Shown here: piece after piece, positions 1-64,000 of the stretch | Numbering within the stretch: the stretch's first letter is position 1 | Layout of the letters: each line of letters opens with the position of its first letter | Source of the DNA: Zygnema circumcarinatum SAG 698-1b | Taxonomy: Eukaryota > Plantae > Zygnematophyceae | Direction of reading: 5' to 3' | Assembly (NCBI GenBank): GCA_037447605.1 | Contig: CM074813.1 | Coordinates: 2,728,001-2,792,000, forward strand | DNA: 64,000 nucleotides | Translations under genes and position numbers: made by a program | The notes under the pieces: model-generated | Database searches by the model: none | Told to the model about the DNA's origin: nothing | The model's input: only the letters and a program-made list of their open reading frames with translations

Positions 1-1
1 G

Positions 2-373
2 AAGGCGTGGCCGTATGTCCAGAACGACCTGAGGAGCAAGGCCGGCTACTTGCGGTATGACCTTACCACAGTCATCAACGCGAAGCCAAAGGACGAGAAG
101 AAGGAGCTCACCGCCCTTGCTAACAAGTTGTACGACAGCATTGCCGATGTAAGTGTTCTTTGTAAACTGTCTTTCTTTCTGTTTTTTCGGGCAGTGGTGA
201 TTCAAGAAATGGGGGTGAGTCGGCTCTTTTTAATGTGAATGCTATGGTGTGGGCTGGTCTATTGGACTGTGCAGTTGGATTATGCTGCCCGAGTGAAGAG
301 TCTCGAGAAGGCCACCAAGTCGTACGATGAGACCGTGAAGCTCCTCAACGACGTGCTCAGCAAGGCCGCTTAA
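2..373 (+). CDS. psbQ: Photosystem II oxygen-evolving enhancer protein 3 (PsbQ), 3' part; exons 2-148 and 275-373
   Basis: The spliced translation [49 protein letters not shown]|[32 protein letters not shown] matches the plant PsbQ C-terminus. GT-AG intron 149-274, phase 0. Confidence 0.95.
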
Positions 374-2406
374 GTTGCCTGTTTTAGATTGTTCACTTTT
401 ATTGAATGAATGCCGCAGTGAAGGTAGATATGTACCCCAGTTTTCCCGCCGCCTTGCGGAAGGTTGTAGGTGAAGTCTGATATTAGGTCTCGGGTCTTGC
501 ACCGGCAGCAGCCGCCTGCATGCTCTGTTTATAGGATGTTAAGGGCGGGAGGTCCTCAGCGCCGGACTGGTCGCTGGCGCTTGTTGGAATGAAGCATCCC
601 TGCAATGGATACTTCGGAGTTTGTCGACCACTCGGGAGAAGGCTCGCATCGCTTTTGTGTGTTGTTGCCTGTATTTGCTTTCTTTGGTGCGTGGTTCTTT
701 AATTTTTTAAGGGATTCCGCATATCCGCATGCAACATATGAGCCCATTGAAGCCCATGATTTGAGTTCTTGAAGACTGCAGCAGTCCTGTAGGAGCTACC
801 ACCTTCAGATAACAGCTATATGATTTTAACATTGGCAATACTTTGGAAAGTATATAACCACTCCCCTTTTTTCTACTCAAAGAAGTAGATTATGGTCCTA
901 TTTAAGTCCCTCATGAATATGGTCTGTCGCCCAACTTTCGAGTTCATAACGTCTGTTCTCCGAGCAGTGCAATGTGCGCGTCACATGCGGCGAGATGGTC
1001 GTCAAACTCAACTCCGCCGCCGAACCTCTCACAAGATTTCACGAGCTTGCAAACGAGCTCCTCCTTTCAGGCTTCCACCTTCCCCTCTGGCTGCTCCATG
1101 TAGATTTCCTCTGCAAGGTCTCCATACAAGAACGCCGTTTTGATGTCCAGTTGATGGACCATCATCTCCGCTGAAGCAGCAATTGATATTAGTGCTCTCA
1201 AAGAATTAAATTTCACAACAGGGGTGAAAGTTTCAGAGTAGTCAATGCCCTCCTTTTGACTGTAGCCCTTTGCTACCAGCCGTGCTTTGTAACGGTCCAC
1301 GCTCCCATCGGACTTCCTCTTGATCTTGAAGATCCACTTACATCCTATCGCCTTCCTCCCCTTGGGCAGCTCTTCCAACTCTAAGTGCGGTTCTCAAGAA
1401 GACTATTCCACTCACTATCTATGGCCGCCTTCCAAAGGTCTGAATCCGCCCCTTCCAGCGCTTCTGGATAGGATTGAGGTTCAGACACACGTGCCATGTA
1501 GCAGTAGGCAATGCCGGCAAGGTCCGCAGAGTCCGAGGGTACACGATCCTGGGCATGCTTCCGCTGCGCCAAGCTGCGCGCAGGTCTACCAAANNNNNNN
1601 NNNCCACATCTTCCTTGAGCAATCATCAAGGAAGGTAATGAAGTATTGTCCCCCACCTATGCTGGTCGGAGTCACAGGGCCACACAAATCGGTGTGCACC
1701 AAGGCCAGCAGCTCCTTGGCGTGCTCCACGACAGCTCCACTCCTCACGAATGGCTGCCTATGAATCTTCCATGCCATGCACGCATCACACACATGTTGTG
1801 CATCCACCTTCTCTGAATCAAGGGTAAGTCCTCTAACCATCCCCTTAGCAAGGTCCTTCAGGCTGCGAAAGCCCAAGTGTCCAAGTCTTTTGTGCCACCG
1901 GTCCAACTCCAAGGGGGACAGTTTGCACACCCTCTCTTCAGGCGTCCACTTCAGAAAATAAAGACCATCTCTTTCGTACCCCTCGAAGAGAGTCTTTCCT
2001 GTCTGAATGTGCGTAGCTGCACACGCCCTTTCAAGGAAAACGACTTTATAGCCCTTCTTGCACACTTGACTCACAGACACGAAGTTTGTCTGGAGCCTAG
2101 GGGTGTGATGTAGCGAAACGCTACAGCTACCTACGAGAGATGTACTTAGGGCGCTTTCCGTCCTTGTACTCTCGCCCGGGCGCCGGCCGAGTGGTTAAGG
2201 CGCCGGGCACCATCTGGGACCCAGAAGGTCCTGGGATCGAACCTTGCAAATATTGCAAGGGTTCGATATGGCGCGATATACATAGATATATCGTGCCGCC
2301 GATGTGGTCGAGGGATCACGGAATCCTGACCACATCTTCCTTACGTTTTGGAACGTAACCGTCGTCCGTACAGTTACGGGTTACCGTTGGTATGGANNNN
2401 NNNNNN

Positions 2407-3031
2407 CGCATTATATAATATGGCGTCCATGACGTGACACACATGTCACGTCGCGTCCGCCATTGCAAACCCATGCACTGAGTCTGAGTGGGCGCACTCA
2501 GAAATAGCGACTAGCTAGCTGCCTCGTAAACCTACGGCGGCGCCGACCTAGTTCTTGTCGGATCGTACATCCGTCCGTACTGTTTCGCCATTTCGCCAGC
2601 GCTCTTTTGCAGTCTTCGCCCGCCGACATCTCGGCCGTACCCTCGAACTCGCGGACCCACATCGCGAGTGGTCCACGTGGCGCATTTCGGTTCGCCGCCA
2701 AATATCTTCCATGCGTTTCGTAGCAACTGCGCTCAGCGTTTAACGCCCAGCGTCGCGACGATCAAATTAAGCCAGCGTCCCGTGCTTCAGCGAATCAGCG
2801 GCGCCTCTTGATCAAAGTTAGCGCGTGCATTACTCCACTTACTTGTGTCACCGCCCGGGTAAAGAGCGCGGGTTTGCTCCAGCGCGCACCAGCTGCCTCC
2901 TGCGGGAGTCGAGGACACCGACATTACTAAATCTAAGAGCCTTACGCTACTTGAGATCTCATGTTCTACCGGTACCACAACAAGTTAGTGTGACATGTCT
3001 GATGTCTAACTATCATACACTAACACTAACG
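2407..3031 (-). repeat. LTR remnant of the copia LTR type ending ...CACTAACA on the + strand
   Basis: 2930-3031 (gagatctcatgtt...accacaaca..gttagtgtg...tgtctaactat..cacactaacactaac) closely resembles the LTR end at 11520-11605. The left boundary is lost in the N gap. Confidence 0.65.
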
Positions 3032-4074
3032 GAGGCACCATTTGGCCTTGAGGTCTCGCGGCTGCCCGACCTTTGCCCGGTTTTGGATATGTTAGAAATG
3101 TATCCGGGGCCTCCAAAGCCCGGGATCCAAGACCCAAAGTGTTTGATAGTTCGTAAGACTTGGCGTCCCCAATCTCTCACCGAGAGGGCCTTCGCGCCAC
3201 ACGGTATCGGCTCCTGCGAGTCTTTACGGGTAAAAGCACCTGCCCCGGAGGGGCGGTTAGTGCAAGAAAGGTAACCGCCGTTGACCCAACATTGCTCCGT
3301 AGGCGATCCGTGGTAGATATTGCGTAGCCCCAAAGAGGAAAGCGGGGCCACCTTGGCCGACCGTCGGGCATCCTCGATGGGATTCGCCGGAGGGCGGTCA
3401 GGGGGCTGCGCGATCTCCTCCGCCCAGCGGCTGCCCCGGGCCGAGTCCCCCCTTCTTTGGGTGGTTGCTTCCGTGGTGACTCCCCGTGGAAAAACCGGGG
3501 GGTGCGGACTCACCCGGTTGCTTCGGCGGCCCGGTTCGAAGGCGTCGGGGACGGGCGGCCTTCTGCAGAGATGTTAAAGCCCTAACCCGTCTTTGGGACC
3601 TGCGCTTTGCATCTCGCCTCTACGGCTGAGGGGTTCGGGGCGCGCTACCTTCCTCGATCCTCCGGGAGCATCCGAAGGCGGGAGCTTTCCATTTACAGGC
3701 GTGTCCGCAAAGGTAGGACGTGAGCTCCATGTAGATCCCACCTCGAACAAGCCGGTGGCGGCTTGGCGTGCTGCGTCACATCGCTTCCGGATCCTCACGA
3801 TCCTCTTCTTCATCTTTAAGGACGCGCCCACAGTAATGTGGGCCCCGATCATAGGATCGGCGGATTCTGCCGGAGCAAGCGGCTCCGGTGGAACGGGAGG
3901 GAGGGCAGCAGTCACCGGATGACCTTGGTCATCCGTGGGCTCGGGACTGGGCCCCTCCATAGGGACGGCCGCAGTCCCCGAGTTCTCCTCCATCACCTCG
4001 TCCCGGGGGACAGGTGGTGGAGGTGGCGGCCCCGAGGGCCCCGGGTCCCCTCCGGCCCGGCGAGTGGTCACCAT
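3013..4074 (-). pseudogene. Putative gag-like reading frames of an LTR element, downstream of a 693-bp LTR-like unit (4112-4804)
   Basis: The ORF MVTTRRAGGDPGPSGPPPPPP... starts 38 bp inside a TGTAGC...GCTACA-bounded unit. This Pro/acidic start is typical of Ty3/gypsy gag, but no catalytic motif was seen. Confidence 0.35.
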
Positions 4075-5749
4075 GACCCACTAGGTTCTCCCAAACCCGG
4101 AGAGGCCGCCTTGTAGCGGCCTCGATACAAATAATCACTATTTGAGGTATCGCTGGAAGCTGGCGGAATTGCACTAAGTTACGCACTTTCGAGTCCGGCC
4201 GAGAAAAGGCAGGAGGGTTGGCGCAGCCACGAAGCGGGAATTGCAACGCGGTATGCTGTGAAATACGTTAGGTTGGGCAGCGGTCACCCACCACGCCCTA
4301 CGCTTCCCCGTCGAGGCCTCCTACGGCATGGAGGATTGGAGCGGTACGTCCAATGGCCGGCCGCCCACGTGTCCCTCTCGACCCGAATGGGTGAGAGGTG
4401 GCCCATGCGGCGGCTTACCGCATTCGCGGCCTTGTGCCGCGGCAGCGCGCGCACGCCCGTCGATTACGCGGTCAAATCCCTGCAGCAGCGGGATTCCGGC
4501 TTGTCGGCGGCTGCGTCCGTACCAGCGGTAACCCATAGCTATGCGGGCGGCCGGTTGCGTTCCAAAAGCGTAGTAAAGGAAGATGTGAGTAGGATTCCGT
4601 GATCCACCGACCCATCGGCTGACTATATCTATGTATGCGCCATATCGAACCACTGCAACTTATTTTGCAAGGTTGATCCCGAGGATTGCTCACGGGTCGG
4701 ATGGTGCGAGCGCCTTAACCACTCGGCGGCGGGCGGGGAGTACTGGGAGCGGAAAGCGCCCTAAGTACATCTCCGAGTAGGTAGGCTGTAGCGTTTAAGC
4801 TACATGTGAAGCTTATTACCGATGGTGGTAAGGTGTACCGCCATTTATCCTATCTTGGTCGACTTCTCCTCCTTGGGTCGCGACAATGCGGAGTCTGTCG
4901 GTGGCCCGAGATCGAGCGAAGGGAGTGGGCTGGAGGGTCGTCGACCACGAAGAGGCTGTCGACTCGATGCACATGTGTGTTGAAGCTCGGTCGATCGACC
5001 CGCGGCCTCCGCAGAGCTCTCACCTTTGCATCGGCCTAAACTACGCATGCTTATGGTCGGCAAACCTCCGGACTTGTTTTCAGCTTAGCCTCCTCCTTGT
5101 AGTCCACACTCTTGTGGCCCTTCTTTTTGCATTTGTAGCAGGTTCCAGAAAACTCCTTCTTCTCCTTCTTCGACTTGTCGAGCTTCTTGTTCTTCGAATC
5201 GCCTCCTCTTTCTTGAGGGGCCTTGCTCCGGCAATCGGGGGAGTAATGGCCGATCTTGCCATAGTTGTAACACGTTGGTGGAGGGCGATCTCCTCCACGG
5301 GGGTTCTTCTCCTTGCCTTTCAGTTTGGTCTAAGCTCGCATAGCCAAGACGCTCTCAAAGCCGCTCGACTCATCCTGCAAAGAGTCTTCTTCATGTTGGA
5401 AACTAAAGTCTGGTCTCCCTCTCTTGCTGCACTCTCAGACATGCTTATATCTCAGCGATCACACCCACCCCCAATGCACACACCGGAAGGAAGGACTGAA
5501 AACCGAAAAGAGAAGACACCGAGAAGTGAAGTAAGAGGAGAAAGCCCCACCGGCTCAAAACTCCTTAAAATAGATAAGAAAGGGTTACACACAGAAAGTC
5601 AGCCCTCAGGCGATTCCTACTGCTACTACACACCTATCTGCTTTGCCCATACGAAAGCGGGCCTCTACTTCGGCACCACAAGCGAGATGCAAAGTTCTAA
5701 GGGTTAACTAACACTATGCACTAAGCAATACTCAACACCGCCGCCGGGG

Positions 5750-8745
5750 CACCTCCATCGCCCACCACAGGCCACCGTGCTGCCTCCACCTCCATGTCAC
5801 AGGTCGCCCGCCTTCAAGATTCCGCCCAAGGCCAGCTGGAGCTCGTACCGGAGGCTGCTATGGGAGGGGAGCGTCCGCATCGAAAAACTCCTTCCTAAAG
5901 CTCCCTCCGTCGTCCGGAACCTTCCCGCCAGCCCTTCTTCTTCGCCTAATAATTCGTACTAAGCTAACCCATAGCCGCGCTTACCTATTGTCAGCCGCCA
6001 CCAATGGTCGTGGCCGTGGCCGACAGCTTTGGCTAGGGCTGTGGCCGAAAATGTAATTATCATACATGAGGCTTCCGACGCTGACCAGACGGGTCCCCAG
6101 CCATCTCTTTCGCCTTCATTCCGGGCGACATCAAGACGGGGAGGTGGGATGGAGGGGTCCATGGGACTGGTAATCGTGCCCTACCCGTATCCCAAACTTC
6201 GTGGCGATGTCCTCGCAGATACTTCCCGCGATGGAAATAGGCTCTCCCCTCGCCTCTTTTTAAGCCGGATCCCTAATGTGATACCGGCCTCCTAAGTCTG
6301 ACATCTGGAAGTAAGACTTGAGAAGGTCCTTGAGGTTCTGAATTCCGGTCATGGAGGGGCTGATGATGATGAGGTCGTCCACGTAGGTTCCCACGTACAT
6401 CACATTCGCCCCCTCTCCTTTCATATAAACTGAATGGTTAGTTTCAAACCTTGCAAATCCATTCTCTTGCAAAAGGTTATTTATCTTCACACACCAGATC
6501 CTTGGGGTCCTCTTGAGCTGGTGAACATTCATATTCTCAGTAGCAGCTATGCAAAGCAAAGATCGCAATGCATTGAGTTTCACTATGGTGGAAAGCCAAC
6601 TAGACGTTTCCGCCGCCCTCCATCTTACTCCTCTCAAGTCCCCCGATTTCGTGAGAACGGAGCAAATCCCCTGCCAGGCCATTGCCCACCAGACCTTCTC
6701 TCGTCTCAGCTCGCTTTGGCCATCCTCCTCAGACAAAAGAAGGCAGTGGTACGGACAAAGGTCCGCGGCCCTCACTTGCCGACATGTGGCTGGGCAGTGT
6801 TCCCGCTGGCTCAAGCACGCATCAATCTGCCGGATGGCAAGCCCGGGGCGCGACTGGCGACGCCTCTCCGAACAACTCCACCGCTAAGCATCCAACGGGC
6901 GCCACTCTGGCTTTTGCCTGGCTACCGCCACGTGGTGTAAGATCCGTGTGATCAACGGTCGCCCGCCGGCTCATCTCCACCGTGGGATTCGGAAGTGTGC
7001 TACAAGCACTCCTCCCCGATCGGGCACCTCCACCGCCCGCCATACCTTTTCGAAATTGGTCCTGGCCCACTCCTCCTCAAACTCTTGTCGCCATCCTCTC
7101 GCTGATACTCCGCATTTACAAGTTGCCCCGCCTTCCTCTCCTAACGCCTACCTCAAGTAAAGGAGGCTTCTTCCAAGAGCATACTGGAAACACGGTCGTG
7201 GGCCGAAGTCGCGGGGAGTAGCCAGCCTGGACTAATCCCGTAAATCCTCGCTGCTCGTAACCACCGCTAAGGCACCCAACCGCATCATGACTTTTGCTTG
7301 GGTAGTAGCCGCCTTTGGCAAGTACGGACTTGTGTCCCTTCTAAGCCGCTAGCTTGTAAAGAGACGCCCCTCTAAAGGTAGACCTCTTTTGCCGTCTCTT
7401 TCTTCGCTACTCAAGGCTCTTCTTCCCCGGCCGCCGTTTGTCCTCGCTCGTGAAGCAGTCCGCGAAAGATGGCCGGGCTTCCCGCGAGTGAAGCACGTGG
7501 GGCTCTTTCTGTCCCCCCGGTCGTTCTTCCCCTTCTGTAACAAACCCGCCTCTAGCAGGGTTTGAACTCTGGACCTCCCGGTATTCACCTAAGTGCTTTA
7601 CCATTAAAAGGCAACCGCGGATGTAAGTACTAGGTCATACACTCAATGTATACCGTTCGTTACATTCCTCCCCACCTAAACCGTGCTCGTCCTCGAGCAC
7701 CATGCTCAAGGGTTTTCACGAGCGCGTTCAAGCTCCTTCATCACATGGACCTACAGACTTGGCTGCTCCAGCTCAACCAATCTGTACCATGCTCAGAGAT
7801 CACGGTGTTTTTAGGGTGGATTGCAAATACCAGTCCTTAGGCTCTGATACGAATGTAACAAACCCGCCTCCAGCAGGGTTCGAACTCAGGACCTCCCGGT
7901 ATTCACCTAAGTGCTTTACCATTAAAAGGCAACCGCGGATGTAAGTACTAGGTCATACACTCAATGTATACCGTTCGTTACACCTTCTCCCTTCCAAAAT
8001 TCTTCGAACGAATTAGAAGGACATTATCAGTGCCTAACTTCTCCTTTTCTAACAGCAAGTCACACTCTCTGATCCTGCCCTTTACTTGCTCCAACGTCAT
8101 AGGAAGACAAGTTAGCTGGGTTCTCAAAGATTCTACTGCATGAGCATATTTGCTTGTTAGGCTTACCAAAAACTGATAGATCTGGCTAGGTAAGGGAATC
8201 GGCTGCTTAGCCACTACGCACTTCTGCATTAGGCTATCAAATTTGACCATGTAGTTAGTCAGGGTCTCACCCTTCTCCATTCTGAATGCACCTATTTCAA
8301 AGATACAGATAATCGGCAACCTCTTTCGCAATCCCCCATAGAAGATCGCTCGAGACTCTTCCACATTTCCTCAAAGAAGAAGATGTGTCTAGCAAAGATG
8401 TATTAAAGGGGCATTGCCTCATCGGCCATGGCAATATAACCTCGCTGCCTTGTGTAGCTTTCGCGTGCTATAGGTCGGTGTTTTTGCCGCCGCCTCGCAG
8501 TCGGCCGAAAAGGTGGTTCTGGTGCTGGAGCGTGGGATTGCCATCGCTTCCCGGCTATACACCTCGCTGTCGCCTCCATTGGAACCCGTTCCTACCCCGA
8601 TAACATTATCTTTCACTCTCTCTCACTCTATCTCTCACTTACCATAGCCTATAACTCATGTAATGAACGCGTAGACGAGCACGCTGGAAATCACACACGA
8701 GAGAGTGTAAGAGAAAGCTCACACCCCTAGGGAGTAGGGAGCAGA
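5750..8745 (-). mobile_element. Degenerate, internally deleted Ty1/copia element (gag, knuckle, RT with YVDD) with a truncated 5' LTR from 8659
   Basis: RT ...YVGTYVDDLIIISPS... at 6260-6600 and a decayed RT C-terminus at 5960-6260. Gag (MEKGETLTNYMVKFDSLMQKC...) at 7983-8364 continues across the TRIM. PBS-like gcctataactca at 8647-8658. Confidence 0.85.
7536..7982 (-). mobile_element. TRIM (447 bp): 129-bp LTRs, tRNA-iMet PBS, PPT and 5-bp TSD
   Basis: LTRs 7536-7664 and 7854-7982 (TGTAAC...GTTACA, 3 substitutions). TSD CCTTC at 7531-7535 and 7983-7987. On the minus strand, TCGTATCAGAGCC follows the 5' LTR (12/13 to TGGTATCAGAGCC) and the PPT AGGTGGGGAGGAA precedes the 3' LTR. The 189-bp interior is non-coding. 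Confidence 0.95.
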
Positions 8746-11605
8746 GAATTCATGCCTAATTCCACGAGTCTTGAGGTACTCGCCGAACTCCTTCGACTTG
8801 AACTCCCCTCCGTTATCTGAGCGCAGAGTCTTCACTTTCTGTCCGCTCTCTTGCTCCATCTGAGTCTGCCAATCTCAAAAGGCTACGAAAGCTTCAGACT
8901 TGTTCTTGAGAATTTTCACCCAAATTTTCCTCGAAAAATCGTCGAGAAAAGTGATGAAGTACCGAGCTCCTCCACTCGTTGCCGGTGTCACGGGGCCGCA
9001 AAGGTCGGTGTGAACCAACTCCAATTTCTCCTGCGCATGGTACGCCTCCTCTCCACTCCTCGCGAATGGTTTCCGATGCGCCTTCCCCTCTACACACTCC
9101 TTGCAAAAGCCGAGCTCCTTCTCCACGACATCTACGTCTAACCCACGGATTCAGTTCCCCTGCCAGCCGAAGCCGTCAGAACCCCCGATGGTTAAGATGA
9201 CCAAGACTACGATGCCAGAGATTAATGGCAGTTTCAGCCACAGCCATCACATCTTCATCCTCTGTCCTTCTATAATGAAGATAATACAGGCCTCCCTTCT
9301 CATACCCCTCAAACAGCCGCTTCCCCGTAACTACGTGAGTAGCTATACAAGACTTCTCCTCAATGTGATCTCGTACCCCTCTACACACCTGCCACTGCAT
9401 ATGAAGTTCTGCTTTCAGCTCAAAAGCAAGGACATCACCAATACATAAACGCTCCTCCCTCTCCTCTTCGTAGATAACGGAGCCGTCTTCGAGAATCATC
9501 TTGACTACTCCTCCCTTCGTGACTGTCACTCCCTCTCCAGTTGCCGAGTGAACAGATCGGGTCCTCTCCAGCGTGTCCAGCGTGGAGAACATCTACTTGT
9601 CGCCACACATGTGTGGAAGCGCCTCGAAGCCGACAACCACGGCCGCTTCTCGCATCCGTAACTCCGGATCTTCCCAACAAAGTCAGAACCTTCAAGCCTT
9701 TCAGCCATCATCAGATTGGTCTCATTCGACCTTCTGCATTCGGTGCTCTTGTGACCTCGCTTCTTGCACTTGAAGCAGATCCCCTTGAAGCCTTTCTTCT
9801 TTTTTCTTGCCAATGCCGGCGCCTCTCCTCCCCGGTCTTGGGGACTCTTGTTCTCAGAAGCAGTCACAGTAAAGGCCGGTCTTGCCACACGTGTAGCACG
9901 CCTTCCCGCATGCTCTCCTCGGGTCCGGCCTTTGGCGCACTCCCTTCGGGTCTTGTCGCGGAAGTGCAGCGCTAGCACCTTCTCCTCCTCGGTGTTCCCG
10001 GTAAGTCTTGACGGTGTCCTCCTCCTGATCCTCCGCTTACTCGCCTTTCGCGCGGGTCATTTTCGGTGCCCGTTAGACAAATTCCCAAGCAACTGCTAAG
10101 CATCAACCGGAGGTCAAACCCCCTAAGAACTGGCTGATCTTATGGTCACTCTCTAACGGTTTCTGTAGAGCTATGAACCTCTCCATCAAGGTATCAAACC
10201 TGACCATATATTAACTCAGTTTCTCATCCGAAGTCATCTTCATATTGCCAAGCTGCGTGTAAAGACTCACTATCGTGACGTTATCCTTTACATCATACAT
10301 CTCTTCTAAGCACCTCCACATAGCATGTGAGGTCTTGAGATCATATAAAGAGGACGCATGACTTCTCACAACCTGGCGACGCATCTGGTGAGCGCTGGTT
10401 GTCCTGGGCACTCCATGTATGCAGCGCACCTCGTGTTCACCGCCGCCCGCTGCGGCTCCTCCCGTAGCACCGTGCCTTGATGGTGCCGCTGACGGCTCCC
10501 CCAACAGCCCCCTGCCCACGAGCAAGGGACCAGCCGCCATCTCCACCCCTTGTAGTCTTGACCGTCAATGCGGGAATGCTGAACTTCACTGCACGCCGCC
10601 GCCACCATTGGCTCTCGGAGTACCACTGCTGGAGCGCGGATCTCTGCCACTCTCCTCAGCGCTACCTCGCCCATTGGAACCCGTTCCCACCGATGAAGAC
10701 ATCTTCACTCTCTCTCACTCTATCTCACTTCACTCATAGCCCATAACTCACGTAATGAACGCTAGAGACGCAGCACGGGAAATCACACACTAGAGTGTAG
10801 AGAAAGCTCACTACTCTAAAACTCCTTTATAATAAGAATGTCACCCACATGAAGTTCTCCCCTCTCACTAGCTACTTCTCCCTACTACTACCTTAAGTGA
10901 CACACGCGCAAGCAAAACAAAGAACACGAAAGGTGCAATGTAATAAGTCAATTTTAGAATACAGAAGTCTAATGTGGTTATCCTACATAATCAAGCTAAA
11001 CCCGATATACCGCCATGGCCGTGTTACGTGACATCTTCCTTGTTGACCGATGTCACGTCACGGCCGCCCCTGGCGCGCTCAGCACCGGGTACGCTGCTCA
11101 ACATCCAAATGGCGTGTCCTTCAAACTCCCACGCCACCTGGGCGTGCCGCTCAGACAGCTTCCGGGCCATTTGAACTTGCCGCCCTCGCTTCGAAGCAAT
11201 CTCCGGGCCGCCTGCTCAGACAGCCAGTTCGCCGCTTCGCTGCTGCATAGCCATTTCTCCGCTATGCTGGGGCGTTGCATAATATCACTAAGGCCCATAA
11301 TTTAAATTTCCGCTGCCGTGATTACAAGCATATTCACAATTCGCCCGCGCATGGCCGCCGCACTCGCCCCTCCGTGAAGCTGGGATCTTGCCGCAGTCCG
11401 CGGATCGCACTAAGGGGTTCACCGACGCGTTCCGCCGCATATCACCGACATTCTCCGCGCCCGAAAAGCGTACGGGCCACCGACATTTGACCCGACCGTA
11501 TTTCCTAGGACTACTACTAGCAGATCTCATGTTTCCCAACTGAGGACCACAACAATGTTAGTGTGAACCCGTACAATGTCTAACTATAGCACACTAACAC
11601 TAACA
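8745..11605 (-). mobile_element. Truncated degenerate Ty1/copia element: 5' LTR 10751-11605, PBS, gag, protease, part of integrase
   Basis: Integrase HTDLCGP...FLDD...LRSDNGGEF at 8745-9126, knuckle CFKCKKRGHKSTEC near 9750 and gag helices at 10211-10546. PBS-like gcccataactca at 10739-10750. The LTR ends in cactaaca at 11605. Confidence 0.85.
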
Positions 11606-11889
11606 GCCACGGTTCTCACCCAAGGTGATTTGAATGAAGTCGGGTCTCTTGTGAAGGAAGTGATGGCTGTGTGGGAGAATGTGAAGTCGCATCAAAAGAA
11701 AGGCAAGGTGCTGAGCGAGACCGTGAATATCGTGTACGAAGCGATGAAGAGTAGAAGTTACCAAGGGAGTGACTTGGTAACTGAAAAACCAAATTCTGGC
11801 GGAATCTTTCCATTCCGCCGGCGATGGTCAAGGTCTAACTCCCCCTAAGGCTAGTACGGATAGTACGAATAATACAAATACTGGGGGTC

Positions 11890-12530
11890 CTCGTCATATT
11901 TTCCACCTTCAACAGTGCGTCACCAATAAATTCGCACCGATTTTGCCGAAACCACCTTTTTGTACGGTAACTTCGTGTTAGCCGTACTCTTCATACTAGC
12001 CGTACCCTTGAAACCCTAAAATCCCTAAAAACCCTAAAACCCGTACTATTCGTACTAGCCGTACTAGCCGTACTAGCTGTACTAGCCGTTACGGGCTTAC
12101 GCAAAACCTCCCCTAATCTCCCCGCACGTGCCGCCGTAAGAGGCGCTTGCTCTCCTCCCCTTCGTGTTGGCTTCGATACGATACGATACGATAGGACACG
12201 CATCGATACGGTACTATCCGTACTTGCCGTACGAGCTGCAGTAACCGATACGGTACGATGCGATACGATATGACAAAAAATGATACGATACAATACGTAC
12301 GGACATACATGAACACTAACATAATTCCGCTCGACTATTGGTAACACGGACATTCTGTTTGCCAAAATATTTTCGCTCGGTATTTGCCGAAACCAGGTGG
12401 AAAATATGACGAGGTCCCCTTGTAGTACAAATAGTACGGCTAATACAAAGTTACCGTACAAAAAAGTGGTTTCGGCAAAATTGGTGCGAATTTCTTGGTG
12501 ACGCACTTTTGGAGGTGGAAAATATGATGG
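11890..12530. repeat. Foldback/MITE-like element: about 100-bp inverted arms around GTACTAGCC, GATAC and telomere-like tandem repeats
   Basis: 11890-11988 is the reverse complement of 12433-12530 at about 85%. The interior has aaaccctaaa-like units (12011-12042), (gtactagcc)n and (gatac)n. No TSD was found. Confidence 0.6.
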
Positions 12531-12789
12531 GGTCCTACTGTACCTTGAGGACGCGGCGCAATGAAAGAAGTCAAGACCGTACACGTTCGTACGGTCTTGG
12601 CTTGTACCGAACGGTCGGCCTCCCTTCCTCCCTCCCTCCCTCCCTGGAGACCGACCGTTGCAAATTGCAATATTTTCGCCCAGTATTTGTCGAAACCATG
12701 GAGAAAATATTATGGGGGTCCACTGTATCGGCATGGGGGACCGGAAGCAGAGCTATCTAATGGTAGACTGCCACGTGGCAACCTCTGAC

Positions 12790-14430
12790 CCAAAAGGGTC
12801 AGGTGAGGACAACGTTTCCGTAGGCTCGCCGCATCTCGCGGGCCGCGCCGCGATGCGCGGCGCCGTACGTCGGTGCACAGTCGGATCCTGNNNNNNNNNN
12901 CGTAGCCCTCCACGGCTCGGGGGTCGAATTTCTTCTTCTGTCGCGCCTTGGGCAGTGCAGCCCAGCATCGCGCGCCAAAGGTCCTCAGGTGGGAAACTAT
13001 GGGCTTCCTCCCACTCCACATCTGCTCAGGGACCTGGTCTTTCAGAACAGAAGACGGACATCTGTTCCTAATGTAAGCAGCCGTAGAAACTGCTTCTCCC
13101 CAAAAGGAAGCCGGAAAGGGGGAATCAATCAACATGGTCACGGCCATGTTCCCCGTCTTCCACACGTTAATTTGCTCCATTACTCTGTGGGGAATAGGGG
13201 GCTGAGAATTCATGCCTTATACCGCGGTTCTTCAGAAACGCCGCGAACTCCTTCGATTTGAATTCGCCGCCATTGTCTGAGCGCAAAGCCTTCAGCTTCT
13301 GTCCTGATTCTGTCTCCGCCTGGTTCAGCCAATCTCGAAAGGCTCCGAAAGCCTCTGACTTGTTCTTGAGGAGCGTAATCCAAATCTTCCTTGAGTAATC
13401 GTCAAGGAACGTGACGAAGTAACGTGCTCCGCCGTTGGTCGCCGGTGTAACTGGGCCACACAAGTCAGAATGTACCAATTCCAACTTTTCTCGCGCTCGA
13501 TAGGACTCGTCTCCACTCCTCACGAATGGTCTCTTGTGCGCCTTGCCCTCCACGCATTCTCGGCAAACCCCCAACTCCTTCTCCACTACACCCGGGTCTA
13601 GCCCACGGACTAGCCCCCTCTCAGCCAACAGCTTCATGCCTCTGTGGTGTAANNNNNNNNNNAATGCCATACATCTACGGCATTCTCTGAAACTGCATTC
13701 ACCTCCTCATGATTCTCCCTCTTATAATCAAGATAATACAGCCCTCCTCTCTCATAACCCCTGAACAGCTGTCTCCCAGTTTCTGAATGGATAGCCACGC
13801 ATGACTTCTCCTTAAACAGAACACTGTATCCCTTCTTGCACACTTGGCTCACAGGCATAAAATTCTGCATGAGGCCAGGGGTGTGAAGAACATCACCAAT
13901 GTGCAGTTTCTCCTGAACATTGTCTTCATTGATGACTGAGCCGTCTCCGAGAACCATCCTCACGGCTCCACCTCTCGTCACGGTGACTCCTTCACCGGTT
14001 GCTGAATGAACTGAGCGAGTCTGCTCCAAGGTGTTGAGCTTGGAGAACATCGATGTGTCCCCGCACATATGTGTGGATGCGCCGGAGTCAATCGGCCACG
14101 GCCGCTTCAGGTCCTCTGCCTGAATCCTTCCCACAAAATTGTGCTCAGTATTCTCAGCCAGCATGAGGTTGCTCTCAACTGCTACCTTGCAGTTTGAACT
14201 CTTGTGACCTCTCTTCTTGCACTTGAAACAAGTGCCGCTGAACGCCTTCTTCTCCTTCTTGCCGGATGAAGTCGCGTTTCCTCCCTTCTCAGGACTGCCC
14301 TTGTTCTTGAAGCAGTCGCTGGAGTAGTGGCCGGTCTTGCCACATGTGAAGCATGTCACATTCGAGCGTTCTCCTCGGGCAGACTTCGGGGCGCCTCCTC
14401 CTCTTCGATTCGGTCGAGTGTGCAACGCGA
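12790..14430 (-). mobile_element. Ty1/copia gag-protease-integrase fragments separated by N gaps
   Basis: Two knuckles (CFTCGKTGHYSSDC, CFKCKKRGHKSSNC) and the protease motif IDSGASTHMC at 13634-14430. Integrase HSDLCGP...FLDD...LRSDNGGEF at 13167-13650 and FWGEAVSTAAYIRNRCP near 13100. Confidence 0.9.
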
Positions 14431-14440
14431 NNNNNNNNNN

Positions 14441-15964
14441 GTTGACCAATCTGCGCTCTGATGGCCGTACACCCGCGCGCCGCTCCGTACACCTGTTTCG
14501 GCCAGATCTTTGTGCGCGCGCTACGCGCACACCCCTGAAGACTTGTACGGTCGCTTAGGCGGTCCTACATGCAATTCGGACTAGGAGCACACCCCTAAGA
14601 ACTTAGTACCAAAACAACTTAGTGTATTTACAAGTTCCTAACTAGCCTAACACTAACAATCCCCCTCTTGGTACTTAGTTCTCCATGGGCCCTAGTTCCA
14701 TGAGACCACCACTATTCCATAGTGTCCCACAACCATGTGTATGCTCCCTTGTCCTAACAAGCTGCCCCCTCTTGATCTCAAGGCCCGAGAGATCATCTTC
14801 CCCCTCTTGATCTTGACTTGGTCGCCTTCCACATTCGATCCTGGGTGCTTCCGCTGAACTTCTCATAGGTCCAGCAACCGGGTAATCCTTCGTAGTTGCA
14901 GCCTTGTGCTCAAGCTGCTCCACTACCATGGGTTGAAAGGACCCCTCCACTTCAACTCCATCCTTGCTTGGATACAACAAGCCCCTTGTTCTCGNNNNNN
15001 NNNNGCTCACTAACTCTGAGTGAACCTGGAATTCGCACACATTCTCACCACCACTAATGTCCACCCTTTCGGTGATGGGTCTTTTAACCCCCTTAGCTTG
15101 GCTATCTGAAATGTAATTCACGAAATTATCCCCTGCTCCCCTTAGCCTCATTGCTTGCTCTAGCATCCCCTTACCTCCTCCAAGCTGTTCTGGATCTACC
15201 TTATGGTGAATGGGTTCTTCTACAGGATCCTTGGCGGGACTGCTCAGCCCTTGAGTCTCCTTCCACTCTAGAAAGTAAAGCCCACCTTGCTGAATTCCCT
15301 TGCACAAGACCTGACCTGTCTCCTTGTGAATTACCTCACAACTACCCTTCTCAAACCATACTCCATAGTCCTCTTCACACAGCTGACTAACAGAGAGGAA
15401 ATTAATCTGTAATCCGGGAGTATGCAGTACGTTACCAACGTTGACAACCCTCTGCGTGCTTCTCTCCCCGAGCACCTCCAACCTGATCGTTCCACTTTGC
15501 GTCACCATGACCCCTTGTCTTGTTGCCGAGTAGACTGAGCGGGTTCCCTCCAAAGTCTGCTTCTCTGCAAAGAGTGAGTCGTCCACGCACATGTGCCTTG
15601 AAGCACTGGAATCAATCACCCAAGGTTTCGCTGAATCCTGAACTCGAACACACCCTACGAACTCATCATCACTTCCCCAATCTGTGAACATCAAATTCGT
15701 CTCGTGAGTCCTCTTGCGATCATCTCTGGGATACCTGCCATCTCCCCCCCTCCCTTCTTGCTCCTTCGAAGCATCTCCATTCGAGGGTGAACCGCCTCTC
15801 TGAAATTCGGGGCAGTTCCTCTTGAAGTGATCGGGCTTCCCACAAGAGTAGCAAGTCTTGTGAGTCTTCAGCTCACCACCCTGGGCTGCGTTTGGCCTTT
15901 GCCGCCAGAGGCCCGCCGCTGCCGCGATACCTTCTCCTCAACTTGACCTCGTTTCCGCTTCTTT
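14441..15964 (-). mobile_element. Gag-protease-only non-autonomous copia-type element, copy 1 (3' part with PPT and 3' LTR remnant)
   Basis: Knuckle CYSCGKPDHFKRNC, protease VIDSSASRHMC, the same roughly 190-aa C-terminal tail and the same stop as 26699-28564. PPT AGAGGGGGAT is followed by the LTR start TGTTAGTG at 14658. The 5' part is lost in the 100-N gap. Confidence 0.85.
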
Positions 15965-16064
15965 NNNNNNNNNNNNNNNNNNNNNNNNNNNNNNNNNNNN
16001 NNNNNNNNNNNNNNNNNNNNNNNNNNNNNNNNNNNNNNNNNNNNNNNNNNNNNNNNNNNNNNNN

Positions 16065-19000
16065 AGCTGAAGGAAGAAGAAGGGAAGAAGAAGGAAGAAG
16101 AAGGGAAGAAGAAGGAAGGAAGGAAGAAGAAGGAAGAGGAAGGAAGAAGAAGGAAGGGAAGAAGAAGGAAGGAAGGGAAGAAGAAGGAAGGAAGGGAAGA
16201 AGAAGGAAGGGAAGGGAAGAAGAAGGAAGGAAGGAAGAAGAAGGAAGCTGAAGGGAAGAAGAAGGGAAGGAAGGAGGAAGAAGGGGAAGGGCAAGGGAAG
16301 AAGAAGGAAGGGAAGGATCTAAGAAGGGAAGGGAAGGAAGAAGAAGGAAGGAAGGAAGAAGAAGGGAAGGAAGAAGGAGGGAAGGGAAATAGCTAGCTGA
16401 AGGAAGGAAGAAGGAAGGAGGAAGAAGAAGGAAGGAGGAAGAAGGAGGAAGAAGAAGGAGGAAGGAAAGAAGTAAGAAGAAGAAGGAAGGAGGAAGGAGA
16501 AAGAAGAAGGAAGAAGGAGAAAGAAGGAAGAAGGAAGAAGAAGAAAGAAGAAAGAAGAAGGAAGAAGGAGGAAGAAGAAGAAGGAAGGAAGGGAAGAAGA
16601 AGGGAAGGAAGGAAGAAGAGGGAAGGAAGGGAAGAAGAAGGGAAGGAAGGAAGAAGAAGGAAGGAAGGAAGAAGAAGGGAAGGAAGGGAAGAAGAAGGAA
16701 GGACGGGGAAGAAGAAGGAAGGAAGGAAGAAGAAGGAAGGAAGGGAATGAAATAGCTGAAGGAAGGAAGAAGGAAGGAAGGAAGAAGAAGGGATGAAGAA
16801 TAGGGTAGCTGAAGGAAGAAGAAGGGAAATACTGAAGGAAGGAAGGAAGAAAAATAGGGATGGAAGGAAGGAAGAAGAAGGAAGGGAAGGAAGGGAAGGA
16901 AGGAAGAAGAAGGGAAGAAGAAGGAAAGGAACCGGAAGAAGAAGGAAGGAGGAATAATAGCTACGAAGCCATTGAAGGAAGGAAGGAAGAAGAAGGAAGG
17001 AAGGAAGAAGAAGGAAGGAAGAAGAGAAGGAAGAAGAAGGGAAGGAGAAGGGAAGAAGAAGGAAGGAAGAAGAAGGGAAGGAAGGAAGGAAGGAAACCGA
17101 AGGAAGAGGAAGGAAGGAAAATGAAGGAAGAAGAAGGGAAGGGAAGAAGGAAGGAAGGGAAGAAGAAGGAAGGAAGGGAAGAAGAAGGGAAGGAAGGGAA
17201 GAAGGAAGGAAGGACTAAGAAGGAAGGGGGAATAAATAGCTGAAGGAAGGAAGAATAGCTGAAGGAAGGAAGAATAGCTGAAGGAAGGGAAATAGGCCAG
17301 GGCTGAAGGAAGAAGAAGGAAGGAGGAAGGAAGAAGAAGGAAGAAGAAGGAGGAAGAAGAAGAAGGAAGGAAGGAAGAAGAAGGAAGGAAGGGGAAGAAT
17401 GAAGGAAGGAAGGAAGAAGAAGGAAGGAAGGGAAGAAGAAGGCAGGGAAGGAAGAAGGAAGGAAGGAAGAAGAAGGGAAGGGAAGGAAGAAGAAGGAAGA
17501 AGAAGGGAAGGGAAGGAAGAAGAAGGGAAGGGAAGGAAGAAGAAGGAAGGAGGAAGGAACAAGAAGGAAGGTGGAAGGAAGAAGAAGGAAGGAAGGAAGA
17601 AGAAGGGAAGGAAGGAAGAAGATGTAGCCGAAGGAAGAATGAAGGAAGGAAGGAAGAAGAAGGAAGGAAGAAGGAAGGAAGAAGAAGGAAGGAGAAGAAG
17701 GAAGGGAAGAAGAAGGAAGGAAGGGAAGAAGAAGGGAAGGAAGGGAAGAAGAAGGGAAGGGAAGAAGATGGAAGGAAGGGAAGAAGAAGGAAGGAAGAAG
17801 AAGGGAAGGGAAGGGATGAAGAAGGAAGGAAGGGAAGAAGAAGGAAAGGGTACAATAGCTGCATGAAGGAAAGAAGCTGAGGAAGAAATAGCTTTAAAAT
17901 AGCTAGCTGAAATAAAATAGGCTGAAGGGAAGGAAATAGCCAGGCTGAAGATGAAGGAAGAAGAAGGAAGGAAGGAAGAAGAAGGAAGGAAGGAAGAAGA
18001 AGGGAAGGGAAGGAAGAAGAAGGGAAGGAAGGAGGAAGAAGGAAGGAAGGAAGAAGAAGGAAGGAAGGGACGAAGAAGGAAGGAAGGAAGGAAGAAGGAA
18101 GGAAGGAAGAAGAAGGAAGGAAGGGAAGAAGGAGGGAAGGAAGGAAGAAGAAGGGAAGGAAGGGAAGAAGAAGGGAAGGGAAGAAGAGGAAGAAGGAAGG
18201 AAGGAAGAAGAAGGATGAAGGAAATAGCCAGCTGAAGGAAGGAAGAAGAAGGAAGGAAGGAGGAAGAAGGAAGGGCAAGGAAGAAGAAGGAAGGAAGGAA
18301 GAAGAAGGAAGGAAGGAAGAAGAAGGAAGGAAGGAAGAAGAAGGGAAGGAAGAAGAAGGAAGGAAGAAGAAGGAAGAAGGAAGAAGAAGGGAAGAAGGGA
18401 AGGGAAGGAAGAAGAAGGGAAGAGGAAGGGAAGAAGAAGGGAAGGAAGAAGAAGGAAGGGAAGAAGAAGGAAGGAAGGGAAGAAGAAGGAAGGGAAGGAA
18501 GAAGAAGGAGCTGAATGGAAAGAAGAAGGAAGGAAGGAAGAAGAAGGAAGGAAGGAGGAAATAGCTGAAGGGAAGAAGAAGGGAATGAAGGACGAAGAAG
18601 GAAGGGAAGGAAGAAGAAGGAAGGAAGGAAGAAGGAAGGAAGGAAGAAGGGAAGGAAGGGAAGAAGAAGGAAGGAAGGAAGAAGAAGGAAGGAAGGAAGA
18701 AGAAGGAAGGAAGGGAAGAAGAAGGGAAGGGAAGGAAGAAGAAGGAAGGGAAGGGAAGAAGAAGGGAAGGAAGGGAAGAAGAAGGGAAGGAAGAAGAAGG
18801 AAGGAAGGGAAGAAGAAGGGAAGGAAGGGAAGGGAAGATGAAGTTTTGAAGGAAGGAAGAAGAATGAAGGAAGGGAAGAAGAAGGAAGGAAGGAAGCCAT
18901 TAGGGCTGAAGGAAGGAAGAAGAAGGAAGGAAGGGAAGAAGAAGGAAGGAAGGGAAGAAGAAGGAAGGAAGGGAAGAAGAAGGAAGGAAGGAAGAAGAAA

Positions 19001-20390
19001 AGGAAGGATGGAAGAAGAAGGAAGGGAGGGAAGAAGAAGGAAGGAAGGGAAGAAGAAGGAAGGAAGGGAAGAAGAAGGGAAGGAAGGGAAGAAGAAGGAA
19101 GGGAAGAAGAAGGGAAGGAAGGGAAGAAGAAGGAAGGGAAGAAGAAGGAAGGAAGGAAGAATAATGAAGGAAGGGAAATAGGCTGAAGGAAGGAAGAATA
19201 ATGAAATAATGGAAGAAATAGTCGGAAAATAAATACGAAAAAGGAACTGAAGGAAGGGAATGAAGAAGGAAGGGAAGGAAGGAAGGAACCCGAAGGAAGG
19301 AAGGGAAGAAGAAGGAAGGGAAGGGAAGAAGAAGGAAGGAAGGGAAGAAGGAGGGAAGGAAGGAAGAAGAAGGAAGGAAGGAAGAAGAAGGGAAGGGAAG
19401 AAGAAGGAAGGAAGAAGAAGGGAAGGAAGGGAAGAAGGAAGGGAAGGAAGAAGAAGGAAGGAAGGGCCAGGCTGAAGGGAATAAATAGTTGAAGGAATAA
19501 AAAGAATAGCTGAAGGGCTGAGCCGAAGAAGGAATAGCCAGGCTGAAGGAAGGAAGAAGAAGGAAGGGGAAGAATGAAGGAAGAGGAAGGAAGAAGAAGG
19601 AAGGGAAGGAAGAAGAAGGAAGGGAAGAAGAAGGAAGAAGGAAGGAAGGAAGAAGAAGGGAAGGGAAGGAAGAAGAAGGGAAGGAAGAAGAAGGAAGGGA
19701 AGGAAGAAGAAGGAAGGAAGGGAAGAAGAAGGAAGGAAGGAAGAAGAAGGGAAGGAAGGGAAGAAGAAGGAAGGAAGGGAAGAAGAAGGGAAGGGATGGG
19801 ATGGGAAGAAGAAGGGAAGGGATGGGGAAGAAGAAGGAAGGATGGGGAATAGAAGGAAGGATGGGGAAGAAGAAGGAAGGAAGGAAGAAGAAGGAAGGAA
19901 GGAAGAAGAAGGAATGAAGGAAGGAAGGAAGGAAGGGAAGGGAAGAAGGAAGGAAAATGAAGGAAGGAAGGAAGACGGAAGGAAGACGGAGGGAAGACGG
20001 AAGATCGAAGGAAGGAAGGAAGATGGAAGGAAGGGAAGAAGGAAGGGAAGGAAGGGAAGAAGGGAAGGAAGGGAAGGAAGAAGGAACGAATGAAATGGAA
20101 TGAAATCGAATGGAATGGAATGAAATACGGAAATCGAAGGAATGAAGGGAAGGGATAAGGGAAGGAAGGGAAGGAAGGGAAGGAAGGAAGGGAAGGGAAG
20201 GAAGGAAGGGAAGGAAGGGAAGGAAGGAAGGGAAGGAAGGGAAGGGAAGGAAGGAAGGGAAGGAAGGAAGGGAAGGAAGGAAGGAAGGAAGGAAGGGAGC
20301 AAGGAAGCAAGATGGAAAGGGAAGGGAAGGGAAGGGAAGGGGAAGGGAAGGGAAGGGAAGGAAGGGAAGGGACGGGAAGGGAAGGAAGGA
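16065..20390. repeat. About 4.3-kb polypurine/polypyrimidine satellite (GAAG/GGAA/GAA mosaic) punctuated by an (AAT)AGCTGAAGG motif
   Basis: The + strand is almost all A/G. At least 11 AGCTGAAGG copies are present, and a 19-bp unit AATAGCTGAAGGAAGGAAG is tandem at 17235-17290. Confidence 0.95.
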
Positions 20391-21404
20391 GACGGAAGTA
20401 GAGCAGAAGGAAGGAGACGGAAGTAGAGCAGAGGGGAGACGGGGGCAATGGCGGGTTTGAGCTTGGGGGAAAGTGGGAGCGGTGAGAGGAAAGAGGAGAA
20501 GAGAGGGAGGGAAATTGAGAGAGTGATTGGGAAGAGTTGGCAAAGCGAGGCATCATACTCAAGCCTGTGCAAAAAGTATTTCTATTTCATAGAAATACTC
20601 TTTATTTGTCGCCTTTCAGACAGGGTGCCGAATAGGGCGAGTCATGAAGGAACTACTTTTGAATAATTTCCAAGAGGTAGGCCCCTATACCTTTTTCTTG
20701 ATGATCTTTTTCTTCTCGTCAGTATTTTGTTCAACCTTTTTTTTCCAATGATGCATGGAAGATTCCATTTCGTGTGCTATTATAAGTCAGTTAATCCAAT
20801 CATCCGATCCACATCACATCATCAACCTTTCGTACTCTTTTGCAGGTTGACATTGCTGGTTCTCTTGCAACATTTTATCGATGCGTTTAAATCAAGTCTT
20901 CAAGGAATATCCGCTCTGAAACCAAAAAATCATGCCTCGAATTTCTTCACAAATTTCTGTGAGGTAGGGTGAGTCTCACCTGCCCATGCTAAATATTAGT
21001 AATGATTGTTTTCCTCGGACGGTAATTATGAATATTTGTATCCTCATGTTGAGGATTTCCGCCTTTTGTGCAAGGTACGAGTCTCAATCAAATTTGACGC
21101 TTCCCTTCAAGGCTTGTAAAGGTATGACGTGTATCCGTAAGTGTTAATAATGTTGCTTTTGTGACGGGTACAAATGGGGTAGAAGTGCAGAAATTCACAC
21201 CGTAATATAGCCACGCATGTCATTTGGGTGCAAGTGGGTGCACTCCACACCCTCACGCACCTATGACCTTGCTGAGTTTTTCCAGCAATCCAAGTTGGGC
21301 ACACTCTCTCACTTTCATCCTTGTTTGATCTCTCTCCCGCCTTCATCACTCTTCCCCTTCGATTTTCCTTCTAATCATAAAGCCATATATAAGCTTCCAT
21401 TATT

Positions 21405-21760
21405 TCCTCTCCCTCTACCTCTCTCTCTCCCGCCCCCCCGGACTCCCCCTGCCCCAGCGTTTCCCAGATCATTTAAGGGAAGATAAAGATAAGAGTGCTT
21501 TGGGGTTACCCTTTTCCTTTGAATTATATGTTGTGAGGTGGCCGCCCTGACCTAATGCATTTATTTTTGTTGCAAAGCGGTCCTCTCCCTCTACCTCTCT
21601 CTCTCCCTCCCCCACGGACTCCCCCTTCCCCATCTTTTCCCAGATCATTTAAGGGAAGATAAAGATAAGAGTGCAGAAGTTACCCTTTTCTTTTTCCTTT
21701 GAATTATATGTTGTGTGAGGTGGTGCACCGATTTGAATGCATTTGTTTTTGTTGGGAATT
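21405..21760. repeat. Diverged tandem duplication of about 178 bp
   Basis: ctctccctctacctctctctctcc...cccagatcatttaagggaagataaagataagagtgc...cctttgaattatatgttgtg...aatgcattt.tttttgttg occurs near 21410-21570 and again near 21585-21755. Confidence 0.8.
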
Positions 21761-24700
21761 AGAGAGCGAGAGGTCTCTTCGTTACGAAAGAGAACATTGC
21801 AAAAACAGGTGAGAGCGTCTTGTTTACTAAGAACCCTAACAGCTAAGAAATCGCTAAGGAGTCTTAAGGGAGGGATTCTTTCAGTCAGTCTCTCTCTCTC
21901 CCTCTCCCACTCTCCCCCTCCCATTTCCCCATCTCTCAGGCCCTCTTCCTCTCACCCCCTCTCTCGTCCTCTCTCCCCCTGTCTCTCTCTCCCACCTCAC
22001 TTTCTCGGTCTCTATCCCCCTCTCTCCCCTCCCTCTCTCCTTCCCCTCCTCCCTCCCTTCGTCCTTCCCTCTCTCCCCTCTGTTGTAGAGTGGGCCGGTC
22101 AGTCTACTCACTTCACTCAACTGCCATGTTTGCAATCTGAATCAAAGGCTCTCAGAGTGCACACCTTGAAGATAGCTGAAATCAAACAGGCAAGGGCAGA
22201 GTAAGGGAAATGTAAGGAAAGCACCGACTCAAAACTCCTTAATAAAGGTAAAGGAAGTTACAAGCACAAGTTTGACCCTGAGCTTCTACTTACCCTTTCG
22301 ACTAACTCCCAGGCCCTGCGCCCATGGGGAGACGAGGCAACTACATAGCAACCGCGAGGCACAAGGCTGTAGCGTATTAAGATTACAATCACCTAAGTCT
22401 AACCCTATAAGTCTTAAATATTTGCAGCTTGCTCCGTTCTAATGCATGCCATGTCTCACCACATGACTGCGCGCATGCCACGCGTTCCACCGCGCGCACT
22501 CCATGGTGGCCCGGCTCCCGATCTCCGGGCTTCGCCTCTCCTTCTTGATGAAAATTCCTCCTTGATTAAGCCATGGCGAGGAGGGGGAGTGTCGTCGCAA
22601 TCCCCTCCTCGGAGCTTGCCTTCGCCCGAGAGCTTCACCGACAACGCTTGTAGCCATCGGCCGTTCGTCCGTCACCTTTGCCCGGACTAATATGCGGTCG
22701 ACCCAAAGAAGCAATAAGCAAACTGGGTCGTACCTTGGTATCGGCTAGCATACGTGTCATAACATCCTTGCGACTCTAAATATCTCGATTAATGAAGCGT
22801 GGCCTATAGCTGCTTCGCCGCGTGGCCAAAGAGACCTAGTTCTAAGTGTTCCCACTGGGGACAAAGGCTGTCGGTTGGTCCCACGCCGGACGAATCTCCC
22901 TAAGGACCTCACGACAGCAGCTAAGGACCGTGCGGTGTACTATTGAGGGCTATACCCCTATTGTACACATCATTCCCCCCTCTCGATCTAGCAGCGAAAG
23001 GTCCGACTCCAAAATCTTGTTCCTCGAGGGCGATCTCACCGTTAGGTCCCCTTGGATTCTTTATATCTGCGGCGATCTTTTGTCGCAGGCAAATCCGGCG
23101 ACCACCAGGCCATCCTCTACGTTTTTCGACATAGTGATCACGCAGCAGATATGTTTTGACCTTTTGCCAAACACTGGATTCTGTACCAGCGCGATCGATG
23201 ATGATTGGTTATCGGTAGGAACCTGTACGGGATCTGAGGCGTTAGACTCCAGCCGAAGAAGTTTTGAAGCAGATAAGCCTCTTTGCTTGTGTGGCATGCG
23301 CAATGTACTCGCCTCGTCTTTGAATGACGCCAATTGTAAACTGCGGTCGAGCTCCGCGTCGGTAGCACCTCTGCGTTGACAAAGCGGATGTGGGTAGATA
23401 TCCGTCGCGCCCCAATCCAGTCGATTATCCGTTACACCCGTGTCTCAACTCCACCGTCGAGAAGTTAATGCGGCGAAGTCCCTTCACATAGCGAAAGATT
23501 AAACTAGCGCTTCCCAATGTTCGGGCGAGGATTACGCTGCATGTACCGTGAAGAGACACGTCGCCCGGCAGGCGCTAGCCAAGTCGGTCGTGTTCCAACC
23601 TGGCAAGGTACATCCAGGCTACCGATAGCTGACATGCGGAACTACGTCCATCTACCTCTTCTCTTCCTCCGTCACGGGGAGCCATATCAAGGGAGGGTGG
23701 GCAGTCCATGGGGCGATGGCTGGATAACTTGATCTTGCATGCTGAACCTGATGAGCACATCCTTGGCATATTTCTCTTGGCAAAGAAATAAGTTACCTTC
23801 ACGCCCCCTCTGAAGCTGAATGCCTAGTAAGTACTCAACTTCTCCGAGGTCACTCATCTGAAAGTTAGTCTTCAGAAGTTCCTTCAGACTCTAAATGCTC
23901 TGAATTGAAGGGTTGATGATGATCAGATCATCTACATATATCCCTACATACATTAGTTCAGCCCCTTCCCCCTTCTTGTAAACTGAGGCATCTGTTTCAA
24001 ACTTAATGAAGCCATTTTCTCTTAAAAGGTTGTCGATTTTGCCATACCAGATTCGTGGAGCCTGTTTCAGCCCATACAAGCTTTTTACCAGCTTGCATAC
24101 CAGCCGCTCTTCTCCCTTCTCCACTGTCCCTTCCGGATGGTCCATGAAGATTTCTTCCTCCAACTCTCCATATAAAAATGTTGTCTTTATGTCCAGCTGG
24201 TGAACATGCATCCTTTCAGCTACTGCAATGGATATGTCGAGATCACGAGGGAGCTAAACTTGACTGCAGGGCAAAGGTTTCTGTGTAGTCAGCCCATATT
24301 CTAGCTAAACCCTTTTGCGACCAGCCTAGCCTTGTATCTATCGACGCTCCCATCTGACTTCCTTTTCACTTTGAAAACCCACTTGCACCCTATCGCCTTC
24401 CTCCCCTTTGGCAACTCTACCAGCCGCCAAGTCTTGTTTTCCTTAAGGCTATCTAGCTCACTCTCAATGGCTACTCCCCATTTGTCAGCATTTGCCCCTT
24501 CTACAGCTTCAGAAAGGGTTTGGGGTTCACCGATGGTCGCCATCGGGACTGCGGCCGATGCCGGCAAAAGTCGGCGCGAGTAAATTCGGCATCCTCCATT
24601 AAACGCTCCGGTACCTCCCTTTCGAGGAAGGGACCGGACGGGCGGCGGGTGGCGGTTTCGTCAGTGCGGCAGATGACAAGAGAAGATGCGGTAGGTTGTT

Positions 24701-25704
24701 TGACCAAACCCGATTTGGTCAGTGACTTCGAAGATGTCACTCCGCGACCTTCTCAGCGTTGCGCCCGCGTCGTCGTGAACAGGCGTAAGTGTCGGTGATC
24801 AATCTCGTTGATTCCGGAGCCAGTTTGATGATGCAGCGCCGCCCGGCTCGTCGTCACCGTTCGATTCGAAATCGTTGGTGACAGTGGTCTCTGCTAAGCG
24901 CGCTCGCGCCCGTTGATTCGTCTTCTCGCACCACTGAATCGACACCGTCCGATTCGTAGGAGATTTCAAACTTGTCGTTTTGCGAGAGTTTGGCCTCCAA
25001 GTCCATTCGGATTTCAACCGGAGGATTTTCTTGGAATCTGACATCGCGACTCCTCTCTACCTGTTTGGTTAAGGGATTCCACACCCGGTACGTGGGGCTG
25101 TCCTCATTATAGCCAATCAGGTACCCGGGAGTGGATCTACTCTCGAATTTGGAGTTTCTCCTGGGCTTCAGTACGGTCATGAAGCACCTTGCTCCCCATA
25201 CTCTGAAGTAAGCCACTGAGGGCTTCTTTCCGCTCCACACCTCCTCCGGCACCCTGTCCTGAAGCGCTCTTGTCGGGCACCTGTTTCTGATGTGAGCTGC
25301 TGCCATCACTGCCTCACCCCAAAAGGTTAAGGGAAGTGGGGACTCACTCATCATGGCCCTCACCATGTCCCCAAGCGTGCGGTTCACTCTCTCCGCAGCT
25401 CCATTGCTTTGAGGTGAGTAAGGGGCTGAAAACTGATGCTTCATGCCAAGAGCCTCGAAGTGATCTTTGAAATTCTTGGAGATGTACTCCCCTCCATTGT
25501 CAGAACGAAGGGACTTCACTTTCAGCCCGGTTTCTCTCTCCACTTCCACCTGCCACCTTTTAAAGACATCAAAGGTTTCAGCTTTACTATCAATCACCCT
25601 CACCCAGATCTTCCTAGAGCAGTCGTCTAGAAAGGTGATGAAGTATTTCGCCCCTCCTCGGCTGGTGGGAGTGATGGGTCCACATAAATCCGTGNNNNNN
25701 NNNN

Positions 25705-28700
25705 GGTAGAACTCGACATCTTCAATGAATTGCTCAATCACACAAAGCACGCTAAATGCAAGAGAACAACTCAGCGGAAATATGAAAATGTAAGGAGAAA
25801 GCCACCAGCCTAAAACTCCTTAAGATAAAGATGAAATACAACTTGACAACACTAGAGCCAAGCTTCAAGCACCTCTCTCAAGCTACGTGAATAAACCACC
25901 CACTACAAGCTGAACTCTTCCCACTATCTCCTAGGCCCTAAGCAAGATAGCCTCACTCCCAATGTGAGTCACGAGAAGGTTAACTTCTACCAAACAATCT
26001 AAGCCTTAAATACAATATGGCGCCATTAGTGACATTGTCACGTCACGGCCGCACATGCTACGCCTTGCAAGACCCTTATCCCGATCCTAATCTCGCGCCG
26101 TCGGATCCTCCTCAGCTTGCACGGATCCAGCACATCAATGCCGTCAGATCCGCCTCAGCCTTATCTCCATCCGAGTCCTCCACCGTAGGATCTGACTCCT
26201 CATTACTTGGCGTCATGTGGGACCCCGTAAGCCTACGAGCGCCACCGACCTAGGCCGTACAGGCCTTCAATTTAACCCGACACGTGGCGCCTTCCGATTC
26301 GCCACTGTCCTCCAAATGAATCATTGCTGACTCCGTACCTTGTCAGTTCTGCTCCGCGCGCTGATTCGCGCCGCGTCACTTCTCGATTTGTCGCGTCGCG
26401 CCACGTCACATCTGACTCCGCCACGCCGCGCCGCGCCACCGACCAATGTCCGTACATTCGAGGTCCTGGCCTTACAAATCGTACCACTGATTGGCTCCAC
26501 CGACATTCTGATGCCTTGCCTTGCCAAATCAGACTCGCGCGCTATACGCACACCCCTTAAAGACTTGTACGGTCGCCTAGACGCCCCTCCGTACAATGTG
26601 GACACTTTTGAGCACACCCCTCCTTAGAACTTAGTACCAACAACTTAGTGTACAACAAGTCCTTAACTACTTTACACTAACAATCCCCCTCTTGGTACTT
26701 AGTTCTCCATGGGTCCTAGTTCCATGAGACCACTACTATTCTCTAGTGTCCCACAACCAAATGAATGCTCCCTTGTCCTAACAAGCTGCCCCCTCTTGAT
26801 CCAAAGGCCTAGGAGAGAATCTTCCCCCTCTTGATCTCCTCTTGGTTGCCTTTCACATTCGATCCTGGGCGCTTCCACTGAACTCCTCATAGGTCCAGCA
26901 ACCGGGTATTCCTTTGTAGTTGCAACCTTGTACTCGGGCTGCTCCACTACCCTGGGTTGAAAGGACCCCTCCACTTCAACTCCATCCTTGTTTGGATGCA
27001 ACAAGCCGTGTTTCCGAGCCTCCACAGACTCACTAACTTTCGAGTGATCACGGAATTCGCACACATTCTCACCACCACTAATGTCCACCCTTTCGGTGAT
27101 GGGTCTTTTGACCCCCTTAGCCTGGCTATCTGAAATGTCGTTGGCGAAATAATCCCCTGCTCCCCTGAGCCTCAATGCTTGCTCTAGCATCCCCTTTCCT
27201 CCTCCAAGCTGGTCTGGATCTATCTTATGGTGAATGGGTTCCTCTACAGGGTCCTTGGCGGGATAGCTCAGCCCTTGAGCCTCCTTCCACTCTAGAAAGT
27301 AAAGCCCACCTTGCTGGATTCCCTTGCACAAGACTTGCCCTGTCTCCTTGTGAATGACCTCACAACTACCCTTCTCAAACCATACTCCATAGTCCTTCTC
27401 ACACAGCTGACTAACAGAGAGGAAATTAATCTGTAGTCCGGGAGTATGCAGTACGTTACCAACATGGACAACCCTCTGCGTGCTTCCCTCCCCGAGCACC
27501 TTCAACTTGACTGTTCCGCCTTGCGTCACCGAGACTCCTTCTCCAGTTGCTGAGTAGACCGAGCGGGTTCCCTCCAAAGTCTCCTTCTCTGCAAAGAGTG
27601 AGTCGTCCACGCACATGTGCCTTGAAGCACCGGAATCAATCACCCAAGGTTTAGCTGAATTTTTAACTCTAACACATCCGACAAACTCATCATTAGGTTC
27701 CCAATCCGAGAACATCAAGTTCGTCTCGTGAATCCTCTTGCGTTCATCTCTGGGATACCTGCCATCACCCCTCCTCCCTTCTTGCTCGTTTAGAGCATCT
27801 GCATTCGAGGATGAACCACCATTCTGAACGTTGGGGCAGTTCCTCTTGAAGTGACCGGTCTTCCCACAAGAGTAGCAAGTCCTCTGAGTCTTCAGCTCTC
27901 CACCATCTTTGGCTGCGTTTGGTCCCTTGCCGTTCCTGTATGGGCGAGCAGTTGCAGCATACAGCTTCTCCGAACTTGACCTGTACTGCTTCTTGTCCTG
28001 AAGACCATCCTCCTCTACCACTCTCCTCTTGACCTGCTCAAAGGTCATCTTAGTCGTGGAAAGCTGAGTTCGTAGAGCAGTGCAAGCAGGGTCAAATCTG
28101 TCCGGCAAGCCTCCAAGGAATAGACTAATCTTGTGATCCAAGTGAAGGGGCAATTTCAGCCCATCAAACTTTTGCATCAGATTATCAAACTTGATCACAT
28201 AGTCTTTAAGCTCCTCCCCTGAATCCAAACTGAGTTTTCCAAGCTCCGTGTAGAGATAAACTACAGTGGCATTATCTACCACATCATAAATCTTCTCTAG
28301 AGTATCCCACATCTCCCGAGCTGTCTTTAACTCTGAAATCAGGTCTGTAGGTTCCTCACTAACGCCAGCACAAAGCAGGGTCCTAACCTTGCAATCCTTA
28401 ACCCTCCACTTCTCAAACTCAAGTGGATTAATCTCAGAATCGGGGGCCACAATGGAGCCATTCACATACCCCAACAGCCGCTTGTTCTCCAGCACTGTGA
28501 GCATGCGAAACTTCCACCGCTTGTAGTTCTTCCCATGCGAAAGTTGGAATATAGTAAACTTCAAATGCTTCGCCGTAGCCGACTCATTACCACTTACTTG
28601 TTCGCGGCGCCCTCCTTGGTAAGAACGCCTTTACTCCTCACAGGTAGAACTCGACATCTTCAATGAATTGCTCAATCACACAAAGCACGCTAAATGCAAG

Positions 28701-29621
28701 AGAACAACTCAGCGGAAATATGAAAATGTAAGGAGAAAGCCACCAGCCTAAAACTCCTTAAGATAAAGATGAAATACAACTTGACAACACTAGAGCCAAG
28801 CTTCAAGCACCTCACTCAAGCTACGTGAATAAACCACCCACTACAAGCTGAACTCTTCCCACTATCTCCTAGGCCCTAAGCAAGATAGCCTCACTCCCCA
28901 ATGTGAGTCACGAGAAGGTTAACTTCTACCAAACAATCTAAGCCTTAAATACAATATGGCGCCATTAGTGACATTGTCACGTCACGGCCGCACATGCTAC
29001 GCCTTGCAAGACCCTTATCCCGATCCTAATCTCGCGTCGTCGGATCCTCCTCAGCTTGCACGGATCCAGCACATCAATGCCGTCAGATCCGCCTCAGCCT
29101 TATCTCCATCCGAGTCCTCCACCGTAGGATCTGACTCCTCATTACTTGGCGTCATGTGGGACCCCGTAAGCCTACGAGCGCCACCGACCTAGGCCGTACA
29201 GGCCTTCAATTTAACCCGACACGTGGCGCCTTCCGATTCGCCACTGTCCTCCAAATGAATCATTGCTGACTCCGTACCTTGTCAGTTCTGCTCCGCGCGC
29301 TGATTCGCGCCGCGTCACTTCTCGATTTGTCGCGTCGCGCCACGTCACATTTGACTCCGCCACGCTGCGCCTCGCCACCGACCAATGTCCGTACATTCGA
29401 GGTCCTGGCCTTACAAATCGTACCACTGATTGGCTCCACCGACATTCTGATGCCTTGCCTTGCCAAATCAGACTCTCGCGCTATACGCACACCCCTTAAA
29501 GACTTGTACGGTCGCCTAGACGCCCCTCCGTACAATGTGGACACTTTTGAGCACACCCCTCTTTAGAACTTAGTACCAACAACTTAGTGTACAACAAGTC
29601 CTTAACTACTTTACACTAACA
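25705..29621 (-). mobile_element. Recently inserted gag-protease-only (TR-GAG-like) LTR element, copy 2
   Basis: LTRs 25705-26682 (left end in a gap) and about 28617-29621 differ by about 7 substitutions and 1 indel. PPT AGAGGGGGAT. Single ORF, no integrase/RT/RNase H motifs. Inserted into the host WHRRMGHL codons. Confidence 0.9.
26699..28564 (-). CDS. Copia-type Gag-protease polyprotein with an unknown C-terminal tail (621 codons open)
   Basis: Gag N-terminus (NYKRWKFRMLTVLENKRLLGYVNG), knuckle CYSCGKTGHFKRNC and aspartic protease VIDSGASRHMC, then GGLYFLEW and about 190 aa of unrecognised sequence. There is no in-frame ATG before codon 21, and an ATG lies 1 nt out of frame just upstream. 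Confidence 0.85.
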   Translation of the reverse strand: MKFTIFQLSHGKNYKRWKFRMLTVLENKRLLGYVNGSIVAPDSEINPLEFEKWRVKDCKVRTLLCAGVSEEPTDLISELKTAREMWDTLEKIYDVVDNATVVYLYTELGKLSLDSGEELKDYVIKFDNLMQKFDGLKLPLHLDHKISLFLGGLPDRFDPACTALRTQLSTTKMTFEQVKRRVVEEDGLQDKKQYRSSSEKLYAATARPYRNGKGPNAAKDGGELKTQRTCYSCGKTGHFKRNCPNVQNGGSSSNADALNEQEGRRGDGRYPRDERKRIHETNLMFSDWEPNDEFVGCVRVKNSAKPWVIDSGASRHMCVDDSLFAEKETLEGTRSVYSATGEGVSVTQGGTVKLKVLGEGSTQRVVHVGNVLHTPGLQINFLSVSQLCEKDYGVWFEKGSCEVIHKETGQVLCKGIQQGGLYFLEWKEAQGLSYPAKDPVEEPIHHKIDPDQLGGGKGMLEQALRLRGAGDYFANDISDSQAKGVKRPITERVDISGGENVCEFRDHSKVSESVEARKHGLLHPNKDGVEVEGSFQPRVVEQPEYKVATTKEYPVAGPMRSSVEAPRIECERQPRGDQEGEDSLLGLWIKRGQLVRTREHSFGCGTLENSSGLMELGPMEN

Positions 29622-31724
29622 GAGATGGCCCATTCGGCGATGCCACAACTTTGCCGCCGGATTTTCAGAGAGAGCATTGACTTGGTGTGAGAGGACCCCT
29701 CCTCCCTTTAGAAGGTAAAGGCCGTTCTTTTCTGTGCCTCTCAAAACAACCTTCCCGGTTAGTTTTTCCACCACCTTGCACTCCTCTCCATCAAACCAAG
29801 AAACATATCCTCTTTTGCCAAGCTGGCTCACGGAAATGAAGTTGCTTTGAAGACCAGGGGTAAGGAGAACGTTGCCCATGTAACNNNNNNNNNNTCCTTG
29901 TTATGCGCTTCTGAGCTCATCATCAAGTTTGTCTCGCTTGCTCCATCTTGGCAAGCCACAGACTTGTGGCCCTTCTTGCCGCACTTAAAACACGTTCCAC
30001 CGAAAGTAGGCTTCTTCTTCTTGCTCGGATCTCCACCTGAAGACTCCCCTTTCTTCTCGGGTCGTCCCTTGGTCTGGTAGCAGTCCGTTGACAGATGTCC
30101 ACGCTTGCCACACGTGTAGCATGTAGGGGGAGGACGATCTCCTCCATCTTTCTTCCCTTTGTTCTTGCCGAATTTCGCAGCCTGGATTGACAGGACACTG
30201 TCTGCAGATCCTTTCCCACCCTCTAGCAATATTTCTGCCTCTCTGATTCTCCCTTTGATTTGCACCATGGACATGGGCAGGCTAGCAAGGTGAGTTCTTA
30301 GGGACTCTACAACTCTATCAAATTTGCTTGTAAGTCCTAATAGGAAGTGATGAATCTCGCTAGGCAAGGTTATGGGCTGCTTGGCAGCTATGCATTTCTG
30401 CATCAAGCTATCAAACTTTACAAAGTACTGAGTGAGTGTGTCCCCCTTCTCCATTTTGCATGCCCCTAATTCTGCATACAAATTTACAGGTAAACCACTT
30501 TCTGCTACTTCATAAACTGACTGCAAACTGCTCCACATAGTTGCTGCACATTTTATATCAAGCAGCATGGTGCCAGGACCATTGCCTACTGACATAGCAA
30601 TATAGCCTGCTATTTTCTTATTGTTCACTTGCCATAGGTCGAAGACTTTCGTTTCCGCTGCGTTGGTTGGAGGAGGTGGTTCCGGCGAACTTCCATCGAC
30701 ATACTTGAACAGGTTCTTTGTCTCCAGCATGTAAGTCATCCGCCACCTCCAATGTCTGTACTGGGTCCCTTCGAAGGTCGGGACCTTGAACCTGGGNNNN
30801 NNNNNNGGTCTCTGCTAGCGCATCGCCGCCGTTCGGTTCGTCTTCTCGCACCACTGAATCGACACCGTCCGATTCGTAGGAGATTTCAAACTTGTCGTTT
30901 TGCGAGAGTTTGGCCTCCAAGTCCATTCGGATTTCAACCGGAGGATTTTCTTGGAATCTGACATCGCGACTCCTCTCTACCTGTTTGGTTAAGGGATTCC
31001 ACACCCGGTACGTGGGGCTGTCCTCATTATAGCCAATCAGGTACCCGGGAGTGGATCTACTCTCGAATTTGGAGTTTCTCCTGGGCTTCAGTACGGTCAT
31101 GAAGCACCTTGCTCCCCATACTCTGAAGTAAGCCACTGAGGGCTTCTTTCCGCTCCACACCTCCTCCGGCACCCTGTCCTGAAGCGCTCTTGTCGGGCAC
31201 CTGTTTCTGATGTGAGCTGCTGCCATCACTGCCTCACCCCAAAAGGTTAAGGGAAGTGGGGACTCACTCATCATGGCCCTCANNNNNNNNNNGTACGGTG
31301 TACTATTCGGGGCTATACCCCTATTGTACACATCACCTCCCTCCCTCCCTCCCTCCCTCTCTCCCTCCCTCCCTCCCTCCCTCCCTCCCTCCCTCCCTCC
31401 CTCCAGGCTTTGTGGTGGACAAGGAGGACAGCAGTGTGACTCGCTCAGATGCCCATTTCCGGGACCTCTTTCAGCAAAGTTCGCTTCACCTTTTTAAGAC
31501 AAAGGTCCTTCACTTCACATCTCTTCTCTATGAATTTGCTCACAGAATATTCAAAAGAAGATGTATGCATTCTTCTTTCGTATTTTCCTTTGTCGGGCAG
31601 TGTATATTTTTTCCATAACATATACAAGAAATCTCCCTTTTCCTCCCCTCTCCATGTCTTTTTTCTCTTCCAGCTGCAACGGAAATTTCCCGCAGACCTA
31701 TTTCAGGTGCGGATGTATGCGTTG

Positions 31725-32371
31725 TGTAGTGTACAATAGGGGTATAGTACGACGTAGTACACTTTACGGTCCTTAGCCGATGTCGTGAAGATCAATGCCA
31801 TGTTCCTTCTCACCAGCTGCGGCTACAAAATGCAACAGGTGCTCTAGGGACGTCGATACGGTGCGAAACATATCAAACAGAACGATTCGACACATTTCAA
31901 TATATATATTGAACTGGTCAATACGATACAGCTCGATACATGTCGTCTTAACAGTTGGATACAGTATGTTATTTATCGACTAAAGCAGTGTGTGCGATAC
32001 GATATATCTCGGTACTCTTCAATATGTACCGTACGGGCGAATCCGTTAGGTAACGGAATATGCCGACAACGCTTCAAGTGCCACGTCATGACACGTCATC
32101 CACTCATATCGCGCCACGTGGTGGAGGGAATCTTCCATTCCGAATGGAAGCTTCGCTTGGCGCGTCACGCTGGTGACTGCGCACACTGCGACACTTGAAA
32201 ACTATACAACTAGTGTGAAAAGTAGGACTGTAATGAGGATATCAATACAATTTTGTTTGATACACTAGAGAGATGAGAGTGATGAGAGTGATGAGAGTGA
32301 TGCAGCATGGTTTTACTCACCATAGTTCGAGTCCATGACTGAGATTGTGTTGTCTTAGCTTGGATCCTGTC
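31725..32371 (+). repeat. LTR-like sequence related to the 22081-22972 LTR, in the opposite orientation
   Basis: 31725-31790 (tgtagtgtacaataggggtatag...acggtccttagc...gtcgtga) is the reverse complement counterpart of 22905-22972. The right end (…cctgtca) is tentative and no TSD was found. Confidence 0.45.
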
Positions 32372-33489
32372 AAAGGCCTCCTTCTTCCTCCCCCCCTCGA
32401 TCCTGGCCGCTCTCGCAAAATTGAGAACTTCTTCACTGAAATAACAACCTCAAGACAGGCGACGTCCGCCTCACCCCGTTAATGAAGCCCCCTTCCTCCT
32501 TCTTACTCTCCGCCTCCACCTCCAATCCGCCCACAGCAACAGCATCACCAACAGCAGCAACACAACAAAAGCAAAAAAAGANNNNNNNNNNGGACAATCG
32601 AAGAAAGGTAATTGATTGCAAGGGATTTATTTGAAGCTTGGCCCCACCTCCCTGCCACCTGGATTTGATCAAACCCACAAGAGTGCGCGAAACATTCCCT
32701 TGCTGCCGCGCCACGGAATATGTGCAAGGTGCCTGAACAACGGAGATCTAAGTGCTCAATGATTTTTTTCATGAACTTTGATTGTGCTTCACGACACATT
32801 TCAACCTCAGTGGAGTCTTTGGATGGAAACAATAAGGTTTTGTACCTGCAAATCAACAAACAAACGTGTCAATAAAAACAATACATTTGTGCAAAAATAT
32901 AAAACAAAATACACAAATAATAGTTGATTGGATAAGTTTAGACTCACCAAAGGTAGTTGCTCCGAAGATCTGGAGGAGGTTCTTCTGATACAATGAACCT
33001 GTGGAACAAATATCGTGATATCCATCCATGACGCAAAATTCGGTCTGAATGTCCTAAGGAAGCCCGTATTGGTACACTCCTCCGGTTCTTTTTTCCCCAT
33101 TGACACCACAGGGCCGATGCGATTCGGATGGGCGATAGGCACATTTGTAGCCATATCGTGATAAATAGATCGACCAGCGAATTGATCTTTGGTCATCTCT
33201 GAAGCACATCATTGCGCTTTCTTGTAGGCTACCTCTTTACCGTACTTTAAATATGTTTTGGATTTGTTGAATGACCCCATATACCTTAATAACTTTTGAA
33301 AGTCTGAAAGCGCTAGTTTATCCTTAACAGTCCCTCGTTTAGGATCAATGAACATCCTGTAGACACAAAAAACTAAAAGACATTTAGAGAGGGAGGAGGA
33401 GGAGGGGGTAGGGGGGAGAGCAAGTAAGGAGGGAGAGAAGGAGAGATCGGGCAAAGAAAGAGGAAAGAGAGAAAGCGGCCAACCGATAG

Positions 33490-34075
33490 CCGAGAATCAC
33501 GAGAATGCAAAATCACGAGAATCTGAGAATCACGAGAATCACGAGAATCTGAGAATCTGAGAATCACGAGAATGCAAAATCACGAGAATCTGAGAATGCA
33601 AAATCACGAGAATCTGAGAATCACGAGAATCTGAGAATGCAAAATCACGAGAATCTGAGAATGCAAAATCACGAGAATCACGAGAATCACGAGAATGCGA
33701 GAATGCGAGAATGCAAAATACAAAATCACGAGAATCGCGAGAATCACGAGAATCTGAGAATGCAAAATCACGAGAATCTGAGAATACAAAATCTGAGAAT
33801 CTGAGAATCACGAGAATCACGAGAAAGCAAAATACAAAATCACGAGAATCGCGAGAATCACGAGAATCACGAGAATCTGAGAATACAAAATCTGAGAATC
33901 TGAGAATGCAAAATCACGAGAATCTGAGAATGCAAAATACAAAATGCAGAATGCAGAATGCAGAATGCAGAATGCAGAAAGCAGAATGCAGAATGCAGAA
34001 TGCAGAATGCAGAATGCAAAATGCTGAATGCTGAATGCAGAATACAGAATGCAGAAAGCAGAAAGCAAAAAGATA
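33490..34075. repeat. Intronic tandem mosaic of GAGAATCAC/GAGAATCT/GAATGCA units
   Basis: Directly visible in Crypton intron 2: 8-9-mers at about 33490-33930 grade into (GAATGCA)n at about 33940-34070. Confidence 0.95.
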
Positions 34076-34529
34076 ACTTGCCTAAGTCGTCTTTCATCGG
34101 TAGAGCGGGCCATGATCTCCACCATATACTTGACTTGCAAGTTTTCACTCACTTTTACACCCAAAGATACATGATCATGTGTTATAAAATCAATAGTTTT
34201 TTGGGCATGTTGCAATGCAAAAATACTATTAGACAAAGTGCTGGGGGTTAAAGGACCTGCATTCATAGTGCCATTGTCTAATCTCCAAAACAAAAATGCT
34301 GCCACTCTTTCTGAATGTGGAACTGGCCTCCAACCCTCTGTTTCACACTTAGCAACAAATTGCTTTATTACGGGGCGGTATGATGCCTTCGTAGATTTTG
34401 GGCGTAACCTCTCTACCCCAGAAACTAATAATTGGCTTTGAGCTGTAGTTGCCCTGCACAAAAACAGAAAGAAAACCCTTAATTCAATAATTCTTCAAAA
34501 AGAGTGACATAAAATGTACCTAATTTGAA

Positions 34530-34950
34530 AGAAAAGCAGAAAGCCAAAAGCAGAATGCAGAATGCAGAATGCAGAATACAGAATGCCAAATGCCAAATGC
34601 AAAATGCAGAATGCAGAATGCAGAAAGCAGAAAGCCAACAGCAGAATGTAGAATGTAGATTGCAGAATGTAGAATGCAGAATGCAGAATGCAGAATGCAG
34701 AATGCAGAATGCAGAATGCAGAATGCAGAATGCAGAATGCAGAATGCAGAATGCAGAATGCAGAATACAGAATGCAGAATGCAGAATGCAGAATACAGAA
34801 TGCAGAATGCAGAATGCAGAATACAGAATGCAGAAGAATGCAGAATGCAGAATGCAGAAAGCAGAAAGCAAAAAGTAGAAAGCCAAAAGCAAAAAGCAGA
34901 AAGCACAGAGCAGAAAGCAGAAAGTGAAAAGCAGAAAGCAGAAAGCCAAT
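34530..34950. repeat. Intronic (GAATGCA)n heptamer array
   Basis: Directly visible in Crypton intron 1, with GAAAGCA variants at the edges. A short copy also lies at about 35235-35285. Confidence 0.95.
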
Positions 34951-35405
34951 AGCATACCTTGGCTTTATAGGCATGTCGCGTCTTTGTTCCTCTTCATCTT
35001 CAATTGTCGTTTCCGCTGCAAATATTGTCCTTTTAAGCTCTTCATCTCCTATAATACATCCATTCTTCTTCACTAGATAAGAGGCATCATCAAATACGCT
35101 CCACGCTTCGTCTTCTGGACTCAACCCTAGATGATGAGGATAGAGATGAGGAATTCTTGGATCCATTTCTGCAATAGAAGAAAGAGGTAAGTAAACCACG
35201 CTGCATAAATGGATGGATAGAAAAAAAGATGGAGAATGCAGAATGCAGAATGCAGAATGCTGAAAGCAGAATGCAGAATGCAGAAAGATGGATAGAGGCG
35301 TACCTGCAACACATGCGGTGGTAATGTGTAAGGGGGGGGGGGGGGCGCGGCCGCCACACACCGCTCTCCGCAAGCAAGCAGGGCCTCCCTCGCTCGCTCG
35401 GGCTG

Positions 35406-35455
35406 TGTAGCAAACACGCCTCCAGCAGAGATCGAACTCTAGACCTACCGGTACC
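35406..35455 (-). repeat. 50-bp relic homologous to the TRIM LTR end
   Basis: TGTAGCAAACACGCCTCCAGCAGAGATCGAACTCTAGACCTACCGGTACC versus TGTAACAAACCCGCCTCCAGCAGGGTTCGAACTCAGGACCTCCCGGTATT (7854-7903), about 41/50 identical. Confidence 0.7.
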
Positions 35456-35536
35456 AGGACACGATGTTCAATTTCAATGGGCGGTGGGCAAGCGGCGGCG
35501 AGCACACCCGAAGTTCAATTTCAGTGGTTTTAAATG

Positions 35537-35614
35537 ACGTGGCGCCGACGTGGATGGACATGTAGACGTGGAATCGACGTGGCAGACGTGGCGCCACCGT
35601 GGCATCTACGTGGC
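35537..35614. promoter_or_regulatory. Cluster of seven ACGTGG-type (G-box/ABRE-like) motifs
   Basis: Six ACGTGG and one CCGTGG in 78 bp, all in the same orientation, between two divergent transcription units. Function is inferred only. Confidence 0.45.
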
Positions 35615-36223
35615 AATCGGCACCGCGGTGACCGCGCGCTCGGCCGGCGTCGAACGCTCGGGCGCTGCGCCGTACCTGGGAGGACGCTGCAGGGCGGGTG
35701 GGCGGCCGGGGGGCGGGGAGCTGCAGCAATTCCGATCGTGGCGATCGACGGTGGGGAGGGGGGGAGCCTCGCTGCAGCCGGTGCACAGAACGCTTATGTG
35801 ACGTCATGGCCATCGTTTTCTACGGAACTCGCACATGGAAAGGCCAGATGATGCGCCACTGCCCGTACGGTCAGTGAGCGGAGCGAGCACCACGACCTCC
35901 CTGTCCCTCGCCTCTCCTTCTCCCTCGTTCTCCCTCTCCCTCCCCCTCACCATCCCCATCTCCCTCTCCTTCGTCCTCTCCCACTCTTTTTCCCACTCCC
36001 CGTCTCTCTCCCTCTCCCTCTCCCTCTCTCTTTCCCGCTCCGCCTCTCCCTCTTCCTCTTCCTCCTTCCTCTCCCTCCCCTCTCCCTCTCCCCCTCTCCA
36101 CCTCTTCCCCTCTACCTCTTTATCTCTATCCCCCTCATTCCCTCCCCCCTCCCCCTCTCTCCCTCTCCCTCCCCCTCGTTCCCTCTCCTCCTCCCCCTCT
36201 CTCACTGTCCCTCTCCCTTCAGA

Positions 36224-37772
36224 ATGGTGCTGTGGGAGATCACTCTCGCCACCGCCTACTTTTTAGGGCTCCGCCGAACGTACCGCCTCGCGCTGCGCAT
36301 TCAGCGAAGAGCCTTCCGCTCGCGGCCCGGCACGCGCTCCTTCCTCCGAAGGCAAAAAACCTCTCCCTCTCGCCTGCTCCCTCACTGCATTCAAGCATCC
36401 TTTGTTTGTTACCCCTTGTTGGGTCCCCTTCTTTTTGGCATGCAATGCAATGCTCCTTCCCTCACTGGAGGAAACAAGCACATCATGAATGCCATTAAAT
36501 TCGGGGTACTTATTCAATAATGGCTGATCCCCCCTTGTCATTTCTGTCCCTTTCCGATTGTTTCCATGTCAAAAGTGACGAAACAATTCAGTATCTTTGT
36601 CCATATTCTTGGTGCTAAAAATTGCCCTTTTTATCGGTGATAATTTCGCTTTCTTGGCAGTTTTCTGAACAACTAAGTTTCTTCTTTGGGAAGAGCATTA
36701 AGGATCAAACCGGAAGATTTTGATCCGTTTATGTTCGGTCCTTCTTTTTTAAAGCAATTACTTTACTGTGTATGCAGAAACGCATGCGAGTTTGTTTTGA
36801 AAGAGTTGGAAGGGCTAGAAATGTAATACACGTCTCGCGGGAAGAGACGAAAGCCGGGGCGGGGGAAGCGGGGGAGAGGAGAGGAGGGGGGGAGAGGGGC
36901 AGGGAGCGGCAGAGGTTGGAGGGGGAAGAGAGGGAGGGAGGGGGGAGGGGACGGAGAAAGAGAGAGCTAGAGGCTGGGAAAATGAGAGACCTCGAAAATT
37001 GGGAAATAGTGAGAAAGATGCTCCGCACCTTCGTCGCAAATCTGAACCCTGAAACCTTTAACTCTAACCCTGAAACCTATCAAACCCTAAACCCTACATA
37101 CTTGCCCCAACTCGCAGACGAACCCGCTCCGTGTTCGACCTCGCTCTCCGTGCGGTCCGTGAAATTCAACGGAGAGATTTGGAGGCGGGCCGTACATGGG
37201 GCAATGCGGTGCTCCGATATCTCGACCGCATGCGGCCCTCTGCCGATATCCGGGGGGACTTGTTGCAGGGTTCAGGGCCGAACTCGGAGCATGCAAGGCC
37301 TTTCCGTGGGAACATGCAAAACCCTAAGCTCTCAGAAAGCGCTCAAATCTCAGAAAGCTTCAATAGAGGGGGGGCTGAGAGACTTTTGCTTGAGGAGGAG
37401 AAGGGGAAGGTTGGGAGAGAGGGAGAGGGTTGGAGGGAGGAGAATGTGGGAGGGCGCAAAATGTCTTCTCAGGTTCGGGCTTCTTCATATTCTACATGGG
37501 CAGGGAAGAGAGGGCTCTGGGGAACGGAGAGGAAATGGCTACATGGAGCTTCTAGTTTAATGTGGTCGCCGTCTGCAACGGCACGGAGTTATGTAACGGA
37601 GGCGGCTCATGGAACGAGGAGCGGCTGTAATGCGCCGTTCAGTTATTTTTGCCAACTGCCGCATTTGGGGGGAGCCGTTGCAGGCCAAAGGGGGGCAGAT
37701 TTGGGAAATGTTTTGTTAAAGGGCCGGAGCTTGTTTAGGAAAGATATTTCAGCGATCATTTGGACACAATAG
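36224..37772 (+). CDS. Conserved plant protein of unknown function (MVLWEITLATAYFLGL family); exons 36224-36351 and 37118-37772
   Basis: MVLWEITLATAYFLGLRRTYRLALRIQRR...RRRTRSVFDLAL...IQRRDLEAGRTWGNAVLRYLDRMRPSADIR...FRKDI resembles a land-plant uncharacterised family (from memory). The intron is phase 2 with a GC donor. Confidence 0.8.
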
Positions 37773-37836
37773 GGGTGAAGGGGAGGAGGGGAATGGGACG
37801 GAATTTGAAATAACGAAGTGGACTGAACCTTGGGCT

Positions 37837-37882
<46 letters not shown>

Positions 37883-38923
37883 GTACAATTTTGTGACATG
37901 GATGTATGTGTGAGAGAGAGAGAACCTGCTCGCCGGCAATGTCATGCTGAACCCCTCGGGGGAAAAAAAAAAAAAATTGCAGACAAACATTTATTTGTTC
38001 AGGGAATTTTCTCACACGATGGAGTCTTCTTATTGCAGTCACATTTTCTTTTCTTTTTTTTTTTTTTTTTTAGTCAGTTTCTCTCCAGTGAACAGTAAGG
38101 CGCGCTTGTGGTCCGACTACATGTATTGCTCTGTATGGACCCTGCAAATTTGGTCCTTTGACCCCAAAACTAAACCATGTGATACATGTTCCATTTCTTT
38201 CTTTTTATTGCAATGACTGAGTTGCTTTGCACGGGCCATCGGCGCCATTAGCGCACATCTTTTTGGAGAGTCGTGAGATTGTGCACATCGATATATATCA
38301 TAGTGTGCTTCATGCCGCAGATGGCGTCTCTTGCCATTGGGGGGGGGGGGTCAAACCTAGCGCGGAGCGTACAAAATTCTTGAAATTTGTTTCGGCAAAT
38401 ACTAGGGGGAGTCAAACCTTGACCAGCACTTACAAAATTCTCAAATTCTTTATACTAAAAGGTACTCATCCCGGCAGGCGTACGAAATTGATTTGGCCAT
38501 GTGTTAAGTCTGACCCCCCCTATTCCATTCGCCACCTCTGCAAGCAGCAAGACAAGCGAGGCCCTTGATTGGTCGCTTGAAGTCGAAGTGGCCATGGAGA
38601 AAGAATAAAACAAAACAACAGCGAAACAAAACAACTCGTCCACATGCATATGTAATCGGTTGTTACCGTACTACGCGACTGTAAACAAAAGCACATCACT
38701 GCAAAAAGTGTACGAAATTTTGAGCTGCCCTTGGTGTTCGTACAGGCGTACCGGCCTATCGGAGCTGCGGAATCAAGGGTTTTAAGCGACAGACTCCTCG
38801 TTTTTTTTTTGGCCTGCCCGTGCGTCTTCACCGCTCACAGTCCCCACGGTTCCCTGTCCCTCCCCCCGCTGTCCGTACGGATCAGGAAAGCCGACGCGGC
38901 CCTGAACCATTCCATATCCCCCC

Positions 38924-40943
38924 ATGGCGAGGGCGAGTCCCCTCAAGCCAATAAACCCTAACCCTAACCCTAATCCTAACCTTAACCCTAACCCTAACCT
39001 AAAAGGTTTTGAAAACCCGAGCGGCTCTGAACCCTCTTGGAACCCTAAAACCCCCAAAGCCGAACCTGCGGGCCGCGGCCCTGAACCCCTCCCCGCCCCC
39101 CCTCCTCCAAACCCTAAAAACCTGTTTTCCGCGACCGATGCCGTCACGTGCACGTTTCTGTTCGTGTGGGCGGTTCTATGCGCCGCCATGGTTGTACGGA
39201 AACGGAAACTGTGGCGGGCGGGCGCAGCGGCCGCCGGCTTTTGGGTCCTGTCGGCGGCCATGGAACGCTTTTTTTGTCGTTTTGTTCCGGCGGGGTTGAA
39301 GGTGGACCGAGAGAGGCTCGCGCTCTGGCATAACACGGTCGTGGCATGCTCTCATTCGCTGGCGGCGGCGGGCGGAGGTGGGTGGGAAATATTTTATATA
39401 TATATGTATATGTATTTTTTTTTTTAAATTATCGCTTATTTGTTGTGGCCAATGTAAAAGACCCTTTTAAAAAAAATAGGGGGGGGTGGAAAAAAAAAAT
39501 AATGATTTTTTCGCTTGGAACATTCCCCCTCCCCCTCCCCCTTCCCCCCTTCCCCCCCCCCCCCCCTCCCCCCCCTTTTTTTCTATTTAAATATTAATCG
39601 TAAACCGGCTTTTTTCCGTCCACAGCGTCAAGACCCTTCAAGACCCTATCTTTTGATTCTTAAAACATTTTTTAGCCGAAACATACCCTAAAATTTCAAT
39701 CCTTGATGATCAACCACTGAAAAAAACTGTTGTTAATATCCTTACATTCCCGCCAACTTCCAGTGCTGCTGGTGCTCTTCTCCGAGCCCCAATCCTTCTT
39801 AACTGAGGGCATGTACACGGGACATGGAACCGCTGCGTATTCCGTTGTCTCCCTCTCCTGCGGATACTTCGCCTACGACCTGTGGGACACTCTAAGGAAG
39901 AGGCTCTACAACCCTCGCTCTCCCTCCATGCTCGCTCACAACGCTCTCCTGCTAGTCTGCTTCACCACCGCTCTCTACCGTGACGTCACCATCAACTACC
40001 TCATCTTAACCCTAATCTGTGAGGTGAAGAAGGCACACTTCCTTTCCGTTTAAAGCAGAGTCTCTAATTCAAGTGATGGAACTCGAGGTAGAGCGCTTGA
40101 AGTCTTCCACTGAGAGGTTGCAATGGTGCACTTGAAATTACAAGAACGGAAGGAAGGGCCTCAAGCAGGACTCCCTAGGGATTCTAAGAACTGAGGAGTT
40201 TCAAAATTGGAAAGGCTCAGAACTGATAGGTTTTTTCTTGTCCTCATCCCTATTGACGCGCTCTTTTTTTCCCCCCCCCTCTCTCTCTCTCTGCATCTCC
40301 CTCCATTTCCCTCTCCCCTCCCGCCACCTTTCCCTCACCCCCCCTCCCTCCCGCTCCATCCCTCTTCTCCTCGCCTCTCTCTATCTCTCCATCTATCCTT
40401 CCATCTCTTCCCCCCCCCCCCTCTCTCTCTACCTCTCTCCATCCCCCCCCTCCAACTCTTTCTCACTCGCTCCCTTTCCCCCCCTCCATCCATCTCGTCC
40501 TCCTTTCTCGCGATCTCCCCGCCTCTCTTTCTATCTCTCTCTCCACCCCCCTCACTCCCCCTGATCCCTCTCTCTCACCCCCCCCCTCTCTCTCCCTCCA
40601 TCAGGTGAACTCCGTGTTCCTCCATCAGCGCAGACTCCTGCGACTTGCAGGAGTGAGCCCCCGCAGTCGTGTGAACAGGCTCAATTGGACCCTCATTTGG
40701 ACCACATTTGTAGGGGCCCGGGCGGCCGCCCACGCCCTAATTCCCATTCGCTTGGCCCTCGATTACAAGAGCTTTCCGCGGGGAGTGGAATTTCCAATGG
40801 CTATTTGCGGAATTTTAGGGTTTAATGTGTTGAACATCGAGCTTGGAAGAGACTTGGTTCGGGCACAAAGGAAGGAGGCGCTATTGTGGGGCTTGGAGGA
40901 GGTCAGGGAGGGTGCAGGAAATGAAGGGAAGAAGCTTCAGTGA
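38924..40943 (+). CDS. TLC (TRAM/LAG1/CLN8) domain membrane protein; exons 38924-39377, 39764-40023, 40605-40943
   Basis: SCGYFAYDLWD, MLAHNALLLVCF, LICE|VNSVFLHQRRLLRL and TFVGAR are TLC motifs. Splice phases are consistent; the start codon is uncertain. Confidence 0.85.
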
Positions 40944-41803
40944 TGGAATGAGGAGAGTTGGAAACCATTTGGGCTGACTTGTTAATTATATAAGATTGTA
41001 TGTCGGGGTTTAGGGTTCAGGAAATGCTGTCGATTAGTGATAGGGAGTGCATTGATGATAGTGTTCATAATTTGATTTATTGTTGTAGAGAGCTAGAGAG
41101 ATAGGGAGAGAGGGACGGAGGGAGGTAGGTAGGCAGGGAGAGAGGGAGGGAGCGGGGTAGAGAGGTAGAGAGGGTAGGAAAGTAAGACGATTTATGGTGG
41201 TTTATTATTGACTTCCAATACAGTAATACTCCAAATGTCTAATTTAAGGTACGGAGTCTTTAGTCACTCCGAGGAGTGCGAGTTGAGTTCCGGTGGTTAA
41301 CCGGTTAGTGGCTGTGTTCTAGTCAGCGGTTAAGCTGAAGGCTGTAACTGAATGACGACGACCATGGAAACTCTTCATGGATATATTCCATGTGTTCTAT
41401 GCAATAACTTTCCGTTCTATGTCTGTTTTTTACTACTTTTTACATTCCATGTCTGTGTCCGGAACCTGCCCAACAGTTATTTACGATGGGTTTCAATTTT
41501 TAATTGAAGTTATGACGAAGCATATGCGTGCAAACCGTTTGAATCGAAAGATATTTATTTTTTTCACCTGTGGTAGTTGAACAGGAGCCAGAACAAATGT
41601 GAGAGGCCCCTCTCTCCCCTCCCTCTCTCTCATTCTCTCTCTCTCTCCTCCCTCCTCTCTTCTTCTCTCCTGGACAAGAAGTAGTCCCAACCTTCAAACC
41701 CCAAACGAAGCCTCCTACCGCGCCATCCAATTGAATAAAACAATTCATTTGGTACAAAAAGAAAATTCCCTTCCTATCTTTCTGCCTTTCTCCTTCCCTT
41801 TCT

Positions 41804-44046
41804 TTAGACCCTTTTGTCTGACCTTTTTTGGAAACTTATTAAAGCAAAAAATGTGAACACTCCGACAAAGTACCCTACCAGGGCTCCAATTGTGCAGCAG
41901 ATGGGCCACGCCTGCACATAAAACGAGCAACCTCTTAAGCCCTAAAGACCCTAAAAAACACCATTTACATACATATTTCCTTCTTAAACAAAAATCTTAT
42001 AGAAAAAACAACAGCGTCTTTAACAAAAAGCACATCCTTCACATGCTCCGCCACCAAAATAAAAATGAATAAACAAAAAAAAAGGGCGATGTACCCCAAG
42101 CAATCCCAATCAATGCCCTACCAAAACCCTAAACCCCGAATTAGGGTTTCCATGTGGCCCACCTGCCAGGGCTGCTCCCAGTCTAAGGGCATGGGTACGG
42201 CCCCGATCCATGCTCCCACAACAGTTCCGTGCGCCGTACAACATATGGACAATTCAGACGCGCCTTCGGGCCTGAACCCCAATCAAACACCTTCAAAAAA
42301 GTTAGGGTTGGAGGGTTTTAGCTTTCAGCTTTCAGCGTACACGGAAGATCTTATTTCGTTTTGTGTATAGATTGATTGGTTTTTAAATGTTGAGATTTAA
42401 AAAGTATTACTCACTTGGTCCACGCGAAGATTCGGCGCCACCTGGCACCGTTTGAGCCCAGGACACATGCAGTGGGGACCACCTACAGAACGGAATTCAG
42501 TTGAACAGTAAGTTCGCATGGAACTAGACATGGAAACATAGAAACCGTCGACTTCGAAAGATGAGTCATATACGTAAAATATTTGAGAAGTTAAAAACCA
42601 ACGGTTGGAAACTCACAGTGAGAGCAGAAAGCAGCAGAGACCAGTGAAGAATGCTCGTCCATGACCTGCAAAAAAAAAAATACCATGTCAAAGAACAGAC
42701 TAAAAAAATAAAAAGAGAAAAAAAAAGGCACAAAATGGATTAAATCAAAGCTAAACAAATAAAACTCAGTCGCAAACCTCACAATAAGCACAAATGCCAT
42801 TTTGGGGTCTGCACTCACTCAGCATTTAGAGGAGCTCCGAAAAAAATAGCGGCAAGAGCTGCAGCCATGGCCCCTGTTTAATAGCCCACTCCCGAAACCG
42901 TAATGATTTCTCGAATTTATGAAAAACGGAACGGGAAGGCATGGAACTGAGAAAAATGTAATTAGGGCTTCGGTGCTTTATTCAAGCCTTTTTTTGTATC
43001 TTGGAATACATCGGCGGCGTGAGGTTGGAGACACTTTTTAAATGTTCGAAAAGGTTTGAGAAGATGAGAGAGCGCGTGAGAGAGGGAGTGGGAGCGGGGA
43101 TGTGAGAGGGGGTGGGGGAGGGAGTGGGAGAGTAAGTGGGAGAGGGGGTAGGAGAGACTCCCTCTCCCACCTGCAGGCCATGCCAGCAGACCCCTTAGAA
43201 TGGAACGCCACCTCTGCTCCCACCCCAAGCCCTCCCTCTCTTCCGCCGTGATTGATAAGTTATTGGAAGAGACTTCCATCTCTAATCTTGTTCTGCCTCT
43301 CTCTCCGATCCCACTCGCCTCTTTCCCTCTAGCTGCCTCCCCCCTCTCTCTCTCTCTCTCCCCAATTCTCTCACAAAAGCTCCGTTTTCTCTCTCATTGC
43401 CTATCGTTCTCCCCAGTTCGTCCCTCTCTCCATCCATATCTCTCTCACCACCACTTGCACAAGAGCTCCGTTTTCTTTCTCATTCTCTCGCACTCCCGGC
43501 TCCATCCCCCCCCCCTCTCTCTCTCATTCAGATTTTATAATTGCAGTACTCACAGGTAAAGTTGCTTTTCGGAAAGGCGGCGTGCTGTAGGCCAAGAGTA
43601 CAGCTGGCATCATGAAGGCCTGCATCCGACCGTATACACATTGTTTTAAGTTTTATTCGGTTTAACTTAAATCAATAAAAATAAATTTCAGAAAGGACTC
43701 TCTTATTTTGTTAAGTTTTACAACCGATGACTTTGATGATAAGAAAGTAGAGGCATTCTAAACTTAAAAAAGAAATTTTACAAACCAGAGAATATTTTAA
43801 ATTTTAACATAATATATTCAGATCCTCCTTATCAAACGTAATTTAAAATAAAGACCCTTAAATTCCACTTAAAAAAAGAACCAAGGGGCAATACGGCATG
43901 CGATACATTACCAGAATCCAGCGAATGGCGGGAAGAGGTGCGCCAATCAGCGTGGCGCCGTACATCCTCGCTGGCAACACGACCCCCAGCGCCGCCGCCA
44001 TGGCCGGCCCGCCCTGCAGCAGCGTCGCCATGGCTTCCCAAGCCAT
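41804..44046 (-). CDS. PIGF: GPI biosynthesis protein PIG-F/GPI11; 8 exons (44046-43912, 43619-43554, about 43279-43171, 42873-42819, 42665-42617, 42482-42415, 42271-42163, 41911-41804)
   Basis: [16 protein letters not shown]|VVPTACVLG...WRRIF and [22 protein letters not shown]|[14 protein letters not shown] are PIG-F signatures. Phases are consistent; the exon 3 acceptor is uncertain. Confidence 0.9.
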
Positions 44047-45018
44047 GGCGGAGGGGAGGGGGAGGGGACGGCGCTGGACGGGAAATGTGCCTCAGGGGTC
44101 CGTTTCCATGCAACAGCAGTACCGTTTGATTAAAAAATGAGGCACTTTCAGTTTTCACTGCCACGTAAGCCCTAGCCCGTAACAATGGGCGCACCTCAAC
44201 CGTAAACAGGCCAATCAGATATAACCACGCGGGACAGAAAGAGACAGCCACGCGGGACAAAAGCGAGATCCACGTGGCACAATTTTGATGTCTGGTAGCC
44301 ACGTGGTCGCCGCACATTCGTCTATCGTAATAAATCCCGTTAAATTAGCTCACGTGGTGGCCAATCCGGTCCATGTCACTTACCACGTCAGACCGCGTCG
44401 AACGCCATTGGGCCATGTCGGATGTCACGTCGGACCAAATCGGACTTGAAACTAGAATATTGCGTCCGTTTCCTTTCCCGGGTTGCAAACCTGGTGCCGG
44501 TTTGCAACCGGCGGGGGGAGACGGCGAACAGGAGGAGACTTCTCCAATGAGAACACGCCAGCTGGTGGACACGTGGCCACGCCTTGCTCCAGCTATCGCC
44601 ACGCAGCGGAAGGGGGTGGGGGGACAGGGAGGGAGATGGAGAGGCCATGGATGGAAGGGAGGGAGGGAGGGAGGGTCCTGGTTCAAGTGTTCAATTGAAA
44701 CAGAGGTGACTCTGAGGAGTTGACGAGTCGAGGCTCAACTCACAAGAAACGGAAATCGTAACAAATAAAATGGACATAAAGTGCCATCTTAGCACCAAGC
44801 GGTTTCGTGTTTCTTCCTATTTTGGCGGTAAGGACACAGGCCAAGGCAATCCCAGAGACACGTGGACGGCTTCATACACAGCGGACGATACGGACACACG
44901 CCAAGAGACACCCATCCATCCATCCGCAGCCTCTCCCCTCAAGGCTGATGTTTGACGGAAGCAACAAGACCCAAATTCACATAGAACACCCTTTTGTCCT
45001 GTCCTGCAGCGAGCAGTT

Positions 45019-47970
45019 TCAAGCTTCATCTTGCATCACTATTTCTTCCTCCACAACGGTCCAAGCGCTCCCAACTGTCTCCATGTCGGACCCACCGTTG
45101 GGCTCTCCATGTTGTGCATCACAGCTCTGCTTCCATCCCATGCCACAAACCTATTCACTTGTTAACCAAAGAGAGAGGGAGAGGGAGAGGAAGAGGGAGA
45201 GGGAGAGGGAGAGGGAGAGGGAGAGGGAGAGGGAGATGTAGAGGGAGAGGAGAGAGGGAGAGGGAGGTAGAGAAAGAGAGGGAGAGAGAGAGAGGGGGGG
45301 AAGAGAGAGGTAGAGAAAGAGAGGGAGAGAGAGAGAGGGGGGGGAGAGAGAGGTAGAGAAAGAGAGGGAGAGAGAGAGAGGGGGGGGAGAGAGAGACTAC
45401 CTGACTGCAAGTGAAGACTGCCATTGTGAGCCACTCCCAGCTCCCGGCCCCGCCATTTGCCTCTGGAGGGGTCCCTTTTTCCGCCGTTTGGAAGAAGTAC
45501 AGCAGAGGCGGCATCAGCTGCAGCTCAAAGGCTCGCTCGGACCCGCACAAGGAGCACGCGCGGACCGCCTCCCGGCCTGCGCTGTACCGCTTCTGACTGT
45601 GCGCCCACAGAGGCTGCCCTCCGAAACAGTACCTGACATAAGGTTCAAAGTGAAGATATTAGGATGAAAAAACCTCCAAAGGGACTTCAACTAGAAGGAG
45701 AAATTCTCCATTTTGATGAACATGGAAAAGCAAAAATGAAAGAAAAAGGAGATTCCCAAACTGCACCTTATACATTGCTCGGGGCTGCGATCAATTCTTT
45801 TTTTAAATTTAAGAAATTGCCGATCTGCTGACAGGGCTCGGTCGTACTCATACTCCTCTCCCTCCCATGCCTCTCCTCCCTCCTCTCCCGCCAAATCTCC
45901 CACTCTCTTTTCCAGCTTTTCTGACTGCCCTTTGTTCGCACCCCCCCCTTCAGTTTCCGTATAAATGTAGAAGCACGGAAGAACTGCAAATTCCCCAAAG
46001 GAAGTAAAAGTGATGAATAAGAACATCGAGAGTCGTAAAAACAAGAGGGAGAGGGGGTGAGATTAAGTCAGGTTAAGAGATGCTTAAGTGACAAGAATGA
46101 GAGAGCGAGAGAGAGGGAGAGAGAGGGGGGGGTGGAAAGAGAGAGAAAGAAAGAGAGAGAGAGTGAGCCGTACTTGGTTGATCTGAATCACCTTTCCCTC
46201 TCCCCCTCCTCCCCACATCTTCACTTGCAGATTCTTCGCTTGAATTCGCTTCCTCATTGGCTCTCGCCCTGCCACCTGTCCTGCCCTCATTGGTGCTCTG
46301 CCTCCTTGCTGAACTCTCTCCCGCCTCCGCCAACGCCTTTGCGAGTTCGTCCAAGTTGAAGCTGCGGCTTACTCCCTCTCCTCTCTCTCCCTCTCCTCTC
46401 TCTCCCTCTCCCTCTCCCTCTCCTCCTTCTACTCTCTCTCCTATCATGCCCCTCTCTCCTCCTCCTTCCCAGTGATCTGAAGAAGGAGAAGGCCACTCAT
46501 CTCCCCCAAAGGGCTCCCCGAATTCATCTCGACTCGCAGCGGAACTGACACATGGAACCCCCCAATCGGCTACATGGAACATCTCGGACCCCTTCTGAAA
46601 CTGCTTGTCGTCAACTTCCAGCTTAGAATGGACATCATTTTCTAAAACATCTTTGTTTAAAGGACTTGCTGAAGAAGAAGGTGAGTCCGAATTCGGAAAA
46701 TGAGCAGGCTTTTCCGGCGCTGCCGACTGCCAGCTGTCACTTTCTGATTGGTTCTGATTTTCAACATTTGAAAAATTTGCCTTATGTTGCAGGCGGAGAG
46801 CGCGCCAACTGTCGCCACAAAAACTATGGACTAATTAATTAAACGGAAAGCGGATGATAAAAGTCTAAATTTCAAAAAAACATGTTCGAAAAGCAAAAAA
46901 GAAACTATTTAAAGATTTTTTTTTTTTTATCAAAATACCTTTCAGATTTGGTTCCGCAGCCGCCCTGTGTGCATCCAAAAACGTACAAAACGCGCTCCTC
47001 CAATCTCCTCGCGCCAAGTGTCAAAGGCAGATACGCCTGCAGCAGATTTCGAACCAAAAAAAAAAAAGGAAAAATAAAAAACATACATATACATATATAT
47101 AAACGATTAAAATATTTTCTAGAAAAGTTTTGCAACCATCGACTTCTTCATGTTTTTATTTATTTTTATTTTCAAGGTAATTTCAAATATATTTCTTCGT
47201 TGCCTTAATTTCTTTTTTCATTCTGACCTGCACAACAAGAGCCAGTCTCTTTCCGCAAACTCCGCATTCTAAATTTTGGAAATTTTCTCTAACTTCGCTT
47301 GCGTCCAGCGGAAGATCCTGAAAAAAAAAAAAACGGCAGAAAACTTCAATAGTATATTTCTATTTACTAAAAGTATATACACGTATACATCGTAACCGAG
47401 CAAATTTAGGGTTTCAAGGTTTGAAGACGTCTCGAGTTTAAATGCTTTCAGCTTTTGACAGCCCTTAGAGCTGAAGATTTTTTGCTTAACAAAATGAAAC
47501 CAAATTAAGGAAACATATTATTAAAACTAAAAAAAAATTACCGGCAGGCCCCCGCATTTTGTGGTATAAATATCGCCCTCCTCCTCAGGGTCTGCCGCCC
47601 AAGGCCCTGGAAGGCCCAGTAATGCCTGTACAGCGAACAGCGAAGAAGCTAAGTATTCATTTATAGAGGCAGTTCAAATCACGTTTAGCATCCGCTTGTA
47701 GTCCCCGCCCACCCTCCCTCTCTCCCTCCCTCTCTCTTTCCCGCCCTCCCCTCCCCACCCCCCTCCTCGTTCCAAACCCTCCCTCCCTCGCTTCCTTTCT
47801 CCCTCTCTCTCTCCCTCCCTCCCCTCCCCATCCCCACCCCCCTCCTCTTTCTCCACCCTCCCTCCCTCCCTCCCACTCTCTCTCTCCCTCTCTCTCTCTC
47901 TCCCTCCCTCCCTCTCCCTCACACTCTTTGTCCCTCTCTCCCCCCATCTTGAACTTGAATCAAACCCCAT
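45019..47970 (-). CDS. PDCD2/PDCD2L (TSR4-like) protein; exons about 47970-47923, 47625-47542, 47317-47228, 47036-46939, 46808-46192, 45983-45767, 45632-45401, 45126-45019
   Basis: LLGLPGPW...YTTKCGGLP|[14 protein letters not shown]|[42 protein letters not shown]|YCFGGQPLW and [21 protein letters not shown]...[13 protein letters not shown]|SC are PDCD2_C family motifs. The first exon is tentative. Confidence 0.9.
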
Positions 47971-48876
47971 AAAACTCCGCATTGTCGTAATCGGAACTTC
48001 CAAATTTCAACAAATTGACGGATTTTCACTAGAAAATTTGCAAATTTGGGTTAATGTAAAGTGAAATAACTTATAGCATACCGATGCCATGAAGCTGACT
48101 GCCAGTCAACTGAGAAGACTTTTATGACTTTTGGAGAGTCTGCGGCGAAGATGAAGGCGGAACAAAACGATTGAGCAGTTCGATCACTCTCTCTCTCCCC
48201 CTCTCTCTCCCTCCCCCTCTCCCTCCCTTGTTTCTTTCCTCCTCTCTACCACTCTCTCTCCCTCCCCCCTCTCTCGTGTTTCGCTCCTCCTTTCTCCCAC
48301 TCTCTCTCCCTCCCCCTCTCCCTTGTTTCTCTGCTCTCTCCCACACTCTCTCCCTCCCCCTCTCCCTTGTTTCTCTCCTCCTCTCTCCCACTCTCTCTCC
48401 CTCCCCCTCTCCCTTGTTTCTCTCCTCTCTCCCGCTCTCTCTCCCTCCTCCTCTCCCTTGTTTCTCTCCTCCTCTCTCCCGCTCTCTCTCCCTCCCCCTC
48501 TCTCTTGATTCTCTCCCACCCCCCCTATCTCCCNNNNNNNNNNCCCTCCCCCCCCTCTCCCCCCCCCCTCTCCCCCCCCTCTCCCAAAAAAAAGCCGCCT
48601 TCCGTACCCTATCATACAAAACTGTAAGTAATATTACCGTTAAGGCGCTGTCTCCTAACTGTAACGGGTAGTCCCGTCTTTGCAAATTTTCCGCGGTGTT
48701 TCTTGACGCGAATTTCGCGTTCATGGAACGTCGGTCCTCTCGCATGCAGTCGCCGTAAAACGGTAAGTGTGACAGGATACGACAAGCGTCGAAACACATT
48801 TTTTTGTCCGTTTTCGGGCATGTCCACGTCATCAGTTCCCATTTAATTTCTGCTAATGGTGAAATTAGCATTTTGA

Positions 48877-49007
48877 CATCTTCAGTATTACTGAAGGGGC
48901 TTCCGTCAGTTATACACTTTAAAATGAGTACTGTACTCTGAAGGCCTCAAGGATGTGTGCTCATAAAAGTTACTCAGTACGGAATGACTCCAGTAATACT
49001 GAAGATG
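48877..49007. repeat. Small MITE-like foldback with 17-bp perfect terminal inverted repeats
   Basis: CATCTTCAGTATTACTG at 48877-48893 and CAGTAATACTGAAGATG at 48991-49007, with weaker internal complementarity. Confidence 0.6.
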
Positions 49008-49408
49008 CATCTGCCGCTGGACTTTTGGAAGTCTGACGTGTCTTATCGATCTTACGATTGCCAGAAAAATAAAGAAAATAAAATAGAATCAATTGTGTAC
49101 GGTAGCAACGTGACAATTATGGTTTGTCGTTTTGTTGAAGGCGGCGCTTGGCCGCATCGATAAATCCAAAGTTGGGCCGAACTCCGAGATGCCCGCGGTT
49201 CCGTACAGCGAGATGTTTACGAATGAACTGAAGTCAAAGATGCCTTTCCAATTAGGACTCGCCACCTGTAATCATAATGCACGTGGCGTGACGCCATTGG
49301 ACATGGCGGCCACTAGAGACAGACTTTCTTAAGGATCGCCATCAGATCACGCGGAGTACGGCTGCAAAGGGCCACCAACCGTAAATTATATTTTATTTTG
49401 GAGGATGA

Positions 49409-49843
49409 AATTTTCACACCTTTTTTTGTCTAGATACACACCTTTTTTCGTCGGGCAAATTATATTTAGAAAATGGCTCTGGGAGAAGCCAATTTTGCGG
49501 ACCATGAAAGCCATGGCCAGCAACATGCGCAACACCGGCTGAGTGGTAATCGCTAGAACTTCCGCTAGAGCTGTCCAGCAGGCTCTGCATGAGCTCACCA
49601 TTCATGCTGCTTAATTTTTTGTTTAAAGGAGAACACTACATAAGGATAGGCGAAGAAATATGCTGGAGGAGCAAAATCCTCATACTGACCTCTCCTGTTG
49701 CGTTGCGCGAACTGCTTGCAGGGGGGGTGAGGCAGGCGCACTCAAAATAAAGTGGGTTTTTAGGGTTTTTAACCCTTTTTTTCGAAAATGAAATTTGCCC
49801 GGCGAAAAAAGGTGTGTAACTAGACAAAAAGGTGTGAAAATAT
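49409..49843. mobile_element. MITE-like element with about 50-bp inverted repeats
   Basis: ttttcacacctttttttgtctagatacacaccttttttcgtcgggcaaatt (about 49409-49462) is the near reverse complement of about 49790-49843. It shares TTTCACACCTTTTT with the 59381-60325 arms. No TSD was established. Confidence 0.55.
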
Positions 49844-50265
49844 CAGTCGTCTTTTTTTTTTCTAAATACGAAGTAATTTACGTCCCGTTCCAAAAGTTTC
49901 CCGAAACGTCGCACAAAACCGAGAAATCGTTCCTTTTGGCAAAATTCGAAATTTTCTGCTTTTGCGGACCGCCAGTCCCTGCCAAACCAATCTCCGTACA
50001 GCGGCGTTTTGTCGTTTTTATGTACGGACGGTATCTACTCCAACCCGGGCGAGTATCTACTGTAGTACGAACCGTATTGATCTAGATCGATTCGTACGGT
50101 CCCTACGTCCCGTACGGCCTGGGTCAGCCCAGCTACTGCTGCTGCTGCACTCTCCCTTGAGAGCAGGCGGAGGCGGAGGCGGAGGCGGAGGCGGAGCAGG
50201 AGCAGGAGGGGGGAAAAAGTGGTGGCCATTTTGATACTTTGTGGACCGCATTTGGAGCAGAGAAA

Positions 50266-53200
50266 ATGTATGCAGGCTTAAGATACCTGAAAAAAATTCC
50301 AGTGATTTGGCTGCCCGGAATTTTGACCGTTTTGGCGATCTGCCTACTGCTGCTCTCTGAACGCGGTGAGTCCCTCTTGCAAGTTTAGGGTTTGGGTTTG
50401 GGTTTGAGGTTTGAGGCTTTGCAGGTTTGGAGGATTAGGATGCAGGGCTGTAAAGGAAGGGGGGGGTTGTATTTGAGGGAGATCCGAGTGCACTGAAGCA
50501 GCAAGGCCTTGAGAAGCTCATGCGCAAAGCGTCGGCTTGAGAAGAGTTGGCTGAACGGGAGAGGGAGGCATTTCAGTTTAGGGTTAATATTTTAGGGTTT
50601 GGAAGGGCAGAGAGAGAGAAGAAGAATGAATACAGGGCATAGGTCTGGGGAGGCGGGAGGGGGGAGGTGGGAGGAGGAAGTGGGAAGAGAGAGGGGTGGA
50701 GGGGGTGGAGGGGGAGGGGAGAGGGGCAGGTGGGAGGGGGGAGGGGGAGAGGGGAGGGGGAGAGGGGAGGGGGGAGGAGTGGAGGGGGAAGTGGGGAGGG
50801 GAGAGGGGAAAGGGGAGTGGGGGAAGGGGGAGGGTGAGGGGCAAATAAAAAATATTGTTTGATCCTTTCCTTCCTTTTTTCTAGGTGTCAAGAATGACGG
50901 AAAGGGAATCTCGACGCTTCTCGTGGGGCGAGAATTGGCTATCACTCTTGAACCCTCTCCAGAAGTTAGGCTCTCCTCGTTTGCTCGTTCAGAAGTGCGA
51001 GCGCTGTCTCGTCCTGTTCCCGTCCTTTCTGAACCCTCTTTACAACTACCAAACTCCTCGTCTCCAGCCTCTGAATCCCTTCTAGAGTTGCCCAGACTCC
51101 TATTTCGCCCTCCTGAACCCCCTGAAGAGTTCTCGAAAACCACTATGCCCACTCCTGAACCCTCTCCAGAACCGCCAAAACCCTCTCTTTTAAATCCTGA
51201 ACTGTCTCCAGAACTGCGAAATCTCTCGCTCCCTACTTTTGAACCTCCTTCAAACGTATCAACCCCATTTTATAAGCTTCCCCGACGGATTCGGAAGAAA
51301 TTGAGCGACAATCCTCAAAAGGCTGCGAAGAGACAACCTTTTTCGAGCAAGTGTAATATATGGAAGGGGAGATGGATCTATGATGAAAGCTATCCGCTTT
51401 GGAATTGGGAGAGTTGCGCCTTTCGAGACAAGGCGTATGATTGCATGAAAAGCGGAAGGAACGATTCAACATATATGAAAATGCGGTGGCAACCGCGCGG
51501 CTGTAACTTGCAGAGGTCAGTCAACCATGACTCATATCTGACTAATTTGAGTTCAGTCTGATCAGACAAAGGCACTTCAGATATTTGAGTTTGAGTTTGA
51601 GTTTGAGTTCGAGTTTGAGTTCGAAAATTGGTCCTGGCTGTGGACTCTTGGATCAGAGAGCTTTGTTTGCTGATTTGTGATGTATTTATAGACATGGACG
51701 TGTCACAGTGATTAAGTATGGGAGATTTCTGTGCAAGAAGTGCTTGTTCTGTTTCTGGTTCAGTTATAAGGCTAAGGATCTGTTGCCATTTCTTGAACTT
51801 AAAATTATAAGAAATCTGACAGCTGTAAGTACTCTGAAATCTCTAACAAACTGACTTAAAACTGAATACGTGGTGCATCATCAATCATCACACACACTTG
51901 CTCTTGCCCCCTACTCCCCATCTTCCATTTGCAGGGTCGTTCCTCATCTTCCCTCCCTCCCTCCCTCCCTCCCTGTCCTTGGTGGATGTTGGCGCGTTGA
52001 CCAGGTTTGACCCGGCTGACTTCCGGCGACGCATGCGTGGGCGACGCGTGGCGTTCGTGGGCGACTCCATCGGGCGCAACCAGTTCGTGTCGTTGGTCTG
52101 CATGCTCAGCCAGGGGGCCGACCACTCCCGGATACACTGGGTTAGTCACTCACTTAGTCACTCACTTAGTCACTCACTTAGTCACTCATTTAGTCAGTCG
52201 ATCAACCAGTCAGTCGGCCAGTCACTTGGTCAGTCAGTCGTTTAGTCATTCAGTCAGTCAGTCAGTCAGTCAGTCATTCAGTCAGTCAGTCAGTCAATCA
52301 GCCAGTCATTCAGTCAGTCAGTCAGTCAATCAGTCAGTCATTCAGTCAGTCAGTCAATCACTTAGCCAGTCACTTAGTCAGCCAGTCACTTAGCCAGTCA
52401 CTTAGTCAGCCAGTCACTTAGTCAGTCAGTCAATCAGTCAGTCAGTCAGTCAGTCAGTCAGTCAGTCAGCCAGTCAGTCAGTCAGGGGGGGCCCTCCCTG
52501 CCTTGCATGCGCCACTGAAAGCTCTTCCCTGGTAGCTGGTTCAGCTGCTGCTGGTGGTGGTGCAGTGGTTGCTGCCAACGAATATGCAAAGAGCAAAAAC
52601 GCATTGAATGAAAGCATGAAAGCATTGCGAACATTGTCTGTTTCACGGTAGCAGACTGTGAATGAATGACGAGACACAACGTCAGCAACATGACCATGGC
52701 AACCGACTGGACTTACCAAGTAGACGCTATTGCATGTTAGAACATGCCGTGTTTGCAACACGTAAGACCAACTGTTCTGCGGGTTTTGCTTACAGACGCA
52801 ATACAAGAAGGGGCTCCTTCGCTACAACCCTCTCGGTGCTGTAATCGAGTTTCGAGAATTCAATTTCACCATTGAATACGTGCGGTCCAACTTCCTCGTC
52901 GCCTCCATGCCTGCCCCCGAGTCTTCAGCACACAATGTAAGAGAAAAGCTCCTTCCTTCCTCGCCATGTCTCTCGTCGATGCATTGGTCATGTTCACATG
53001 CAGACCCCTTGGGGCCCCTCTTTGGGTACACACACATAGCTGCTTCATGCAACATTTCTCTGCAAAACATCTTCCCGTCACGTCACATCATGTTGTGTCA
53101 CGTCACTTCACACCACGTCTCATCATGCGTTTTCTGTCACATCCCATGTCGTATTACGTTACGTCTCCACGTCCCGGCACATCATGTCATGCCATGCCAT

Positions 53201-54701
53201 GCTGTGCTCATGTACCACTGGAGCATGCACCGTCGGCCATGCATCCATACATCCATGCATGCATGCAATGTGTGGTCGCTCATTCACTGACGATGGATGC
53301 CATGGATGGCGCGCAGGCCTCCTCCCTGCTGTTGGTGGACGAGCTCGACCGCGCGTGGGTGGAGGCCGTGGAGGGGGCGGACCTGCTCGTGGTCAACACG
53401 GGCCATTGGCTCAACAAACACAAGACATTCGAGCAGTAGGAGCCCTCCCTCTCCCTCTCCCTCTCCCTCTCTCCCTCTCCCTCTCTCCCTCCCTCTCCCT
53501 CTCTCCCTCCCTCTCCCTCTCTCCCTTTCTCCCTCTCTCCCTCTCTCCCTCTCTCCCTCTCTCCCTCTCTCCCTCTTTCCCTCCCTCTCCCTCTCCCTCT
53601 CCCTCTCTCCCTCTTTCTCTCCCTCTCCCTCTCCCTTCCCTCTCCCTCTTCCTCTCCCTCTCCCTCTCTCCCCTCTCCTCTCCCTCTCTCCCTCTCTCCC
53701 TCTCTCCCTCTTTCCCTCCCTCTCCCTCTCCCTCTCCCTCTCCCTCTCCCTCTCCCTCTCCCTCTCCCTCTCCCTCTCCCTCTCCCCCTCCTGCTCCTTC
53801 CCACTCCATCCTCACTTTCTACATTCCACGACCTTTCCTCTGTTCGTGTTGCCGTCTCGTTTCAGGTTATTGCCTTTCAGCTTTTTGTTCGTTCTCTTTC
53901 AAATGACTCTCGTCTAATTATTTTCATACAGGGTCATACAGGGGGGTCTACTTTGGAGCGAATAAATCGTTCCTGCCCGACATCGATGAGGTGAAGGCCT
54001 ATGGAATGATCATGCAGACTTTGGCTGCCTGGGCAGACCGCCCCTTCAGGCAGTCCAAGCAGAGAGTGTTCTTCCGCGCATACTCGCCCATTCACTTTGC
54101 GTGAGAGCATCCTCCCCTCCCCTCCTCTCCTCTCCTATCCCACTCCAAACATCAAGCATTCCAAAAATAAATAAAAAATGAGTAATCTATGTGGCGATTC
54201 CTTCATCTTCTTCGTCTGTTCATGATTCAAATTTGGCAGTTTTGAATAACTTACTTGCAGGGACGGAGAGTGGAATTCCGGGGGGAAATGCGTTGATTGG
54301 ATTCCCGAGCTGAATGTGAGCACGGTTGAAGGCACGCACTTCACCGCCATGGCGGAGAGCGCCATCGCCGGCATGCAGCATCATGCAATCACGTATCTCG
54401 ACATATTTCACCTCACGGCTCTGAGGAAAGATGCGCACATTGGGAGGACAGAAAAAATGTGGTACGACTGCAGGTACGGCAGCAAACAATAATCCTCCAA
54501 AACCCTAAACCCTAACCCTAAAGGATCTTCTTTCCTTCCGTTTTCATTGTGTAAACTTTACGATTAAGTTAATCTTAAACTTAATGTTGATCTCTTGGGT
54601 GGATCCATTGCAGCCATTGGTGCTTGCCGGGCTTGCCGGACACTTGGAACGAACTTTTTTATATGAGGCTGCTGCAGAAGGGCCACGCGCCGTTTGACTG
54701 A
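50266..54701 (+). CDS. Trichome birefringence-like (TBL/PMR5, PC-esterase) polysaccharide O-acetyltransferase; exons 50266-50365, 50885-51515, 52005-52140, 52796-52936, 53317-53435, 53942-54100, 54261-54473, 54614-54701
   Basis: N-terminal TM anchor, PMR5N block ([11 protein letters not shown]...YDC...[14 protein letters not shown]), [33 protein letters not shown] and DC|[16 protein letters not shown]. All phases are consistent. Confidence 0.95.
52141..52490. repeat. Intronic (TCAG)n/(TAGTCACT)n tandem repeat
   Basis: Directly visible in intron 3 of the first TBL gene. Confidence 0.9.
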
Positions 54702-55437
54702 AACGGAGGGCGTCCAAGCATGCAAATTTTTTTTTTTCAATTTTTTTCTAATAAATAAACTGTTCAATTAAGGTTTTTCATTTGGTGGGGTTTTGCAAAA
54801 TAAGTAGGTTTGCATTGGTTGACCTGTTTTTGTTATGGGTTTAATTAAATGCTCAAGCAAGGGTCCCGCTCGCCAGATGGAGATCTGAATAGCAGAAGTT
54901 TTGGATCGTGTTGAGGAGTTTAACTTTGGTTCAAGGGTAAACAATTGGATGCTTAAAACGAGTCGAGATTCATGAGTTCAACAGTGGACCCAAAGGTGGA
55001 CCGCGACTTCGATCGTGCTTGATCTGCTATTGAACCGGTCGCTGCACTGCATCGCACCATTGGTTGGGCCAACCGCTTGCAAAACCCTTGTTGCCATTTG
55101 TTTGTTTGCCTAAAAAACCTAAACCCCAAAAAACAAAACAAAACAGCCAAATTTCCTTCCGAAGTCGCCGCTTTTCGCACGCGCGAGATTTGATTTCCTT
55201 CGCGCATGCGTACTCCACATGTGACGTTAAATTTTGTTGGAAATTCGTTACGCGCTTCTGATCCATCACAGCAGCATAGACCACTCCCTGCGCAATTCAC
55301 CAATGACATGCTGTCTTTACACGTGTGAATTCCACGTCATACAATTTTATACGTGGCAAGTCGTGATTGGCTTCTATTTCCCTATTTAGAAGGTGGCCTC
55401 TTCGACATCCTTGCGAGGCTGAGTGGCGCCGCAATCC

Positions 55438-58254
55438 ATGGCGGCGCTCGAGGAGGAGGGAGAAGCCATCGCGGAGGGAGGCCCTGCAGCAGAGGAAGGG
55501 AGAAGCCATGGCGGAGAAGAAGGTGAGCAGGAGGAGGACGAGGAGGAGGAGGAGGAGGAGGAGGACGAGGATGCTCTGCTGGACCTGCTCGCCGACTCCA
55601 TGCGCAGTCGACTTTTGAACGGCGGAAGGTCCGTACAACGAGGGTCCATGTGGATTAGGGTTTGAAGATACTGTACGGGGGTTTTGCGGGCGTAGGGGTG
55701 AAGGGCTAGGGGAGTGTTGAGGGGTTTAGGATTTTAGGGTTGGGGTTTGGGTTCATGCTTGTAGGTCTTCATTTGGGGGGGGGGTGGTTGGTCTTATAAG
55801 ACCAAAACATTAGGTTTTTTGAAAGGGAAGTTCTCGGGTGGACTGCTGTCTTAATGGGGATGGGGATGGGGCTCCGTTATTCGTTTTTTGGTTTCTTTTT
55901 ATCGTTAATTATCCGAATTTAATTTGTTATAACCAATTTGTTTTATTGACAATGCTGCGACTGCAGTGATGCCACCACTAGCGCGAAGAGGGTGGAGGAG
56001 GGCCGCGTGATGTTGCTCGATGATGACTTTGATCGGTATGCTGGACCCATGCATACATACATGCATGCATGAAACTTGCGAGAATGGCGGTGAAAGATGA
56101 TGATGATGATGATGATGGTGATTGTGATGCCGATGATGATTGTTGATGATACAGATGATGAGGTAGATGGAGATCGTGTTCAGTATGGTCGAGTCTCTGC
56201 ATGCGCAGTGAGCCCCTCCAATTATTTACAAGGCGAACCCTCACAGGCTCCGTGCGTTTGCCAGTTCCGTAATCGGTGCAGGTCTGAAGATGGAGCGCTG
56301 GCGGACGAAACTGTCACATGGAAACCGGAGACAGGCCTTCTTACGGACGAGAGAGAGGGGGCGTCGCTCTCCGCCAAATTGAACGCACAGAACGTGAAAA
56401 AAAAAGGGCCCAAGTGGATATTGGAAGAAGATCTCGAAAAGAAATTGGTAGCTCCTCCAAGGGACCCTCGCAAGGAGTTGCGGGAGCAGCGGAAAAATGC
56501 GCCACAGACTGCAGGGCTGAAATGGTAAATATTAGTATGGTGAATGTTTGGTGTATTTACCCTTTGAAGATTATGAAGGGGTTCATTCGTATTTTTGCAA
56601 TTGGTTAGATGAAGCTAGTTTCACATTTGTCAGTCCCAAATAGGTTTGTAGTGCCGAAAGGGGAAGCGCGGAGGGAGGAGTTGTTGGAGAGGGAGAGAGG
56701 AGGGAGAGCTGGGGCGGATAGGTTGTGGATGAAAAGGGGAAGAGAGGAGAGGGAGAGAGGAACACAAGGGGGAGTGAGAGAGAAAGAGGGAGAGGGAGAT
56801 TGGAGAGTGGAGTTTGGAGGTGCATTTTCCAATGGGTGTTGACTGTTATCCCTTTATTTTTTTGCAGGTATGATCTTCCTGCTACAAGTCTGACTCCCGA
56901 GTTAAAGACAGAACTGCAGCTTTTGAAGGTCATCTTCTCCCATCCCTTACTCACATAAGCTTTCAAAGTGTTCCGGTTTCAAAAAGTCTTCGTGGTTGAA
57001 AAAATTTGTGTTTGTTTCTAAGGTTCTAAGGCTTAAGCATTTTTGGCTAATTGTAATTTATATGCAATTCATGTTACTAATTGCTGTTTTGCAAAAAGTA
57101 TGTTTCAGGGTTATAGCTGTCAGCACCTTTGCTAGCTTAGAGCCGTTTTTTTTCTCAAGGAATTCAAATTTGACTGAATTTTAGGTCAGGAACGCCGTTC
57201 GGTGACTAATCAGTCAAGGCTTCTTTTGCTCTTTCTTGTACCTTTTTGATGGCTGATTAAGATTAGGTTATGGCTCGGATTTTTATGTGCAGCTGAGAGG
57301 AGTTCTCGATCCAAAGCGACATTACAAGTCCGAAGACTCGAAGAAGTTTCCGAAACATTTTCAGGTCCGGATAAATTTTTCATTTCCGGACCGTTGCCTG
57401 CTGACCCTTTTTGAGAAAGCTGCTTGAGCGAAATCTTGATTTTTCTTCCCCCTTCTTTTCTTATTTTATTCTCTGTTTTTAAATTAACTTTTGTTGTACT
57501 TTCCTGCAATTGAGGCAAACAACCGACAGTTCAAATCTTACGTGTGATGAGAGTGCGAAATAATGTTTTTTTTTTGGGATATTAAGTTTCGACGGAAAGC
57601 TCTTTTATGGCATATGATGAGAACATTGAGTGAAGACCCTTATTGGGGATGAAACTCCTTTTTAATGAACTTCTCTGATGCAAGAAAGGGATCTGTCTGC
57701 GGAACTGAGGGTGCTACCAGGAAAAGGGGTTCCACTAAAAAGCAAATTAGCAAACAAAGAAAAATGAAAGGAAGCGAAACCCTAAAAACTCTTAGAAGAC
57801 CTGAACCCCGTTTTGCTGATTGTTATCTTAACTTTTTTTTTTTTCTTACAGATTGGAACCGTGGTGGAGGGAGCCGCCGACTTCTACTCGGGTCGACTCA
57901 CTCGGAAGGAACGCAAGTCCTCGTTTGCCGACGAACTGCTTCACGACTCGCAACTGAAGGAGTACAGGTGAAGCATAAAAAACCCGACCTTTCTGTAAAT
58001 CTGACATTCGTAAATTTATGTAAAATTGAAGGGGATATAAAGAAATTAAAGAAGCAAGTAAAGCTATAATAGGGCACACAGACCTATTTACTTTGAAAAA
58101 AGTCAAATCAAAAAATCTTCTCCAACCCTTGTTTCTCTATGGGGTGTGCAGGAAGCGGAAGTATTCAGAGATTCAAGCAGAGAAGGACCGAGGCAGCCGC
58201 CGGCACTTGAAGAAGCAAAAGGAAAAAAGGAAACCGAAGTGGGCCCGCCCTTAA
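55438..58254 (+). CDS. FCF2: rRNA-processing protein FCF2; exons 55438-55628, 56282-56524, 56868-56928, 57293-57364, 57852-57967, 58152-58254
   Basis: TAGLKW|YDLPATSLTPELKTELQLLK|LRGVLDPKRHYK...PKHFQ|IGTVVEGAADFYSGRLTRKERK..FADELL is the Fcf2 domain. Acidic N-terminus; the first two exon borders are less certain. Confidence 0.9.
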
Positions 58255-58659
58255 AGTCCCTTCCTTCACCTTATATTTTCCCATTTTTTTTTTGGGGGGG
58301 GGGGAGGGGGGAGGGGGGGGGGAGGAAGGGGGAAGGTGGGGCTCCGAGATATCTCTCTAGTATGTGCTTTTAAAGATCATCATTTTGTGGGCGGCCATGT
58401 AAAGATTAGAGCGAGCTCACTTGTGCGCCATGCCTCGGTTTTTTGTTGAAGAAGTGGGTACGGAAATATGTGCGCAGTTTTGCGATGGAATAAAGAGCTG
58501 TCTAAGGGACGAAGTTAAGGCATTGGTTGAGGGACTTCGGCAACCTTTGGTATTGATTGTTGCAACCATTGGCTACCAAGGTGGCAAACAAACACTGACT
58601 GCATTGCGATTGGTTTGTTGTAATAGTGAAGTTGACTGCGCCAGTGAAAAGGCCAAACC

Positions 58660-58735
58660 GTCAATGCAAGCAATGGTTGGCGACAATGGTTGGTGACAAT
58701 GGTTGGTGGCAATGGTTGGCAACATTGGTTGGCTT
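58660..58735. repeat. Short (CAATGGTTGG)-type tandem repeat
   Basis: About five imperfect copies of caatggttgg with 1-3 nt spacers; related motifs are scattered over 58560-58890. Confidence 0.7.
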
Positions 58736-59380
58736 GCATTTAGTTGTTTTTGAGCCAACGGTTTTTTTGAAACCGCTGGCGTGGTTGGTTTAGCCGTCAG
58801 TTGGTGGGTATAGCCAATATTAGTCAACCGCTGGATCAATGGTTGGGCAGTACTGTAATCTTCAAAAAAACGGTCTACGAACCAATGGTGTGCGGTTGCA
58901 ACGCAATAAGACACGTGGACCAATGGTACGCGGCCCTTGTTCAAGAGCCACAACACGAGATTTCCGTTTTGTCGTTTAGCGGAGATCGTGGTCCCGTGGG
59001 GCGTCATCCATCGACAGTGACGCCCGAAAGCGGGACTAACTAGATGTGTAGGTCGGCATGTAGGTCGATGCTTAGGTCGGCGCCGGCACTTTGGACACTT
59101 CTGCAACGAGGACAGTAATAGCCACAGTAAAACAACAAACGGAACTGCGACAAAGAAACAAACCAGCACTAGAGACCACAACAGATCGCCACGTGGCAGC
59201 ATTCTGGGCGTTCGTCCGCTAGTGGTCTCCTCGCGTCGCGTGCGGACCGGCTTTGGGCTTTCCACGAGACACTTTGCCGTCTAGCGGGACCGGACAAAGG
59301 GAGGTTGTTAACTGCTCAGAAGCAGACAAAAACTAGATTCTGCCGTACCTTTTACATCCTGGCGTTTACCTAAAGAATAA

Positions 59381-60325
59381 GGGTAGTGATATTTCCACCC
59401 CTTTTTTGGATCCAAACACCCCTTCCCGGCCGGGCAGATTTCAAAAGGGATTAAAAACGGAAAATGTTTTTTCACACCTTTTTGGAATCGATACCCACCT
59501 TCTTCCGTCGGCTGATTTTATTTTTGCTAACCAAGGAAAATGATACCCCGTCACCGCATTTTGAATACTGTATCCCGCCTCCCTGAATTTTTTTTTTGAG
59601 GGAAAGAAATATCTGCCTGCTCGAATCCGCTCGGAGCGGAAGATCCGTCCTCCACGAGATCGTTCGCGGGTGTCCGTCCTTCACACGTGCATGTCAATCG
59701 CATCTGTCGATTTCCCTCGCAGATCGCACCACTGCAGATCACCGTTCGATCTGGAGCCGGGCTCGATCTCAGCGAATGGAAAGCGCCCACGAGTCCCGTC
59801 AAAGCCGGATCGCTCGTGCGAGTGCGCGCGTCCCTCGGCCCGAGATCTCGTCATTGTCAGCTTCCAGCCAATCAACTTCTGCCACGTGATACATATCGAC
59901 GTGGAAATTTTTGATTGGTTCAAGCTCTCAATGTATTTTGGGTTCCTCAAAGTTGCAACCATACGACATTTGTACGGACAACTTTTTGAGACGAGTTTGG
60001 CGGGATACGTGGGCACGTGCCATTCGCTGTGACCTTGCCCGGCTGCAGAGCAAATAGTGATCTGCCGTGTTGCGATCTGCGAGGGAATCGACGGCTGCGA
60101 TTGACCGCACGCGTGAAAAAAAAAATTCAGGTAGGCGGGATATTCAAAATGGGGTGACGGGTTATCATTTTCCTTCATTCGCAAAAATAAAATCTGCCGA
60201 TAGAGGGTGGGTATCGATTCCAAAAAGGTGTGAAAAAAGCATTTTCCGTTTTTAATCCTTTTTGAAATCTGCCCGGCCGGGAAGGGGTGTTTGGATCCAA
60301 AAAAGGGGTGGAAATATCACTACCC
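59381..60325. mobile_element. Non-autonomous long-TIR DNA transposon (Mutator-like), 945 bp, 8-bp TSD
   Basis: TIRs GGGTAGTGATATTTCCACCCC... at 59381-59598 and 60114-60325 are highly similar, and a second inverted block (59680-59765 versus 60032-60116) extends them. TSD AAGAATAA at 59373-59380 and 60326-60333. The superfamily is inferred from TIR length and G termini. Confidence 0.85.
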
Positions 60326-60974
60326 AAGAATAAAAGAGGAACTGCCGGGCGGGCGGCCAAAAAAAAACCCACCACCGAAATTCAGCCCTGATTGGCGGGC
60401 AAATGTCAGTGTGCATGCGATTCTGGTATGACAGTTGTGACATATCGTACGGCCCAGCTGGACCTAGAAAATGCATAGGGACAAAAGTCAAGTCGTCGGT
60501 TAGTCGGTAGGAACCGTACGACCGAAAGGTCGTTCCCCGTCTACGGAAATTGGAAAGTACGAAAGGACGGGATTTGAATTTCGAGTCAGCCACTCGGAAA
60601 AAATGGCCTCCACAGAAGGCCGGTGGGGCCCGCCAGCGGTCGCGGGCGGAGGGAGAAATTCAGGAGACGTGTTTTTTGTAATGGGCGAATTGTGTGGCTT
60701 CTGGGACATGCTCTGAGCGGGCACAGAGGGAGAGAGAGACATAGAGAGAGAGGACGAGAGAGAGCGAGATAGAGAGAGGGAGAGAGAGAGAGAGAGAGGG
60801 AGAGAGAGAGCGAGCGAGAGAGAGAGAGGGAGAGAGAGCGAGAGAGAAATATAGAGAAATAGGGAGAGAGAGAAAGATAGAAACAGAGGGAGAGAGAGAG
60901 ATAGAGAGCGAGAGAGAGAGAGAGAGATAGTGAAAGAGGGAGAGAGAGAAAGAGAGGGAGAGGGGAGGCATGCC

Positions 60975-63900
60975 ATGGCCATGGCGGAGCTTTGGAGCGG
61001 ATTTAAGGGACTTGGGATTATCGGAATTCTGACTTTTATGTTATTGGCGACCTTCGAACGAGGTAAGCCTCTCCGTGGCAGATTGTATGTTGGGAAATGC
61101 AGGGATGGGGCTGTGGTGGGGAAGAGGTTGGGCGGGGATTGAAACGTGGGGAATCCTATCAGAATGAAGCTCACATGAACGAGAGGAGGTAGCGGACGAG
61201 AGAGGGGAAAGTGGAAGCTTAGGAAGAGGTGGATCTATGGTTGCTTGGGATCTCAGGCCTCCCCTCAGCATTTGGAAAGCTGTCAGCCATTGATCGTCTT
61301 TGAAGGTTGAATAGCAAAAATACACATACTAGAATTTCAGATTTGTTTTCCTAACTCATCGGTCAGCCCCATCTGAACTAAAATCTTCGTTCCGCCCCTT
61401 GGCTTAGGGTCCAGATTCGGGAGGGCTGAGGGCTTAGGGAGAGGGACAGAGGGAGAGAGATGGAAGCAAGCAAAGCTTGGAGGAGGAAGGGGAGGAAAAG
61501 GGGAAAGGGAGATATTTTTGGGGGGGGTGGCGGGGGGAGGGGGGGGGTGGTGGAGAGGGTGGTTATAAGGAGTGGTGTAGAAGAAGTCTGAAGGAAAAAT
61601 GTGGAGGAACGGGGGGCGGAGGGGGAGAGAGTAGAAGTGAGGAGGAGATTGGATGCGGAGGGGGGTGGGGGGTTCGGTAGATCGGGGTGAAGGAATGGGA
61701 GGGGCGAGAAGAGGAGAGGAAGAAAGGGGAGGAGGGAGAAGAGAAGGGCGAGGGGTAGAACGGGCTGGAGAGGGGGAGGAGGGAGAGGGAAGAAGGGAGG
61801 GTGGAGGGGGCGAGGTGTGGAGGGAGGGAGAATGGAGGGTGGAGTGGAAGAGGGAAAGCGAGGGAACACGGGAGAAGAGTGGGCGGAGGGGAAGGCGAGA
61901 GAGGGAGCTTTGAGAGTGCATTTGGGAGAGAGAGGTACGAGAAGATAGTAATGTCTTAATCTCTGCGTTCTTCTCGTTCTCCATTTTTTTTTGGCATTCA
62001 TTTGTTTTGGGTCTCCCATGTTGGTTTGATGCTTCAGATGCCGGTGATGGACGGGATCAAAGCCACGAAGCAGACCTTTTCCATGTGGCCCACGATGGAC
62101 AAGCAGCATGGCTAGAAACATCTCAAAAACCGCCAGAACCTTCCCTCTCCTCCTCTTCCTCTCCCTCTCCCTCCCTCTCGGGACCTTCAGCACCCAATGA
62201 TAAGTTCCTCAAATGGGTACAGAAGCACATGCAGGATGATCCCAAAAGAGCCGCGAGCAGAAAACCTTTTTCAAACAAGTGTAAATTATGGACGGGTCGA
62301 TGGGTTTACGATGAAACTTATCCGCTTTGGAATTGGGAAGACTGCCCTATCAAAGATGGGTCCTATACTTGCCAGAAATTCGGACGGGAAGACATGACAT
62401 ATATGAAGATGAGGTGGCAACCTGACGGCTGCAACATCAGCAGGTCAGCAGGGCAGGGCATAAGTCTCAATTTTCGAATTCAATTTTTGAATCGAGCACC
62501 ATCTGGTAGAGAAGTCTGAAAACTTGAATCTGAGAACAAGAAGTAACCTCTGGCAATCTCTCGAGAATGCAGGTTTGACCCGGCTGAATTCCGGCGACGC
62601 ATGCGCGGGCGGAGAATAGCATTCGTCGGAGACTCCATTGGCCGCAACCAGTACATATCGTTGGTCTGCATGCTTAGCCAGGGGGCCGACCACTCCCGGA
62701 TACATAAGGTGAGTTTGTTGTGCCCTATCATCACTGCCTCTCTCACATGCAATAGGTAATTTCGACGAAAGGCAATCAGTGGCTAACATTTTCTCAAAAT
62801 CTGATTGAAGCTTGCCCCCCCCTAACTAAACCGTGGATCGGCCTCTGTGCCACCGCAATATGGAACCACCTCAATTTAGACACACACACACATGCACATT
62901 CCCACACAGAAGCACATTGGAAAACGCATCTGCAACTTGTCGTCATCACGACAGTCGCACCTTAGTGAACGACCCACATCCATTTCAATCTTTTTTCCAT
63001 GCTGCGTCCTTGTAAGCAACTGTACTTGGAACGGGTGCATGCAGAATCCATACACAAGTGGGCCCCTCACCAATGATCCCATTAGTGCTGTTGTCGAGTT
63101 TGAGGAGTACAATTTCACTGTTGAGTATGTGCGGAACAACTTCCTCGTTGACTCAATGCCCGTTCCTGAATCTCCGACTCATAATGTAAGGGGCGACACT
63201 CCTTTATTATGATCATGACTCTCCTCTTCAGCACGATCCATGTTCACATCTTGCCCGTGTTTGCTTCAGTCATCGCAGCAGCTTCACTTACCTCTGCCAC
63301 TCCTTTGGGACAGGTGTCATCGCTGCTGCTGTTGGACCAACTCAACCAAACGTGGGTCCAACAATTGGAAGGGGCAGACCTCTTGGTGTTCAATCTCGGC
63401 CATTGGCTGAACAAATACAAAACTGTTGACAAGTAAGTTGCTTCCTCTCTCGCACATAACTTCCTCATTCCTCTTACAAAATTCCTTTATTTTTCGCGTT
63501 TGTTGGCTCACATTCCCCGCTATCAACAGAAGGTATCAATCTTAGCAAGACAGCACTGAACGGCCCATTGTAGTGGAGTGGTTGCTCAGGGGGGTCTATT
63601 TCGGAGTGAATGGAACGTTTCGGCCCGACATAGACGAAGTGGCGGCATATGGAATGATTATGAAGAGCTTGGCTGCCTGGGCAGACAGTGCCGCCGAGAA
63701 GAAGGCAGGGAGAAGGGTGTTCTTCCGCGCACACTCGCCCCTTCACTTCGAGTGAGCAGCACCCTCCCCCTCCCCCTCCCNNNNNNNNNNCTCCTCCCCC
63801 GCCCCATGCATGCATGCTGCCTTCACTAAGTAGGGAACTCGCGCAACAGTAGTGATAAGAATGCCAAGCCAAGCGACCAATCAATGGGCCTCGCTTGTCT

Positions 63901-64000
63901 TGCAGAGGTGGCGAATGGAACAGTGGGGGAAAATGCAACAGTTTACTCCCATCTTTTAGTCGCCACGCTCGACCCTCTCACTTCACGAGCATGGCACGTG
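60975..64000 (+). CDS. Second TBL/PMR5 O-acetyltransferase, 3' truncated by the window; exons 60975-61062, 62038-62443, 62573-62708, 63045-63185, 63314-63432, 63590-63751, 63906-end
   Basis: CKLWTGRWVYD...[49 protein letters not shown] and [10 protein letters not shown]. Intron positions and phases are identical to the first TBL gene. Confidence 0.95.

Follow-up and report, generated by a model that had tools for sequence, protein, structure and literature searches.

Among DNA transposons, Cryptons are rare and little understood; movement has, to our knowledge, been observed for a single family, that of Chlamydomonas reinhardtii. That family, CryptonF-1_cRei, is a published active Crypton, autonomous and with its gene drawn with introns, which inserts by recombination of a terminal CACCG with a CAYCG target (Lopez-Cortegano et al. 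2023, PMC9977147). The CryptonF elements of fungi and oomycetes (Crypton-Cn1 and others) encode an NDC10_II-type tyrosine recombinase and carry neither reverse transcriptase nor terminal inverted repeats nor LTRs (Goodwin 2003; Kojima and Jurka 2011, PMC3212892). DIRS1-type recombinases have an N-terminal domain that is either ALOG or SAM-like (Iyer and Aravind 2012, PMC3537659). The limited literature searched yielded no description of Cryptons in streptophyte or conjugating algae. The earlier note on the present DNA knew of no characterised streptophyte family; Cryptons as such were already known in the green lineage through CryptonF-1_cRei (PMC9977147). The gene described here lies in a 64,000-nucleotide stretch of the Zygnema circumcarinatum genome, hereafter the window. 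What the locus contributes is a further host for an element of a known kind, not a new type of element.

Gene structure, motifs and relatives

The gene occupies the minus strand, and its four exons join in frame through three phase 2 introns with canonical splice sites (Table 1), which bears out the model proposed in the earlier note. Public contigs of the same organism were compared with the window; the type of each run, DNA or RNA, is a tool's guess. Contigs of the RNA-type run X9 cover two of the junctions: one skips exactly the 102 nt of intron 3, and one ends at 33358 with an overhang identical to window positions 34084-34113. For introns 2 and 3 this run thus reproduces the modelled splicing exactly, and the gene is transcribed and spliced. 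Just upstream of exon 1 stand an acceptor-like TTGCAG and, at about 35303, a donor-like CAG/GTACGC, a pair that suggests a putative further 5' exon. Next to the gene lie clusters of the GACGTGGC motif; of its six sites in the window, three fall within 67 nt upstream of the gene, and the motif is not counted as part of the element. Copia fragments are neighbours of the gene in the window.

Table 1. Positions of the recombinase gene, its introns and adjoining features within the window
Feature	Start	End	Strand	Description
Exon 1	34958	35166	-	ATG at 35166; 69 codons + 2 nt; open; donor GTATGC, phase 2
Intron 1	34454	34957	-	GT-AG; predicted splice; nearly full of 7-nt satellite (34532-34946)
Exon 2	34082	34453	-	Open; acceptor ...GTGCAG, donor GCAAGT
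Intron 2	33357	34081	-	GC-AG, donor AG/GCAAGT; 9-nt and 7-nt satellites at 33491-34067
Exon 3	32948	33356	-	Acceptor ...CTACAG, donor GTGAGT; catalytic domain, first half
Exon 3 patch	33033	33261	-	Window differs from public contigs; both frame changes and first stop inside
Intron 3	32846	32947	-	GT-AG, 102 nt; splits a Trp codon
Exon 4	32592	32845	-	Open; acceptor ...TTTGCAG; catalytic domain, second half; cut by assembly gap
Gap	32582	32591	.	10 N; 588 bases between both sides in public contigs X1, X2, X4
Tail	32190	32581	-	Common to other copies; DNA-type contigs cover 32205-32581 at gene-body depth
Branch point	32189	32190	.	This copy and the majority part; contig graph branches in X1, X2, X4

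In the window text exons 1, 2 and 4 are open, and exon 4 runs directly into the 10-N gap. Exon 3 is 409 nt long, not a multiple of three, and can be read only in three frames with a stop at the end of each; the earlier note had described several 1-bp shifts and stops here. All motifs of the tyrosine recombinase series listed in that note were located in exons 3 and 4. Exon 3 carries DPKRG, RxDDQR, GKKN and YLFHRF..PPD (CFRDDQR at 33236-33057, GKKN and YLFHRF..EPPPD at 33144-32950), and exon 4 carries HIFRG, GRW and NYL, which supply HxxR, GRW and the catalytic tyrosine. The catalytic motifs fall in separate frames in the window text and in one frame in the readable parts of the public contigs. 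RxDDQR, GKKN, HIFRG, GRW and NYL align with the equivalent motifs of two relatives, L001 and P0003, with matching catalytic residues in all three sequences; by these alignments the catalytic set Arg-Lys-His-Arg-Trp-Tyr is complete. Exon 2, marked by an RPxPH..ERV..FL motif, encodes a helical N-terminal domain, putatively the core-binding (SAM-like) domain of the recombinase. Its leads in the ESM Atlas are Phage_int_SAM_1, core-binding and QRICH1 clusters, with an ALOG cluster at rank 25. An AlphaFold model of exon 2 reached a pLDDT of 56 and Foldseek against the PDB returned nothing below E = 4, which is uninformative either way; sequence searches of the PDB with exon 2, exon 4, an exon-4 profile and P0003 gave nothing real.

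The relatives place the gene in a family. P0003 is a full relative, with a cluster member (P0007) from Chlamydomonas chlamydogama mRNA, and L001 comes from a metagenome scaffold. Both carry the Pfam domains NDC10_II (9e-11 in P0003; 2.9e-12 and 7.4e-6 in ORFs of L001) and GCR1_C (7e-5 and 8.5e-4, respectively), and the exon pieces are colinear with both of these unrelated database sequences. Exon 2 matches residues 84-171 of P0003 in BLASTP at 4e-13, and in tblastn it matches L001 at 1e-11 and L002 at 2e-16; exon 4 matches L001 at 8e-17 in tblastn and P0003 at 1e-7 in BLASTP; the exon 3 pieces E3a and E3c match L001 at 1e-6 and 2.5e-5. When the whole library was searched by HMMER with exon 2, five matches came up. 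Three were real, including P0003 at E = 1.7e-4; the other two, Sushi and Ig repeat proteins, were rejected as spurious. The relatives found share no more than 30-45% identity with the gene, no relatives of exon 1 were detectable, a word search with P0003 recovered itself only, and a metagenome scan with the exon-2 alignment gave no confirmed relative. The position and phase of intron 3 are common to this gene and L001, to which it is 33-45% identical.

Judged from these sequences, the gene is probably a CryptonF-type tyrosine recombinase and not a DIRS-like one, because its exons are colinear with relatives bearing NDC10_II and GCR1_C and no reverse transcriptase adjoins it. The Crypton/Ndc10-type claim of the earlier note is supported through P0003 and L001, and the link to NDC10_II is transitive through them: the Pfam scan of the window's own six separate exon pieces gave no NDC10_II match and a sole match to Phage_integrase (E = 0.1, exon 4, profile positions 94-157). 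Terminal inverted repeats were not found, the matches being of low complexity only. A search for GCR1_C in the tail that can be read (31900-32581) gave no match; the gap conceals 588 nt, and most copies extend past 32190.

The exon 3 patch, the gap and the copies

The differences between the window and the public contigs are confined to a 230-nt patch, in which indels are about as numerous as substitutions, and its flanks of 441 nt and 377 nt are identical to the public contigs save for one substitution. Seven indel events and eight substitutions separate the public contigs from the window at 33177-33261, and the 145 nt of the window at 33033-33177 correspond to 155 letters in the contigs. The window text at 33050-33149 occurs in the contigs of none of four public runs. 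In the public text, from DNA-type and RNA-type contigs alike, exon 3 measures 414 nt and forms a single open frame in its readable parts, with the intactness of about 95 letters in the middle of the exon given by length arithmetic alone. The public text is also the better conserved one: the match of exon 3 to L001, which spans 36 residues at 1e-6 with the window text, spans 61 residues at 1e-18 and 44% identity with the public one. Logan contigs can lose rare variants, and the public text could stem from sister copies.

The gap, which the earlier note proposed to close, stands for 588 bases in the public contigs (Table 1). The coding frame continues into it, where the first 30 letters in X9 add ..IVPPVCRVLAGF, a sequence like that of L001 and P0003. 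Beyond the gap, an exon-like piece at about 32322-32435 is supported by RNA and may belong to the gene. In the tail the X9 contigs are limited to 32316-32436, and neither of their overhangs occurs in the window; the tail has no Pfam match. A 38-codon piece at 32321-32434 was tried as a GCR1_C fragment and rejected, with no Pfam match and BLAST matches at chance level.

The point at which this copy parts from the majority, seen as a branch in three DNA-type runs, is either the end of the element or a truncation point. In X2 the window-type flank has a depth of 42, the other flank 361 and the gene body 414; overall the depth of the body contigs is 5-10 times that of the unique left flank, contig depth being a poor measure of copy number. 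The majority left flank is not in the window, nor is a second copy. Together, the contig branching and the depth suggest several near-identical copies of the gene. Short matches that could pass for direct repeats at the ends, such as CACTGC (32184-32189 and 35857-35862) or GACAC, are within chance.

Intact family member or alternative origin

Our preferred explanation, which we hold to be probable, is that a small family of near-identical Crypton genes with introns, of the CryptonF/Ndc10 type, has one of its copies here, transcribed and spliced, in which the frameshifts, stops and gap are assembly faults. Each copy would encode a tyrosine recombinase in which a helical DNA-binding domain at the N terminus (exon 2) is followed by the catalytic domain (exons 3 and 4), and the disruptions of exon 3, like the gap after exon 4, would arise from the assembly of a repeated region and not from decay. 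That this copy is a truly decayed, 3'-truncated Crypton, with the open public text contributed by intact sister copies, is considerably less probable. Several copies do seem to exist, this one parts from the majority at 32190, the downstream exon indicated by the RNA overhangs is not in the window, and rare variants are dropped by the contigs. Decay is, however, expected to be spread out and to consist mostly of substitutions, whereas the differences here number about 15, indels making up half, and are packed within 230 nt between stretches that differ by a single substitution. Elsewhere in the same runs, minor variants do survive at single-copy depth (X4 records 18-20, flank contigs), yet the window text at 33050-33149 is absent, and a 10-N gap hiding 588 nt only 440 nt away points to local assembly trouble. 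Between the two options offered by the earlier note, consensus errors in a possibly intact gene are favoured over recent decay because the covering public contigs read open and better conserved text, and the apparent damage of exon 3 is most likely an assembly fault. The assembly contains error-rich patches and collapsed gaps inside repeats, so genes that look decayed in it need a check against reads before they are called pseudogenes.

Expression and correct splicing, together with an intron position common with a relative of 33-45% identity, would also fit a domesticated host gene derived from a Crypton, like Ndc10, Gcr1 and the DUF3504 genes, that no longer moves and is retained as a DNA binder. 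This option, likewise raised in the earlier note, appears unlikely. The locus is not read as a dead, domesticated gene because its catalytic set is complete, while the known domesticated Crypton genes have lost theirs (PMC3212892); depth and graph branching point to several near-identical copies with different flanks, and the setting is among copia fragments. Least probable, to the point of being hardly credible, is a recombinase of a DIRS, Ngaro or PAT-type retroelement or of another tyrosine-recombinase element that is not a Crypton. The likeness of exon 2 to a SAM-like N-terminal domain, found in DIRS recombinases too, the ALOG cluster among its Atlas leads and the direct Pfam match to the general Phage_integrase family alone are what speak for it. 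Against it, both full relatives have the CryptonF architecture of NDC10_II with GCR1_C, and no open reading frame for reverse transcriptase, RNase H or methyltransferase was found in about 5 kb of upstream and 10 kb of downstream sequence, both strands included; flanking reverse transcriptase or RNase H was among the findings that the earlier note named as contradicting a Crypton. The neighbour scan (ORFs of at least 75 aa at 35.4-41 kb and of at least 130 aa elsewhere in 22-46 kb) found only Ty1/copia gag and integrase, the sole retroelement parts nearby, and a TLC-domain host exon.

Comparison with known systems

A wider reading can be offered tentatively: the locus may belong to a now-active CryptonF family in the algae closest to land plants, with spliceosomal introns as old parts of the element, and such a family might be a standing source of dead Crypton-derived DNA-binding genes. 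The introns are taken as old parts because one position and phase is common with a relative of only 33-45% identity. If this is true, an expressed, catalytically complete family in a second, distant green lineage would provide a second system for Crypton movement, and would help to explain how the recombinase and DNA-binding parts of Cryptons turn into host genes.

The DIRS1-type recombinases resemble this gene in having an N-terminal helical DNA-binding domain before the tyrosine-recombinase catalytic domain. Unlike them, it has no adjoining reverse transcriptase, RNase H or methylase, and its exon 2 has no match to Pfam ALOG. Ndc10/Cbf2, Gcr1 and the DUF3504 genes belong to the same fold family, and the Pfam NDC10_II profile recognises the relatives of this gene; they are single host genes devoid of the catalytic residues, whereas this gene retains them (R, K, H, R, W, Y) and seems to exist in several copies. 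The fungal and oomycete CryptonF elements combine the recombinase with GCR1_C, as do the relatives of this gene. They possess a GCR1_C tail and 6-bp terminal direct repeats, and the gene differs from them in having at least three spliceosomal introns and perhaps a fourth, with long satellites in three of them. CryptonF-1_cRei, compared by its published description, is like this gene a green-lineage Crypton with introns, and its host genus is also the genus from which P0003 and P0007, the nearest full-length relative found here, derive.

Gene structure and family assignment

The recombinase gene lies on the minus strand and reads in four exons (E1-E4) from 35166 down to 32592. The three introns share phase 2, which keeps the joined exons in frame; the intron ends are, in order, GT-AG, GC-AG (donor AG/GCAAGT) and GT-AG. 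The motifs CFRDDQR, GKKN and YLFHRF..EPPPD are encoded by E3, HIFRG, GRW and NYL by E4, and intron 3 splits a Trp codon. The window length of E3 is not the multiple of three required, and its three frames (33355-33212, 33236-33057 and 33144-32950) are each closed by a stop. The reading made earlier from the sequence alone, of four exons joining in phase, the full motif series, and E3 broken between open E1, E2 and E4, is thus borne out for the window text.

Features of the recombinase gene and its surroundings, with matches of exons and exon pieces to the database protein P0003 and the metagenome scaffold L001
Feature	Position	Strand	Remarks	P0003 (residues; E)	L001 (E)
E1	35166-34958	minus	ATG at 35166; open		
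E2	34453-34082	minus	open	84-171; 4e-13	1e-11
E3	33356-32948	minus	409 nt in window; three frames needed	E3a: 211-258; 0.05	E3a: 1e-6; E3c: 2.5e-5
E4	32845-32592	minus	open; runs into 10-N gap at 32582-32591	357-437; 1e-7	8e-17
7-nt satellite block	33927-34067				
7-nt satellite block	34532-34946				
7-nt satellite block	35229-35285				
Purine-only satellite	16069-20414		4.3 kb; GAAG/GAA units; GC skew above 0.9; directly after 100-N gap		
Ty1/copia pieces	24857-31331	minus	at least two elements, broken by 10-N gaps; gag, zinc knuckle, protease-like barrel, integrase core, SH3-like domain		
Inverted repeat	31300-31336 / 31724-31760		37 nt, 78% complementary, around 387 nt; beside 10-N gap		
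TLC-domain ORF	39730-40050	plus	exon-like; TRAM/LAG1/CLN8 domain, E = 1.8e-8		

Family searches of the spliced model were run exon by exon. Pfam returned Phage_integrase alone (E4, E = 0.1, profile positions 94-157, the HxxR-to-Tyr part), PDB sequence searches with the window's own pieces gave no match, and the ESM Atlas offered leads only: Phage_int_SAM_1, core-binding and QRICH1 clusters for E2, and eukaryotic Phage_integrase fragments for E4. An AlphaFold model of E2 reached pLDDT 56, and a Foldseek search with it found no match; PDB profile searches and a metagenome scan likewise gave none. With the assignment left open by the family scans, E2 was used as the query of a whole-library HMMER search, which yielded five matches. 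A Sushi-repeat protein and an Ig-repeat protein among them were spurious; the other three were real, namely the proteins P0003 (902 aa), P0002 and P0004. A word search with P0003 returned P0003 only.

P0003 has the CryptonF architecture in Pfam (NDC10_II 9e-11, GCR1_C 7e-5), and its cluster member P0007 comes from MMETSP1392, a poly(A) mRNA sample of Chlamydomonas chlamydogama. P0004 sits on L001, a 4-kb metagenome scaffold (ENA ERZ19570860) on which a CryptonF-type gene that contains introns spans 1122-3731 and encodes an N-terminal domain, NDC10_II (2.9e-12 and 7.4e-6 in its ORFs) and GCR1_C (8.5e-4, under the curated cut-off). The window exons are colinear with both P0003 and L001, and the Arg, Lys, His-x-x-Arg, Trp and Tyr positions are common to all three. 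At least one intron position is shared with L001: its intron has the position and phase of window intron 3, within the Trp codon (TG/G), and the intron 2 acceptor falls in the same place.

Reverse transcriptase and RNase H, which by the earlier note would speak against a Crypton if they flanked the gene, were not found among the ORFs around it. These ORFs comprise only gag and integrase pieces of Ty1/copia elements (24.8-31.3 kb) and, at 39.7 kb, a TLC-domain exon, probably of the host; a DIRS-type unit is unlikely on this ground. No terminal inverted repeats were found. Judged by its sequence relatives, their NDC10_II and GCR1_C domains, the colinear exons and the common catalytic positions, together with the lack of a nearby reverse transcriptase and of terminal inverted repeats, the gene is a Crypton-type recombinase of the CryptonF/Ndc10 kind, the NDC10_II link being transitive, through P0003 and L001. 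The Crypton/Ndc10 type proposed earlier thereby holds by way of these relatives; of the three profiles suggested for its confirmation, only Phage_integrase appears, weakly, on the window pieces themselves, and NDC10_II and GCR1_C appear on P0003 and L001.

Transcription and the broken patch of exon 3

Parts of 32592-33480 are present in twenty public runs; these come from eight studies and all belong to one organism (coded A). Contigs of four runs from four studies (X1, X2, X4 and X9) were compared over 32000-33480; run kinds, DNA or RNA, are tool guesses. A contig of X9, by this guess RNA-type, omits exactly 32846-32947, which is intron 3. A second X9 contig stops at 33358, and its overhang past this point has exactly the sequence of window 34084-34113, the GC-AG intron 2 (donor 34080-34081, acceptor 33357-33358, with a classic AG/GCAAGT donor) having been removed. 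The gene is therefore transcribed and spliced as modelled at introns 2 and 3, and the E2-E3 and E3-E4 junctions sought in RNA are present.

The broken patch of E3 is covered by two of the four runs, X2 (DNA-type) and X9, and the differences of their contigs from the window are confined to it. They amount to seven indel events and eight substitutions at 33177-33261, and 145 nt of window at 33033-33177 correspond to 155 letters in the public contigs; the window text at 33050-33149 is present in none of the runs. Outside the patch the texts agree: the 441 nt to one side hold one substitution, and the 377 nt past the gap match. By length count X2 gives E3 414 nt, which is divisible by three. When the tool-listed differences alone were applied by script to window 33161-33355, this stretch became a single open frame (some 95 middle letters of the public E3 lie outside the readings). 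With L001 this frame aligns over 61 residues, 44% of them identical (E = 1e-18), against just 36 residues and 1e-6 for the window text; it matches L002, another nucleotide relative, at 5e-10 and P0003 at 7e-6. The X9 overhangs read ..LVDLFIDDMATTAIG and FRHSDPEFCSHGW..; the latter agrees with FRNKYPLFCGHG of L001 and HVDPEVCSH of P0003, at a place where the window has GHSDRILRHGW.

The stops and frame changes of E3 had been attributed in the earlier note either to recent decay or to consensus errors, with a check of reads over the exon proposed. The X2 and X9 contigs do carry other text, open in the parts read, which favours consensus errors over recent decay. Because the patch is sharply bounded, holds about as many indels as substitutions and adjoins a collapsed gap, it looks like an unpolished assembly patch rather than decay.

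That gap, ten N in the window, is 588 letters in X1, X2 and X4. Its first 30 letters in X9 extend the frame as ..IVPPVCRVLAGF, like ..LLLAGF in L001 and ..VILAGG in P0003. As the frame runs on, E4 is incomplete in the window. No GCR1_C tail was found in 31900-32581, the part that can be read in the window, 588 nt being hidden in the gap.

Copies and surroundings of the gene

Contig depth, which is not a copy number, is 5 to 10 times as great over the gene body as over the unique 464-nt left flank in three DNA-type runs (549 against 90, 414 against 42 and 146 against 29). A branch of the contig graph lies at 32190, where X2 shows the window-type flank at depth 42 and another flank at 361, their sum given as the body's 414; variant contigs with few substitutions each occur from 32766 upward. 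The depth excess, branch and variants suggest several near-identical copies, of which the window copy alone has the window-type left flank. Neither the other flank nor the next exon, which shows in RNA overhangs around 32316-32436, occurs in the window; 32190 is therefore the element end or else a truncation point of the window copy. At 32267-32302 the 9-nt repeat AGAGTGATG has one unit less in contigs of three public runs. Window G at 32731 is T in all four, a synonymous third base of a Gly codon on the gene strand by our count.

Intron 1, part of intron 2 and a putative 5' intron are filled by the 7-nt satellite, which reads GAATGCA on the plus strand and is TTCTGCA-like on the gene strand. 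Each block begins 12-17 nt past the donor; all 52 matches in the 64-kb window lie within these introns. A 55-nt tRNA-like piece (35399-35453) with a T-arm-like GAGTTCGATCTC on the gene strand is located some 100 nt upstream of the donor of the putative 5' exon; it is 85% identical to 7854-7901, part of a TRIM-type repeat at 7.5-8.0 kb, and ARAGORN found no tRNA. Upstream of the gene, three G-box-like GACGTGGC sites fall within 67 nt (35536-35602); the whole window has six, against about one expected. The inverted repeat at 31300-31760 may be a small TIR element; next to its right arm, at about 31756, a public contig of the flank seems to break off. The TLC-domain ORF, about 4.5 kb from the Crypton gene, probably belongs to a host gene.

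Relation to known Cryptons

By analogy with established Cryptons, the recombinase would cleave DNA and join it again between a short motif of the element end and a like target motif, which would result in insertion and clean excision of the element (Goodwin 2003; Kojima and Jurka 2011, PMC3212892; Lopez-Cortegano et al. 2023, PMC9977147). The range of Crypton hosts listed in the earlier note (fungi, oomycetes, diatoms and animals) is out of date on one point: the green lineage also has Cryptons, with CryptonF-1_cRei an active element in Chlamydomonas reinhardtii (PMC9977147). No description of Cryptons in streptophyte or conjugating algae was found in the literature searched. The locus adds a member, and perhaps a new host lineage, to an already known kind of element.
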